64,000 nt of DNA, taken from assembly GCA_046563655.1 (NCBI GenBank), contig CM102288.1:4960001-5024000 (forward strand), in the 5' to 3' direction. Shown in pieces: positions 1 to 64,000 of this stretch; position 1 is the first letter of the stretch; the number at the start of each line of letters is the position of its first letter. The DNA comes from Yuukianura sp. NJ FZ-2021. Taxonomy: Eukaryota. The notes beneath the pieces were generated by a model that searched no databases, had not been told where the DNA came from, and worked only from the letters and a program-made list of their open reading frames with translations. The position numbers and the translations under genes were made by a program.

Positions 1-455
1 ACCTACAGTTTTCGTTTCCTCGTTAAAGCTACAAGGCAAAGTGTAGGGAGTTATTGATTTTTCTACGGCTTGGTCTAAAAAGCTGAATCTCTCCTAAGGA
101 GAAGCGCCAACGCATGTACTATATGTTTCGGTTTTTACCGCAGACTCAATACATTGATCTAATTACTTCACTTGTACTATTATTATTGGAGTTGGTCAAA
201 GAAAAGCATATAGTTTATTACTTTCCGGATAGTCCACTCAAAGGAAAACTAAAAGCTTATTTAGAATTACTCGTAAATTAAGTTTTATCTAACTACCTAA
301 CACGGATGTCTGTCGACGGCGATCCCTCAGGAATTTGTTTAATAATCGTGTTGTTATTTTAATTATGTACAGACTGTAGACGGGGCTAAAAGATCCTTCC
401 ATTATCAATAACCATTCACGCGAAATTCAGCATTCAGCTTTCATCTGACTTTGTC

Positions 456-1222
456 CTAATCGAGCCACGATTGCTCCACGCAGGCCTTGACCCGCTTTTC
501 ATACTCTCGTCGATTCTCCTTGTAGAGCTGGGCTGCCATAGAGTTAGCCGGAGAGTTAGGGTTCGGATCGCTAAGTAATGACTGAATAGAGGTGACTGCA
601 AACGAAATTAAAAACAGTTAGGTACAATTCTTCTTGAATTGCAGTAATGGCTCTGGGTTCAGAGGAAAAAAATGATGGAGAAATATTCGAACTCTTACGA
701 ATGGCTGAGACGTCGTACGTTGGACTCCAACGATTTTGAAGAATGTCCAGGCAAATCGCCCCGTCAGCATCTGTCCAAAAAAGACAAGTTCATTAAAAAT
801 TGTGCATTCCTAAAACCAGTAGATCGTGTAAAGCATCGCCGTAATATCTCGAGCAAAAGTATCTCTACAAAAATATCTGGATTCGAATAGGTTGGGTAAG
901 AGATATTTCAAGAGATATTTTTGGAAGATATGATGGCAATGACGCGACGCGTCATTGACGCGTCTTCATTCGTCTTACAAACGTTTGGATGAAACAATTT
1001 GGATACGAATCGAACAGTGGGTGGCTTATTAGGATATTCTTCAGTAAATTCAACGGAGAGTTTAAAAGTTCCATCCTCGAAGGGAGTTTCATGCGGGCCA
1101 AAGATGATGGCGTTCCAGAGCATAATGTTGTTGTCAGTCGGAGCACCACTCACTCCAGCCGGAGGATCTTCTTGCAGTTTCTTAAAATCACGCATAAGCC
1201 GACGTCTTGCTGGAGTCGACAT
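456..1222 (-). CDS. Rad6: Ubiquitin-conjugating enzyme E2, Rad6/UBE2A-B orthologue (exons 1222-979, 770-699, 595-456)
   Basis: [26 protein letters not shown] start; GT-AG splicing restores [15 protein letters not shown] (catalytic Cys) and PNPNSPAN...[15 protein letters not shown]. Confidence 0.96.
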
Positions 1223-2848
1223 CCTCGTAAGTTCCAAACGGCCTAGCACTGCCCTATCACAAAGAACTCGCTGCGGAATAGAAGAAAAGATCTGAAAAAC
1301 AGAAACAGGCATACAGTTAGACGTTGAACCAACGGGAATTGAATTATTCGCGTTTCCATTTTTCCCCGATCATTATTGCGATAAGAAACCCGCTTGGGAT
1401 GTGTTAACCATAATGCGTAGTATACTGCGCAAGTATACGTACCTTTATTACGTATACTTTTATTACGGACGGTAGTACTTTTATTACGGACGGGGAAGAG
1501 ACTCTGGTTAAATTTTCAGAAAAACTCTAAAGTTTTAGAAACTAAAGCGAGAAAGTGACTACAAATTAGGTAAGATTACTAGGTTATTACGACGCTTTTC
1601 CTGAAGCCACTTCGCCAGTCAACTAAACTTTAGGGCTTTTCTCTTGGTACTTAGGTGTAATCGGTGTCGTAATTCCCTTCGGACGCAGAGTAGTGGAATT
1701 TCAATGGAATTTACTAGAACTTACGGTGCCAAATTCGTCAAGGTTAAGGTTGTATTTGGTAGTTTGGTTGAATCACCTGATCGACTGCTCAACAGCTACT
1801 AGGTTATTCGTGTTTTAAGTGAACTAGAGTGGATGCCTGAGATTCAAATAGGCAAAATCGATTAGTTGTGTAAAAACTAAACGATGGATTGATGTGATTA
1901 ACTGTTATTTGTTTCTCAGGATTTCCAAATATGAAACGGAAAGGGAAGAGTGATTCACAAACATCTTTCGTCGTCGTTTAGTGTGTCCTCCTAGAACACC
2001 CACACGTACCAGCACCCCACAACGACGTCATGCATGGGCATGCTAATTTCTCGGGGAAGATTTGGGGGTATGAGGGGAGATATCATATCATATCACTGAT
2101 ATGGCACTTTACGGAGTTTTTCCAGACAATCCAAATACATTTCCTACCGTATCAAGTGTAAAGGTATACAGATTTTCAATGTTTTAAAATTCAAAGCGTA
2201 AACGGGTCGACCTCACTGCTCGATTTAAACGTCCATCGGAGAGTACGTAGCGTAGAAAAAAGTTCACAGAAACCGACAAGTTTTGAGAAAACCAGAAAAT
2301 TTTCACCAAAAGTTTGATATGCACAACCACGGCAATGTAACCGCTGAAGGTACAATAAGGCACCATAAATCTTACTTCTACCAAACCTTAATATGCGTGT
2401 CAGGTTGCAGTACCTATCGCTAATTTCGCCGTAAAATCACCAAATCTCCCCCCATGCACTTTGGTCAATTTTCATTCGACGTAACCGAACGAAGCACGGC
2501 ACAGCTGTGCCATTGCCATTACACAACGTTGCTGTGCGTACCCTCTAGTTCGACTGGCTCAATCAGTTATTCGTGCTAAATTCGTATACGCCTGTGCAAA
2601 ACACGTCATTCAGCCTTCCACTTAATCCCTGCAATTTTCTCCACTTTTCGCTATCTTTTGTTTTGGTTTGAAGGATGTGTACAGAATGACGTCAGAACAA
2701 CAGCTGACGGAGTTGAGCTGAACAAAAACCGAGGTAGTAACCTTCTGGACGTCATACTACTGATAATACCTTATAGAAGCTTACTTTTCCGTCAATCACT
2801 TCTGGTTCTGATTTTCAACATAAGGTTTATTCAACCAATCAACTATTC

Positions 2849-4706
2849 TTATTCGTAATTGATACCCACCTCCTGGTCAAACTCGTCTTCTGTCATCTTG
2901 CCCTTCTTCAGTCTTCTTAAGAGTCCACTGTCCTTTTCTAGCTCTTCCATCTCATCCTGTGTCAATGCATTTCGTTTCCGTTTCTTGGCTACCTTCCTCT
3001 CGTATTTCTTCTTGGATTTGGCCTTCGAGATAGACCAAGCGTCCTGTGTCGGAATAACTCGCTTCGGAGCTCCCTTCACTGGCCACTTTCCAGTGTCGGC
3101 GTACGTTGCAAGTTTCCGTTTCCTCGACTCCTCCCTCAGTTTGTCCTTGTACGGTAGGGCGTTAATGTCGACGTCCACTTCCTCAAATCTATTCCCTCCC
3201 TTTAGCCAAACTTCGGACATCTTTGGGAACTTGAGCAGGCCGTACGACAGCCCAATCTTCCCCCACTCCAAGTTCTTGGCCTTCAGAATGACTTTGCAGT
3301 CGTGTTTAGAGTAGGATTTGAAGTAGGACACGAACGCTGCAAAAGAGTAATGTTAAAAACTTACTACAATTCTGAATTTGATCAAGTTAAATATTCTCAT
3401 CAACGTCGTAGATTTTTTCGTTGTTACCTCTCATCGCTTTGTCGTACATAGCACGGTCCTCCAGTTGGAACTTTCTGATTTTGGCTACTAAAGAGTCCAC
3501 TTCTGTTGGCGTAGCTCCCATCGTCAACTGTTCCAGCGATACTTTTTGCGTCACCTCGACGTAGTTGACATAGTCTAGTTCGCTAGGTTGGAGCAAGAGG
3601 AGAGACTTTCCCTCTTTGCCATTTCGAGCCGTTCTGCCTGCGCGGTGAATGAAGGATGCTGGATTGGAAGGCGGGTCATACTGGACCACCCAGTGGATTT
3701 CCTGGATAACATCAATTCCTCGTGCCATGACATCCGTACAACAAAGTATACCAGTCTCCAAGGCTCTGAATTTGTCAAACGTTCCTAGTCGCGTCTTCTC
3801 CTTCATCTTGCCATGGATAGAAATAACCTGAGTCTGGGAGGCAGGATCTTTCCCCTTGCGCAGTAGTTGTTGCAGAATTAGAGAAAAGTATTCCACGCAG
3901 GCACAAGTCGAGAAAAACAGTAACACTTTCTTCATCCGTTCTCTCTTCAGAAAGTTTAGCAAAGCTGCAAACTTGGCTTGAGGATCCACAACAGCGTAGT
4001 AATTTTGGAGAGTCTGCGGGACACGGCTGCTGTTGTCGCTATCCTTGACTACGACTGCGACGGGGTTCCGAAGCCCCGCTCTGATAAGTTTCACCACCTC
4101 GGTTGTTTGAGTGGCCGAAAATAGTCCTGTCCGTCGCTGTTTCGGAAGAAGTCGCAGGATTGTGTTGAGATTTTGCTCAAATCCTAAATTCAGTAGACAG
4201 TCCGCTTCATCAAGAATCAACACTTCTAAGTTTTTGACAGCATTGGCAATTCTGGAATCTGTCTTCCTCAGAAGAATGTCTTCCAGCCTTCCAGGTGTGG
4301 CGATAACAATATTGGCTCCATGTTCGGCGAACAGTTCCAGATCCGTTTGTATAGGAGTTCCGCCTATGAACAGGATTTGCCTCAGAGATGACGTGTGTTT
4401 GAGCAATTCTGTAAGAACTTGGCTTATCTGCAGCGCTAATTCTCTCGTGGGGGCAATCACAATGGCTCCAACCTCATGAGTCTTCCACTTTTCGCTTCGT
4501 CTCAACAAAATTTGAATCGTTGGGACAAGGAAAGCCAGTGTCTTCCCACTTCCGGTTACAGCTTCGGCGCTCACATCTTTGTAGTTGAGCATCAAGGGAA
4601 TACAGGCTGCCTGGACAGGAGTCATTTCGCTGAATCCCATTTCAGCGACAGCTTTAAGTAGAAGGGCGTCTACCGGAGGTTTGATCGCAGTCCAGCGATT
4701 GTCCAT
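2849..4706 (-). CDS. DDX55: DEAD-box RNA helicase DDX55/Spb4 (intron 3337-3427)
   Basis: Q motif MTPVQ, AVTGSGKT, PTRELA, DEAD, SAT, HRAGRTAR; spliced RAFVSYF...YSKHDC and LLKFPKMSE typical of DDX55; Lys-rich tail; AATAAA just after the stop (2826-2831, minus strand). Confidence 0.93.
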
Positions 4707-4776
4707 TGCAGAGCAAAAGATATAACTTGGAATTGGAAAGATTGTTCGTTTTAAGTTATCTGGTTGTCGTTAGTTT

Positions 4777-5367
4777 CTATAACTTGTCAGTGGAACAGGC
4801 GGGTGTGGAAGTACCAGCACCAGCAGTGATCCCAACGTGTTGCCTGTATCGTTGTTTTAACTCGTTTAAGTTTTTGGATTTTCTAGAAGCTTCAGTGGAT
4901 TTTTCTTGCAGTAGTCGTTTCTTCTGGGCCTTGATACTCATGTCCCCATTCAATAAATCGTCTAGTCGCTCCACTAAGCGCTCTCGCGCAATCTCTCTGT
5001 TTTGATGCAACAGTCTAGAAAACTGACACTTGATCACGATGCCTGAAAAGATCCAAACGAATGGATGCTACTTGTAAGATAAGTTGCTAGTATATGGGTA
5101 GGTTGGTGGTTGGTGTTGGTATAAAAATAGTTTACCTGTTGGAAGGTGTTTTAAGCATACGCAACTGACGGTTTTGTTTACGTTTGAACCCCCGGGACCA
5201 CTACCTTTGATAAAAGTTTCCTCGAGATCAGCTTCGTTTAGAACCGGAACTCTGGATTTGTCAATAAAATGCTTCTGCCGTATCTGCAACCATGTATACG
5301 TCACAAAACTTCCCGCTGAATTTCGCTGCTGAATCCTCAAACCGGAGGCTAGTTTTGCCCAGTACAT
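4777..5367 (-). CDS. MTRFR: Mitochondrial translation release/rescue factor, C12orf65/MTRFR-like (intron 5043-5135); GGS in place of GGQ
   Basis: [40 protein letters not shown]...NREIARERL matches the C12orf65 RF-1 domain; basic N-terminal presequence and basic C-terminal helix. Confidence 0.85.
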
Positions 5368-5982
5368 TTATAAAGCCATTTAGCAATGGAACCAAGGCTG
5401 CGTGGTGTCAATGATTCTGTATTAAACGTTAACCACAAACTTTGCCTCTTCAGTTATAAATCGCAGTGTACGGTGTTTTTTTTTGTCAATTGGCGATCGT
5501 GAATTTACCTTTCAAATTGGAATTGGAATTGGGATTCAATTAAGATCAATGCAGCGAAAACGTGGATATGTCTTGGTGGCACTTCTTGTCAGCTGCTGTA
5601 GCTCTACCATAAGCAGTCCACTAATCCTCTGACTTAGCAGACCGCTGCAGCAGCGTGAAAAGAAGTTATGTATTATAAAAAAAAAACTCTCAGATATATC
5701 TCCAACATAAAGAGGAGTTGTATTCGGTCACAACAAGCCAAAGTGCATGGCATGGGAAAAACAATGTGTTTGTTTTCTGTGCTTGGAGAACTGGAAAGGG
5801 GTGGGAGTTTACATACACTTCTCCTAGCACAGACTTTTTCTCTCATCTCAACTCACAGCAAAAAACACAACGAATGGGCAGAAGTACGGCTGAGTTGCAA
5901 CCGTTGTACGCGTTTGTCCATTTTATAGCTGATTTTATTAATTGTGACGTTAATTTGTCAATCTAGGAACGGACGCAATACT

Positions 5983-6024
5983 CTAGAATATTTGCGTTGC
6001 CGAAAGGCAACGCAAATATTCTAG
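5983..6024. repeat. Perfect 19-bp-stem hairpin with GAAA loop, ending CTAG followed by a T run
   Basis: ctagaatatttgcgttgcc-gaaa-ggcaacgcaaatattctag-ttttttt. Confidence 0.85.
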
Positions 6025-6359
6025 TTTTTTATAACTCTCAGGTTTTTCCTCAACAAATAATATAGTTTAGTTCTATCTCTTTTCTATGTTTATTGTTTAC
6101 GATGTGAATTATTATTTATAAGAACCACAAGCGACAACCTTAACAAAAAATCATGCAGTGGTGTCGGTCTAATCTAACGTCGGTTGCGTCTGCGTCCACG
6201 CGTTCTAATTTATAAGCATTTCTATATATGCGCTGACAAAGGCAGGATCGATCAGAGGAATCCGAATCAGGGAATTCGAATAGCCCCGTTGTCCAAGGAA
6301 TCAGCGGATTAGAGGATCCGACAATTGTCCTCATTCCGCTCTCGTGTGAGTCTAAATAC

Positions 6360-7605
6360 GGGTGTATCAAGCAAGGACCTCATCACCGTCAAACCAGCAC
6401 CGTCAAGCCATCACCTCAGCACCTCAATTTTTTTTTTGAAAAGTGAGGTGTTTGGGTGCTGACTTGAGACCTCCCCCCCGGTGTATAAATTCAGTAGCGC
6501 ACTTCTACCACCTCACCTCCAATGTTAAGGATGCATCATAAAAAATTCAATTCCCAATGAAAATTCACACTTACGCTTACTTTTGAAGGAATTGGTATCT
6601 TGAGAAATTCTTCTGACAAAAAGTTGAATTTCAGCTGAATTTTTCAAAATTCCAATTCCTCAAAAAGTAAGTGTACAAGTGAATTTTTAAAAATTTGGTC
6701 ACGTCAAAAAGTTAGAGAACTGGTCAATTTTTCACGAGACCAACATTTCAAGACGGTAGAGTAACGCGTGAATCCTCGGCAAGGCAAATATATCCAAAAG
6801 TTGAATTTCAGCTAAATTTTTCAAAATTCCAATTCCTCAAAAAGTAAGTGTACAAGTGAATTTTTAAAAATTTGGTCACGTCAAAAAGTTAGAGAACAGG
6901 TCAATTTTTCACGAGACCAACATTTCAAGACGGTAGAGTAACGCGTGAATCCTCGGCAAGGCAAATATATCCAAAAGTTGAATTTCAGCTGAATTTTTCA
7001 AAATTCCAATTCCTCAAAAAGTAAGTGTACAAGTGAATTTTTAAAAATTTGGTCACGTCAAAAAGTTAGAGAACAGGTCAATTTTTCACGAGACCAACAT
7101 TTCAAGACGGTAGAGTAACGCGTGAATCCTCGGCAAGGCAAATATATCCAAAAGCTGAATTTCAGCTTAATTTTTCAAAATTCCAATTCCTCAAAAAATA
7201 AGTGTACAAGTGAATTTTTAAAAATTTGGTCACGTCAAAAAGTTAGAGAACAGGTCAATTTTTCACGAGACCAACAATTCTTCCAGTAGATATCCAGTGG
7301 AAGTGGCAATTACGCCACTGGACGTTTAAGCGTACAGCAAAACAGCTTACCGGAATTGAATTTTTTATGATGCACCCTTTAACATTGGAAGTGAGGTGCT
7401 GACTTTATACACCGGGGGGGGGGGTTGTGTCAAGTCAGCACCGAAACACCTCACGTTTTAAAAAAAAAATTGAGATGCTGAGGTGCTGGCTTGACGGTGG
7501 GACATCCTTTAACACAGCTCTGAGGTGCTGAAGTGAGGTGCTGTCTTGACGGTGCTGAAATTGGGGTGCTGGATTGATGGTGATGAGGTGTGGCTTGATA
7601 CACCC
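6360..7605. mobile_element. Non-autonomous DNA transposon (MULE/foldback-like) with long imperfect TIRs and a 10-bp TSD
   Basis: Ends GGGTGTATCAAGC...GCTTGATACACCC; gtctaaatac at 6350-6359 and 7606-7615; inner TIR blocks ccggtgtataaa/tttatacaccgg and gcatcataaaaaattcaattcc/ggaattgaattttttatgatgc. Confidence 0.88.
6618..7276. repeat. 177-bp tandem repeat, ~3.7 near-identical copies, inside the transposon
   Basis: gtacaag recurs at 6673, 6850, 7027 and 7204. Confidence 0.93.
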
Positions 7606-9011
7606 GTCTAAATACTAAAATAAAGCACCTTCCTCTCCCTTTCTCCTCTATCCGTCTCGTCGTTCGCTTGCAGGCTTTTTCTAAGTTACAATTTTGTTTT
7701 CATTTGGTCGTTGTACGTCGTAGGGGTTGGTTGGTGTTGGTAGTCTCGCTTTTGTTTACGACGGAACAAAGTCCTTCCTGGTTGGAGAGGATACTGCTGG
7801 TTCTGGACCCTGGTACTTACTACCCACTTCTGGACGAGGAAGTCCACTGGCTACATAGACGAAATCTCTAACGGTACTTACAAATAATAATAAATTAACG
7901 TTGTATTAGTACTACAGAATAGTTAAGTAGAAAAGTATTTCCGTTTGTTGTCTCTGGTGCATGGTGGTCTCCGAATCATCCGATTATCCAATGTTGTTTT
8001 TCTTTGTCGTTACCCTGCCCATGTTGTTTCCATGGGCAGACACAAGGTATGGCTCCTTTTTTTGCTATCGAATACAACCTGGGTTTGGCAACCTCAAAAA
8101 ACGAGCAAAGTTTAGTGTGAAGACTTTTTGATGGTATTCTTTTGCAGAATTAGTGTTGACCGACCACTCCATGTTCATGCAGGTGGCCAAGGTAGTGTGG
8201 GCGGAAGCTTGAAGTTAATTGTTTGTGGGCTGATGACTCACAGTCATCTGTTGGACCGAAGGAATTAAGAGCCACAGGTGAGTGGCCTCCTTGTACCAGG
8301 AATTCACTCTGCGTTTTTCTTCGGAATTAGAACGATTCTTTGAGTAGACGTGGGACGTGGGAGGGAAGTGTCGCTCAAAGAGAAATCTGCCTCGCTCAAA
8401 ATGATTTCTTGAGATTTAATGATTATTGAGCGCGGGTAAATGGCCTCCCTCCAGGGACTTGGCCTCAATTCCTCTCATCAAAGTCCATTCAACTCTACGC
8501 TTTCGGTTGTTCCTTGTCTCGGAACAATCGAACGTAGGACAGGCGTAGCAGCTCCGCTTCTCAAACAAGCAGGAAACTTTTGGCATTCACGAAACAAACA
8601 ACGGAACTTTTCTAATCGGCTCATTCCACCTTTCTTCTTTCAGGCACAACCAAGACCTCAGTCAGTCAACTCCTACTACCTCTCCAACCAACGTCAGCTT
8701 GGGACTTGCATCAACGGAGAGCATTACTCACGACAAGGATCTTTGCCCTGAGGCACGAAACTTAAGTTATTCATCTTATTGGCTTTCACAGTACAAAGGT
8801 GGTTGTTGCGAAGGAGACACTCTATTCTGTGCGTTGTTTGTCAACTAAAAGTACTACAGTCTCCTTCCCTTCCGTGTGTCAACGAAGAATCAGTCATCTC
8901 TGAGGAATGTGGAGATTTAGTTGAAGCTTTGCGAAATTTGGACCAAATTGAATTCGAGGAAGACGGAGTAGCAGCACTAGGGCGGAAGAGACGTTTGATT
9001 GGCTAAACAAG

Positions 9012-12000
9012 ATGCTGGACTATTACAAAGTCCTCGAAGTTACCAGGAACTCAACCAGCGCAGACATCAAAAAGGCGTAAGACCGCTTTACATTACGTTA
9101 GTTTTACTCTTTTTGTTTTCCCAAATACTAATTAACCTACTTAAGAAGTCTAGGCTCGTATTTGCGCTAGACAGACACCGATTTAGGTTAGAATTATTCA
9201 GGTTAGAAGCTGTCAAGCTGTGTCATTCTATTCCTATGGATGTAGGATGCAACCACTCCACTTTTCGTTTCCTGTGATTGTGATTTCCATTGTGTTAGTA
9301 ATTTCCCGTTCCAATTCAATTTGAAACCTCATTTTTTTTTCTGCGAAGCGAAATTGAGAAATGTGACAAAATATGTAATCAGGTGACGTTGATAAAGTTT
9401 GCGTACTGTGTGGAGATGTGTAGAAGTGGGGAACAAGGGAATACACAGTGGAAGTGTTTCGTTTGGATCTATTTTTGGAGTTTCAGAGGGCGATGTGTCT
9501 AATTTTAAGTTGGCTCTGGCTAATTCCCAAGTTCTTATAGGACCGAGGTCTCCTCATGAGACTCTCTTAACACCTACGCTGCTTAGTGATACAAATAATG
9601 TTGGGATTAGGATCAAAGCGAACGCTCTTCTACATATCCAGTGCCAGTAAAACACCTAAATAGTAGTTCATCACGGTCAACCTTGCATTTCGTCGGAGGT
9701 GGACAATGTTTCACTTAACATGGCGTAGTCTATGGTTTTCCAAATTCTCAACTGTTGTGGTTTTAGGGAGCTTAGCGAATAGATTTGGGATTGTTTCTAA
9801 TTCAGGATTGCCATTAGCCTTGGCTAAATCATTTGGCAGGATGACAGTACGTGGATGATGTTTTAATGTCTTAATTGTCCATAGTATGAACTGGGATTTG
9901 AAGTTATTGGAGACAAAGCTAAGCTCCTCCCATTAATCAATCAATTTCATTGTTTGATTTTTTAGATATCGCAGACTGGCTCTCAAATGGCACCCAGACA
10001 AAAACCCCAACAATCAGGAGGAAGCAACGAAAAAATTCAAAGAAATCTCAGAAGCGTACGAAGTGTTGGCTGATGGTAAGCCATCCTTAACACTCTCAAA
10101 TCCAAAATCCTTCATGCTCATTCGACCCACTATTTCAATTTTACTCGGAAAGGGAAACTTATTTAGTCTTAAAATGAGTAAGGTTAAATGGAATTGACGT
10201 GTGTTTCATTTGCGAGTCAAGTTGGTCCGCAGTTAAGTTAAAAACTTGTTTGGACAATGTTGGACGAGTTTGGAATGAGTGGAAGGGGATTTGGATTGGA
10301 AAGTGAATAATACGGGGATGATTTATTAGAGTCGAAGCGGAGGCATTATGATCGTCGGGGTAGAAGCTCCAGAACCCACGCTTCCAGAAACCACTACGAG
10401 TCACCCTTCAGCAGATACTTTGGTAACTTCCATCGATAGAGACTTTCGTTTGATTTTAAACGCCTAATCACCTCACGACTCGTGTGTTGCTTTATGAGCT
10501 AATTCTAAACTAACCGAGTCACTGTGCTGGCTGACCTTGGCACAATAATCGAAATTTAATTGTTCCTTTAATAACAGTGTTCCCCCTGCATAATGATTGG
10601 TGCCTATACTACTAATTGGTGTGGGTTTATGTGATGCTTCTGCCTTGAACACCGTAATTTCTTACTGATCAGGAAGCCATTAACCCAAACAATGCTCCAA
10701 TGTTACTTGCACTGCCATCTCACACGTTTCGACTACATTGGCATATTGGCAAACTATTAACGATTAGTAATTTAAAGGAATAACTGGAAAATGTAAAATG
10801 GTGGAGGTGCATTCGGCCCTCTTCGGATATATTTTGAGAGCCCCAGTCAAGGTTTGTTGACTTGTGATTTTCTTTAACAGGTTGGGTAATAGCTCATGGG
10901 TTTTCCATTTTGCACGAAAAAGTATCTTTTCATTTCGGTGCGTCGTAGTTATAACAATACAGCCAATTTTTTAAAATTTTGCATACGAATTGGTACCAAT
11001 TTTTCGGATTGGTACTAATTTTTTGTTTTTGTTTTGCGGTTTTTCTCAGCAAGCGAGGTAGTACCCAACCTGTTAAAGAAAAGAAACGCTTCGTTGTCAA
11101 GGAACCTTGGCCCAGGTTGTGAATAGATGGACGACAGATTGGTAGATGTCCATGTAAGTCGTGTGCGTGGGTCTCGTGTTCCTCTGACCGTCCTTAGTCA
11201 CAGTACTAAAAAGGAGGACATGAGTGCACTTGATGCTCCAAACACCCAAGCGTGGGAGTTTGGAGGTCAACAGTCAAAGTTGAATGATGCGGTGGAGTTT
11301 GCGAGGCAAACATTAACAGGAGTTTGCTAATAACAGGCTGAAGGGTCCACTTGCTTTTACTACCGCTTGACATTGGGTGAAATGTAGGGAGTGGTCATAA
11401 CAATTACTCAAACCGGAAATGTAATTTCATCGTTGCATAATTATTGTTTTCAGAGAAACGGCGTCGCACCTATGACCAAGGAGGAACTTCAGGATTTGAA
11501 CGTCAAAATGGTCGCAAAATGAACAACGACTTTGACTTCGATTTTTACACGTTCCAGTTCCGATCACCCGAAGGTATTATTTTTGTTGCATCAAAATTTA
11601 TTGTTTTTGTGAACGGATTATTTAACGTCTTATTTTGATGTTTTTAGAAGTGTTCCGGGAGTTCTTCCGTGGAGACCCATTTGCAGATATTTTTGGATCT
11701 AGTCTCTTTGGCGGTGGGCTGAGAGATAATCATGGAAGAGTGTCGAACATGTTCTCGCCCTTCAGCCTCAGTCTCGACATGAATGGGTTCGGTAACCATG
11801 ACGACGGATTCGGAAATTGGGGGTCTGCTGGTGGACCGAGTCACAATGTGAAAAAGACTTCAACGTCTACCAGATTTGTCAATGGGAAGAAAATCACTAC
11901 AAAAAAGTAAGCTAAGGTTTCCAATTTTCCATAAGATGACGAGTTGCTTCATTTTGAATCAATTTTAACTTTTTTCCTTTGTGTAGGGTGATTGAAAACG

Positions 12001-12077
12001 GGAAGGAGACGACGACAGTATTTGAGAACGATATTCTCAAGTGCAAAACTGTTCGAGATTTACCAAAGTATTCTTAA
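9012..12077 (+). CDS. DNAJB6: DnaJ/Hsp40 subfamily B member 6 (Mrj)-like; exons 9012-9076, 9966-10075, 11454-11573, 11648-11906, 11987-12077
   Basis: [10 protein letters not shown]...[18 protein letters not shown]...[14 protein letters not shown] domain; G/F-rich region; [25 protein letters not shown]-terminus typical of DNAJB6. Confidence 0.92.
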
Positions 12078-13216
12078 ACCAAGTATCATCGCATCGCCCG
12101 AGCAAAGCCGCCCTACGAGGGGTCATAGGAGTTGTGACTGTGAGAATTAATGCATGATTACCAAGAGAACTCTCTAACAGAATCCCAATGGTCAGTTGTT
12201 GCAACCAGTTTGTTGGTTTCGTCCTTGGTTGAATGCATAAACCTACCTACTAACTGCCAACATTAACATTAGGAAGTAAACGTCACTTTTGAGTCACGTT
12301 AACTGTGTTGAATGTTTATTAGTCTGACTGTGACTCTTTATGTCTCCTATAACTCAACTAACTAATTATGGAAAGTTAGTTGTAATTGTACTTAATAACC
12401 CGGATTTTGCCAAGGTAGGAATCAGCAGGGTTGAATACGGTTGCCGAGAGTAGCACTGTAGAGTTTGAACCAATCACTAAGAGCAAATATTATCAGCTTT
12501 TCCAAGGATTCGTGAAATCCCTGTAAAGCTGTAAATGCTTTGCATTTGCTGATTGGTTGAAACAGTTTTGCTAAGCTAACAACAGTAGTTTTCGTTTTCA
12601 TCTAAATGTCAATTAAGTTCACGACAGTCCTGCTCAATTGATGGATTCGTTGTGCCCCAGTGTGTTGTTGGAGTGGTGAAAACGACCTCTTTCTAAATGC
12701 AAAGAGTCCTCTCGTCTTTCTGCATAAACGTTTGCACCTTCGGGTTAAAATGGACAATGGACTTGAGTTGACGTGCGTGACTGTGATAGTTTGAGGATAT
12801 GGACTCCCTTCTTGAGTCCCTTCCCCATTGACTCGAGTAACCAAAATTGGCACAAATTACTCAAGTTTAGCTGTTTTTGAACCCTGTTCACCACTTACGA
12901 GAAGTTGATTGTCCAAGTTGGGATTTGAGAGAGTTCACTCTTAAGTTTAGTTTCCTTATTAACCTTGACTATGTCTGTCTCCCTGCATTAACTGAATTTT
13001 ATTAACCTTGAGCAACGTTCTGCTCCGTGCTTCAATCCCAACTAACCTTTTTAAAGTTTTACTCACCGTTGGAGTCGTTGGAACGCGGAACAACTGTACT
13101 ACTTATACGATAGTCGTACCTAGACAAGGCTAGTGCCGTTTTTATATCATTGGAAGTTAAGGATTTGTTAATAAAAGTTGACACATTTTGGTACTGATCC
13201 AAGAGTCCGTTCAGTT

Positions 13217-14209
13217 CTAAATGTACCTAGCTCGTGCTGCAAGGGAAGCGTTGTAGCCCAATTTGATAACTGTCTTCAGGACGGCCTTCATCGTGTCTCT
13301 GTCCAGGGCTACTCCGTAGGAATTCAAATTATTAAGGTTTAATCTTATATTTAAACTTATACAAGGTTATACAGTACCTGGCAGCATGGATAGCACGAAC
13401 CAGTCGTTTTGGTAACCTTGTACGCAGCGTGTGAATAGTGCAGAAGTCCTGTTGTCTGTCCAGACAAGGGTGTTCATCGTACGTCCTGGAAATCAATGTT
13501 CAAAACTACTGTTATTCTGCCTACCGAACCTAAGTTATAAGAGGCTACGGTCTCCTTACGAATGGGACTTAAGTTTGTTTGCTCTGAGCCTAGTCCAGCA
13601 ACGCACCATGCTTTAAATAACGCCATGGCTGGCACGCATTGCTGGATGAATCGCTGGTCATAGCCAGTCGTGATCCACGTATGAGTTGGTGAACCCATGA
13701 TCCTTAGATTCATGCGATTCAGTTCGTCTTGAGAACGTGGCGGGCGACCCAGCTGAAAGTAAATTCATTACATTTTTAAATAATTTAATTAATTACACTT
13801 TTAGGTTACGATTTATAGTTTGAACTTTACCAGGTACTCTGCGTAGCTACGATACATCTGTTGGCTTCCCATTGGCACGTAGAACGGATCCTTGGCGTGT
13901 CTAGCCATAGTCTAGCAACAAAACCATAGTCAACCACTGATTGAGTTTGAAAATTACTGACTACTATAATAAGTGCGCTTGTGCTGAATTAAGTTAAATG
14001 GGACTTACGAGGATAAAGTCTATGGTTGGTCGCATCGGTTCGGGGTCAGGGTTCAAACAGGGATTTTCCGAAACATTTTCGGGAGACAAAGTCGCTTCGT
14101 TGACAATCAAAAGAGTCAACGTCCAAACCAAAAGCCACCCTGAAGCGATGACACGCGATGACGTTAGCAAGACGCTATTGCGACTACCGGCAATTCCCCG
14201 GATCGCCAT
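13217..14209 (-). CDS. Secreted lipocalin-like protein (about 5 exons)
   Basis: Hydrophobic leader (WLLVWTLTLLIV); spliced C-terminus LVWTDNRTSALFTRCVQGYQNDWFVLSMLPALDRDTMKAVLKTVIKLGY resembles lipocalin SCR2/SCR3 plus helix; similar to the genes at 36.3 and 46.7 kb. Confidence 0.55.
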
Positions 14210-15430
14210 TTGGATCAAATGCTTCTTTAGCGGCACTTTATAACGACGCCCACCGTCTTCTGCATTTCAGTCACCTTTGTTTTCCGATTCGTAGTGCTCG
14301 GTGAGCTTGACACGGTCGCAATGTTTACGCTGGTCACAGGTTTGTAGAACTAGAATAAAATATGCCACGATTCTATGCCCTTTTTATAACTTTGGGGTCA
14401 TTTTCACACCTAGGACGACAAGAGAGACATTTAATTAGAGAAACCTATTCTTTGACTGTGAATGTCAACGCGTAAGAAGAATTGAATTGCGGAGTGCGAG
14501 ATCATTGCAGTGTGACCCATCATTCACAACGCTTCAGCAGTTGTGCAACAGGTCGCTATTCACTTTGGAAAGCAAACGTTTTAATACTCCTGACTGACAC
14601 ATCTTTATTTACGCCAATCTCTGACTTTCCCAAAGGTCAGATTCAGATTCAGATTTTACAATTTCTTAATTAATATACCAAAAAACAACTTTCCAAACGT
14701 TCTCGCTCACGATGAGATAACCAATGAATTTAGTTACAAAAAATGCAACTTTCAGAAAAATTAAGAAAAGGAAACATTCCCATAATTTTTGACAAACGAC
14801 ATTTTCACGCTATAAAACGAAACCTTACGAAAAAAAAAATACAAAAAAAAGTAACCTAAAAGTAACATCGTTTTTTTTCGAAACAAATAATGCTTTATCG
14901 GCACATTTTTGTTCGTTTTTGATCTGTTTATGTTTCAAAAAAAAATTCTAACTTTTTTCAAAGTTTTCGGTAAAAAACGTTCCAGCCACCGCTGAAACTC
15001 TGCAAGCACACATGCATCCTCGTCACTTTCCGAAATAAATTATACTTTCATTTTTATTTAAAAATTACAAATTATAATAATTATCATCAGCAATCAACAA
15101 TATAAATTTGCTGGCACTTTTATTATTCTTAACTCACACATCAAACTATAATCTTACATCCACTAAAAATAACCTAATTCCTACTGTTAAACCAAGGTTA
15201 TTTCATTTACTGAACCAAAAAACCTCGGGTTTGATGACGAAAAATTATATCACATAAATCAAACAAGTATAAAAAATCAAGGTCTCGAGCTTCCATCGAA
15301 TCGTCTATTCAACAATGCATCATCCACGTCAACCTCAGCAACGATCCAAATATCCAACCCACTGTTGAACCAAACGTCAGAGGGCCCTAACAGCAGACAA
15401 AACTAAATGAGAAATCTAAACGCCTTTTGG

Positions 15431-18400
15431 CTACGCCAGTGGATCAAAATAGGAAGTGTATTTTGTCGAAAGAAGGGATGTTTTCTCCGTCTGTCGTGCT
15501 ACGTTATTGCGCTCTTCGCTGCTAGTGCTTGAATGCTCCCCCTCTGGCTGCGCTCGGATCTGGTGAACTTGCACTGCTTGAGATCCAAATTGAGGGGCTC
15601 CACGAACTGTAGAAGCCGGAAAACTATGCGGCGGAGCATCATGTGGCTGTGGTTGGTAAAACATTGTGTGAGGGCGCTGATGGAGTGATGCAGATTGGCG
15701 ACGTTTCATCTACAAACATGAACCGTTTAGTAAAAAAAAAAAGATGTGCTACTTTAGTTTTAAGATTTTATAGTGTTAACATAAGCCACCTCCAAGTGAT
15801 GAATCTCGTGCAAGTAGAGGGCATCAAGGCTCATGTCCAACGTATTAAACTCCAGAGCAGCGTTGATGTCAGAGTTGGCTCCTTTTAGTACCGAGTGCGG
15901 ATATTGTGCAAAGCTATTTGCAAAGCTTATGGTCGAATTATTGTAAGAAGGGTTTCCATTGTTCGGAAAAAGTCCACTCTGCTGTTGTGTTCTGAAAGAC
16001 AAAAGGCAAATATTTTATAATATAATAATCTTATCCAGCTTAGATGCCCAAAGGAGAGTAGTAACGCATCCGGGAAACTTACCCAGTAACAATACCACGG
16101 TTGAGACTTCTTTGCATAGGTCCTTCGTGTTTATTGACGGAACCTCTGAAAGACGACTGATCCTGCGACACTTGTGGAAAGACGCTGGGAGCATGCGGTA
16201 CATCTCCCAGAGGCATGTCGAAAGGATTCGGTGGTATACTCAAAGGCATTAAATTATTTTCACGCATAATACTCGTCACGGCATTGGAGTACTGAAAGGA
16301 AACAACAAAATTTTAGGGCGCATGCATTCATCATCTAAAGTGAATTTTTTTTTTGTAAAAAAAAATCGATTACGTCATTCCCAAGAGAAGAAATAGAGTT
16401 CAAAGAAGCGTAGAATGGGTTCTCCTCAAGAACTGTTGGAAGAACGGCGGCTTCCCGTGCAGCTCTGTCTTTCAAATTGGTGATAAACACTCCTGCATCT
16501 GAAGGGAAAGAGTTAATAAATTAAGGCCACCGAGATAATGAATCCTATTTGTAAATATAATGTAAATATATTAGAAATATAAACATAAATAGCAGCTTAG
16601 AGCCTTACTGCTCGGAGGTTGCCACTCCGGGTTCGTGTGGGTAAAATGAACGAGGGAAAGCTCCGTCTTTCCATCCTCTGCTGGGGTGTAGGTGTTGTTG
16701 TTGTTGGAAGGTGGTGGCTCTGATCCATCCATGTCGTACGATGTCACTTGCCAAGCAGGATTCCCGTGCTTACGCACATCCATTTGTGCAAAAGAGCACA
16801 CATCTCCAACCCCAATAACTTCTACAGTGAAGTTCCTATAGAAGTCAACAATTTCCAGGCTTTTGTGTCGGAGATGGAAGTACAGAATTATCGGCGTCAC
16901 GAACGGAGAGATCAGCTCTTCAAGCAAATAAACCTAAAACAAACCGAATCATGTATAAGGTTCCAAAAATTCATCTCAAATCGAAATCAAAACTTACAGC
17001 TTTGTACTGAAATAGGAGTGAAAACTCATCTCGTGTGTGAGAAGTGTGTGCTTGACCTCTCCATTGATCAGGAAAGTAGTGAACGTGTGCCAAGACAGCA
17101 GTCAGAAGCCTTTCTGGGCACCATACAAGTTGCTCATCTGGTATGAACGCACTAAATTGTTTGTAAAAACAAATTACAAAGTTACTCGATAAGGCAGTGA
17201 TATTCTGCTAGGTGCAAAATGGCTTACCGACAAACAGCAATTATGGCACCCGATAAGGAAATTAGTAAGAGGACGTGCTCCACCGTTAATACATCCTCAT
17301 CATAAATGGCCAGGATGGACAACACTGCCAACAGAGCTCCGGCCACAAATGCCAAGTTCCTGTTTACACACAAATCAGTTGAACAACGCATTTGAAATAA
17401 TTTGGGAAATAAATAATTTTTAATAACCTAACACCTTTTTGCATATATTCAAAGCTGCGAAATATTTAGCACAGGTTGCCAAATGGCAACCCGCCATGAA
17501 TATTTTTTCGAGAGTCTCTTTAGCTAACAAATCTCTAATCCTCAACGTTAATATCCTAGTGCACATTTTTCAGTGTCACTTGTGTCTAATTTTAGCTGAC
17601 GATAAACGTAAATTATCCGAAACTCCAAAGTTGACGCAGTCGCAGATTTACGCGCAGGAGAATACTTACTGTGCAATAATGGTAAGTCCAGGCGCGTTAA
17701 AGATGCTCATATACTTTGCGGCAGGTCGATAGGCTCTTGAAAGCCGGGCGTTGATCTCATGTTCAAGCTCGTTGAAGTGGCGCAAATACAATCGGCCATA
17801 CAAAGACCATCGACGCATTCCCAGCGTCCCAGGCTCTCGCTTCACGACCTAAAAAGCAAAATAGAACGAAATGAATTAGTAGCTCTATCATCTAGTCATC
17901 TATCTCTACACAAGAAAAAAAATAGTCAAAACACAATCATCCACTCTTCTACTCAAGGCTATAAAGGTTAACAGCTTTTGATCGCAATGTCGGCAATCGG
18001 TCATTCCCTCATTGCATCAGCCCGCTGATTGTCAAGAGTTCTCACAATTAAAAAAGAAATGGCAGATTACCACATCCAGGACGAGGATTTCAAGAAGGAA
18101 AGAAAAAGTGGTTCTGTTTTTTGTGCCATGTCGAGGCGGCTCAGTTGATGACCGATTACGCATTTTCGGTGAAGAACCACTTACTTTAAGAATTCCCATT
18201 AAGCACGAGAAGTAAACAAAGAAAGAATCACTCACCTCGGCGTAATTGAAGAATGAATATAGAATTTGCCAGAGAAAGATGACTGGAGAGAGGATGAGAT
18301 TAATAAATGCAACGAACACGATCCGCTTTCTCAAGGACTCTGCAAGTTCCTTTCGCTTGGCAACTTTCTTGTAATCGGCTCGAAGGTGCCAACTGTTCTC

Positions 18401-19616
18401 GAACGGTGCCCATGGACCCCCTGGCATATCCACAAAAATTGTTTAGATACAGAATTTAAAATTAATAAAGCATTATGCCTATGCGTATCAGTTTTTAAAA
18501 CTTACAGAAAAGCAGAAGCTCTAAATTGTACTTCATTCCGTGTGTGAGAAAAACAACATCCCCGGCAACGGGCACATTGAACTTGAGAGGTAGGAGATTT
18601 TTGTTCGTCATTGCAATCATATAGTTCTTGAACCTGAACAAATACAAAACACATTTATAGGGAAATAGTTACTAATTTTCACAAAAGTGGGTTACAAGGT
18701 CAGTAAACATTCACCTGAGAATGCGATGATAAATATCCAGTTCAGTCAAATCTTGCTTGTGAATACACATTTGCTGTTCTCTCTGGACATAGCGAAGCTT
18801 CTTCTGGACATCGTACCACGTCAAATTGTCCAGTTCACTCTGAAATCAATCAATCAATCCCAATTAATTACAAATAGAACTTGCCCGCTTCTTCAAAAGC
18901 TTAAAAAGCAGGAGGAAACCCGTTTGGAATAATAATTATTACCTAATTGTTTAATTATTAGACTCACATCTTTAATAGATAACGCCGTTCGATAGAAAGA
19001 CCGAATTTCCCAATTCAGCATTGTATTGTAACAGACGAATAGGAGACGAATGATCCAGAAGAGTAGGGCAATAAATAGGGTGGCCCACATTATCACTCCA
19101 AAACTACTGACACACTGACCACCACCAATCAAAGCGTCGTTGAGGGTCACTTTCGTATTCGGTCCAGCTCCTGGCACTGGTTTATTTCTAACAAAAAAAA
19201 ACAGTTTCCGTTAGTCTGATCTCAGCAACTTTAAATACTTCAACTGCGCAGCTCTAGTTGCTCACTTGAACAGAATTTGGTAATCCACACATTCAATGAG
19301 AAATGTGGCAAAAGCAACGACGAATATGAATTGAATGAGTTCAAACAGTTCCTGCATTATAATACAAAAGAATCCGTGTTTCTGGTGGTAGTAGTACACT
19401 CTGGTGAAAAACGAATCTAAGTCTTCGATGTGGTTCCATTTTACTAAAAACAAAATTAGCCAATCAGATTCACCTCGACTCACAAATATTGATCCTGATG
19501 ATTGATAAAGTAAAACAGTTCTTACGTCTACTGGTTTCTGGAACTAAGTGGACCATGACATCGTGCGGTGGACTGTCGTCCATGTCGCCAACATGTTGGT
19601 AGCCAGCTCTCTCCAT
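15431..19616 (-). CDS. Atg9: Autophagy-related protein 9 (multi-exon)
   Basis: WNHIEDLDSFFTRVYYYHQKHGF, LEELISPFVTPIILYF, FYRNFTVEVIGVGDVCSFAQMDVRKHGNP, DGKTELSLVHF are Atg9 signatures; 3' end approximate. Confidence 0.95.
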
Positions 19617-20889
19617 TTTAGACTGAGGAGAATTAGATGTAGATGTTACTGCTTGAACAACACCACTGTTGACGACACTGAGAATGAGATAAGGAACAGA
19701 TAACCTAAAAACGTTTGATGACACACGACATAGAATTACATATTCAACTAACCTTTGAGTTGTTCTAGAAGGGGTTTCTTGGTTCTATTTGGAAGAATAG
19801 AATGAACAGAATTCGGAATTTGTGAATTTTGATTAACGATTTTCCATGACCGTCCCACGTCGCCACGTCAAGTCCCGGTCGACATCTACGTCGTTGTGTT
19901 CAATCTCGAGATTTTACGATTCGAAGTGAGTGTTACTGCTAGTTAGTACTTAACTTTCAGAATTGACCTGTATTTAAAAGAGAAGAACTCCTCCGCTCCG
20001 ATTAAAAAAAGAGTTTTTATAGATATTAATTGTTGCTCTATATGCATTCAGGTAACAAATTCCGGGGTGTGCACTAATTAATATTCCCAACTCGCAAATG
20101 GTATAATTTTGAGAAAAACACAAAAAGAAACACACTAGAGTTGACCTTCTCGTACCTTGTAGTTGTAAGGTAAAATGCGATGTTATTTTGAGATGATCAA
20201 ATTGCGAACTGAATCCACAACTTCTGGGCCACAGCCACAAACAAGTCCTTTCTTTCCTTTCGTCCTTCCTTTGTTTTGTGTTTCTATCACCCATCAGCAA
20301 CATTCGCACAACAGCTGATTGAACATGAACACCCAACCCTCCTACTACGGTTGGTAAAAATAGTTGGGGGACTCATCAATCACGCACCACGCAGGGATAT
20401 CAAATGCATTTACTTTGACTTTACATAAGTTGTGTTGTTTAAAGTATAGCGATACAGTCTGTTTTACAACACTAGGCTTTTCATTTGCCGATGGCTATTG
20501 CGTAAATAACCGGATTGATGGGCTAAAGTCAAATCGAGAGCCATCCGATTAAGAATTGGCAGACGGGTACGGAGGATGCAATTCCGTTTTACTTCAGCCA
20601 AATCTTTGTGTATTCAGTTTTTGCTCAGCGAGGAGAAACATTTGAGAAGCTTATAAAAAGCCTATGGTCGGAGAAATGTATGGGAGAAGTCTCCCTCTGG
20701 TTTCTTCCAGTTTTCCAAGCACAGCAAAAAATATGATTGGTCACAAAGCACCCTTATAACTTAGACTGAAAAACGTACTTCGTTTTCACTTCGCATGCTT
20801 TGGGATACAATACGTTTGGCAAACGTAAACTAAGAGGAACAATGACGAAGTACAAAGTACACTTCAACCTTCTTTGAGATGAAAAGTTC

Positions 20890-21064
20890 GGTTGAAGTAA
20901 GATATCGTTCGCCACCTGTTCCCACTTCCCACCCGTTCAAATTTTCGCGCTGCCTCCAATGTTCTCATGGGATGCTACCTGTGTCCCCGCCAAGTGGGGA
21001 CAATGCGGCAGCGCTAAAATTTGAACGGGTGGGGACAGGGGGCAAACGATATCTTACTTCAACC
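20890..21064. mobile_element. ~175-bp palindromic MITE-like element between divergently transcribed Atg9 and zinc-finger genes
   Basis: ggttgaagtaagatatcgtt...cccacccgttcaaatttt.gcgctgcc pairs with ggcagcgc.aaaatttgaacgggtggg...aacgatatcttacttcaacc; no clear TSD. Confidence 0.6.
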
Positions 21065-21462
21065 AGAAGTTCACTTCAGCAGAGGAATAGTCATGCTCAT
21101 ACCCCTGCGTGGAATAGTCGGTCCCCTGGGAGGGGACCGACTATTCCTTACCATCGCATCCTGAACTACCACAAACAAAGCTTTCTTCGGAATAGTCGTC
21201 CCTTTTCCTTTTGCAGAAGAGGTGCTCGTATTTTTCATTTTTTGTTGTTGTAAAACTGTCTGTTGTCCGTTGACTTAAAAAAGCGTTCAATTTTTCACTA
21301 ACTAATAAAGCCAAACTTACAAAAGGAGTTTAAGGTAAATGTATTCAGTTCCATTTTTCCAAATTATATTTTTAGATTTGAATTATCATGTTTTAATTTA
21401 GTTTAACTGCTGTTTTAATTCTGAAGTCAGGTTGGCAAGTGGGCTTCTTGTGACCTTTGGAC

Positions 21463-24400
21463 ATGGCCTCGACGGGAGATGGTGTGGTTTTTCTGGACCC
21501 ACCAAGCGAATTCAACTGTTCCAGCTGTTCTTGCCAACTTTCTGACTTTGAGGGAGCAGTTAACGAGATCCACATTTACTCAGTCGCCAATGAATTCGAG
21601 AAAAGCATAACTATCTTGGATGCCTTATGGGAAATCTTCGGAAGTGTTGCTCCCAACGCATCTAAACTAAACAAACTTCAGCTGGCCAGGAACAGCGACG
21701 TAACTCTTTTGATGTGCTCCAAGTGTGCTCAGGTTATGTCCCTGCTTTATAAGGACTTCCTGACACTTATACAAATCGCAGCAACTGATGGTTACGTTTC
21801 CAACCTGCTACATCACATGGAGAGCTGGCAAAACAAAGTGATGCAACAAGATTATCCATCACTATCGGGCACAGAAGTCGCAACAATGGACGATGAAGGC
21901 GACAGTAACCAACAACAGGAAGTGGGCAGTGAGTCCCGTCCACTCGCTGAAGAATTAGAACCGACTAGTATTGACTCTACACAGGAGGAGGAACATCTCC
22001 TCGTGCCACTACTTGATACAGCTTCCACGAATATTTCGGAAATAGTTGTGGAAGCTAGCATGGAGGTGTTTGGACCGGTAGATGAAAATGAGTCAGAATT
22101 GCAATATACCAAAGTCACTCAATCTGCTGTGGAAGAGCCAAGAGGTAAGCACTTTCCTCAGTTTGTTTAATAACAATTGACCGATCGCAAAAATTACCCA
22201 TTTTTTGTGTTTATATTTGTAATCAGCTTTAATAGCCTCTTTTTGTTTCCAGATCAGAAGTTTGTCGTTTTAGGAGGACAGCCCGATGTTACAAGTCAGT
22301 TTTTGACAGCAATTGGCAAAAAGAAACGTAGACGTCCTACAATACGTAGATCCAGGAACTCTTCTGTTGATGATAGTGGGGTTACTGTTGAGAAAAAGTA
22401 CGTGAAGGCGCCGTTGTCGGAAACAGGACGAATAGTTGGTCAGAAGAAACGACACTTCTTCAGATGCTCACTTTGTCCCACGGCGTTCTTCTACAATTGG
22501 GAACTGTATGACCACCTCCTCCTAATTCACATGAAGAAGGAGCGTTCTGTGTGTGGAAAGTGTGGCTGGGAGTACTATCCGGAAATCCTGAATTTTGATA
22601 CCCACAAGTGCCCTGTAACCGACGCGGAAACGTCCATGGACATACGCTATCCGTATCGATGTGCCGTGTGTGACATTATTTTTGACAAGGAGTCGTCACT
22701 CAAATCACATCAGGAGAGTGTTCATGTCGTGGACATGGTTCAATTTGAGTGTGTCTTCTGTCATAAGAACTGTGTTCGTCGTTCATCGCTTCTTCAGCAC
22801 TATTCATTATGTAAGGCCAATTTACAAGGGTCAATTACTGATTGCCAAATACCGTTGAGTAACTCAACTTCAGTATCAATTATCACTCTCAATTCAATAG
22901 TTCTCAAATGTTTATTCTCAATGACTTCTATTCAGGTCATCCTGAAACTTGCATAGGAGATAAGCATATATGTTCCTTTTGTGGGATGGGATTTGATGGA
23001 GAAATTGAAATGCGGGAGCATATCAGTCAAGCTCATGAAGCGGAGTACGCTGCTGAGAACCCTGAGAAGTGTAACTATTGCGAAAGGAGGTACCAAACTT
23101 CTCTTCAGAAGTTATCCCATATGAAAAACGTCCACGGATACCGACGCTCAAAACAACTTCCGCCAGAAGGTTTTCCGTGTCCTGACTGTGGAAAGGTATT
23201 AATTATAAGTCTCAGTTACGAAATAGAGAAAATCTAAGGACAGAGAACTTGAATCGCAGGTTAATCTCTTAAATTCACAGGCATTTATCACTACCAAACG
23301 GCTTCGGAAGCACATAAGTTTCAAACATGGGGACAACCGTGGTAAAAACAAGCAGTGTAATATCTGTGCCAAGACTTTTTGGACAAGGCATAAACTTCTA
23401 ATGCACATGCGGTAAGGGAAACAAAGAATAACTTAATGGTATAACTTAATTTAATGAATTCGACTTCTGATATCTGACTTATGCATGATAGGACCCACAC
23501 GTATGGTGCTAATGCCAACACGAGAGTACCCAAAGAGTTTGCAGAGTACAATTTAAAGTACAATTGCAAGCATTGTCCCCTAACATTTAATTACAAGGCA
23601 CATGCGGATCTCCACAATCGGAATTTTCATGGAATCAAGGAGGATGGATATAAATGCGTCGAATGCGAGCAACTCTTTGCTACAAACTTGGATCTTCTCG
23701 TCCACAAAAGGTTTAGTTTTTTCTTAGAATGAATTCAAAAAATAATACGAGTGATCTCAAAGTTTTGTTTCTAGTCGGATTCGCTTAATGGGCTTAATTT
23801 TGGTAAACTTTCTTGAATATTTTTAGGAAGCATTACACTCTGGAGCAGAAAAAGGCCATGCCGTGGACTATGAAGGGGGCCGACGGAGAATTCGACTGCG
23901 ATATTTGTGGGAAAGCTTATTCATCTCTGAAGAATTTGGTATGAATTCTCAGCATTAATTCCTTTGGATGTCTGAAGTTGGACTGAAGTTAGTATTTTGG
24001 TCTCCTTTTTTACGAATTGTGATGTCTCTTTGTTTTATTGCAGTTCACTCATCATAACTATGTTCATGTGGGCAATAACTCAGTCGTTTGTGACCTCTGT
24101 CACAAGGAACTTCGAGCTCGCAACCTCAACTACCACAACAGGGCTTTTCATCCAGAGAGGGCAAAGCAACATGAACAGATCCAGTTTGAGTTGCTGGATG
24201 AGTCAGACGTTCTCACATGCGACGTCTGCAACAATGGAAAGGTTTATTCCTCCAGAAGAGCGCTGTTGGAGCACAAGGGAATTCATGACGGAAGGTTAGT
24301 TTTCTAAGTGAAATGTTTGAATTTACGCCTTCCTGGTTTACGAATGTTCATGTTCTAGTTATCTCAAAGTGAGTTGCCCAAAATGCGGATTGAAGCTCAG

Positions 24401-25004
24401 ATCAAATCAACGACTCAGGATCCATGATTTCCAAGTCCACTCGGGCAAGTTTGAACCAAAACCAGTGCGAGAAACTAAACCAGAGTCGGAGAAACTGCCT
24501 TGCACAATTTGTAAGAAGGTTTACACGTCACTGAAGACTCTCAAAGAGCACCAAGAGATCCACACGGATCAGCACATGAAAGCTCGCTGCCAATTCTGCC
24601 CATTCCGTACAAGAAGGAAACAGCAACTCAAAATCCACATGGAAACCATGCATCCTTCCGAAGAATTTGAGAGTCCTAGTCCTCCGCCGTCGAAGAAGGG
24701 AAAATTCCCTGTCGTCATCAAATCTGAACCGCTCTCGGACTCTGAAATTCCAGAAGATGCACGCCCTGCTGAATCGCCCGTAAGAACATCACAACGCTTG
24801 AAGAATGCACCTCGCAGGAGGTTCTCCATTGGTACGAGGAAGAGAAATACTGGCAGAAGGACTAAGCCAAAAGCAGAAGACGTGGACTTCCTTTCGTACT
24901 TCCTTCCAGTTGAACATGGTATGACGAAACGCCTAGAAATTAAGTTGACAAGGATTGAAGACGAGCCAGAGCAGTCTCCGCAAATGGGTACGACAGATTT
25001 ATAA
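21463..25004 (+). CDS. Multi-C2H2 zinc-finger protein with N-terminal Cys-pair (ZAD-like) domain, multi-exon
   Basis: CSSC...CSKC N-terminus, acidic linker, more than 12 CxxC...HxxxH fingers across ORFs 22177-25004. Confidence 0.88.
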
Positions 25005-25968
25005 ATTCTCTTCATGGGATGGCGGATGGCTTAATATAAACAATTTCTTTGAAGGTTTCTAATTAAAGGGGAACAAATTAACGAATTATTTTTCCCTCTA
25101 TTCACTTTAACCTTCAGGAAATGACAATGTACTAAACATCAAAATAATTAGCAGATCAAATCTCTTTCGTGTCGGAAAGTGAGATAACTGAAGTTTCTTA
25201 TTTCAAAACAGCTATGAACTGTATACTTTCTTGTTTAAATCGGGAAGTAAAATATGACTTATATGGTTTTCGCTTTGATTGTTTTTTTTTGTGTGAAATG
25301 GGTACGAGAGTTTGAAGGTCTTGATCGAAATGTGTTTTTGGTGAGTTTGAATTTGAATCAAACAATGGTTTAATGAAAAGAATTTAATTAGTATTTTGTT
25401 TTATGAGGATCAATGCTGGGACTGTTCGATGTCAAAGACTGCATGGACGATGACCTCGTACAGATTGACTTTAGCCACATGAAGAAAGGTTCCACTGACT
25501 CAGGCAGAAGAGGATGTTGAAGAGTGCAGGGCCAAGGTGGACAGCATCTAAAAGTGGGATGTCCCTTGACTCGGATTCTCCGCAATTCCCTGCATGCAAC
25601 ATCGTTCTGCGTGGACCATCCAAATAGCAGTGCGAAGCGGTGCCGAGTTTATGACCCGACCGAGGACATTCAGAGCACAGTCGCCGTATTAACATCCCCA
25701 CTTTGTTATTCTTTTTCACTTTACTTTTCTTCTCCTATTTGTTTTCCAGAATTGACGGAAATGAAAACCACAGGTTTTCCGCTAAAATTCCCGTGTTTTG
25801 CCATTAGTCTTTGCTTTCCTAAATCAGTGGAGGTGGGTCGTACCAATATACATATTTAAATTCCTTATTAATTACGATATTATTTTTTTGCTAGTTTGAG
25901 GGTCAAAAAACCGAGGGTTGACTACTGCTGAGTTCATAATCCACATCGGATATTAAGTACGGAAAGAG

Positions 25969-27599
25969 ATGCCGGCAGTTGGACAACCTTCGCTTCCAGT
26001 TTCGGATGAAGAGGCATCGCGCGGGTTGCTGCGTCCTGGCCCAAGGCGAGTCGTACCAGCACATCACCGGAATACTTGGGCCGCACAACCGCAGTTCTTC
26101 AACAAAAATTCCTATAATATTTGCATGGACTTTGCAATTCTGGTGTTGACCTTCTGCGAGATCGCGCTAGTTCTGTATCTGTCCATTCATCACTTCCTGG
26201 ATGCGGCTAACAAAGACGTGGAAGCAATGGCCATGCTTCTCCCAATTGCTCTCAATGGTAAACTCATCATAAAATGGTTTTAAATCATAAAATGGTTTTC
26301 AAGTTATTTCAAAGCTACTCATTTCTTTTTTGTACAGGTCTCGGCGTCCTTTACTTCTTATCCAAGTAATATCATCAACACTACTTCGAAATCAAATGCT
26401 GCTAGCCTTATTCCAGCATCTACAGCGTCAATTTCTTTGTTTTATTTCAGGTACGAGGAAAGGGCTCAATTCGAGAGCATCGGATGTACGAGATGCTGCA
26501 CTGACATTCTGCAATTCCCTATCATTGGACCAGTCCTTACGCAAGTTTAATACAATCACATCATTAGTCTTTAAAAAAATCAATTCTTAACAACAATTTC
26601 TTGTTGCGGTTTTCAGCGCTTTTACAATTTTTCTGATTTCGTGCGGATGGGCTCATAGCATGGAAAACTATGAGAGATTGGAAGCCTCTGCAGCGAAATG
26701 CCGCCTTTACACCACATTCTTCTCTGCTGCGCCTGAAGCTGTAGTACAGTTGACTGTTTTGCTCGTCAGTGAAGCGGAACACCTAAACATCGACAGTAAT
26801 TGTTTACAATAATCCTATAAAACTTAAGTTTCAGTTTTTAACATAATTGTGACCCCTTGTTCAGAGTATTTTGAAATTGTCGTGGTCATCGTCGCTGTCG
26901 TAGCTCTAGCAGAAGCCAACACATTCAGGTCTCTCAAAATAGTATCCACTTTTTTAAGATTGGGTGATGAAATTATAATGTGTGAATTGTTTAATTTGTA
27001 GTCTAATTACCAACTACTTTCGAATTTTCCACAAGTACGAACCGAAGGATTGGCACGTTCCTCATAAAGCCAAATTCTGGCAGAAGCTCCTTCTGTTCCT
27101 TCACTCGTTTACATCCATTGGAAGCAGAGTGCTTGCGACAGCGTTCGTGAAGGCTGCAATTTTCTATTACTCCGGTGCCAGTATGTTCGCCATCGTCCTA
27201 CTCGTGTCCTTGTTACTGGAAATGGCGTATCGAACAATCGTCTACTACTTGGCTCGCTGTCTCAAGTACTTATGCCTAGGGGAAGAAGTGCCAAGTGGAT
27301 GCTACGAATCTATGAACTATGCCTGGAGGGAGACCATTCTCAGTGTCGGATTCCAGAGCCAGAATGTACTTGTCCAGGCCTGGTTCTACACCGAGAGCAT
27401 CGCATTCTTCATCTTCTGGGTATTTGCGGTGGAGGGGCCTGCAAGGGAGAGTGCTGACTTGCGATGGGTGAGACAAATGGTGTTCATCCCAATCTCTGTC
27501 GTCTTCGTGTCACTCATTGTACTCTCATTCATTCTTCTCGTCGTCATCCATTGTACCAAACTCTTCGTTCTTCGTGGCCCATTCTACAAAAGAGCCTAA
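25969..27599 (+). CDS. XK-related (Xkr) multi-pass membrane protein, multi-exon
   Basis: Spliced FFSAAPEAVVQLTVLL and SIGSRVLATAF resemble XK-family motifs (ESAPQLxLQ, SRVLALALF); many TM segments; start uncertain. Confidence 0.6.
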
Positions 27600-27814
27600 A
27601 AGCTAACAAACCGCGGCGGGAATAAGCAAAAGTTATTAATGCCGCACAATGTAGCCACTGCGGCCATCTTTTGTTGCTGCAACACGCGACTAAGATTGAG
27701 GTTCAAGTATTGTATCGGCTTTAATGAACTTACTTTTAATATAAAGAAATTATTAGTGTTTCCTAATACATAATTATTATAATAATAATTAATAATCAAA
27801 TCACATTAAAATCG

Positions 27815-28095
27815 TCGAACAGACAGACAGGTAGACATGTCTGTCTGTCCGTTTAAGTAGCGAAGGATGAGCTACTTTATGTTTTCCCCGAGTCTGTCTG
27901 TCTGTCTGTCTAGAAGTGATAGGGTTCTCCCGTACACCCATGCCAATACCAAAACTTTGAATACTAGATAGTTCGACGACATGAACTTACAACTATTTAT
28001 GTCCCTTTCGCTATTTCCATACGGCGTTTACAACGGTTTATAGCAATCTTGAAGAGCGGGGATTTTGGAACTAATCGCGGGGAAAAGTGGGGTTT
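27815..28095. mobile_element. Possible Helentron-associated (HINE/DINE-1-like) element fragment
   Basis: (GTCT)n microsatellite at ~27892-27910, acagacagacag/tgtctgtctgt hairpin, short inverted pair ttttccccg (27882) / cggggaaaa (28078). Confidence 0.35.
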
Positions 28096-28504
28096 ATGGT
28101 GGAACAAAGTATGCTAAAAATATTTAGGTTTCTGTTGTAAATTGTAATCTTTTATGAGTTTCATATTGCAAAAGCTGATAGTAGGCCGTTTGTGATAATG
28201 AATTCATTTGTAATGCAATGAGAAGGTAATGTCGTAAAACCTTGTATGAGTCACAGGAAATGAGTTACGTCGTATTCTGCAGTGGTTTTGCCTTTTGTGA
28301 ATTTTCCCATCACAAGCTGTTTAGTGACGCAGATTAGCATAATTTTTGTCATGAGCAATTGAGAAAACTTTGGAGTTGTCTTGAAGTCGTCTGGTGTAGG
28401 CGTTCGTTCTTAAAAACTTTGGTTCTGAAAGCCAACCGTGAATTATTGTTGCATTAATCGATTGACCTGTTCACGAACAAATTAATCAAGATTTTACATT
28501 GACC

Positions 28505-29391
28505 ATGGCTGGAAACATTGGATTTGTGTTTGACCAACCAGTGACACCCATGTACCCTTACCCACCACAGCAGCCATTCCCAAACTGTCAACATCAACAA
28601 AGTCCAACATGGCACGAGCCACCTTTCCCACCACCGTTGCCACCATTCGACCAAGGACACACGCATTGGCACAACCAAGGTCCACCATATCAACCCAATG
28701 GAGATCAAGTAATCATTTATCCTTTGCTGGATAATTATAATAAGCTTCGATTTATATTTTATATGAGTAGTATAACTAATTTAAATAATTTGATTTCTGC
28801 GTAAGATTTCTTTACATAAAGAAAGTTGTAGTTTTGAAAACTGAAATTAATTCAAGAATTATAAAAATTAATATGAACAATTACAATTTTAAAGATGAAA
28901 TTTTATGGAGCTGGGCCTGCTGCATATCCTGAACAGAATCAGATAGTTCCTTACCACAACTATAACTCTGCAGAGGTTTGTAAATCTATAATATATTTCT
29001 TATGCAATTCTACACTATCTTGACATATAATAGTTTTAAAAAAATTAGCAGATGGCAACGTCACAAGTAGATTCTTATGGCGCTGGCCACGGGCAGCATG
29101 GCAGCGGACACGGAATTCCTGGCGGGAAGCTTGGCGTTTTAGGCGGAGCAGCAGTTGCTGGAGCAGGAACGGCATTGGCGGTACAAATTTCAATTCAGAT
29201 AAATAGCTGGATTTTAGCGGAAACAAACACGTTGAATGAATTTAACTATGACATGTTTTTAATTAAAGATCCAACTACTTCCAAAGAAACTAAAGAAAAA
29301 CAAATTGGTCAAATACGGGCTTCCGCTCGCAGGTGCTGGAGCTGCTGGATACAAATTGAACCAAATGAACAACCAAGGCGGGAAATATTAA
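28505..29391 (+). CDS. Uncharacterised ~178-aa protein with a Pro/Gln/His-rich N-terminus and glycine-zipper-like C-terminus (exons 28505-28708, 28895-28975, 29052-29180, 29269-29391)
   Basis: Four phase-0 GT-AG joined exons give one open frame; GGKLGVLGGAAVAGAGTALA-IQLLPKKLKKNKLVKYGLPLAGAGAAGY. Confidence 0.65.
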
Positions 29392-29996
29392 TTTTGTTCA
29401 CAACTTTACCGTTAATATAAGCCTATAGCATATAATTCAACTTATTGTAGTATTTTACCTTCTAATTAAAATGACCATTCAATTTAACTAAAAACGACTA
29501 GGATTTGTCCATGCTTGATTTTTTCAGTTCCGTGGGAATCGTTTAGCCATCATCTTATTCATCCTTCTTTGTCTGTCTGTCCGTCTGTCGCTCCCGCTCA
29601 AGTTTATCTCAAAAAATACTGGATCTACTAATTAGTTCGAGCTAACCGGCTCTCAGCGGTTACGTGTCCTTCAAAGTCATTCGATTATCTTGTCAAAGTG
29701 TCTATTACAAAATAATTAGTGGAGCAGAACTTAACTATTATTGCTATTGTTGCGTGATTGCAGCAGTAGCTATGGCTGAAGTAGTGAAAATAGGCAAAGA
29801 AAGACAAAAATTGTTTGATTGTATTGTTTCCAAATTACATTGGTCATTAATTCCTTCCGTTGATCACCACATTTGCTCTAATTATTATCATCCTGCATAT
29901 TCTTCAACGTATTTAAGAAATAAGTTTTGTAAAAAAAACGGCTTTGTTTGTGGTGTAGTTGAAAAAAAACATTATTTTTGGAAGCAAACAACTAAA

Positions 29997-31994
29997 ATGT
30001 TGGCTGTATTTTTACCGCTGATTATAGGCGTAGTAATGTAAGAAACACTTCAGTTTTGAAAATTTTTACTTTCCTTAATTACTCCAACAAAATAAGAAAT
30101 ATGTTAATATATTGCAATTTGAAAATTACATAGTTTTAGGGAGGCAAATGCAGCGGATCCACCTAATGTGTACAGATCATACCAGACAACAATTTACTGC
30201 AATGCATCTCTTCCAGTCCAAACTCCAGCGGATGTTGGCGAACTGCAACAAATTGTTCAACAGGCAATTGCCAACGGTCAAACAGTCAAAGCATTTGGAC
30301 CAAAACATTCCATTACTGATGTCATTTGTACTTATGGGGTTCCCATTTCTATGCTCAACATTGACTACGCACGCGTCAATTCCGACGGCACCGCAACTTT
30401 TGGAGCTGGAATCACACTGTCAAATGCGATGCAGTTTCTTGAGGCTCAAAACTTGTCCCTTATACTAGTTCCAACGTTCGGTAAAGAAAAACTTGTTCGG
30501 AATTAGAAATTTTAATGTTTGCACAGTTTTTTGAATTTTTCATGACTTTAAAATGTTAACTTTCAAAGGTGGAATTTCTATTGGCGGAGCCATTGGGACT
30601 GGGGCGCATGGCTCGTCTCTGCGTCATCCTTCATCCCTGTCGGACCAAATCATGCGCATGAGCGTAATTATCGGAAACGGCTCATTGGTTGAAATAGCCG
30701 GCTCGGAACTCGATCTGTTCCGAGTACATCTCGGTCTCCTTGGAATAGTCGTTGATGTCACCTTTAAAACTGTCCCGTTGTTTAAAATGACTGTTCAAAA
30801 CGTACTGATGAATGACTCTTTGTTATTTGACGGATCCATTCCTACTACTGCTGAGCAGTACGATTTCTACCAACTCTGGTGGTTTCCACAATCAAACGGC
30901 ATTGTCGTAGGAACTGGAAATTATACTTCCACAGAAACCCCGGGAAACGCCTACTCAAATTTCATTCCACAGGAAAATCGTTTAACAATCGGCATCGGAA
31001 GTGGTGCATTTGAAAAGATGCAAAAGGAACGTGCCACGGATGCGCTTGTAGGGTTTTCGGCTATGACCGAATTGTCGCTATTTAAAAGAGTTTTTGGAAA
31101 ACCGCCAATTTTTTCTGACAATAACAAACTCGCTAACCCTGCTACCGGTTATGCTTGGCGTCTTCAGTCAAATCTTTGTGAGGAAAAACTGTGGACAAGT
31201 TGCAGTTGGCAAAACGGAGACGATTCGGTATTTCCCGAAGAGAGTTCGGTGGCATTCGACATTTCAGAATTTACCGGCGTTATGACTATGATCAGAAACA
31301 TTGTAAAGGAGTACCCCGCTGCGTTTGCGCTTGTTGGACTGTACATTCGTTTTGCGCCTGCGTCACCTGCCACAATGGCGATTTCCACTGGCAGAACAAC
31401 TTTTACAGTAGAATGGGCGACGCCCATGCGCAAGGATCCATTCAACTCTCCCAAAGATGGCATTGCTACATACCAGGCTATTTTACAAGAAATGGTTGTT
31501 AAAAAAATTATATAAATTTCTGCTTTTTTACAAAATTTTAAGCATTCTGTATTAATTTTTAGGTGACCAATTATGGTGGTAGACCGCATTGGGGCAAAAA
31601 TGGGCTTCACTTTTTATCGGAATCTGTGATTTCCATGGCAGTCCCGAATAGGCAGAAATTCATTTCCGCTATGAAAACGTACGATCCAAATGGAGTTTTT
31701 TCGAATGCCTTTGGACAGCGTATGCTTGGAGTTTCTGATGTCCAGGACAAAGACCCTCAAGCGACGCGTTGCGCATTACAAGATTACTGTGTCTGCGCAT
31801 CCAACGCTGACTGTGGACCGTATCAAATCTGTGGGGAAATTAATGGTTTCCCAGTTTGCAAAGATGATACTAGTTTGACTGAAGGCATTTTCATTGTAAA
31901 ACCAAATTACGTGTTTCCAAACCTGGATAACTACACGGAAATGCTGGACATTGTTATGTCTTCGCCTTCGGCTACGTTTTCTATCCTATTTTGA
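29997..31994 (+). CDS. Secreted FAD-linked oxidase, plant-type L-gulonolactone oxidase (GULLO)-like, copy 1 (4 exons)
   Basis: Signal peptide MLAVFLPLIIGVVIFREANA; KHSITDVIC FAD-His region; GGAIGTGAHGSSL; LGLLGIVVDVTF; GGRPHWGKN; YDPNGVFSN; Cys-rich tail RCALQDYCVCASNADC. Confidence 0.85.
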
Positions 31995-32303
31995 AATTCT
32001 GAATTACAAATTCTTAATCACTGGGACGGGATTGAAAAGTTCTTTGAAATAAAATTGAATGAACGACTCTACGTTTTAAATAGTTTTCCTAAAATCGAAG
32101 TAAAAAATATGGAGTAAAAAATAGTTTTAAGATTGCGTAGAGTAAAATTCTATCTAAATTCAATTTTATTTTTTCTAGGTTTCATTTTTTCAATTCAACA
32201 ACATTTTTTTAGTTCTGAATTTATTTGCGTCGTTTTCCAACCTGCGACCGTCTTGTTGTTAAAGCGTTGTTAAACTATGTTATATCCTTTCTTTTTCTAC
32301 TAA

Positions 32304-33845
32304 TTACTTGTACATGAGCAACATATTCATCGTCAATTGCAAGCTGTTGTGTATAGTTGAAATTACAATTGAATTTTGAAAGGTGTACAGAGACCCTGCT
32401 GTACAGACTATGACTGGGCATGAGCGTCGAAATGCTCTGAGCCACTTGGATTGTTGCGGCGTAATGTCTATTCCGAGATAAACATTGCAGTTCATATCTT
32501 CCAAGATAGCCGTGCTATCTTCCTGTACTTTTCCTGCAAGCACCAATGGCGCAATTGCTTCCGACAGGCACCGGAAGTAGCAAGCAATAAAGATCAGGTA
32601 CGCATGAACCGGGATCCAATACAACTTGATAATTGCAAACAGCAGAATTGAAATGAGTCCAAGCAGAAACATTGGGTTCCAGGATAAGTAGAAGACGAAA
32701 CTTTCCCTCAACAAATTCATTGTTCTTTGACATGTTCTGTAGTGTGTAAAAGTGGCCATAAGACCGTCGATATCCTTGATTCCCATTTGGTTTCTGCCGG
32801 TACGCCCCACCCGGGCATCTTTCAACTCCCGTCGCACCCAAGCCAGTCCCAGGAAAACCGAAATGGAGTTGAACGCCATCTGAAACAGCATCACAGTGAC
32901 GCTGTACGTTTCCAGCAGGAGGTACGGCAATTTCCGGCTCCAGGGCTCTACGTCATCACCCGGGTTGACACAAGCAAAAATTAAACTTGACCAAAAGTTC
33001 GGCGTGCATGGAATTTCAATTAACCCGACACCGTGAGCTAATAAAAAAAAGTATTGAAATTTTTTTTAGGTTTCGTACAATTCTTGGTTTTTGAATAGCA
33101 CTACCTTTCTGCGCAAACGATGTGGAAAAAAGTTTTTTTAAATGCTGAAAATTTTGAGAAAAAAAATTACCGGGCCCGTTGATGGCGATGATGAAACCAG
33201 TGAAAATTGTACACGCAGAAACAAAGTCAGTCTTTGTCTGTTCACCTGAAAGTAAAATTTGATGTACAATCAAAATATGTATACTTTAAGAAAAGAAAAA
33301 ATAAACATTTCCTAAATATGCCACTTAAACACTTTAAATTAAAATTGGTCTTCACAAAACCTGAGATGTAACTCCGTTTCCTAACAAATTATTTGGCTAT
33401 TTGGCAGAAATAGGATAGTTTTATTAGATTAATCGTTTACTTTTTTTCATTCCGAATTTTTTTTTCCAAAACCGAAATTCTCACCTCTGTGTTTAATGAC
33501 GTAAGCCCAGAATGAATTGACAAACTTCTTGATTTGGGTTCCAGTCAGTTGGAATTGAATGAAGCAAGTAGCATTGAGAAGATGAGCTAAAATCCAAACG
33601 CCATGAATTACTTTTTGCCGTTCCGGAATTTCCTCCCAGTTGGAGGCAGTAGCAAATCGGAAAATAGTGAAGACTGTAATGATGTGTTGAAATATTCGAT
33701 GAATGTCGTAAAGGAAAATGTGGAACCGTGATGCCTGTCGAAGCTCAAACCGAATTGGATCCCATTTGTACGGGTAGATTCGGAGGACATTGCACCCTGC
33801 GTGCAATACAAAACTCATGGAACGAATTGCTCGTTCTGTTAGCAT
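32304..33845 (-). CDS. Divergent 7TM chemoreceptor (gustatory-receptor-like), copy 1 (3 exons)
   Basis: About 400 aa after splicing, multiple TM helices, N-terminal YPYKWD and C-terminal RSCPVIVCTAGSLYTF...QLTMNMLL in the GR/OR-superfamily layout. Confidence 0.6.
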
Positions 33846-34329
33846 GATTATTTGTTGGAAACTATGCGCAACTTCTTGCGGAAAAATTCTTTTTATATAC
33901 GCCCGAACTTTTTATTTCGTGACAGCAAAAATTAGAGAAAATTAATAAAAATTGGCTTGGATATCTTTACATCGAATCACTAATTTTCTAGGAAAAGAAA
34001 AATTTTCACCAAAGTTATTTCCGTGCAATTATGGTTATTACGAAGAAATTTAAATTATTTAGTGGCAGTGGAAACGAAGAATAAATAATTGTTAATTAGT
34101 TATAAACAGAGATGTCAAAAATATGTGCTAAAACCCCCGAAATATGGACAAAAAAATATGTTTTTTAAAAATCGCCCAAATATTTACTTATTTAACATGA
34201 AGGGCATGGGCAAATAAATATATATTTAGAAACAAAAACCCCCCAAATATTTTTTTTAACATTACGGGCATGGAGACTAAATATCTTTGACATCTCTGGT
34301 TATAAAGTAACAGCAAAAGTTCCAGAAAT

Positions 34330-35450
34330 CGCACTAATTCCTGCTGAATTTTGTACAAGAAAATTGTCAGCCCACAAAGCATCTGATTTACAGCGATAGC
34401 TTACCAAAACACGACTAAACGCCGGACATTTTGATAACTCAATATTTTTACTATTACTACGAAGCGGATGACAGGACAAACTGACAAGGACAAGCTGGAC
34501 AACTGACGGACGAGAGAGTGGTGAAAACAAAGAACGAAACCGAATTCGTTCAAATTTTGAAAATTTAATATTTTGATCATTCCCACTAGAATCACAACTC
34601 GCCCCACCTCACATTTTTACGTAGTCTGTGAACAGTAACATGTAACCACGAAAATCATGAACTCTGACCCAATCTTCCGGTACACTTCTTGAAGAATTGG
34701 TACGACGCTCAGAAAACTACAGCCAGCTTTTCATTCCTTTTATTAACACATGCTGCTGTAACAGCGGGCAGTTTTTTTTAAAACAAATTCTCAAATGCTT
34801 TGCCATAGAAGGCAAAGTAAGAACAAATCCGATGATAATAGAAGAATTGAAATCCTACGTGAACGTGTACGTTTAGTCTGATTTTTGGTTTCCCGCGCAA
34901 ATTTTTCTCTAGGGGGCAAAGTTTTTCGAACTTTCACCATACGTGAACTTGTAAGTTTGATAAGTTTGAACGTACAAACTCATGATTCCAAGTTCAGTCG
35001 TACGTTTGGTTGCTCTCTTCAGTTTTTTTCCCAAATCCGTTCACCAATTAACTCTTAGAAGTTTGTTTTTTAGTGGTAATTAACCAGTTAGTGGAGTTTT
35101 CAGTGCCTTACGTCAAAATGAAACACGATTTGACTTTAATTCAAATCCCAAGTACGATATTGAACTTCTAATTGAAACGGAGGGTCTTAATCCTTTTTCT
35201 GCTGCTACGGAAAAGCTTAGGAAGGAAGTAGCCAAGAATCTGAATTCCGAATTCAAAATGGATGTTACCGGTCGCATATATGAAACAAAACCTTCCAGAA
35301 ATACTCTGATTTCTGGGGGAAACTTTAAGTTTTGGTGAAAAAGCTGCCCGCTGCGTTAGTTAGCAGCGCCCGCTAATGCGAAAAATGTGGCTGTAGTTTT
35401 ATAAGCATCGTACCCATCTTTCGTGAAGTGCCCCCAAAGCCTAATCGAAA
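34330..35450. mobile_element. Dispersed repeat with internal inverted arms; copies also at ~45190-45865 and, reversed, ~50950-51500
   Basis: Shared attggtacgacgctcagaaaactac, gctaatgcgaaaa.tgtgg..gtagtttt and ccttccagaaat blocks at three loci; boundaries approximate. Confidence 0.6.
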
Positions 35451-35455
35451 AATTC

Positions 35456-35863
35456 CAGTCTTGTACTGTCTTCCGTTTTTCCGAAGAGAAACTGCTGATT
35501 CGTCTTCCAGTCTTACGTTTTCCAGAGATTGTTTTGTCTTCCGGTCTTCCGTCTTCCAGAGCATTTTTCGTCTTCCGTTCTTGCGGCTTCCGTCTTCCAG
35601 CGAATTTTTTGTCTTCCGTCTTCCAGAGAATTTTTCGTCTTCCAGTCTTCCGGAGGGTGTTTTGTCATAGTCTTCCGACTTCCATAGGCTGTTTTGCCTT
35701 CCGTCTTCCAGAGAATTTCTCGTCTTCCGGTCTTCCGTCTTCCAGGGAATTTTTTGTCTTCTGGCCTTCCGTCTTCCAGAGAATTTTTCGTCTTCCAGCT
35801 TTCCGTCTTCAAATCTTCCGGAAGTCGGAAGACGTCTTCCATCCGGAAGACAGTACATCACTG
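35456..35863. repeat. Array of CGTCTTCC-based short repeats bounded by inverted termini (MITE-like); second copy ~45867-46294
   Basis: cagtcttgtactgtcttccg ... cggaagacagtacatcactg; dense (cg)tcttcc units between. Confidence 0.75.
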
Positions 35864-36310
35864 CCAGTGATGCACTTTTTAACAACCAACGAAAAATAGA
35901 AATTAAAATGAAAAACTTACACGTTTTTAATTTGAATTGCGTCCTTGGTGGAAACGCGACCTTCAAGAATTTAGAAGTGAACTGATTTTTTACGATATAA
36001 TTTTCCTCGTTATCGGTTTGCCACTGTTTGACCAAAATACACTGCAGAACAATAACTCCAATTAATTGCAACCTTTTTTTGGCGACAGCTGGATAAAACT
36101 GCAGGGTTTAACCATTGTTTAACCAAATTATACTACAGAAAGTAAATTATAGAAAACCATAAATACCAATTCGAGAACAAAGGTCAATGGAATTGCATTT
36201 TTTTTATACTTTTTTTTTTTTGAAAACTACAGTCTACTAAACGGTGAATTTATATCTTTGGGAAATCCAAGAATCCGGATGAGGTGAAAGGCAGGCCGGT
36301 TGTGTTCAAT

Positions 36311-37886
36311 TTAGCACTTGTTTTGACGGTATTTCACGGTTTTCAAAACCAGCGGTGCATCTTTGCCTGGCATCTTTGTAACATCGAATCCCAAGCGTTT
36401 AAAGTGTTTCAACATCTTCTTTTTGAATTTCTCATCATCCGACTTGTCCTCGTTGGAGGCAACCCAGAAGAATTGGTCATACCCAAATACGCACATGACT
36501 CCAGCAATGTACGTCTTGTTATCCGTCTTCGTCACAACAAAGTCACCACCAACTGCAAGCATGCACAATTTGTTTTATTATTCTGGCGATGCATATCTAT
36601 GTCAGATTGGGACTAACAAGAGGTGTCAAATTCCACCTTAAATGTGTATTAAATCAACAGCGCATGGCAGGTTCAAGTTTGCATTTCCAGGACGTTTTTA
36701 TAATTTCGATTTTAAACAAGCGATACGCCCTTCACGTTCAATTTTGTGCATGGCACATTACTTATCAGTAGTTGCACATAGATGTCGAATTTTGAAGCTG
36801 GGTAAATGATATTGTTATGTGACTGCAATTTCTGCATTTGTAAAGAACTGCACATGTATCCTAAAAATGGTGGACTACTTGGAAACAAATTGAGGGGTTT
36901 AGACAAAGAAGTGCAATATTGTTGCTAGGAGAAATTGAATTAGAAATGTATGTAAAAGAGATTGAAATAACAAATCGAAGTAAATTGTCTTCTTATACTA
37001 ACGCGAAATAGGCCTCTCTTCGTCTAAACCTTTCAATTGAGCATACTTGAAAACGTAATAATTTTGAGGCGAGTGCAAAGCGTTCAGAACTCAATTTGAA
37101 CAACATTTTGGTTTAAACCTTTTAACATTTTCGTTACTGAACATTTTACCACTTTTTTCGTTACTGAACATATGCGTGACCAAAAACGCGCATATCTCCG
37201 CACTGAAAATTAAAGGTGCATGTGAAATTGAAATTTTGGTGCATGGTTCTTCAGAAAACCGTTTTTCACCGTTTTTGTTTTGCGGTTTGCCGCCGGCCGG
37301 TCTAAACGTAATATCAATTGTCATCTTCCCCAGAACACCATCGCAGAACAGCGCTCAACCCTTTTGAGATTATCGTAAGGTTGATCTTATAGAAATTACA
37401 GTATAATAATAATAATAATCACAAAGAGAAATATCATTTCCTTACATGGTCTGTTGCCTGAATTCCCTGGAAGGAGTACACATCCTCCTTGACCACTCGG
37501 GGAGTAAGTACATTCCCAGTCAGCAGAAAATGACTTCCCGTTCATGTCACCACCTAGCTCGTAGCACACCGTCTTTGGAACCGTTCGACCTTGAAATGGT
37601 CTCCATTTTTCATCCCCATCCTCGCAGTTGGTGCAGTCAGAGTGAAATACAAAGTGAAGTTTTCCTTGTCGAACCTACAAAAAATATTAGAAATCCAAAT
37701 TTTTGTATATTTTCTTTTAAAACTTTCGAGTACTGAAAATTTACAATTTGGAAAGGAAAAGATTTATAAACTTCTTACAAACTCGTCTGCGAAAGCAGCC
37801 TGTTTCTTGATTTTCAAACATTCCTTCATTCCGTCACTCCATGGCAATACGACGCATAACAGGCCCAGCGTAATTGCGAACTTCAT
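36311..37886 (-). CDS. Secreted Cys-rich lipocalin-like protein, copy 1 (3 exons, ~190 aa)
   Basis: MKFAITLGLLCVVLPWSDG signal peptide; in-frame GT-AG splicing; VTKTDNKTYIAGVMCVFGYDQFFWVAS...LKHFKRLGFD lipocalin-like C-terminal half. Confidence 0.65.
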
Positions 37887-38129
37887 TGTTCAATCGGTTC
37901 GTTCCAAGCTGTATGCTTCTTTGCAAGCTCCCTTGCAAAGAAATAAATAAGACTGATGCTGAATTGCATATTCAAGAGCGTTTATAAAGCTGTTCAAACA
38001 ATAGCAACACAATAGAAGCGAATTTACACAAGGCTAAATTTATCGTGTTTGAAATTGTCGGCAAGGTTAAGCAATAAACAATTGAAATTAGTCCGTTTGT
38101 TCAAATATGCCGCCGTATTGTAGTAACGG

Positions 38130-39506
38130 CCTGCACATAAGCTCCTGGGAACGTCCGATTAGAGTCCCAAAATACTATTCGGGACGTGAGCCGTTTGTTC
38201 TCTCCCCCGGACCTCCCTCGTATTTTCGCATTAGGACATGTCCGCAGAAATTAATGAATCTCCCAATAGTGTCCCAGGGATGACCCGCTCGGAATCAAAT
38301 AAAGTCATGTGACTTTTGCCCCTACGCAGTTTAATTTTAACTTTCCAGGTGATCCTAACGCATTACATCACCATTTGCTCACTGCTTTTGTCTATTCTGT
38401 CTCAAGTCAGTATGAATTTTATTGATTCTAAAAATCAACTAATTTAGTTAAAGTTAACTCGTTTGGAGATTTTTGTCGCAGCACTAGAGAAAACAACAGT
38501 GTACAGAATTCTCACGGATACGATTACTTCGGTAAGTATTGCAAAATCTTTGATACGATTATACCACTCAGACTTTGCACTCATGTGTTTACACAGCAAT
38601 TACATTTCGGTTAATTTGAGATTATTGTTTCATTAGTGGTTTGCAGTCCTACCATTGTTCATTTCAAATGCCTCGTAAAACAATTGGCAAACAGAGACAG
38701 GCACATGACTCATCTTCCAGTACAATCGTTGGAAAAAGCAAGCGACATTGCAACGTGTGACGAGCTTGAGCTGAAACTTACTGAAGATGAGTTCAGACAA
38801 TCAGCTGTAAGTCTGTTCAACGTTTCGTTGTAAATGAGAATGTAAAAACTGTCATAACACTATTTTCGTTTGATAGATTGCAAAGCTACTGGAGTTAGGA
38901 GGAAACAGCTGCTAAACAACTAAACTGTAAGAGGGATAATGACAGCACTATGGACGGAGGACTTGCTTCGACAGTTTAGTCTTCACGGGAGAAAAGGAAA
39001 AAGGCAATATTTACAAATACAAGCTTACCAATTGGTACTCTGTAAGTTGTTTCTAAAATTTCGGTGATTTCGATTAGAAACTGAGATTTCAGAGGTTTAC
39101 TCTTTCTTTGATTTCAGATTGTGCTAAACGTAACATGAGGGTGAAGATGGATGAAGCGGAGATACGGAAGGCAATTTCCAGTGTTTTTAGGCATACTTAG
39201 TACTCTTGCCATCATTCACATGCAATCCTTTCAATTAAAATAAAATTATTTTTGTCAAAAAATGTAAACTTTGTTTTTATTTATTATTTTTCGCGCGTCT
39301 AGAATGTACGCGTGGGTTAGCTCCATGGTACATCCCAAAACGATCTCCCATGGAGCAAAAAGAAGTTGGTCCCAGGGAGTTTGAAAAGTGGGCATTTCGG
39401 ATGTTTACAGGCAGTTATAGGGAGTTTCAGAATATCCCTGGGATTTGATTGGGACATTCGGTTGAAATCCACGGGATGTTCATGGGACGAAGTTGTGCTA
39501 ACTGGG
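38130..39506 (+). mobile_element. Non-autonomous DNA transposon (CMC/EnSpm-like) with a 2-bp GG TSD; present in unit 1 only
   Basis: Empty site taacGGgataa in unit 2 (48553-48563); right end gttgtgctaactggg; gggac/gtccc subterminal repeats; left end degenerate. Confidence 0.75.
38636..39200 (+). pseudogene. Frameshifted, intron-containing DUF4806/BEN-like gene remnant inside the transposon
   Basis: LLELGG..(frame break)..TVRGIMTALWTEDLLRQFSLHGRKGKRQY...EAEIRKAISSVFRHT*; stops in the spliced frame near 38913. Confidence 0.5.
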
Positions 39507-39916
39507 GGGATAATTCCCGGGTTCCTTTGAACGGAATAAGTTTACCTCTTCTTTTCACAAAAAAAAACAAAATTAAGGTTTTTTCTATTGTTTGAAGACC
39601 GGACGTCTTAATGACAAAAATTCCGACCTTGTTCTCATTAAATGCTACCGTGTAGTTTGCTTTATTGTTTCATGCATAAAATTGAACCTTGAGGGGGCTG
39701 TACACGTGGAAGCAACAGGCTGCAATTAACGTAAATGAAATCTGTTCAATATGTACAATGTTATGGTACAGTAATGTACAGTAATGTACCTAGAATGGTA
39801 TAAATGCACAATGTGCTAAATTAAGCCCATAAGTTATAGGGTTGAGTATGGCTCAAAGTCAAAAGGTTGCAAACAAAAACCTGAACCCTGCTATGCACTG
39901 TTTAAAAAATTAGCAG

Positions 39917-40254
39917 ATGGCAACGTCACAAGGAGATTCTTATGGCCGTGGCCACGGACAGCATGGCAGCGGACACGGAATTCCTGGCGGGAAGCTGGGC
40001 GTTGTAGGTGGAGCAGCAGTTGCTGGAGCAGGAACGGCATTGGCGGTACAAATTTCTACTCAGAAAAATAATAATCAGATAAAGTTTAAACACGTTTAAT
40101 GAATTCAACTGTTTCGTGTTTTATATTAAAGATCCAACTACTTCCCAAGAAACTAAAGAAAAACAAATTGGTCAAATACGGTCTTCCACTCGCAGGCGCT
40201 GGAGCTGCTGGATACAAATTGAACCAAATGAACAACCAAGGCGGGAAATATTAA
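39917..40254 (+). CDS. 5'-truncated duplicate (exons 3-4 only, 83 aa) of the glycine-zipper-like gene; possibly a pseudogene
   Basis: Exon 3 begins with an in-frame ATG; frame and splice sites intact; exons 1-2 lie outside the duplicated unit. Confidence 0.45.
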
Positions 40255-40866
40255 TTTTTTTCACAAGCTTACCATTAACTTAAGCCAGAAGTATATATAA
40301 TAGAATTCAGCATGTTGTAGTAATCTTACATTCTAATTCAAATGACCTATCAATTTAATTAAGAACGAGTAGAATTTGTCGTTGCCCGATTTTTTTAGTT
40401 TCGTGGGAATCGTCTAACCATCATCTTATTCATCCTTCTTTGTCTGTCTGTCCGTCTGTCACTCCCGTTCAAGGTTATCGCAAAAAATACTGGACCGCCT
40501 AATTAGTTCGAGCTAACCGGCTCTCAGCGGTTGCCTGTCCTTCAAAGTCATTCGATTATCTTGTCGTGTACCTATTATAAAATAATTAGTGCAGCAGAAA
40601 TAAAGCATTATTGTTATTGTTGCGTTACTACATTAGCTATGGCTGCAATCGTGAAAATAGGCCTAGAAAGACAAAAATTGTTTGATTATATTATTTCCTA
40701 ATTATACTGGTCATTAATTCGTCCCGTTGATCACCACATTTGCTCTAAATTATTACCATCATACAAATTTTTCAACGTATTTAAGGAATAAGGTTTGTAA
40801 AAAAAACGCTTTTAAGTTTGCGGTGTAATTCAAACACCTTATATTTAGAAGCAAAAAAAAACGAAA

Positions 40867-42867
40867 ATGTTGCCTGTATTTTTACCGCTGATTATAGGCG
40901 TAGCAGTGTAAGAAACACTTCAGTTTTGAAAAATTTTGCTTTCCTTAATTACTTTAACAAAATAAGAAATGTGTTAATTTATTGCAATTTGAAAATAACA
41001 TAGTTTTAGGGAGGGAATTGCAGCGGATCCACCTAATGTGTACAGATCATACCAAACAACAATTTACTGCAATGCATCTGTTCCAGTCCAAACTCCGGCG
41101 GATGTTGGTGAACTGCAACAAATTGTTCAACAGGCAATTGCCAACGGCCAAACAGTCAAAGCATTTGGACCGAAACATTCCATCACTGACGTCATTTGTA
41201 CTTATGGAGTTCCCATTTCTATGCTCAACATTGACTACGCACGCGTCAATTCCGACGGCACCGCAACTTTTGGCGCAGGAATAACACTGTCAAATGCTAT
41301 GCAGTTTCTTGAAGCTCAAAACTTGTCGCTTATACTAGTTCCAACTTTCGGTAAGTTCGAAAAACTTCTCTGGAATTTGAATTGAGAAAGTTTTGCACCA
41401 GTTTTTGAATTTTTCATGACATTAAAATATTGACTTTCAAAGGTGGAATTTCCATTGGCGGAGCCATTGGGACAGGAGCGCATGGCTCTTCTCTGCGTCA
41501 TCCGTCATCCCTGTCAGACCAAATCATGCGCATGAGCGTAATTATCGGAAACGGCTCATTGGTTGAAATAGCCGGCTCGGAACTCGATCTGTTCCGAGTA
41601 CATCTCGGTCTCCTTGGAATAGTCGTTGATGTCACCTTTAAAACTGTCCCGTTGTTTAAAATGACTGTTCAAAACGTACTGATGAATGACTCTTTGTTAT
41701 TTGACGGATCCATTCCTACTACTGCTGAGCAGTACGATTTCTACCAACTCTGGTGGTTTCCACAATCAAACGGCATTGTCGTAGGAACTGGAAATTATAC
41801 TTCCACAGAAACCCCGGGAAACGCCTACTCAAATTTCATTCCACAGGAAAATCGTTTAACAATCGGCATCGGAAGTGGTGCATTTGAAAAGATGCAAAAG
41901 GAACGTGCCACGGATGCGCTTGTAGGGTTTTCGGCTATGACCGAATTGTCGCTATTTAAAAGAGTTTTTGGAAAACCGCCAATTTTTTCTGACAATAACA
42001 AACTCGCTAACCCTGCTACCGGTTATGCTTGGCGTCTTCAGTCAAATCTTTGTGAGGAAAAACTGTGGACAAGTTGCAGTTGGCAAAACGGAGACGATTC
42101 GGTATTTCCCGAAGAGAGTTCGGTGGCATTCGACATTTCAGAATTTACCGGCGTTATGACTATGATCAGAAACATTGTGAAGGAATATCCCGCTGCGTTT
42201 GCTCTCGTTGGACTGTACATTCGTTTTGCGCCTGCGTCGCCCGCCACAATGGCAATTTCCACTGGCAGAACAACTTTTACAGTAGAATGGGCGACACCCA
42301 TGCGCAAGGATCCATTCAACTCTCCCAAAGATGGCATTGCTACATACCAAGCTATTTTACAAGAAATGGTTGTTAAAAAAATTATATTAATTTATGCTTT
42401 TTTACAAAATTTTAAGCATTCCGTATTAATTTTAGGTGACCAATTATGGTGGTAGACCGCATTGGGGCAAAAATGGGCTTCACTTTTTATCGGAATCGGT
42501 GATTTCCATGGCAGTCCCGAATAGGCACAAATTCATTTCTGCAATGAAAACGTACGATCCAAATGGAGTTTTTTCGAATGCCTTTGGACAGCGTATGCTT
42601 GGAGTTTCTGATGTCCAGGACAAAGACCCTCAAGCGACGCGTTGCGCATTACAAGATTACTGTGTCTGCGCATCCAACGCTGACTGTGGACCGTATCAAA
42701 TCTGTGGGGAAATTAATGGTTTCCCAGTTTGTAAAGATGATTCCAGTGTGACTGAAGGCATTTTTATTGTAAAACCAAATTACGTGTTTCCAAACCTGGA
42801 TAACTACACGGAAATGTTGGACATTGTTATGTCTTCGCCTTCGGCTACGTTTTCTATCCTATTTTGA
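40867..42867 (+). CDS. Secreted plant-type GULLO-like FAD oxidase, copy 2 (4 exons)
   Basis: Mature protein nearly identical to copy 1; same introns. Confidence 0.85.
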
Positions 42868-43140
42868 AATTCTGAATTACACATTCTTAATCACTGGGAG
42901 TGAAAAGTTCTTTGAAATAAAATTGAATGAAAGCAAAAAAAATAGTTTTAAGGTTGCGTAGAGTAATAATAATCTAAATTCAATTATATTTTTTCTAGGT
43001 TTCATTTTTTCAATTCAACAACATTTTTTTAGTTCTCAATTTATTTGCGTCGTTTCCAAACTTGCGACCGTCTTGTTGTTAAGACGTGGTTAAACTACAG
43101 ACTAAACTCTGTATGTTATGTCCTTTCTTTTTTCTAGTGA

Positions 43141-44701
43141 TTACTTGTACATGAGCAACATATTCATCGTCAATTGCAAGCTGTTGTGTATAGTTGAAAT
43201 TACAATTGAATTTTGAAAGGTATACAGAGACCCTGCTGTACAGACTATGACTGGGCATGAGCGTCGAAATGCTCTGAGCCACTTGGATTGTTGCGGCGTA
43301 ATGTCTATTCCGAGATATACATTGCAGTTCATATCCTCCAAGATAGCCGTGCTATCCTCCTGTACTTTTCCTGCAAGCACTAATGGCGCAATTGCTTCCG
43401 ACAGGCACCGGAAGTAGCAAGCAATAAAGATCAGGTACGCATGAACCGGGATCCAATACAGCTTAATAATTGCAAACAGCAGAATTGAAATAAGTCCAAG
43501 CAGAAACATTGGGTTCCAGGATAAGTAGAAGACGAAACTTTCCCTCAACAAATTCATTGTCCTTTGACATGTTCTGTAGTGTGTAAAAGTGGCCATAAGA
43601 CCGTCGATATCCTTGATTCCCATTTGGTTTCTGCCGGTACGCCCAACCCGCGCGTCTTTCAATTCCCGCCGCACCCACGCCAGTCCGAGGAAAACAGAAA
43701 TGGAGTTGAACGCCATCTGAAACAGCATCACAGTGACGCTGTACGTTTCCAGCAGGAGGTATGGCAATTTCCGGCTCCAGGGCTCTACGTCATCACCCGG
43801 GTTGACACAAGCAAAAATCAAACTTGACCAAAAGTTCGGCGTGCATGGAATTTCAATTAATCCGACACCATGAGCTATAATAAAAAAAAAGTATGGAAAA
43901 ATTTTTAGGATTCGTAACTTTCTTGCTTTTAGTGTGTGCTTTTTGAATAGAACTACTTTTCTGTGCAAACGATGTGAAAAAAAGTTTGTTTGTTTTTTTT
44001 TTTGAAAAAAAAAATTAATAAATTACCGGGCCCATTGATAGCGATGATAAAGCCGGTAAAAATTGTACACGCAGAAACAAAGTCAGTCTTTGTTTGTTCA
44101 CCTGTAAGTAAAATTTAATGTACTTATAATCAAAATATGCACAAAAATTTAAAAAAAGAAAAAATAAACTTTTCCTAAATATGCCACTTAAATACTTTAA
44201 CTTAAAATTCGTCTTCACAAAACTCCTGAGATGTAACTTCTGTTCCTAACAAATTATTTGCAGAAATATTATGTTTTTATCAGCCTAATTGTTTAACTTT
44301 TTTCATTCCGAATTTTTTTTTTCAAAACCGAAATTCTCACCTCTGTGTTTAATGACGTAAGCCCAGAATGAATTGACAAACTTCTTGATTTGCATTCCAG
44401 TCAGTTGGAATTGAATGAAGCAAGTAGCATTGAGAAGATGAGCCAAAATCCAAACGCCATGAATTACTTTTTGACGTTCCGGAATTTCCTCCCAGTTGGA
44501 AGCAGTAGCAAATCGGAAAATAGTGAAGACTGTAATGATGTGTTGAAATATTCGATGAATGTCGTAAAGGAAAATGTGGAACCGTGATGCCTGTCGAAGC
44601 TCAAACCGAATTGGATCCCATTTGTATGGGTAGATTCGGAGGACGTTGCACCCTGCGTGCAATACAAAACTCATAGAACGAATTGCTCGTTCTGTTAGCA
44701 T
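43141..44701 (-). CDS. Divergent 7TM chemoreceptor-like, copy 2 (3 exons)
   Basis: Protein nearly identical to copy 1, with mostly synonymous changes. Confidence 0.6.
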
Positions 44702-46742
44702 GATTATTTGTTGGAAACTATGCGCAACTTCTTGCGGAAAAATTCTTTTTATATACGCCCGAACTTTTTATTTCGTGACAGCAAAGATTAGAGAAAATTA
44801 ATAAAAATTGGCTTGGATATCTTTACATCGAATCACTAATTTTCTAGGAAAAGAAAAATTTTCACCAAAGTTATTTCCGTGCAATTATGGTTATTACGAA
44901 AAAATTTGAATTATTTAGTGGCAGTGGAAACGAAGAATAAATAATTGTTAATTAGTTATAAACAGAGATGTCAAAAATATGTGCTAAAAAACCCCGAAAT
45001 ATGGACAAAAAAAATATGTTTCTTAAAAATCGCCCAAATATTTACTTATTTAACATTAAGGGCAGGGGCAAATAAATAAATATTTAGAAACAAAAACCCC
45101 CCAAATATTTTTTTTAACATTACGGGCATGGAGACTAAATATGTTTGACATCTCTGGTTATAAAGTAACAGCAAAAGTTCCAGAAATCGCACTAATTCCT
45201 GCTGAATTTTGTACAAGAAAATTGTCAGCCCACAAAGCATCTGATTTACAGCGATAGCTTACCAAAACACGACTAAACGCCGGACATTTTGATAACTCAA
45301 TATTTTTACTATTACTACGAAGCGGATGACAGGACAAACTGACAAGGACAACTGACTGACGAGAGAGTGGTGAAAACAAAGAACGAAACCGAATTCGTTC
45401 AAATTTTGAAAATTTAATATTTTGATCATTCCCACTAGAATCACAACTCGCCCCACCTCACATTTTTACGTAGTCTGTGAACAGTAACATGTAACCACGA
45501 AAATCATGAACTCTGACCCAATCTTCCGGTACACTTCTTGAAGAATTGGTACGACGCTCAGAAAACTACAGCCAGCTTTTCATTCCTTTTCGTATTAACA
45601 CATGCTGCTGTAACAGCGGGCATTTTTTTTTAAAACAAATTCTCAAATGCTTTGCCATAGAAGGCAAAGTAAGCACAAATCCTATGATATGTGAAACAAA
45701 ACCTTCCAGAAATACTCTAATTTCTGGGAGAAACTTTAAGTTTTGGTGAACAAGCTGCCCGCTGCGTTAGTTAGCAGCGCCCGCTAATGCGAAAAATGTG
45801 GCTGTAGTTTTATAAGCATCGTACCCATCTTTCATGAAGTGCCCCCAAAGCCTAATCGAAAAATTCCAGTCTTGTACTGTCTTCCGTCTTCCGGTTTTCC
45901 GAAGAGAAACTGCTGATTCGTCTTCCAGTCTTACGTTTTCCAGAGATTGTTTCGTCTTCCGGTCTTCCGTCTTCCAGAGCATTTTTCGTCTTCCGTTCTT
46001 GCGGCTTCCGTCTTCCAGCGAATTTTTTGTCTTCCGTCTTCCAGAGAATTTTTCGTCTTCCAGTCTTCCGGAGGGTGTTTTGTCATAGTCTTCCGACTTC
46101 CATAGGCTGTTTTGCCTTCCGTCTTCCAGAGAATTTTTCGTCTTCCGGTCTTCCGTCTTCCAGGGAATTTTTTGTCTTCTGGCCATCCGTCTTCCAGAGA
46201 ATTTTTCGTCTTCCAGCTTTCCGACTTCAAATCTTCCGGAAGTCGGAAGAATGAAGCCGGAAGACGTCTTCCATCCGGAAGACAGTACATCACTGCTAGT
46301 GATGTACTTTTTAACAACCAACGAAAAATAGAAATTAAAATGAAAAACTTACACGTTTTTAATTTGAATTGCGTCCGTGGTGGAAACGCGACCTTTTTGA
46401 AGAATTTAGAAGTGAACTGATTTTTTTTACGATATAATTTTCCTCGTTATCGGTTTGCCACTGTTTGACCAAAATACACTGCAGAACAATACTCCAATTA
46501 ATTGCAACCTTTTTTTTGGCGACAGCTGGATAAAACTGCAGGGTTTAACCATCGTTTAACCAAATTATACTACAGAAAGTAAGTTATAGAAAACCATAAA
46601 TACCAATTCGAGAACAAAGGTCAATGGAATTGCATTTTTTTTATTCTTTTTTTTTTTTGAAAACTACAGTCTACTAAACGGCGAATTTATATCTGTGGGA
46701 AATCCAAGAATCCGGATGAGGTGAAAGGCAGGCCGGTTGTGT

Positions 46743-48328
46743 TCAATTTAGCGGGCACTTGTTTGACTGGTATTTCACGGTTTTCAAAACGAGCGGTGCA
46801 TCTTTGCCTGGCATCTTTGTAACATCGAATCCCAAGCCTTTAAAGTGTTTCAACATCTTCTTTTTGAATTTCTCATCCTTGTCCTCGTTGGAGGCAACCC
46901 AGAAGAATTGGTCATACCCAAATACGCACATGACTCCAGCTAAGTACGTCTTGTTATCCGTCTTCGTCAGAACAAAGTTACCACCAACTGCAAGCATGCA
47001 CAATTTGTTTTATTATTCTGGCGATGCATATCTATGTCAGATTGGGACTAACAAGAGGTGTCAAATTCCACCTTAAATGTGTATTAAATCAACAGCGCAT
47101 GGCAGGTTCAAGTTTGCATTTCCAGGACGTTTTTATAATTTCGATTTTAAACAAGCAAGCGATACGCCCTTCACGTTCAATTTTGTGCATGGCACATTAC
47201 TTATCAGTAGTTGCACATCGATGTCGAATTTTGAAGCTGGGTAAATGATATTGTTATGTGACTTTGCAATTTCTGCATTTGTAAAAAACTGCACATGCAT
47301 CCTAAAAATGGTGGACTACTTGGAAACAAATTGAGGGGTTTAGACAAAGAAGTGCAATATTGTTGCTACGAGAAATTGTATGAGAAATGTTATGTAAAAG
47401 AGATTGAAATAACAAATCGAAGTAAATTGTCTTCTTACTAACACGAAATATTAGGCCTCTCTTCGTCTAAACCTTTCAATTGAGCATACTTGAAAACGTA
47501 ATAATTTTGAGGCGAGTGCAAAGCGTTCAGAACTCAATTTGAACAACATTTTGGTTTAAACCTTTTAACATTTTCGTTACTGAACATTTTACCACTTTTT
47601 TCGTTACTGAACATATGCGTGACCAAAAACGCGCATATCTCCGCACTGAAAATTAAAGGTGCATGTGAAATTGAAATTTTGGTGCATGGTTCTTGAGAAA
47701 ACCGTTTTTCACCGTTTTTGTTTTGCGGTTTGCCGCCGGCCGGTCTAAAAGTAATATCAATTGTCATCTTCCCCAGAACACCATCGCAGAACAGCGTTCA
47801 ACCCTTTTGAGATTATCGTAAGGTTGATCTTATAGAAATTACAGTATAATAATAATAATAATCACAAAGAGAAATATCATTTCCTTACATGGTCTGTTGT
47901 CCGATTTCCCTGGAAGGAGTACACAGCCTCCTTGACCACTCGTGGAGTAAGTACATTCATAGTCAGCACTAAATGACTTCCCGTTCATGTCACCACCTAG
48001 CTCGTAGCACACCGTCTTTGGAACCGTTCGACCTTGAAATGGTCTCCATTTTTCATCCCCATCCTCGCAGTTGGTGCAGTCAGAGTGAAATACAAAGTGA
48101 AATTTTCCTTGTCGAACCTACAAAAAATATTAGAAATCCAAATTTTTGTATATTTTCTTTTAAAACTTTAGAGTACTGAAAATTTACAATTTGGAAAGGA
48201 AAAGATTATAAATTTCTTACAAACTCGTCTTCGAAAGCAATCTGTTTCTTGATGTCCAAACATTCCTTCATTCCGTCACTCCATGGCAATACGACGCATA
48301 ACAGGCCCAGCGTAATTGCGAACTTCAT
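46743..48328 (-). CDS. Secreted lipocalin-like protein, copy 2 (3 exons)
   Basis: Same exon structure as 36311-37886; many amino-acid replacements. Confidence 0.65.
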
Positions 48329-50341
48329 TGTTCAATCGGTTCGTTCCAAGCTGTAAGTCCTCCCTTTCAAAGAAATAAATAAGACTGATGCTGAATTGCA
48401 TATTCAAGAGCGTTTATAAAGCTGTTCAAACAATAGCACAATGGAAGCGAAATTACACAAGGCTAAACTTATCGTGTTTGAAATTGTCGGCAAGGTTAAG
48501 CAATAAACAATTGAAATTAGTCCGCTTGTTCAAATATGCCGCCGTATTGTAGTAACGGGATAATTCCCGTGTTCCTTTGAACGGAATAAGTTTACCTCTT
48601 CTTTTTACAAAAAAAGAAGGACAAAATTAAGGTTTTTTCTATTGTTTGAAGACCTGACGTCTTAATGACGAAAATTCCGACCTTGTTCTCATTAAATGCT
48701 ACCGTGTAGTTTGCTTTATTGTTTCATGCATAAAATTGAACCTTGAGGGGGCTGTACACGTGGAAGCAAAAGGTTGCAATTGACGTAAATGAAATCTGTT
48801 CAGTATGTACAATGTTATGGTACAGTAATGTACAGTAATGTACCCAGAATGGTATAAATGCACAATGTGCTAAATTAAGCCCATAAGTTATAGGGTAGAA
48901 TAAGGCTCAAAGTCAAAAGGTTGCAAACAAAAACCTGAACCCTGCTATGCACTATTTAAATGTTACACATTTAAGGCGGGCATTGACGCCTTCATTAACT
49001 CTCAATTTAACAAAATACATAAACATACTTTGAAATAATCACCAGATCAAAACTTGTTTAAAAATATTTTGGGTGTAACCGACACCAAATCAAGTTCGCG
49101 GAGCCAATTTACAGCGGTTACGTAGAGTAACCGCCAATTCTTGCGCCAATGTAAGATTTTGAGTGCAACGTAGGCATAGTAAAACATTTGAGTCACACAT
49201 AACCCATAGAACTGAATTAAAAGATTGAACAAGAAAAGTTCCAACGCGTTTTCTGCAAATTCACTGTCCGGTGTTGAATTAATATAGGACGACATTGTAA
49301 GTTACAACGAGGGAACATTGCCAACTTGTCGTCGAGTTTTTGAATTTAAAGAATTCGGTGATATTCTGTATGTCAACTGAAAATTTTCAAATTTTTCATA
49401 GTCAGGGGACTAACATAAGCAAGGTCTGGTTCACAGAAAAATTCATTTTATGTTCATCTGAAATGAACATTTTTTAAACATCTCGTTCATCCAAGGTTGC
49501 TGTAGCGACCAGTCTACAACCAGTCTACAAGTTGTAGAAAAAGTTTTTTTTTTTGGTTTACAAACCTTGCGTTCATCTACTTTCACTGTAAGGTTTGTTG
49601 ATTGATTTTTCCAAACTTTTTGAACCCCATTGGTATTGGTAGCGGTTAAAAATTTTTAACAGTCTGCGCCCAACATTAATCTTGAGATTTTTCAGAGTCA
49701 ATACGGCGACCCAAACGTTAGTCTTGGAAGTGATTCCATGACCATGGAGTAGTAATGACACAACAACAGCCTTCATTAAATATGATGAGGACATATATTT
49801 AATGAAGGTTATAGTCCTTACGAATTTTTTCAACTTTTCAAAATTGGGCTACTTTTAATATTTTAGCAAACGGTTTTTTAATTCACTTTACCTTTTTCAG
49901 TACTGGCTCTTTTTGTTCAAATGTAAAAACTCCTTTGTATTGTATTCCGGAAGAAAAATTCTTCAGTGTGGAAGCTTTTTTTTAAGTAAATATTGAAAAG
50001 GATTGAGCGGATATGTGAAAAAGGCGGAGTCAAATGACTCTTAAACCGAAGTTTTTTTTTTTGTAATTAAATTTGAAATGGACAGCTTTCCTTGCTTATT
50101 TTTTTGTGTTGAAAAAGGAACCGCTTGAAAGTTTTAATATCAGTGACGATACCTAAAGTTTATTTTCATTTTCGGAGAAACTACAAAACAGCAGCAGAGG
50201 TACAAGTCTTTTGATTAGGTTTCTCAATTAAGTTGGTTAATTTTTCAAGTAATTCCATCACAACAACCTTAGGAAAAGATAACCAAGCGAAAGCTATAGT
50301 CCCAAACAATCGAAAACTTGAGCAAATTAAAAGAGCACACC

Positions 50342-53147
50342 ATGGAGTCACTTCCACTGCAAAACCTATTCCAATCCAAAATGTATCCCTCTGAAGAACC
50401 GTCTCAGTTCACGAATAAGGTTAGATTGTATAAACTAAAACACAATAAAATCAATTTAATAAAATATAAATAATCTACTGTGGTATGTTATGTAAAAAGG
50501 AGTCGAGAAATAAGAAAAATGACGTTCATCCTATCACTGACAAACTGGATTTCTACGCCAACCGGGTCCGAGAAGTGATGCCGAAAAGTGCTTGCTGCAA
50601 GGAACGGAGCGGCTGCGTGACGATCGCCGCAAAACCGCTACTCATTGCGTTTCAACTTCTCGCAATTTTTCCAGTCACCTTTCGAAAAAAGAGTTGCCGA
50701 TTTACGCATGCGTGGTGCTCATTTCCCTCTGCAGTGAACATCATCACTGCCTTGGTCACAATTTTCTGCAGCGTCACAGTGTTTACGCTGTCTGCAACCA
50801 CGATTGCCCAATTCCGCGGAACCGACCTTTACACCATTACGCTCGTAATGGTTTCTCAATTTGCCGCAACCTTCTTGGTTTTTGCAACGGGCAACTTCTG
50901 TGCCCCAAATTTTTGCAAAGGTGGGAATATTTTGTTTAACGTGTGGTTGGAGGAATTCGTTAGATACGATTTTCTGTAGGGCTTTTCGTGCACTTCCAGC
51001 GTGATTGGTACGACGCTCAGAAAACTACGACCACACTTTCCGTAGTAGCAGACTCCGCTAACTAACGCAGCAGGCACCTTTTTCACGAAAACTTAACCTT
51101 TCCTCCAGAAATCAAAGGATTTCTGGAAGATATTTGAGAAATCATGGAATTTTGCCTTACTGTGCCTCCTACGGCAAAGCATCTGAAAATTCGTAAAAAA
51201 ACTGCCTGCTGCATTGATTAGCAGCGTATGCTAATGCGAAAAGTGTGGTCGTAGTTTTCTGAGCGTCGTACCAATCACGCAGTAAGTGCACTAGAAGAAT
51301 GGGTCAAAGTTCATGATTTTGTTGTTTACAGTTTACTGTTTACAGACTGGGTAACCGTAAGATGGGGCGAACTGAGAATCAAGTGGGAATTTTGATTTTG
51401 AAAATTCAAAAGAAGGCAGTTTCGTTCTTTGTTCTTTTATTCACTCTCTCGTCAGTCAGTTGTCAGTTAGACAGCGATTGGCGAGTTATCATGTGTTGTG
51501 CAAAATTTCAGTCGTAAAGAATCCATCCGTTCGGGTTTTGCATGATTACATGGTGTGTAAAATCTAAATTCTCAGTCGTTGCCATGTCTACAAAACGTTT
51601 TTTGGCGTTATTTTTATTGACCTCCAGTCTCTCCTTAAATTTAAAAAAAATGTAAAGTTAGCTATTTATGTTTTGCCAGGGTGGCAAGGATTGCACGACG
51701 TTGCAAATGAACTGGAAGTCCCAAATTACAAAGTCATCAAACACTATTTGTGGTTCGTTCCAGTGGCGCTACTTTTTGAAGGCTCGATTAGCGCCATAAC
51801 TGTCTCTGCCCACGTAGGGAGCGGCAAATTTCAAATGCTCGTTTCACCCTACATTGCATTTTTTGCCTCCATGCTAGCCAACGTTATTCCAAATTTCATT
51901 ACGTTCAGCTTCGCCGTGATCTTATGGATTTGTACCTACTTCTTTGAATCCTTGAACCAATCAATTTCCGCCTGTCTGGACCATCCGTTGCATGACTTTT
52001 TGCCAGCAACAACCACGGCAATTGGCATTTATCCACAAGATCATGCCTCAAAATTGGCCAAACTTAGACAAACTCATGAGGACTTATGTGAAGCTGTTCG
52101 TCTTCTGGAAAAAGCATTTGGATTCCAGGTATATCATTGACTTCATGACTTCTGTTACTGGATACGCTTCACAGGAAATGCTGACTACGCGTCTCGAATT
52201 TAAAATTTGTTGAAATCTAACATTTTTTCCCCTTAATTTTAGCTGCTCGTAATTTTTCCAGCCACTGCTCTGCGCTTCATCGCTGGAATTTACGCCATTT
52301 TAACGGATGTGTTTGGTTTGACCCAGCCTGGAATGCAGAGTTTCGTTGCCACCCAGGGATTGGCTAGCATTCTAGCCGGTTTCCGCATAATGATTGTTAT
52401 TTTAAGCGCGGATGCTCTTATGACAAAGGTAAGACTCAAATTCACATCAGCTCTATTTTCAATCGCTGCTGTTGGTTGAGTGGAGGGTTGGTTTTGTGTG
52501 TAACCCCTCAAAATGTCTCTGAGTTTCATGAGTTGCATGTCTACCAACTTAAAACTCAAATTTTTATTAATCAGAGGGATCTTACTACAAATTACGAAAT
52601 ACATTGAAAAAGCAAAAACTAAAGTTTTGATTTTTAGGCAACGGGAGCTCTGAGGTCATTGAAACGAGCTCGATGCCCAAGTAGCACTGACGAACTCAAC
52701 GAAGAAGTATGAAACCAAAAGCTGTTCAAAATAATTTTTAAAGGGAATCATTTTGAAAACTTTTCAAAATTTTCTGTTATGAAAATCGTTTTTTGGTTAA
52801 GTAGTTCCCAGGTTCTTTCAAAAATTTTGTATTTATTTAAGATTGACGTATTTCTGTCGAAACTTGGAAGTTTTCCTTTGGAAATCAAATGCTGCAGCAT
52901 CATTACACTCAATCTGTCCTTCCTCTCTGGTGCAATTCCGAATGTCATCACATATGTAAGAAATATGTATTTCTCTCTCATTTGCATTATTTTTTCTCAA
53001 ATGTTTAAACGTTCAACTACGTTATTTTTTAATTTTTATTAGGTCCTTGTTCTGATGCAGTTCAAACAGGGAGATGAAAATAGTAATGCTTGCCCTGTGA
53101 TAGAAAATGCAACAAATTGCTCAAGCTCCTTGTCCTTTTCCAATTGA
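50342..53147 (+). CDS. Gustatory receptor (7tm_7 family), multi-exon
   Basis: QLLAIFPV N-terminal TM, HEDLCEAVRLLEKAFGFQ, short C-terminal exons and TM7 motif ITY|VLVLMQF (TYxxxLxQF). Confidence 0.85.
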
Positions 53148-53979
53148 AAACCACGCAAGTCTTAAAGAATCTTCACCAAAAATTTAATGCCCGAAACTCA
53201 CGTTACTACCTACATAATATGCTCTAAATGCTTTAATTTTAATAAACTTTTAATGACAAGTAGTTTGTAATTGTAGTTTTTGTTTCAAATATAATGACTC
53301 AAATAAACCTTCATGCGGCCATTAGTTTAGTTAGCTTGAGGAATGACTTTTATTAATGCAAGAGTTTTTTTGTTGTCAGTGGGCCAGACACACAGACAAG
53401 ACCGAATATAAACTTGCTTTCGCTACTTATGAGACTTGTTTACGCTTGACCAAGGAAGGAGTTGGCCCAAGAAGTTGATATTTACAGCGAACATCCCCAA
53501 ATTCAATAGTACAAACGGATCACTGTTTATACGGAGTCTCTTCCGAGGTTATTACTGGCATACCGCAACGGTTGCATGCAGACAGACAGACAGACAGGGG
53601 CAGTGTAGAAAGTCGCTTTCGCAGGAATCGATTTCTCGTTTCGTTTTTTTTCCTCCCGGCATCTAAACTCCTTAGATTTATAATTCAATTCTAATAACAG
53701 ACCCATGTTCAGAACAAAAAAAAAACGCCTTCAATTAAGGCTATATGGTATCAGGCCCATCTTTAATTAGAGATTAGAAAACCGAAATTTGGCAATCCCA
53801 CTTTCAGTTTTAATTTCTGATGTGAACATAACCTGTGTAAGTTAACCTAAACTAAAGCTGGACTTTTAGTATTAGAAACTTCAACAGCGAATTAACTGTG
53901 GTGTCCTTTCAGGCTTTATTCAGTGTCGATTTATTCAGATCCAAGTGCATCATTGATGTTTTTGATACAGCTTGGTAAA

Positions 53980-56900
53980 ATGGCTACGAAAGTTGAAAAT
54001 TTGGCAATTGAGAATAGATCCAACTCAACCACTAAAGAATTTGTCTCAGACAGTATGCTATTTACTATCAAGACACATTTGCACGAACCAAGCGGAAAAC
54101 TTCAAAATTTTGAAAATTCTACACGTCATTCCTACTTACCGTACCATCCTGAAGTGGTCCATTCCTGTCTCTGTCAAATCCTGTATCCCGTTGTCTTCCT
54201 CGTTTCATTTTTTGGTCTTTTTCCAGTAAATCTAGTCAAAGGGAGTTGTAAAATGAGTCATCAGTGGATTTCAAAACGGACAATTTTCAATTTGATTTGG
54301 TTCAGTATAGTGTTTACCTCATCCTGTTCACTCTACGTTCGAGTCATGAAGTTCTTTCGAGTCCATGTTGTCAATGGAACGGATTTCTACACATTTGGCG
54401 TCGTTTTTTTAATTCAAATTGGCTCTACCGTTGTCATCTTTTTCGCTGGCAATGTCAAAGCTCCTAAAGTTGTTCAAGGTAAAACTCAATAGAATCTAAA
54501 ACGAAAGAAAGAGAAAGATCTAAAACGAAAACAATCAAAGCCGGCAAAGTTTCTGACAAAATGTTAAATGCAGTCTGTTTAAAAAGCGCCTTGCATTAGC
54601 TTTATATAAAGTTGATTTTTTTTTGCTTTGAAGCTTGGAATGCGTTTCACCAAGTTGTGAGTTCCGTCGAAATGGATCATTTTCTGAAGCTAAGACGCCG
54701 ACTTTACGTTATTCCCGCTTTGGTTCTTCAAGAGACGCTTTTAAACTTACTTCTTGGTGTCTGGACTCACTACCAAGCGGTTTCTCCAGACCCTGTCATG
54801 GGATTCCTGATTCCAATTGCAGAGTTCTTGGTCACTTTCATCCCAGGTCTTTTGTCCAGCTCCTTCGTCGTCATTCTGTGGATAATAGCAGAACACTTTA
54901 GAACAATACGAGAGCGGCTGGAGAAGATCTTGCTCGGAGTCAAGTCACTTCCGGATGCTTATGACGACGTGATAGGCGGGAGCCTGGATCAAAAGCGATT
55001 TGGCCAGAAAATATTGACGTTGAGGTGCCATCATGAGGAGCTCGCTGGCGTCGTGAGGGATATGGAAGATGCTTTTGGAATTCAGGTTAGCACTAAAACT
55101 TGGATGATCATCGACGCAAATTTAGACGCTCAAGAATACACTTCATCAGGCTTGTGAAGAACTATTTTTGAGCGCTTATAAAAACTTGTTTTTGAGATTT
55201 GTCCTACTGTGTATTTTCTGTCTCATAGCAATGAAAGTTGGTTAACATTCTCTGAATGTTAAGCATGTTAATACTTTTGGACTTTGAAAAAACGTTTTCA
55301 AAAATATTTTGAGATATTTGGTGAATATTTTTGACCAGCCTGATGTCTATGGATCGTCCGCGTGGATGAAATTTAAAAAAAAAATCAGAATTGATTTTCC
55401 AATTACTGTTTTTTCCTTTTAAGTTAATTTTTTTCTATTTCCTGCAAAAAAAAATGCTTCTGCTTCCTGTAGATCTTGGGTGTGTTCGTGGCTACTAGCT
55501 TTGGGTTTGTTGCTGGAGTTTATGGCCTAATCATTTTTGCTCATGGACTCAACGAAGGAGAAGATGGAATCACCAAAATTACAGCAGCCTACAGTATTGG
55601 GAACATTTTTGGAGGACTGCGCCTGCTCCTCATCCTCTTTGTGTCGCAATTAGTCATGAATGAGGTATAAATTTATTTTTAAGCGTACTTTGGGCTTTGC
55701 AGAAAGTAAAAGCGGGAATACATCATTTTTATTTTTGATACTTTACGTCTTTAGGCCAAATCTCCTGCGGACGTTCTCAATAGATTAGGACGCCTAGACA
55801 CTCACGTCCAAATCGAAGTAAGTCCAACTTTTTTGTTGCCTGGAGTTAGCTTTGGTTAGGCTTTAAGTGAATCCGATTTAAGTTAACATTCACTAAACGT
55901 TTACGAAAAGCTTTAATTAGCAACGTGTCCCGAATAACATTTTCCGAACAGAGTGATCGCCTCCCTCAGCAAATTTGATACACAAATAGGGGTCGGAATC
56001 CGGAGCGGGTTTCTTAAAATCCGGATTTCGGATTTTGACGGATTTCAATCCTGAAATCCGGATTTAAATCCGGATTTCAATTTCTGTGTTAACTCCCATA
56101 AGAAATTCAAAATTGGTTTAAGCTGTAAGAAATGCAGGTTGGAAACACTCGTACCTAAAACCTTGATGATAAATTCGGCGTGTTTATTTTTTGAAACAAA
56201 TTACTAGTGTTGATAAAAAATAAAACATTGGCACAACATTGGCACAGCATTGGCACAACATTGTCACAACATTGGCACAACATTGGCACAACATTGTCAC
56301 AATATTGGCACAACATTGGCACAACATTGGCACAACATTGGCACAACATTGGCACAACATTGTCACAACATTGGCACAGCATTGTCACAACATTGGCACA
56401 ACATTGGTACAACATTGGCACAACATTGGCACAACATTGTCACAACATTGGCACAGCATTGTCACAACATTGGCACAACATTGTCGCAACATTGGCACAA
56501 CATTGTCACAACATTGGCACAACATTGGCACAACATTGGCACAACATTGGCACAACATTGTCACAACATTGGCACAGCATTGTCACAACATTGGCACAAC
56601 ATTGGTACAACATTGGCACAACATTGGCACAACATTGTCACAACATTGGCACAGCATTGTCACAACATTGGCACAACATTGGTACAACATTGGCACAACA
56701 TTGTCACAACATTGGCACAACATTGGCACAACATTGGCACAACATTGGCACAACAATACAAAATACAGCATTTTACGAACCCTGAAATTGAGTAAATCTG
56801 AGGTTGGCTTTTTTTTTGATACCGCACATGCCCTCGAATAGCTCTTGAAATCCGTAGAAATCCGGATTTCAGTATTTTAAAATCCGGATTTCGGATAATC

Positions 56901-57171
56901 CGAATCCGTCAAAAATCCGGATTTGAATCCGGAGCCAAAATCCGGATTCCGACCCCTATACACAAATGACATTCTTACGGTTTCTGGCTGATAATAAAGA
57001 TTGATTCAGCGAAACTGTTCTCAGGTGGACAAATTTCTGGCAAAACTCGGAAACTTCCCAGTTGGCGTTAACTGCTGCAATATATTTGGATTGGGAAACT
57101 GCTTCTTAGCAGCAGCAGCTTCAAATGTAGTAACTTACTGTCTCGTACTCATACAATTTCGACTGGACTAA
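53980..57171 (+). CDS. Gustatory receptor (7tm_7 family), tandem paralogue, multi-exon
   Basis: FFGLFPV, HEELAGVVRDMEDAFGIQ, terminal VTYCLVLIQF motif. Confidence 0.85.
55987..56958. mobile_element. hAT-type MITE with 8-bp TSD in the last GR intron
   Basis: TIR TAGGGGTCGGAATCCGG / CCGGATTCCGACCCCTA; tacacaaa at 55979-55986 and 56959-56966; aatccggatt palindromic subterminal repeats. Confidence 0.92.
56224..56755. repeat. 11-bp minisatellite (ACAACATTGGC)n, ~48 copies, inside the MITE
   Basis: Direct reading; variants ttgtc, acagc, ggtac. Confidence 0.97.
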
Positions 57172-57547
57172 ACACTTTGTTAAATTGATAATGTAAAACT
57201 CAAAAGCATTGTTAGGTTATTTTATTGAAATTTTATTTTATATTCGTTTCTTTATTTAGTTATTACTTATTTATTAAAACAATTTACCTAATTTTTAAAT
57301 CCAGCTTCAATTGCGACAGCAAAAGATTTGAATTTGCCGCAAAATATTCAAAGCAGATACCAAGTTTGTTTACCGATTCCTTATAGAAATTGGATACACT
57401 CTGGTGTAATAAAATAGTTTCGATTTAATATTGGAATTCATAACTTATGTTAGTCGTTTTCAGACAGACCGTAATTGAAAGACATATTGTGTGTAAGATT
57501 TTTTTCCTTGCTGGCCTGTGTCTGCTACAGCCGGGTCGCACGAGGTG

Positions 57548-59647
57548 CTAAGATGACATTCTGGATCGGATAGCCCTGTAGAAACAAGAAGGAAGTTCAC
57601 CAAAATTATTAAAAGTTCAAACATTGAAAGAGGGTGGTTTGAAGTATCATTAGTTAAATGGTTACCATAGCAGAACGAGCGGGAGTAGAAGTGACATGGC
57701 GGCCACTTGAAATATTAATCCGTGGGAGATCGGCCTTAGAACAGGGTACAGACCGTTGAATAAAGCGGAAGCGCTCAACGTACAAACGTCTTCCATAATA
57801 GCCACAAACGAAAACATCTTTCCTATGAATGTATTTGAAATATTTAGCACTTGAAGGAACCATCCAAAAATTAAACAGAAAATTTGGTTGAGGCATGGTT
57901 TAACGGACACAATTGTCGAAGCACAGTTTTGCCGCCGCCTTATACGCTTACGGCCTACATACAGGTGGCTGCGCTTTCCGTTTCAAGAAAAAAATATAAT
58001 CGTTATTCTTCAGATTAGGGCAACCAAAACTGTTTGCAGAGGTCGAGGTTAACCTAACCAAAACATAACCTAATCTCAACAGATTCTTACCTTGCTCATT
58101 AGGCTCCACAAGTTTCGACAGCATGGCACGAATTGTCGGTATGCTCATGAAACTAAAGAGTCCAACAATCGGTGCTAAGGAAATTCGTTCAAGTGAGAAT
58201 AATTACGATGTTTAGGCTATGTTATTGACGTTACAAATACGTTGTGGTGATTACCTAGAAAAGCAACTGTTGTGGAAGTGCTTCGTCCAAAACAGATGAG
58301 GCCAGCCATGCGTGAAATGGTTGCAATAAGGCAAACCGTCGCATCCGTCAGCTCCAGTTTTCGGAATATTGGCATTCCCACTATCAGCACGAGTGATCCA
58401 ATTGCAAACTTAAACCCAATGAAGTAAGAATAGAATTCTGGAGTCCAAGACAATGGAGCGTCTCGGGCAAATAAAAATCCCACATCCGCCTCACCTATTA
58501 GGTGAAAAAAGGCTTGAAAAAAATCTTAACCGACATAAAAGACATAACCTACGACACCTTTTAAAATTTTGAAACGTGACATACCTGCGGTGACCGTCAT
58601 CGTAAAAAATCCTATTACAAGTATTGTTAAAATCAGTCTCCTTCCGCCGTTCGGTCTGGATTTGAACGTCGTGTGTATTGCGGTTAGAAAGTGGTTGGAT
58701 CCAAAGTATCGGCGAAAAGAATGTTCTGCTGAAATCGGTCCTCCATTGTGCCCGTTAGTCAAGTTTCCCGCTTTATTTTTAGTTTCTTGCACCGCACTTC
58801 TATAATTTGGCAAAAGCGGGGAACTTTCTCCTGTTAAAGTGCTTCCATACCCAGAGAAAGTTAACGATTCATTCGATTCATTTCCCTCTCTGTTGACATT
58901 GTTGTCGTTGCTCACAGCACCTCTCGGTTTGGCGGGATTTTCAAATTCATAAGCCGACGGAATATTTTTGACAAACAGTACGACATAGAAAATTGCCAGT
59001 ACGTAGCATGTGAACATGAAAAGAAACGCATAGCCCGTTGAGGCAACTGAAAGAAACAGCGCCGAGATAAAGGGACCCACCGTTCCGCCAACAAATGTCA
59101 TCGCTTCCAGTCGTGAAATTCTCACCGTTCGCTGAACTTCTGTCGTTGTAGCTGCAATATATGATGCACAACTCATGATGCAACTCGTAAAACCACCAGT
59201 AAGTCCAGAAAAAACAGAAGCCAAGCAGATGTAACCAACATGAACTTCGGGATAGGCCGCTATGACAATATACACCAGGGAGCCGATGGCTGCTCCAAAT
59301 GGAGGAATGGCTACTGGCCATTTACGTCCGAATCTGTCAGACCAAGACCCGAGGTACACAGCCATAAGAATGGATGGGACAATTGAAGACACTGTGGAGA
59401 GGAATATCCAACCAGAAGAAGTCGCCTGTACATCGTCTAATATTGTTTGACTGGAGTTGGGGTTTGTGCTGGGTTGAAGGTCGTGGCAAATGGAGAAATC
59501 ATATTTCTGAAGACACACTCGAGAATAGACGAGATCTTGGAAAACGGAATACTGCGAAAATATTGCCAGCATGTGAAGGAACAGAACTGGTTCGACGGTA
59601 ACTGTTCGCAGAAAGTTTAAAATCGTAGAAAAGGCTATAGTGAACAT
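57548..59647 (-). CDS. MFS transporter, SLC46 (proton-coupled folate transporter-like), 5 exons
   Basis: TVEPVLFL start, GSWSDRFGRK motif A, SYIA...RTVR, IRAMLSKLVEPNEQG|KMFS, FNGLYP. Confidence 0.9.
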
Positions 59648-60834
59648 ATCAATTGAAAGTTGAACTTTGTGGGCATTTGTTATGCAAATACGCTAACATT
59701 TATGCAGAAACCTAATTTTACACTTTCTCACCCTAGATTTGTCCAAAATAATAAACTAAAGAAAAAGAAGATGCACTCGTCATGGTATGAGTGAGTGAGT
59801 AACCGCCGTCACAGTTTTAACAACTAATTATCACAATTTCCAATTTTAACGATAGTTTCAAATGATGATGATGTGAATGAAAGAATGAATTCGGTTGTTA
59901 CAAAATGTGAGTATAGTCTTTATAAAAAGTAACTAACCTTAAAAATATTGAAAACGAGAAAACACTTACATTACTTACGATTACAGTCACATCACAGTGG
60001 GCGGAGTAGTTGACTTTGCATGACCTTGATATGGGTTAAGTTCAATAGTCGGAATCTCGGCTGTGTGACAAAATGCAGAACTTACATATATCAACCTAAC
60101 AAAGTTGATTTTTGGCGTTTCCACATCCCGGGAATCTCAATTTTCAAAAAACTCACTCTTGATTTTCGCAGTTATGAAATGCATTTATTTCATTGCAATT
60201 GCGAAACTGATTTATAAATTATAAGGAGTTGTGAGAGTTGCATCCAAAATTGTTCAAGAATTTTGTAATCAAACATTATTATCATTAGTATTAAGTTAGT
60301 TATTATTTACTAGATATGAGATGATCATTACAGATGTTGGCGTTTTATTTTAAGCAAAACAAGCAAGCATTTGCTCTTTTTAATTTTTCTGCTGTTTTGG
60401 ACCCTGCCAACTAAACTTTTTCCAAAAAAATAACTTCAAACCAGAGACATTTGAAAGAAAAAATTAAAATAAATGCGTTGTACTTGTACAACTTAATTTA
60501 ACAAATGCACATTCAATTTTAATTGAAATGGATAAGGGGTAGTGAAAAATCATGTTTTCAGGCATTCAAATCGCGAATAGGAGTAAGCTTCTGTCCACAT
60601 TGACACTGACATCCTTCAACTGTTTGTGTGTTAATTTAAGTTAATTACACCATTAACTAATTAACTCGTTAACTGACGAGGTTTTTTTTTGCTTAAAAAC
60701 CATGGAAGCTGAAAGAAATTGACGATCAATGGTTTTGCTCAGCAAAATATAGTTCACTCGATACTATATTTCATTCCAACTAAAATTTTAGTTTAGCATT
60801 ATACTGTTTTGGAATACAAATTTGAGCAACAACA

Positions 60835-62730
60835 ATGTACCACACACCTAGTACGTCATTGCAAGTGAATATTGTAACACTATTGACTCAAATTGCAACT
60901 GGACAAAGCCATGGGGAAGCTGGAATATGCCAAACATGGATTTTTGTCAATGATCGAATTCCTTCACCCGCAAAATTTCAAAATTTTAAGTTCACCGCTA
61001 TGATAGTTCCAGTTATTTTTGCAAATACTGACATAAATATTTCTCAAAACTCGACACTGTTTTATCTGAGAGAATATGACGTCGATGATCTACTTTTCCC
61101 TCGGGCATTTGGAACACTGCGGCATTCCTTCAATTGCGCAACCGTCGTAGCGGAAATGGCGCATATTTTTGCTCTCAACCACCTCGTTCTCCAAAAAATT
61201 ACTAAGCCACACCTCGACTACTTTGTGCTCATCCGTACACTCAATTTTAAGCAGACGACCTGTCTGCAATTTCTAAAGCAATTCCGCTACGTTTACGTGT
61301 TCTTAGAAACTCAATTTCAAAATATGTGCCAAGTTGGTAGAAATCATCTTCCGTACTTTAGTAGAACGTGCGACGCAGTTTTTGTCGGAAAGGAGTTTGG
61401 CGTTTCTGGCACAAGTAGCCGTCCAGTAAGCCGGTTTCGAAATGACGCTGAAGGGCGTCACATTTGGACTGGTGGGAGCTACTTGGAGTTACTAAACGTT
61501 ATTGGTGCCAAATACAATTTCACATATCGGATATGGGATGCTACTCCATTTTCTTCTGGAATGCGCATGGAAAATGGTACTTGGGGCGGAGCCACAGGCG
61601 AGGTGTTTACACATACATCTGACCTAGCGCATGCCGTCGCTCCAAGTCAAGAACGACATCATATTTCCGATCCATCGGCATGTCCCGATTGGGGGCGACG
61701 AGTGTTTTACATTTCCACGCCACCGCCAAAAACTTATAGTCGCGTTGCAGTAATTTTGGCTCCGTTAAGTATTGCCACTTGGATTTTTACTTTAGCGATA
61801 ACTGTTCTGATTTGTCCAGTTTTAGTTACAGCGGCTACTTTTTACTTCAGAATGAACGTTTTAAACTTTCGAGCTATTGTGCTTTGCGGCGAAGTGTGTA
61901 ACGCTCTATTCCGAATTTTTCTAGAACAGTCAGCGACGCTGCGACACTGGAAGGCACACGTCGTGCGGTTTTTAATAATACTATGGGCAACGTTTAGTTT
62001 AGTATTAGGAACAGGGTATCGATCAAAACTTGTCAGTTTCCTGACATTTGTCCCGGCTGAGGTCATTCCCAAAGGTCACGACGAGTTGACCTTATCCGAC
62101 TATAAACTTTTTTTTCAGTCTTTTCGCGGACCAGCATATGATTTTACCATAAAATCTAAAGTTCCATACCACCAAAGAATGATTTCCAAAAGTAAAATTG
62201 TTACAAATCAGAACGAGTGCATAATTCTGGCACTAATGACCCCCAAGTCAGCGTGTTTCGACTATGACCTTGCAGACTTTACAATTATTTCAAACGCTAC
62301 GCTCTATTTGAACAGTGTTCAAACAATGATAAAATCTGTTGAAACTGATTTCACAGTTCCAATCGTTTATGCTTTTCGAAAGGGCTCACCGTTGCGGGAA
62401 ACCTTTGATCGTTGGCTATTAAATTCACTTGCTGGCGGACTGTTCAATTTTTGGAAAGAGAAGGACGCGTATGAGACGAAAGTCAATGCCTCTCATTGGT
62501 TAAGGAGCCAAGTTCATTCACCAATCAAAAAGAGAGTTGAAGAAATTATGAAACATGCGGCTATGATTGGCTTCAATTTACAGGCGCTGCGCATGCGGGA
62601 CGTCGTAGGAGTTTTTATTGTGCTGGTGTTTGGTGAATTTGTCGCTTTCGGCGGTTTCCTATTGGAGATTCTAAGTAGAAAAGTTGAGCTTCTCACAAAA
62701 AATTGTTCAATCTTTAATCTTTTTAAATAA
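60835..62730 (+). CDS. Divergent ionotropic receptor (IR), single exon, 631 aa
   Basis: KYNFTY...GMRMENGTWGGATGEV S1 lobe, LAPLSIATW TM1, FLEQS pore region, YRSKLVSFLT TM2, AFRKGSPL...GGLFNFW S2 lobe, LRMRDVVGVF TM3. Confidence 0.9.
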   Translation: MYHTPSTSLQVNIVTLLTQIATGQSHGEAGICQTWIFVNDRIPSPAKFQNFKFTAMIVPVIFANTDINISQNSTLFYLREYDVDDLLFPRAFGTLRHSFNCATVVAEMAHIFALNHLVLQKITKPHLDYFVLIRTLNFKQTTCLQFLKQFRYVYVFLETQFQNMCQVGRNHLPYFSRTCDAVFVGKEFGVSGTSSRPVSRFRNDAEGRHIWTGGSYLELLNVIGAKYNFTYRIWDATPFSSGMRMENGTWGGATGEVFTHTSDLAHAVAPSQERHHISDPSACPDWGRRVFYISTPPPKTYSRVAVILAPLSIATWIFTLAITVLICPVLVTAATFYFRMNVLNFRAIVLCGEVCNALFRIFLEQSATLRHWKAHVVRFLIILWATFSLVLGTGYRSKLVSFLTFVPAEVIPKGHDELTLSDYKLFFQSFRGPAYDFTIKSKVPYHQRMISKSKIVTNQNECIILALMTPKSACFDYDLADFTIISNATLYLNSVQTMIKSVETDFTVPIVYAFRKGSPLRETFDRWLLNSLAGGLFNFWKEKDAYETKVNASHWLRSQVHSPIKKRVEEIMKHAAMIGFNLQALRMRDVVGVFIVLVFGEFVAFGGFLLEILSRKVELLTKNCSIFNLFK

Positions 62731-62827
62731 ATAAACCGGTCTTAACCGGCTTCAATGAAAGTAGCGAAAGGTGGCATTATAATCGCATATATTCTACGAC
62801 TAGTTATATACAGTGATATTCAAATGT

Positions 62828-62938
62828 TGACCTTTGACACGAAAAGAGGTCACCTTGGGTCACATACTAACATGTTTTGCGCTGGTAATTTTTTTTTTAC
62901 AGGGATGACAGAAACCTGTTGACCTCGACCTTTGACCC
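62828..62938. promoter_or_regulatory. Cluster of nuclear-receptor half-sites including DR1/HNF4-like elements upstream of oxidase copy 3
   Basis: tgacctttgaca (62828), aggtca (62847), gggtca (62857), tgacct-cgacctttgaccc (62920-62938). Confidence 0.4.
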
Positions 62939-63136
62939 AGAAGACGATCACCCACAGGATAATATTTAACAGCAATTATCCCCGGGACTCCTGTGCAATA
63001 GTGAGAACAGGACCCTGGATTGCTAATGGGGATTTAACGATACATTTGATTATTGTGGTAACAGTAGTTAGGGATAGAAGCTATTAGCCTGAAGAAGCGA
63101 CTCACAGATTATTCTAAAGTGGAATCTTAAAGCAAA

Positions 63137-64000
63137 ATGAAGGTCTCCTACATAGGATTGGTTTTTGGACTAATTGCGTGGTATTTAAACAGTATTTAAT
63201 TGTTCTCAACACATTTGTATTCCTCGAATAAAAATCTGAACATTTAATTATTTAAGAATTTTAACAACTATAACTCATTATTTATCTCATCTTTCACTTT
63301 TTTGCATTACTTTAGCCTTCAATGTAGTGAAACTGTGCAGACGAAAGTTTACAGCTCCTTCAATCAACAAATTTACTGCAACCCGAGTTCAAAAATACTT
63401 TACCCGGAAGATACAGAAGAAATTTTGAAAATTTTGGGCAAAGCAAATATTGAGGGCAAAACTGTGAAGGCATTGGGAGCACAACACTCATCCACGGATA
63501 CAATCTGCACCGATGGAATTCCAATTTCAATGCGCAGATTCCGTGGAGCAGCTCTGAGCAGTGACGGAAATGAAGCTACTTTTGGTGCCGGAATAGAGTT
63601 GGGCGCAGCAATGGAGTTTCTCGAAAGACATAACCGTATGATTCCAATTGTACCAGCATATAGTAAGCACTAAAATTTTAAAAAATTTAACTACAAAAAT
63701 GAAGCAAAATATTTAGCGCCAGATTTGAAAAATAAAATTGTATTTTAGGTAAAATTACTATCGGTGGAGCAATTGGAACTGGAGCGCATGGATCTTCCCT
63801 GCGTCACTATGCTACCATATCTGATCATGTGACTGCTGTAACCGTCATTACTGGAAACGGTACGCTGCTGACCGTGACCTCTATTGAAGACGTCAACCAC
63901 TTTAAGGTCCACCTCGGCCTGCTTGGCATAGTTGTCAACGTGACCCTGAAAACTCTCCCACTACGCAAACTCACAGTTCATAATGAGTTGAGAGATGAAG
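63137..64000 (+). CDS. Secreted plant-type GULLO-like FAD oxidase, diverged copy 3 (runs off the window)
   Basis: Signal peptide MKVSYIGLVFGLIACLQC; QHSSTDTICTDGIPISM; ITIGGAIGTGAHGSSLRH; first two introns at equivalent positions and the same phases as copies 1 and 2. Confidence 0.85.

What the first reader, a model, noticed from the sequence alone, without database searches (positions are those of the whole stretch)
29997..31994. Secreted plant-type L-gulonolactone oxidase-like genes in an arthropod: candidate domesticated horizontal transfer
Seen: a spliced gene with a signal peptide, HSIT...C, GTGAHGSSL, PHWGKN and a Cys-rich tail CALQDYCVCASNADC. Recalled knowledge: animal GULO has HWAK and lacks this tail, while plant GULLO proteins are secreted, have TGAHGSSL and PHWGKN, and end in CALEGLCICSxDxHC. 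Canonical GULO is generally reported absent from insects and other pancrustaceans. The gene sits among arthropod genes (GR, IR) and has short AT-rich introns, which argues against contamination. Inference: acquired from a plant, fungal, oomycete or other microbial donor; it could provide extracellular ascorbate/erythorbate synthesis or H2O2 generation from aldonolactones. Substrate cannot be determined from sequence.
Basis: partly seen in the sequence, partly recalled or inferred. Interest (0 to 1): 0.88.

Follow-up and report, generated by a model that had tools for sequence, protein, structure and literature searches.

The report
Fungal-type secreted gulonolactone-oxidase-like genes in an arthropod
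Three neighbouring, intron-bearing genes in an arthropod chromosome encode a secreted flavin oxidase of the plant "GULLO" type whose nearest non-animal relatives are early-diverging fungi, so it is probably an old gene transfer that springtails and fungus gnats share, and part of this was already in print.

Summary
Positions 29997-31994 (+) hold a four-exon, 579-aa gene with a signal-like N-terminus, all four quoted motifs and FAD_binding_4 + ALO domains. There are three copies: a 98%-identical twin at 40867-42867 inside a ~10-kb tandem duplication (dN/dS 0.067), and a ~48%-identical copy at 63137 that runs off the window.

The family is the plant-GULLO type: ten conserved cysteines and a six-Cys tail. 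The window's genes lie in a subfamily with early-diverging fungi and one green alga, not with plants. A plant-plus-arthropod clade is rejected (p-AU 6e-11).

Named animal members are only springtails and sciarid fungus gnats: 18 of 18 named animal rows.

Best reading: an old fungus-to-springtail-lineage transfer that expanded by duplication. The product is probably a covalent-FAD, H2O2-forming sugar-lactone or sugar oxidase acting in the secretory pathway. The substrate is unknown.

Prior art lowers the novelty. "HWGK" GULO-like genes were tabulated in three springtails in 2019, and a GULLO4-like Orchesella cincta gene sits in a 2016 list of transferred genes. Vertical descent with massive loss is not excluded (about 0.2).

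The parts
29997..30037 (+). Copy 1, exon 1: start codon and most of the signal-like segment; the intron that follows is phase 2
30140..30480 (+). Copy 1, exon 2: N-terminal part of the FAD_binding_4 domain. Holds His70 of the HS motif (the covalent-FAD position) and Pro125 (the gatekeeper position).
   Evidence: Pfam 35.9 bits against a cut-off of 26.4; alignments to GalDH 8qnr/8qnc; conservation
30569..31494 (+). Copy 1, exon 3: GTGAHGSSL, the end of the FAD domain and the cap (substrate) domain. Holds the Cys331/Cys339 loop and Arg388.
31563..31994 (+). Copy 1, exon 4: PHWGKN (Lys448), the end of the ALO domain, the six-Cys tail (residues 506-535), a 44-aa C-terminal extension and the stop codon
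   Evidence: ALO 37.6 bits; PF22906 only 14.2 bits against a cut-off of 27; all six Cys aligned with plant and fungal rows
32048..32053 (+). AATAAA 54 nt after the stop codon of copy 1: a candidate polyadenylation signal
   Evidence: read; its use is inferred, not tested
40867..42867 (+). Copy 2, with exons 40867-40907, 41010-41350, 41443-42368 and 42436-42867. It is 579 aa long and 570 of 579 residues are identical to copy 1.
   Evidence: dS 0.101, dN 0.0068
63137..64000 (+). Copy 3, cut by the window end. Exons 63137-63180, 63316-63662 and 63749 onward give 214 aa read, 48% identical to copy 1. Its first two introns sit at the same places and in the same phases as in copy 1.
29035..48960 (.). 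Tandem segmental duplication: 29035-39906 matches 39901-48960 at 93-96% nucleotide identity. It carries copies 1 and 2 together with their unassigned neighbour ORFs.
   Evidence: self-blastn

Best explanation
The window holds three tandem paralogues of a secreted flavoprotein oxidase of the VAO/aldonolactone-oxidoreductase superfamily. They are of the GULLO type: signal peptide, FAD_binding_4 domain, ALO domain and a six-cysteine C-terminal mini-domain.

The genes are resident host genes under purifying selection. In animals the family is known only from springtails and sciarid fungus gnats. It sits in a subfamily otherwise made of early-diverging fungi.

The most likely history (inferred) has four steps. 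A fungal gene was transferred anciently into the springtail lineage, or into that of a close soil-arthropod relative. It gained spliceosomal introns. It duplicated into at least three paralogue clades and local tandem arrays. One clade is shared with Sciaridae, probably by arthropod-to-arthropod transfer.

The likely mechanism is inferred from conserved residues. FAD is bound covalently to His70. Arg388 and Lys448 hold the substrate's 2-alkoxide while a hydride passes to flavin N5. The reduced flavin is re-oxidised by O2, giving H2O2 (Pro at the gatekeeper position). The enzyme works in the lumen of the secretory pathway or outside the cell, stabilised by up to five disulfides.

The substrate is not known; candidates are an aldono-1,4-lactone, a sugar or a polyol. 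Peroxide generation for antimicrobial or food-processing purposes is the leading guess. Ascorbate synthesis is a minority possibility.
For: The genes are real and functional.
- The gene models are intact and there are three copies.
- dN/dS between copies 1 and 2 is 0.067, with 38 synonymous and 9 non-synonymous differences.
- Intron positions are shared by copies only 48% identical.
- GC is 0.43-0.46 and GC3 0.37-0.44, inside the neighbours' range.
- DNA contigs of a second study span introns 2 and 3 (records 19 and 20).

Family.
- Pfam finds FAD_binding_4 + ALO.
- The best NCBIfam model for 9 of 10 full-length non-plant family members scanned is TIGR01677 pln_FAD_oxido, aligned end to end. 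Folsomia GULLO5 (P0251) scored 0.2 bits higher on TIGR01678.
- All 10 Cys of copy 1 are conserved in nearly all rows that cover them, and in every one of the 8 plant rows. The tail is absent from all 6 outgroup rows.
- The family profile aligns full length to GalDH 8qnr at E 3.4e-38.
- An AlphaFold model of the closest full-length homologue, P0004, has pLDDT 93.3. Its tail blocks score 95-97, and GalDH is the best fold match at E 1e-30.

Catalytic residues.
- The His aligns to the GalDH Leu.
- Pro aligns to GalDH Ala113.
- Arg aligns to Arg388.
- The Lys of HWGK aligns to the Lys of HWAK.
- The roles of these residues come from PMC11099136 and PMC11505616 (passages read).

Distribution.
- In one search, 29 of 94 hits name an organism. 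The 18 animal rows are 6 springtail and 12 sciarid.
- In some searches, 14 of 30 look-ups gave organisms: plants, chytrids, Mucoromycota, Bryopsis, two bacteria, Orchesella and Folsomia.

Tree (careful IQ-TREE, 55 rows).
- All arthropod rows fall with Calcarisporiella, Cunninghamella, Basidiobolus, two chytrids and Bryopsis (support 99/95).
- Plants lie outside this clade (100/100).
- Arthropods + plants as one clade is rejected (p-AU 6.2e-11).
- Arthropod monophyly is not rejected (p 0.30).
- Monophyly of the 7 named fungal rows is marginally rejected (p 0.04).
- Copy 1 is 41% identical to the Mucoromycota proteins. It is 35-39% identical to springtail paralogues of the other two clades and 26-28% identical to plants.
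Against: - The backbone inside the 35-row clade is unresolved, so neither a donor nor a single transfer is shown.
- The AU groups for searches were chosen after seeing trees, and p 0.04 is weak.
- The family is ancient and wide (plants, a green alga, fungi, a nucleariid), which leaves room for vertical descent with loss.
- 65 of the 94 hits and 16 of the 30 look-ups carry no organism, so other animals may hide among them.
- PMC6582580 (supplement 1) also lists HWGK GULO-like CDSs in the amphipod Hyalella azteca and the earthworm Eisenia fetida. I could not test which family they belong to.
- No animal GULO, fungal ALO or GalDH sequence was in my trees. They were compared only through NCBIfam models and PDB alignments.
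- The host was not identified. Its DDX55 has no close named relative (53-55% to pancrustaceans), and no NCBI springtail row is among the 120 listed.
- On function, Pro at the gatekeeper position does not guarantee oxidase activity. Arabidopsis GULLO5 has Pro yet showed none (PMC11505616).
- The nectar GULLO-like protein was reported flavin-free and only weakly active (PMC6077269).
- GalDH Glu386 is replaced here by Tyr.
Confidence: 0.65

Rival explanations
1. Vertical descent. A secreted GULLO-type gene was present in the opisthokont or early eukaryotic ancestor. It was kept in springtails and a few other animals and lost nearly everywhere else in Metazoa.
For: - The family occurs in plants, a green alga, several fungal phyla and a nucleariid.
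- Relations inside the 35-row clade are unresolved.
- Fungal monophyly is rejected only at p 0.04, with a group chosen after the fact.
- Composition is native and old introns are shared.
- HWGK GULO-like CDSs are tabulated for Hyalella and Eisenia too.
Against: - All 18 named animal rows are springtails or Sciaridae, although the collection holds many annotated animal proteomes.
- The nucleariid and two other chytrids fall outside the clade that holds the arthropod rows.
- Copy 1 is closer to Mucoromycota proteins (41%) than to two of the three springtail paralogue clades.
- Very many independent losses would be required.
Confidence: 0.2
2. Transfer from a land plant, the first donor named by the first reader.
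For: - The architecture and tail motif are shared with plant GULLOs.
- TIGR01677, built on plant proteins, is the best NCBIfam model.
Against: - Plants form their own 100/100 clade outside the arthropod-fungal clade.
- Forcing arthropods + plants together costs 99 log-likelihood units (p-AU 6.2e-11).
- Identity to plant proteins is only 26-28%.
- TIGR01677 scores are 117-200 bits against 578-904 for plants and a cut-off of 383.
Confidence: 0.02
3. Contaminant fungal DNA or an assembly artefact.
For: The nearest non-animal relatives are fungal.
Against: - Three copies are interleaved with arthropod genes on one contig.
- The AT-rich short introns and base composition match the neighbours.
- The copies lie inside a 10-kb tandem duplication that also carries host ORFs.
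- DNA contigs from two studies hold the intron-bearing gene.
- The closest proteins of all are from springtail genome assemblies.
Confidence: 0.01
4. A divergent orthologue of canonical animal GULO.
For: - It is in the same superfamily, with an HWxK motif and the covalent-FAD His.
Against: - TIGR01678 aligns only the FAD half in 9 of the 10 full-length non-plant proteins scanned, at 111-170 bits against a cut-off of 396.8.
- The motif is HWGK rather than HWAK, which PMC6582580 reports for all true animal GULOs.
- A signal peptide and Cys tail are present.
- No named animal GULO appeared among the best hits.
Confidence: 0.01

Closest known systems
Plant GULLO (GulLO) proteins: Arabidopsis GULLO1-7 and the Mucuna nectar protein MsGulLO (NCBIfam TIGR01677, Pfam PF22906 tail)
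   Same: - Signal peptide, FAD_binding_4 and ALO domains, and an HWGK motif.
- His in the HS motif and mostly Pro at the gatekeeper position.
- All ten cysteines, including the six of the C-terminal mini-domain.
- They are secreted or cell-wall located (PMC6077269 and PMC11505616, passages read).
   Different: - Only 26-28% identical.
- Below the TIGR01677 and PF22906 cut-offs.
- A separate, strongly supported clade.
- The window proteins carry an extra 44-aa C-terminal extension.
Uncharacterised GULLO-like proteins of early-diverging fungi (Calcarisporiella, Cunninghamella, Basidiobolus, Irineochytrium, Phlyctochytrium)
   Same: - Same subfamily clade (99/95).
- 30-41% identity.
- Same architecture and cysteines.
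- Signal-like N-termini in 10 of 12 fungal rows.
   Different: None has been characterised. Which fungal lineage is nearest is unresolved.
Animal L-gulonolactone oxidase and fungal D-arabinonolactone oxidase (TIGR01678)
   Same: - VAO fold and a covalent-FAD His.
- A non-Ala gatekeeper, as in oxidases.
- The Arg and Lys that hold the substrate are conserved (PMC11099136).
   Different: - GULO is a membrane-associated microsomal enzyme of about 440 aa, without a cleaved signal peptide or Cys tail (recalled, apart from the detergent requirement noted in PMC11099136).
- HWAK rather than HWGK.
- The model matches only the N-terminal half.
Plant L-galactono-1,4-lactone dehydrogenase (PDB 8qmy, 8qnr, 7sml)
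   Same: It is the best solved relative by sequence (E 3.4e-38) and by fold (E 1e-30, TM 0.63/0.73). The gating-loop Cys, Arg388 and Lys456 align.
   Different: GalDH is mitochondrial, binds FAD non-covalently (Leu where His stands here), has the Ala113 gatekeeper, keeps Glu386 (Tyr here) and has no tail. Identity is 17-19%.
Known foreign genes of springtails and Sciaridae (beta-lactam genes, GH45, terpene synthases, AOX; 'alien' P450s and TPS of Bradysia)
   Same: The taxa are the same and so is the pattern: a microbial-type enzyme, introns gained, expansion after arrival, and sharing among soil arthropods (PMC4987106, PMC11665903; passages read).
   Different: This is a different enzyme family. 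No publication found in my searches treats it on its own.

Membership tests
VAO/PCMH flavoprotein superfamily | FAD_binding_4 (PF01565) domain | tested here: met
   Exon 2 scores 35.9 bits against a cut-off of 26.4. Exon 3 carries the last 40 positions of the domain.
Aldonolactone oxidoreductases (ALO, PF04030) | ALO domain with the C-terminal HWxK motif | tested here: met
   Exon 4 scores 37.6 bits against a cut-off of 23.1. HWGK is at residues 445-448.
Aldonolactone oxidoreductases | The catalytic Arg388/Lys456 pair (GalDH numbering) that holds the substrate alkoxide | tested here: met
   The profile alignment to 8qnr puts the family's invariant RF Arg on Arg388 and the HWGK Lys on the HWAK Lys. 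Arg is present in every row that covers the column. Lys is present in nearly all, including both complete window copies.
Oxidase subclass (GULO/ALO-like) | His for covalent 8-alpha-N1-histidyl FAD, and a non-Ala gatekeeper | tested here: met
   His70 aligns to the GalDH Leu. Pro125 aligns to Ala113, identified through the A113G chain 8qnc. Whether FAD is really bound covalently, and whether O2 is really used, cannot be tested here.
Plant GULLO subfamily (NCBIfam TIGR01677 pln_FAD_oxido) | Score at or above the curated cut-off of 383.1 bits | tested here: not met
   Window exons score 63.5 and 53.5 bits. Full-length springtail, sciarid and fungal homologues score 117-200 bits; plants score 578-904. 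The whole spliced window protein was not scanned.
GULLO2-like C-terminal domain (Pfam PF22906) | Score at or above 27 bits; six-Cys pattern | tested here: inconclusive
   The score is 14.2 bits (E 0.035), below the cut-off. All six Cys nevertheless align with the plant, fungal and alga rows.
Canonical animal GULO / fungal ALO (NCBIfam TIGR01678) | Full-length match at or above 396.8 bits; HWAK motif | tested here: not met
   Homologues score 111-170 bits. Only about positions 2-241 of the model's 438 align in 9 of the 10 full-length non-plant proteins scanned; the nucleariid row P0016 aligned over positions 2-437. The motif here is HWGK.
Horizontally acquired gene | Nested among non-animal sequences, absent from related animals, integrated in host DNA | tested here: inconclusive
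   Integration is met. Grouping with fungi to the exclusion of plants is met. Nesting inside fungi is only marginal (p 0.04). Absence from other animals rests on named rows only.

The most novel reading that the evidence does not exclude
Springtails, and through them sciarid fungus gnats, replaced the terminal enzyme of vitamin C synthesis that Pancrustacea lost. The replacement would be a fungal GULLO-type oxidase working in the lumen of the secretory pathway, fed by their duplicated regucalcin/gluconolactonase genes. That would give a concrete, testable answer to how at least some GULO-less hexapods make ascorbate.
Probability: 0.12. Interest if true: 0.85.

Novelty: new member of a known kind. 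Interest (0 to 1): 0.5.

Why it matters
Pancrustaceans lack canonical GULO, yet some insects still make ascorbate by an unknown route (PMC9233358, PMC11377030). Here is an intact, selected, multi-copy aldonolactone-oxidase-like family in exactly such animals. It keeps every residue known to matter for catalysis, so it is an obvious candidate to test.

Even if it only makes peroxide, it adds two things. It adds a fungal-type secreted oxidase to the foreign enzymes of springtails. It also adds a third gene family, after terpene synthases and P450s, that links Sciaridae with non-insect soil arthropods.

It also shows that the "plant-specific" GULLO architecture is widespread in early-diverging fungi, where nobody has characterised it.

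Tried and rejected
- The window's own genome is not held.
- Earlier findings of this scan returned nothing by place, by sequence or by words.
- No RNA holder was listed for the gene, so expression and splicing remain untested.
- Read laying on three DNA runs gave only short contigs. None spans the whole stretch, and a contig cannot be assigned to copy 1 or copy 2.
- Rfam found no match in the window.
- Pfam found no family for the ORFs next to copies 1 and 2, even at E up to 1.
- The host could not be named from DDX55. The best named hits are 53-55% identical; unnamed rows reach 80, 77 and 65%.
- The two supplementary files held for the Folsomia genome paper contain none of gulonolactone, arabinono, PF04030, ALO or IPR007173.
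- Literature search was badly posed, because 'Gullo' is also a surname, and gave nothing useful. One search found no paper that holds 'gulonolactone' together with a sciarid term among the 12 listed.
- One MAFFT run hit the time limit and was repeated with faster settings.
- Two bacterial rows meant as an outgroup fell inside the ingroup in the quick tree and were dropped.
- A GPI-type C-terminal signal was considered. The last 40 residues reach only a mean hydropathy of 1.6, so I do not claim one.
Full report
**Observation.** The stretch 29997-31994 (+) is a clean four-exon gene with exons 29997-30037, 30140-30480, 30569-31494 and 31563-31994. All introns are GT..AG, and the product is 579 aa without a stop. 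Pfam finds FAD_binding_4 on exon 2 (35.9 bits, E 7.4e-09) and ALO on exon 4 (37.6 bits, E 2.6e-09). The introns are 102, 88 and 68 bp with GC 0.16-0.24, against exon GC 0.45. An AATAAA lies 54 nt after the stop. The N-terminus is a hydrophobic signal-like segment followed by A-N-A. No dedicated signal-peptide predictor was available.

**Copies.** tblastn with the spliced protein finds two more copies.
- Copy 2 (40867-42867) has the same four-exon structure. It is identical to copy 1 at 570 of 579 residues.
- Copies 1 and 2 lie in a tandem segmental duplication, 29035-39906 against 39901-48960, at 93-96% nucleotide identity.
- Their coding sequences differ at 47 of 1737 nucleotides: 38 synonymous and 9 non-synonymous. 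This gives dS 0.101, dN 0.0068 and dN/dS 0.067, so both are kept by selection.
- Copy 3 starts at 63137 and runs off the window, with 214 aa read. It is 48% identical to copy 1.
- Its first two introns sit at the same codon positions and phases as in copy 1, in the signal segment and just before the I(S/T)IGGAIGTGAHGSSL motif. Those introns therefore predate an old duplication.

**Host DNA.** The contig carries the following host genes.
- UQ_con (911-1369, -).
- A DDX55-type DEAD-box helicase (2852-4769, -).
- ATG9 (18035-18442, -).
- C2H2 zinc fingers (22174-25001, +).
- Two 7tm_7 gustatory-receptor exons (51568-52137 and 54600-55154, +).
- An MFS transporter (58529-59692, -).
- A 634-aa Lig_chan ORF (60826-62727, +).

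GC and GC3 of the oxidase exons (0.43-0.46 and 0.37-0.44) lie within the neighbours' range (0.41-0.49 and 0.38-0.64). DNA contigs from a second, independent study cover 30279-30819 and 31052-31989, that is, across introns 2 and 3 (records 19 and 20). Contamination is therefore not a serious option.

Its DDX55 is 53-55% identical to the best named hits (krill, lobster, stick insect, cockroach). No chelicerate and no NCBI springtail is among the 120 rows listed. Unnamed rows reach 80, 77 and 65%. I call it a pancrustacean-like arthropod, probably a springtail. The reason is that its oxidase genes fall in a clade whose only named members are Orchesella and Folsomia (support 95). That is an inference.

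**Family.**
- For 9 of 10 full-length non-plant family members scanned, the best NCBIfam model is TIGR01677 (pln_FAD_oxido), aligned end to end. The exception is Folsomia GULLO5 (P0251), which scored 0.2 bits higher on TIGR01678.
- These TIGR01677 scores are 117-200 bits, against a cut-off of 383 and plant scores of 578-904.
- TIGR01678 (animal GULO and yeast ALO) matches only the FAD half in 9 of those 10, at 111-170 bits against a cut-off of 396.8. The nucleariid row aligned full length.
- The tail matches Pfam PF22906 (GULLO2-like third domain) only weakly, at 14.2 bits against a cut-off of 27.
- In an 86-row alignment, all ten cysteines of copy 1 are conserved in nearly all rows that cover them, and in every one of the 8 plant rows. 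The six tail cysteines are absent from all 6 outgroup rows.
- Signal-like N-termini are general: 7 of 8 springtail, 6 of 7 sciarid, 10 of 12 fungal and 7 of 8 plant rows.
- An AlphaFold model of the closest full-length homologue (Folsomia P0004, 51% identical) has mean pLDDT 93.3 and pTM 0.92, with the tail blocks at 95-97.
- Its best solved neighbours are GalDH (E 1e-30), then alditol oxidase, cholesterol oxidase and DprE1.

**Active site.** The family profile aligns full length to ancestral GalDH 8qnr (E 3.4e-38). The A113G chain 8qnc pins down position 113.
- The His of the HS motif (His70) stands where GalDH has the Leu that prevents covalent flavinylation.
- Pro125 stands at the gatekeeper Ala113.
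- The first Cys of a conserved Cys331/Cys339 pair stands at the gating-loop Cys340.
- The invariant Arg of the RF motif stands at Arg388.
- The Lys of HWGK stands at the Lys of HWAK.
- GalDH Glu386 is Tyr here.

The roles of these residues come from PMC11099136 (passages read). PMC11505616 (passages read) states that Gly or Pro at the gatekeeper marks oxidases. It also notes that Arabidopsis GULLO5, which has Pro, showed no oxidase activity. So an active, covalently flavinylated, O2-reactive enzyme is likely but not shown.

**Relatives.**
- Exon 3 alone finds springtail proteins first (Orchesella dallaii, Folsomia candida; 47-49% identity). Next come Calcarisporiella, then Sciaridae, then a chytrid.
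- A 13-sequence profile gave 94 hits at E up to 1e-10. Of these, 29 name an organism: 12 sciarid, 6 springtail, 7 fungal, 1 nucleariid and 3 bacterial.
- The exhaustive profile search found 14,559 proteins at E up to 0.001 and listed the best 150.
- Of 30 representatives looked up, 14 gave organisms: Cannabis, Adiantum, Ginkgo, Avena, Kappamyces, Globomyces, Calcarisporiella, Orchesella, Folsomia GULLO5, Bryopsis (two), Jimgerdemannia, a Babeliales bacterium and a Myxococcota bacterium.

**Trees.**
- A FastTree used 186 rows: all stored proteins of 400 aa or more at that point plus copies 1 and 2. The shorter proteins among the 235 then stored were dropped.
- A quick IQ-TREE used 85 rows that I chose.
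- A careful IQ-TREE (LG+G4) used 55 rows by 581 columns. I dropped 29 redundant or long rows and the partial copy 3 after seeing the earlier trees.
- All three agree on the robust parts.
- Every arthropod row falls in a clade with Calcarisporiella, Cunninghamella, Basidiobolus, Irineochytrium, Phlyctochytrium and Bryopsis (99/95).
- Plants are a separate 100/100 clade, together with the chytrids Kappamyces and Globomyces and unnamed rows. The nucleariid is outside both.
- Springtail rows form three paralogue clades.
- The Sciaridae (100/98) are sister to a group holding Folsomia GULLO5 (joint support 100/99).
- Relations among these groups inside the 35-row clade are unresolved.

**AU tests.**
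- Arthropod monophyly is not rejected (p 0.30).
- Arthropods plus plants as one clade is rejected (delta lnL 99, p 6.2e-11).
- Monophyly of the seven named fungal rows of the clade is marginally rejected (p 0.04).
- The groups of the first and third tests were defined after seeing trees.

**Pairwise identities.** Copy 1 is 45-51% identical to its own springtail clade and 41% to the two Mucoromycota proteins. It is 35-39% identical to the other springtail clades, 34-37% to sciarids and 26-28% to plants. Folsomia GULLO5 is 48-58% identical to sciarid proteins, which is as close as sciarid paralogues are to each other.

**History.** The simplest account is an old transfer from an early-diverging fungus into the springtail lineage, followed by intron gain, amelioration and repeated duplication. 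One clade later passed between springtails and Sciaridae. That last step has published parallels: terpene synthases from mites, and P450s from springtails or mites (PMC11665903, passages read).

Vertical descent with massive loss remains possible at about 0.2. The family is ancient and the backbone is weak. In addition, 65 of the 94 hits carry no organism.

**Function.** What is known of the plant relatives is modest.
- Over-expression of Arabidopsis GULLO2, 3 and 5 raised conversion of L-gulonolactone to ascorbate in tobacco cells.
- GULLO5 is in the cell wall.
- The secreted nectar protein MsGulLO made no ascorbate. It had weak oxidase activity on lactones, glucose and fructose and was reported flavin-free.

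These points come from PMC11066809, PMC11505616 and PMC6077269 (passages read). I therefore favour a secreted or lumenal peroxide-forming oxidase of sugar lactones or sugars. Ascorbate synthesis is a minority reading, and the substrate cannot be read from sequence.

**Prior art.**
- PMC6582580 (supplement 1, read whole) lists HWGK GULO-like CDSs in Folsomia candida (two), Holacanthella duospinosa (two) and Orchesella cincta. It also lists them in Hyalella azteca and Eisenia fetida.
- Its main text treats such sequences as other FAD-domain genes lying outside the fungal outgroup, and states that true animal GULOs have HWAK.
- PMC4987106 lists Ocin01_08663-PA among the 34 'oxidation-reduction' genes in what is evidently its supplementary table of GO enrichment among horizontally transferred genes, table S7 (supplement file 2 part 9 and main-text passages). 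The best Swiss-Prot hit of that gene is Arabidopsis GULLO4. I did not verify that it belongs to the same subfamily.
- NCBI already names the Folsomia and sciarid proteins 'L-gulonolactone oxidase 1/2/5'.
- Searches found no paper that analyses this family as a transfer, links it to fungi or to Sciaridae, or tests its activity.

**Verdict.** The donor should be corrected from plant to fungal type. The gene sits in a known family of springtails and fungus gnats, and novelty is moderate.

Noticed in passing
window 6619-7280: A tandem repeat with a period of about 177 bp, in roughly 3.7 copies at 98% identity. The self-matches are offset by 177 and 354 bp.
   Followed up: no
window 27801-28067 and 33942-34742: Contig depth in all three DNA runs jumps from hundreds to thousands here (for example 6854 and 7554 in X1), with many joints and loose ends. 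These are probably high-copy repeats or transposon fragments. The second one lies inside the duplicated block.
   Followed up: no
window 2852-4769 (-): The DDX55-type helicase has no close named relative. It is 53-55% identical to the best named hits (krill, lobster, stick insect, cockroach) and about 52% to vertebrates and molluscs. Unnamed rows reach 80, 77 and 65%. The host lineage seems poorly represented among annotated genomes.
   Followed up: partly
window 32307-33065 (-) and 43144-44022 (-): The long ORFs just downstream of copies 1 and 2 are duplicated with them. The one scanned at relaxed threshold (32307-33065) matched no Pfam family even at E up to 1, and 43144-44022 matched none at E up to 0.001. 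The 7tm_7 hits lie 20 kb further on.
   Followed up: partly
window 56224-56838 (+): An ORF of 205 aa gives only sub-threshold, low-complexity-type Pfam hits: Apolipoprotein, bacterial collagen middle region and DUF3470. It is probably a repetitive coding or non-coding stretch.
   Followed up: no
related proteins P0251, P0010-P0014, P0022-P0030: Sciarid fungus-gnat GULLO-like proteins are sister to a group holding Folsomia GULLO5 (support 100/99) and are 48-58% identical to it. This would be a third gene family, after terpene synthases and P450s, that links Sciaridae with non-insect soil arthropods.
   Followed up: partly
related proteins P0105, P0110 (Bryopsis sp.): The green alga Bryopsis has GULLO-type proteins that group with the fungal/arthropod subfamily rather than with land plants. 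They lack the covalent-FAD His, having Lys or Leu instead.
   Followed up: no
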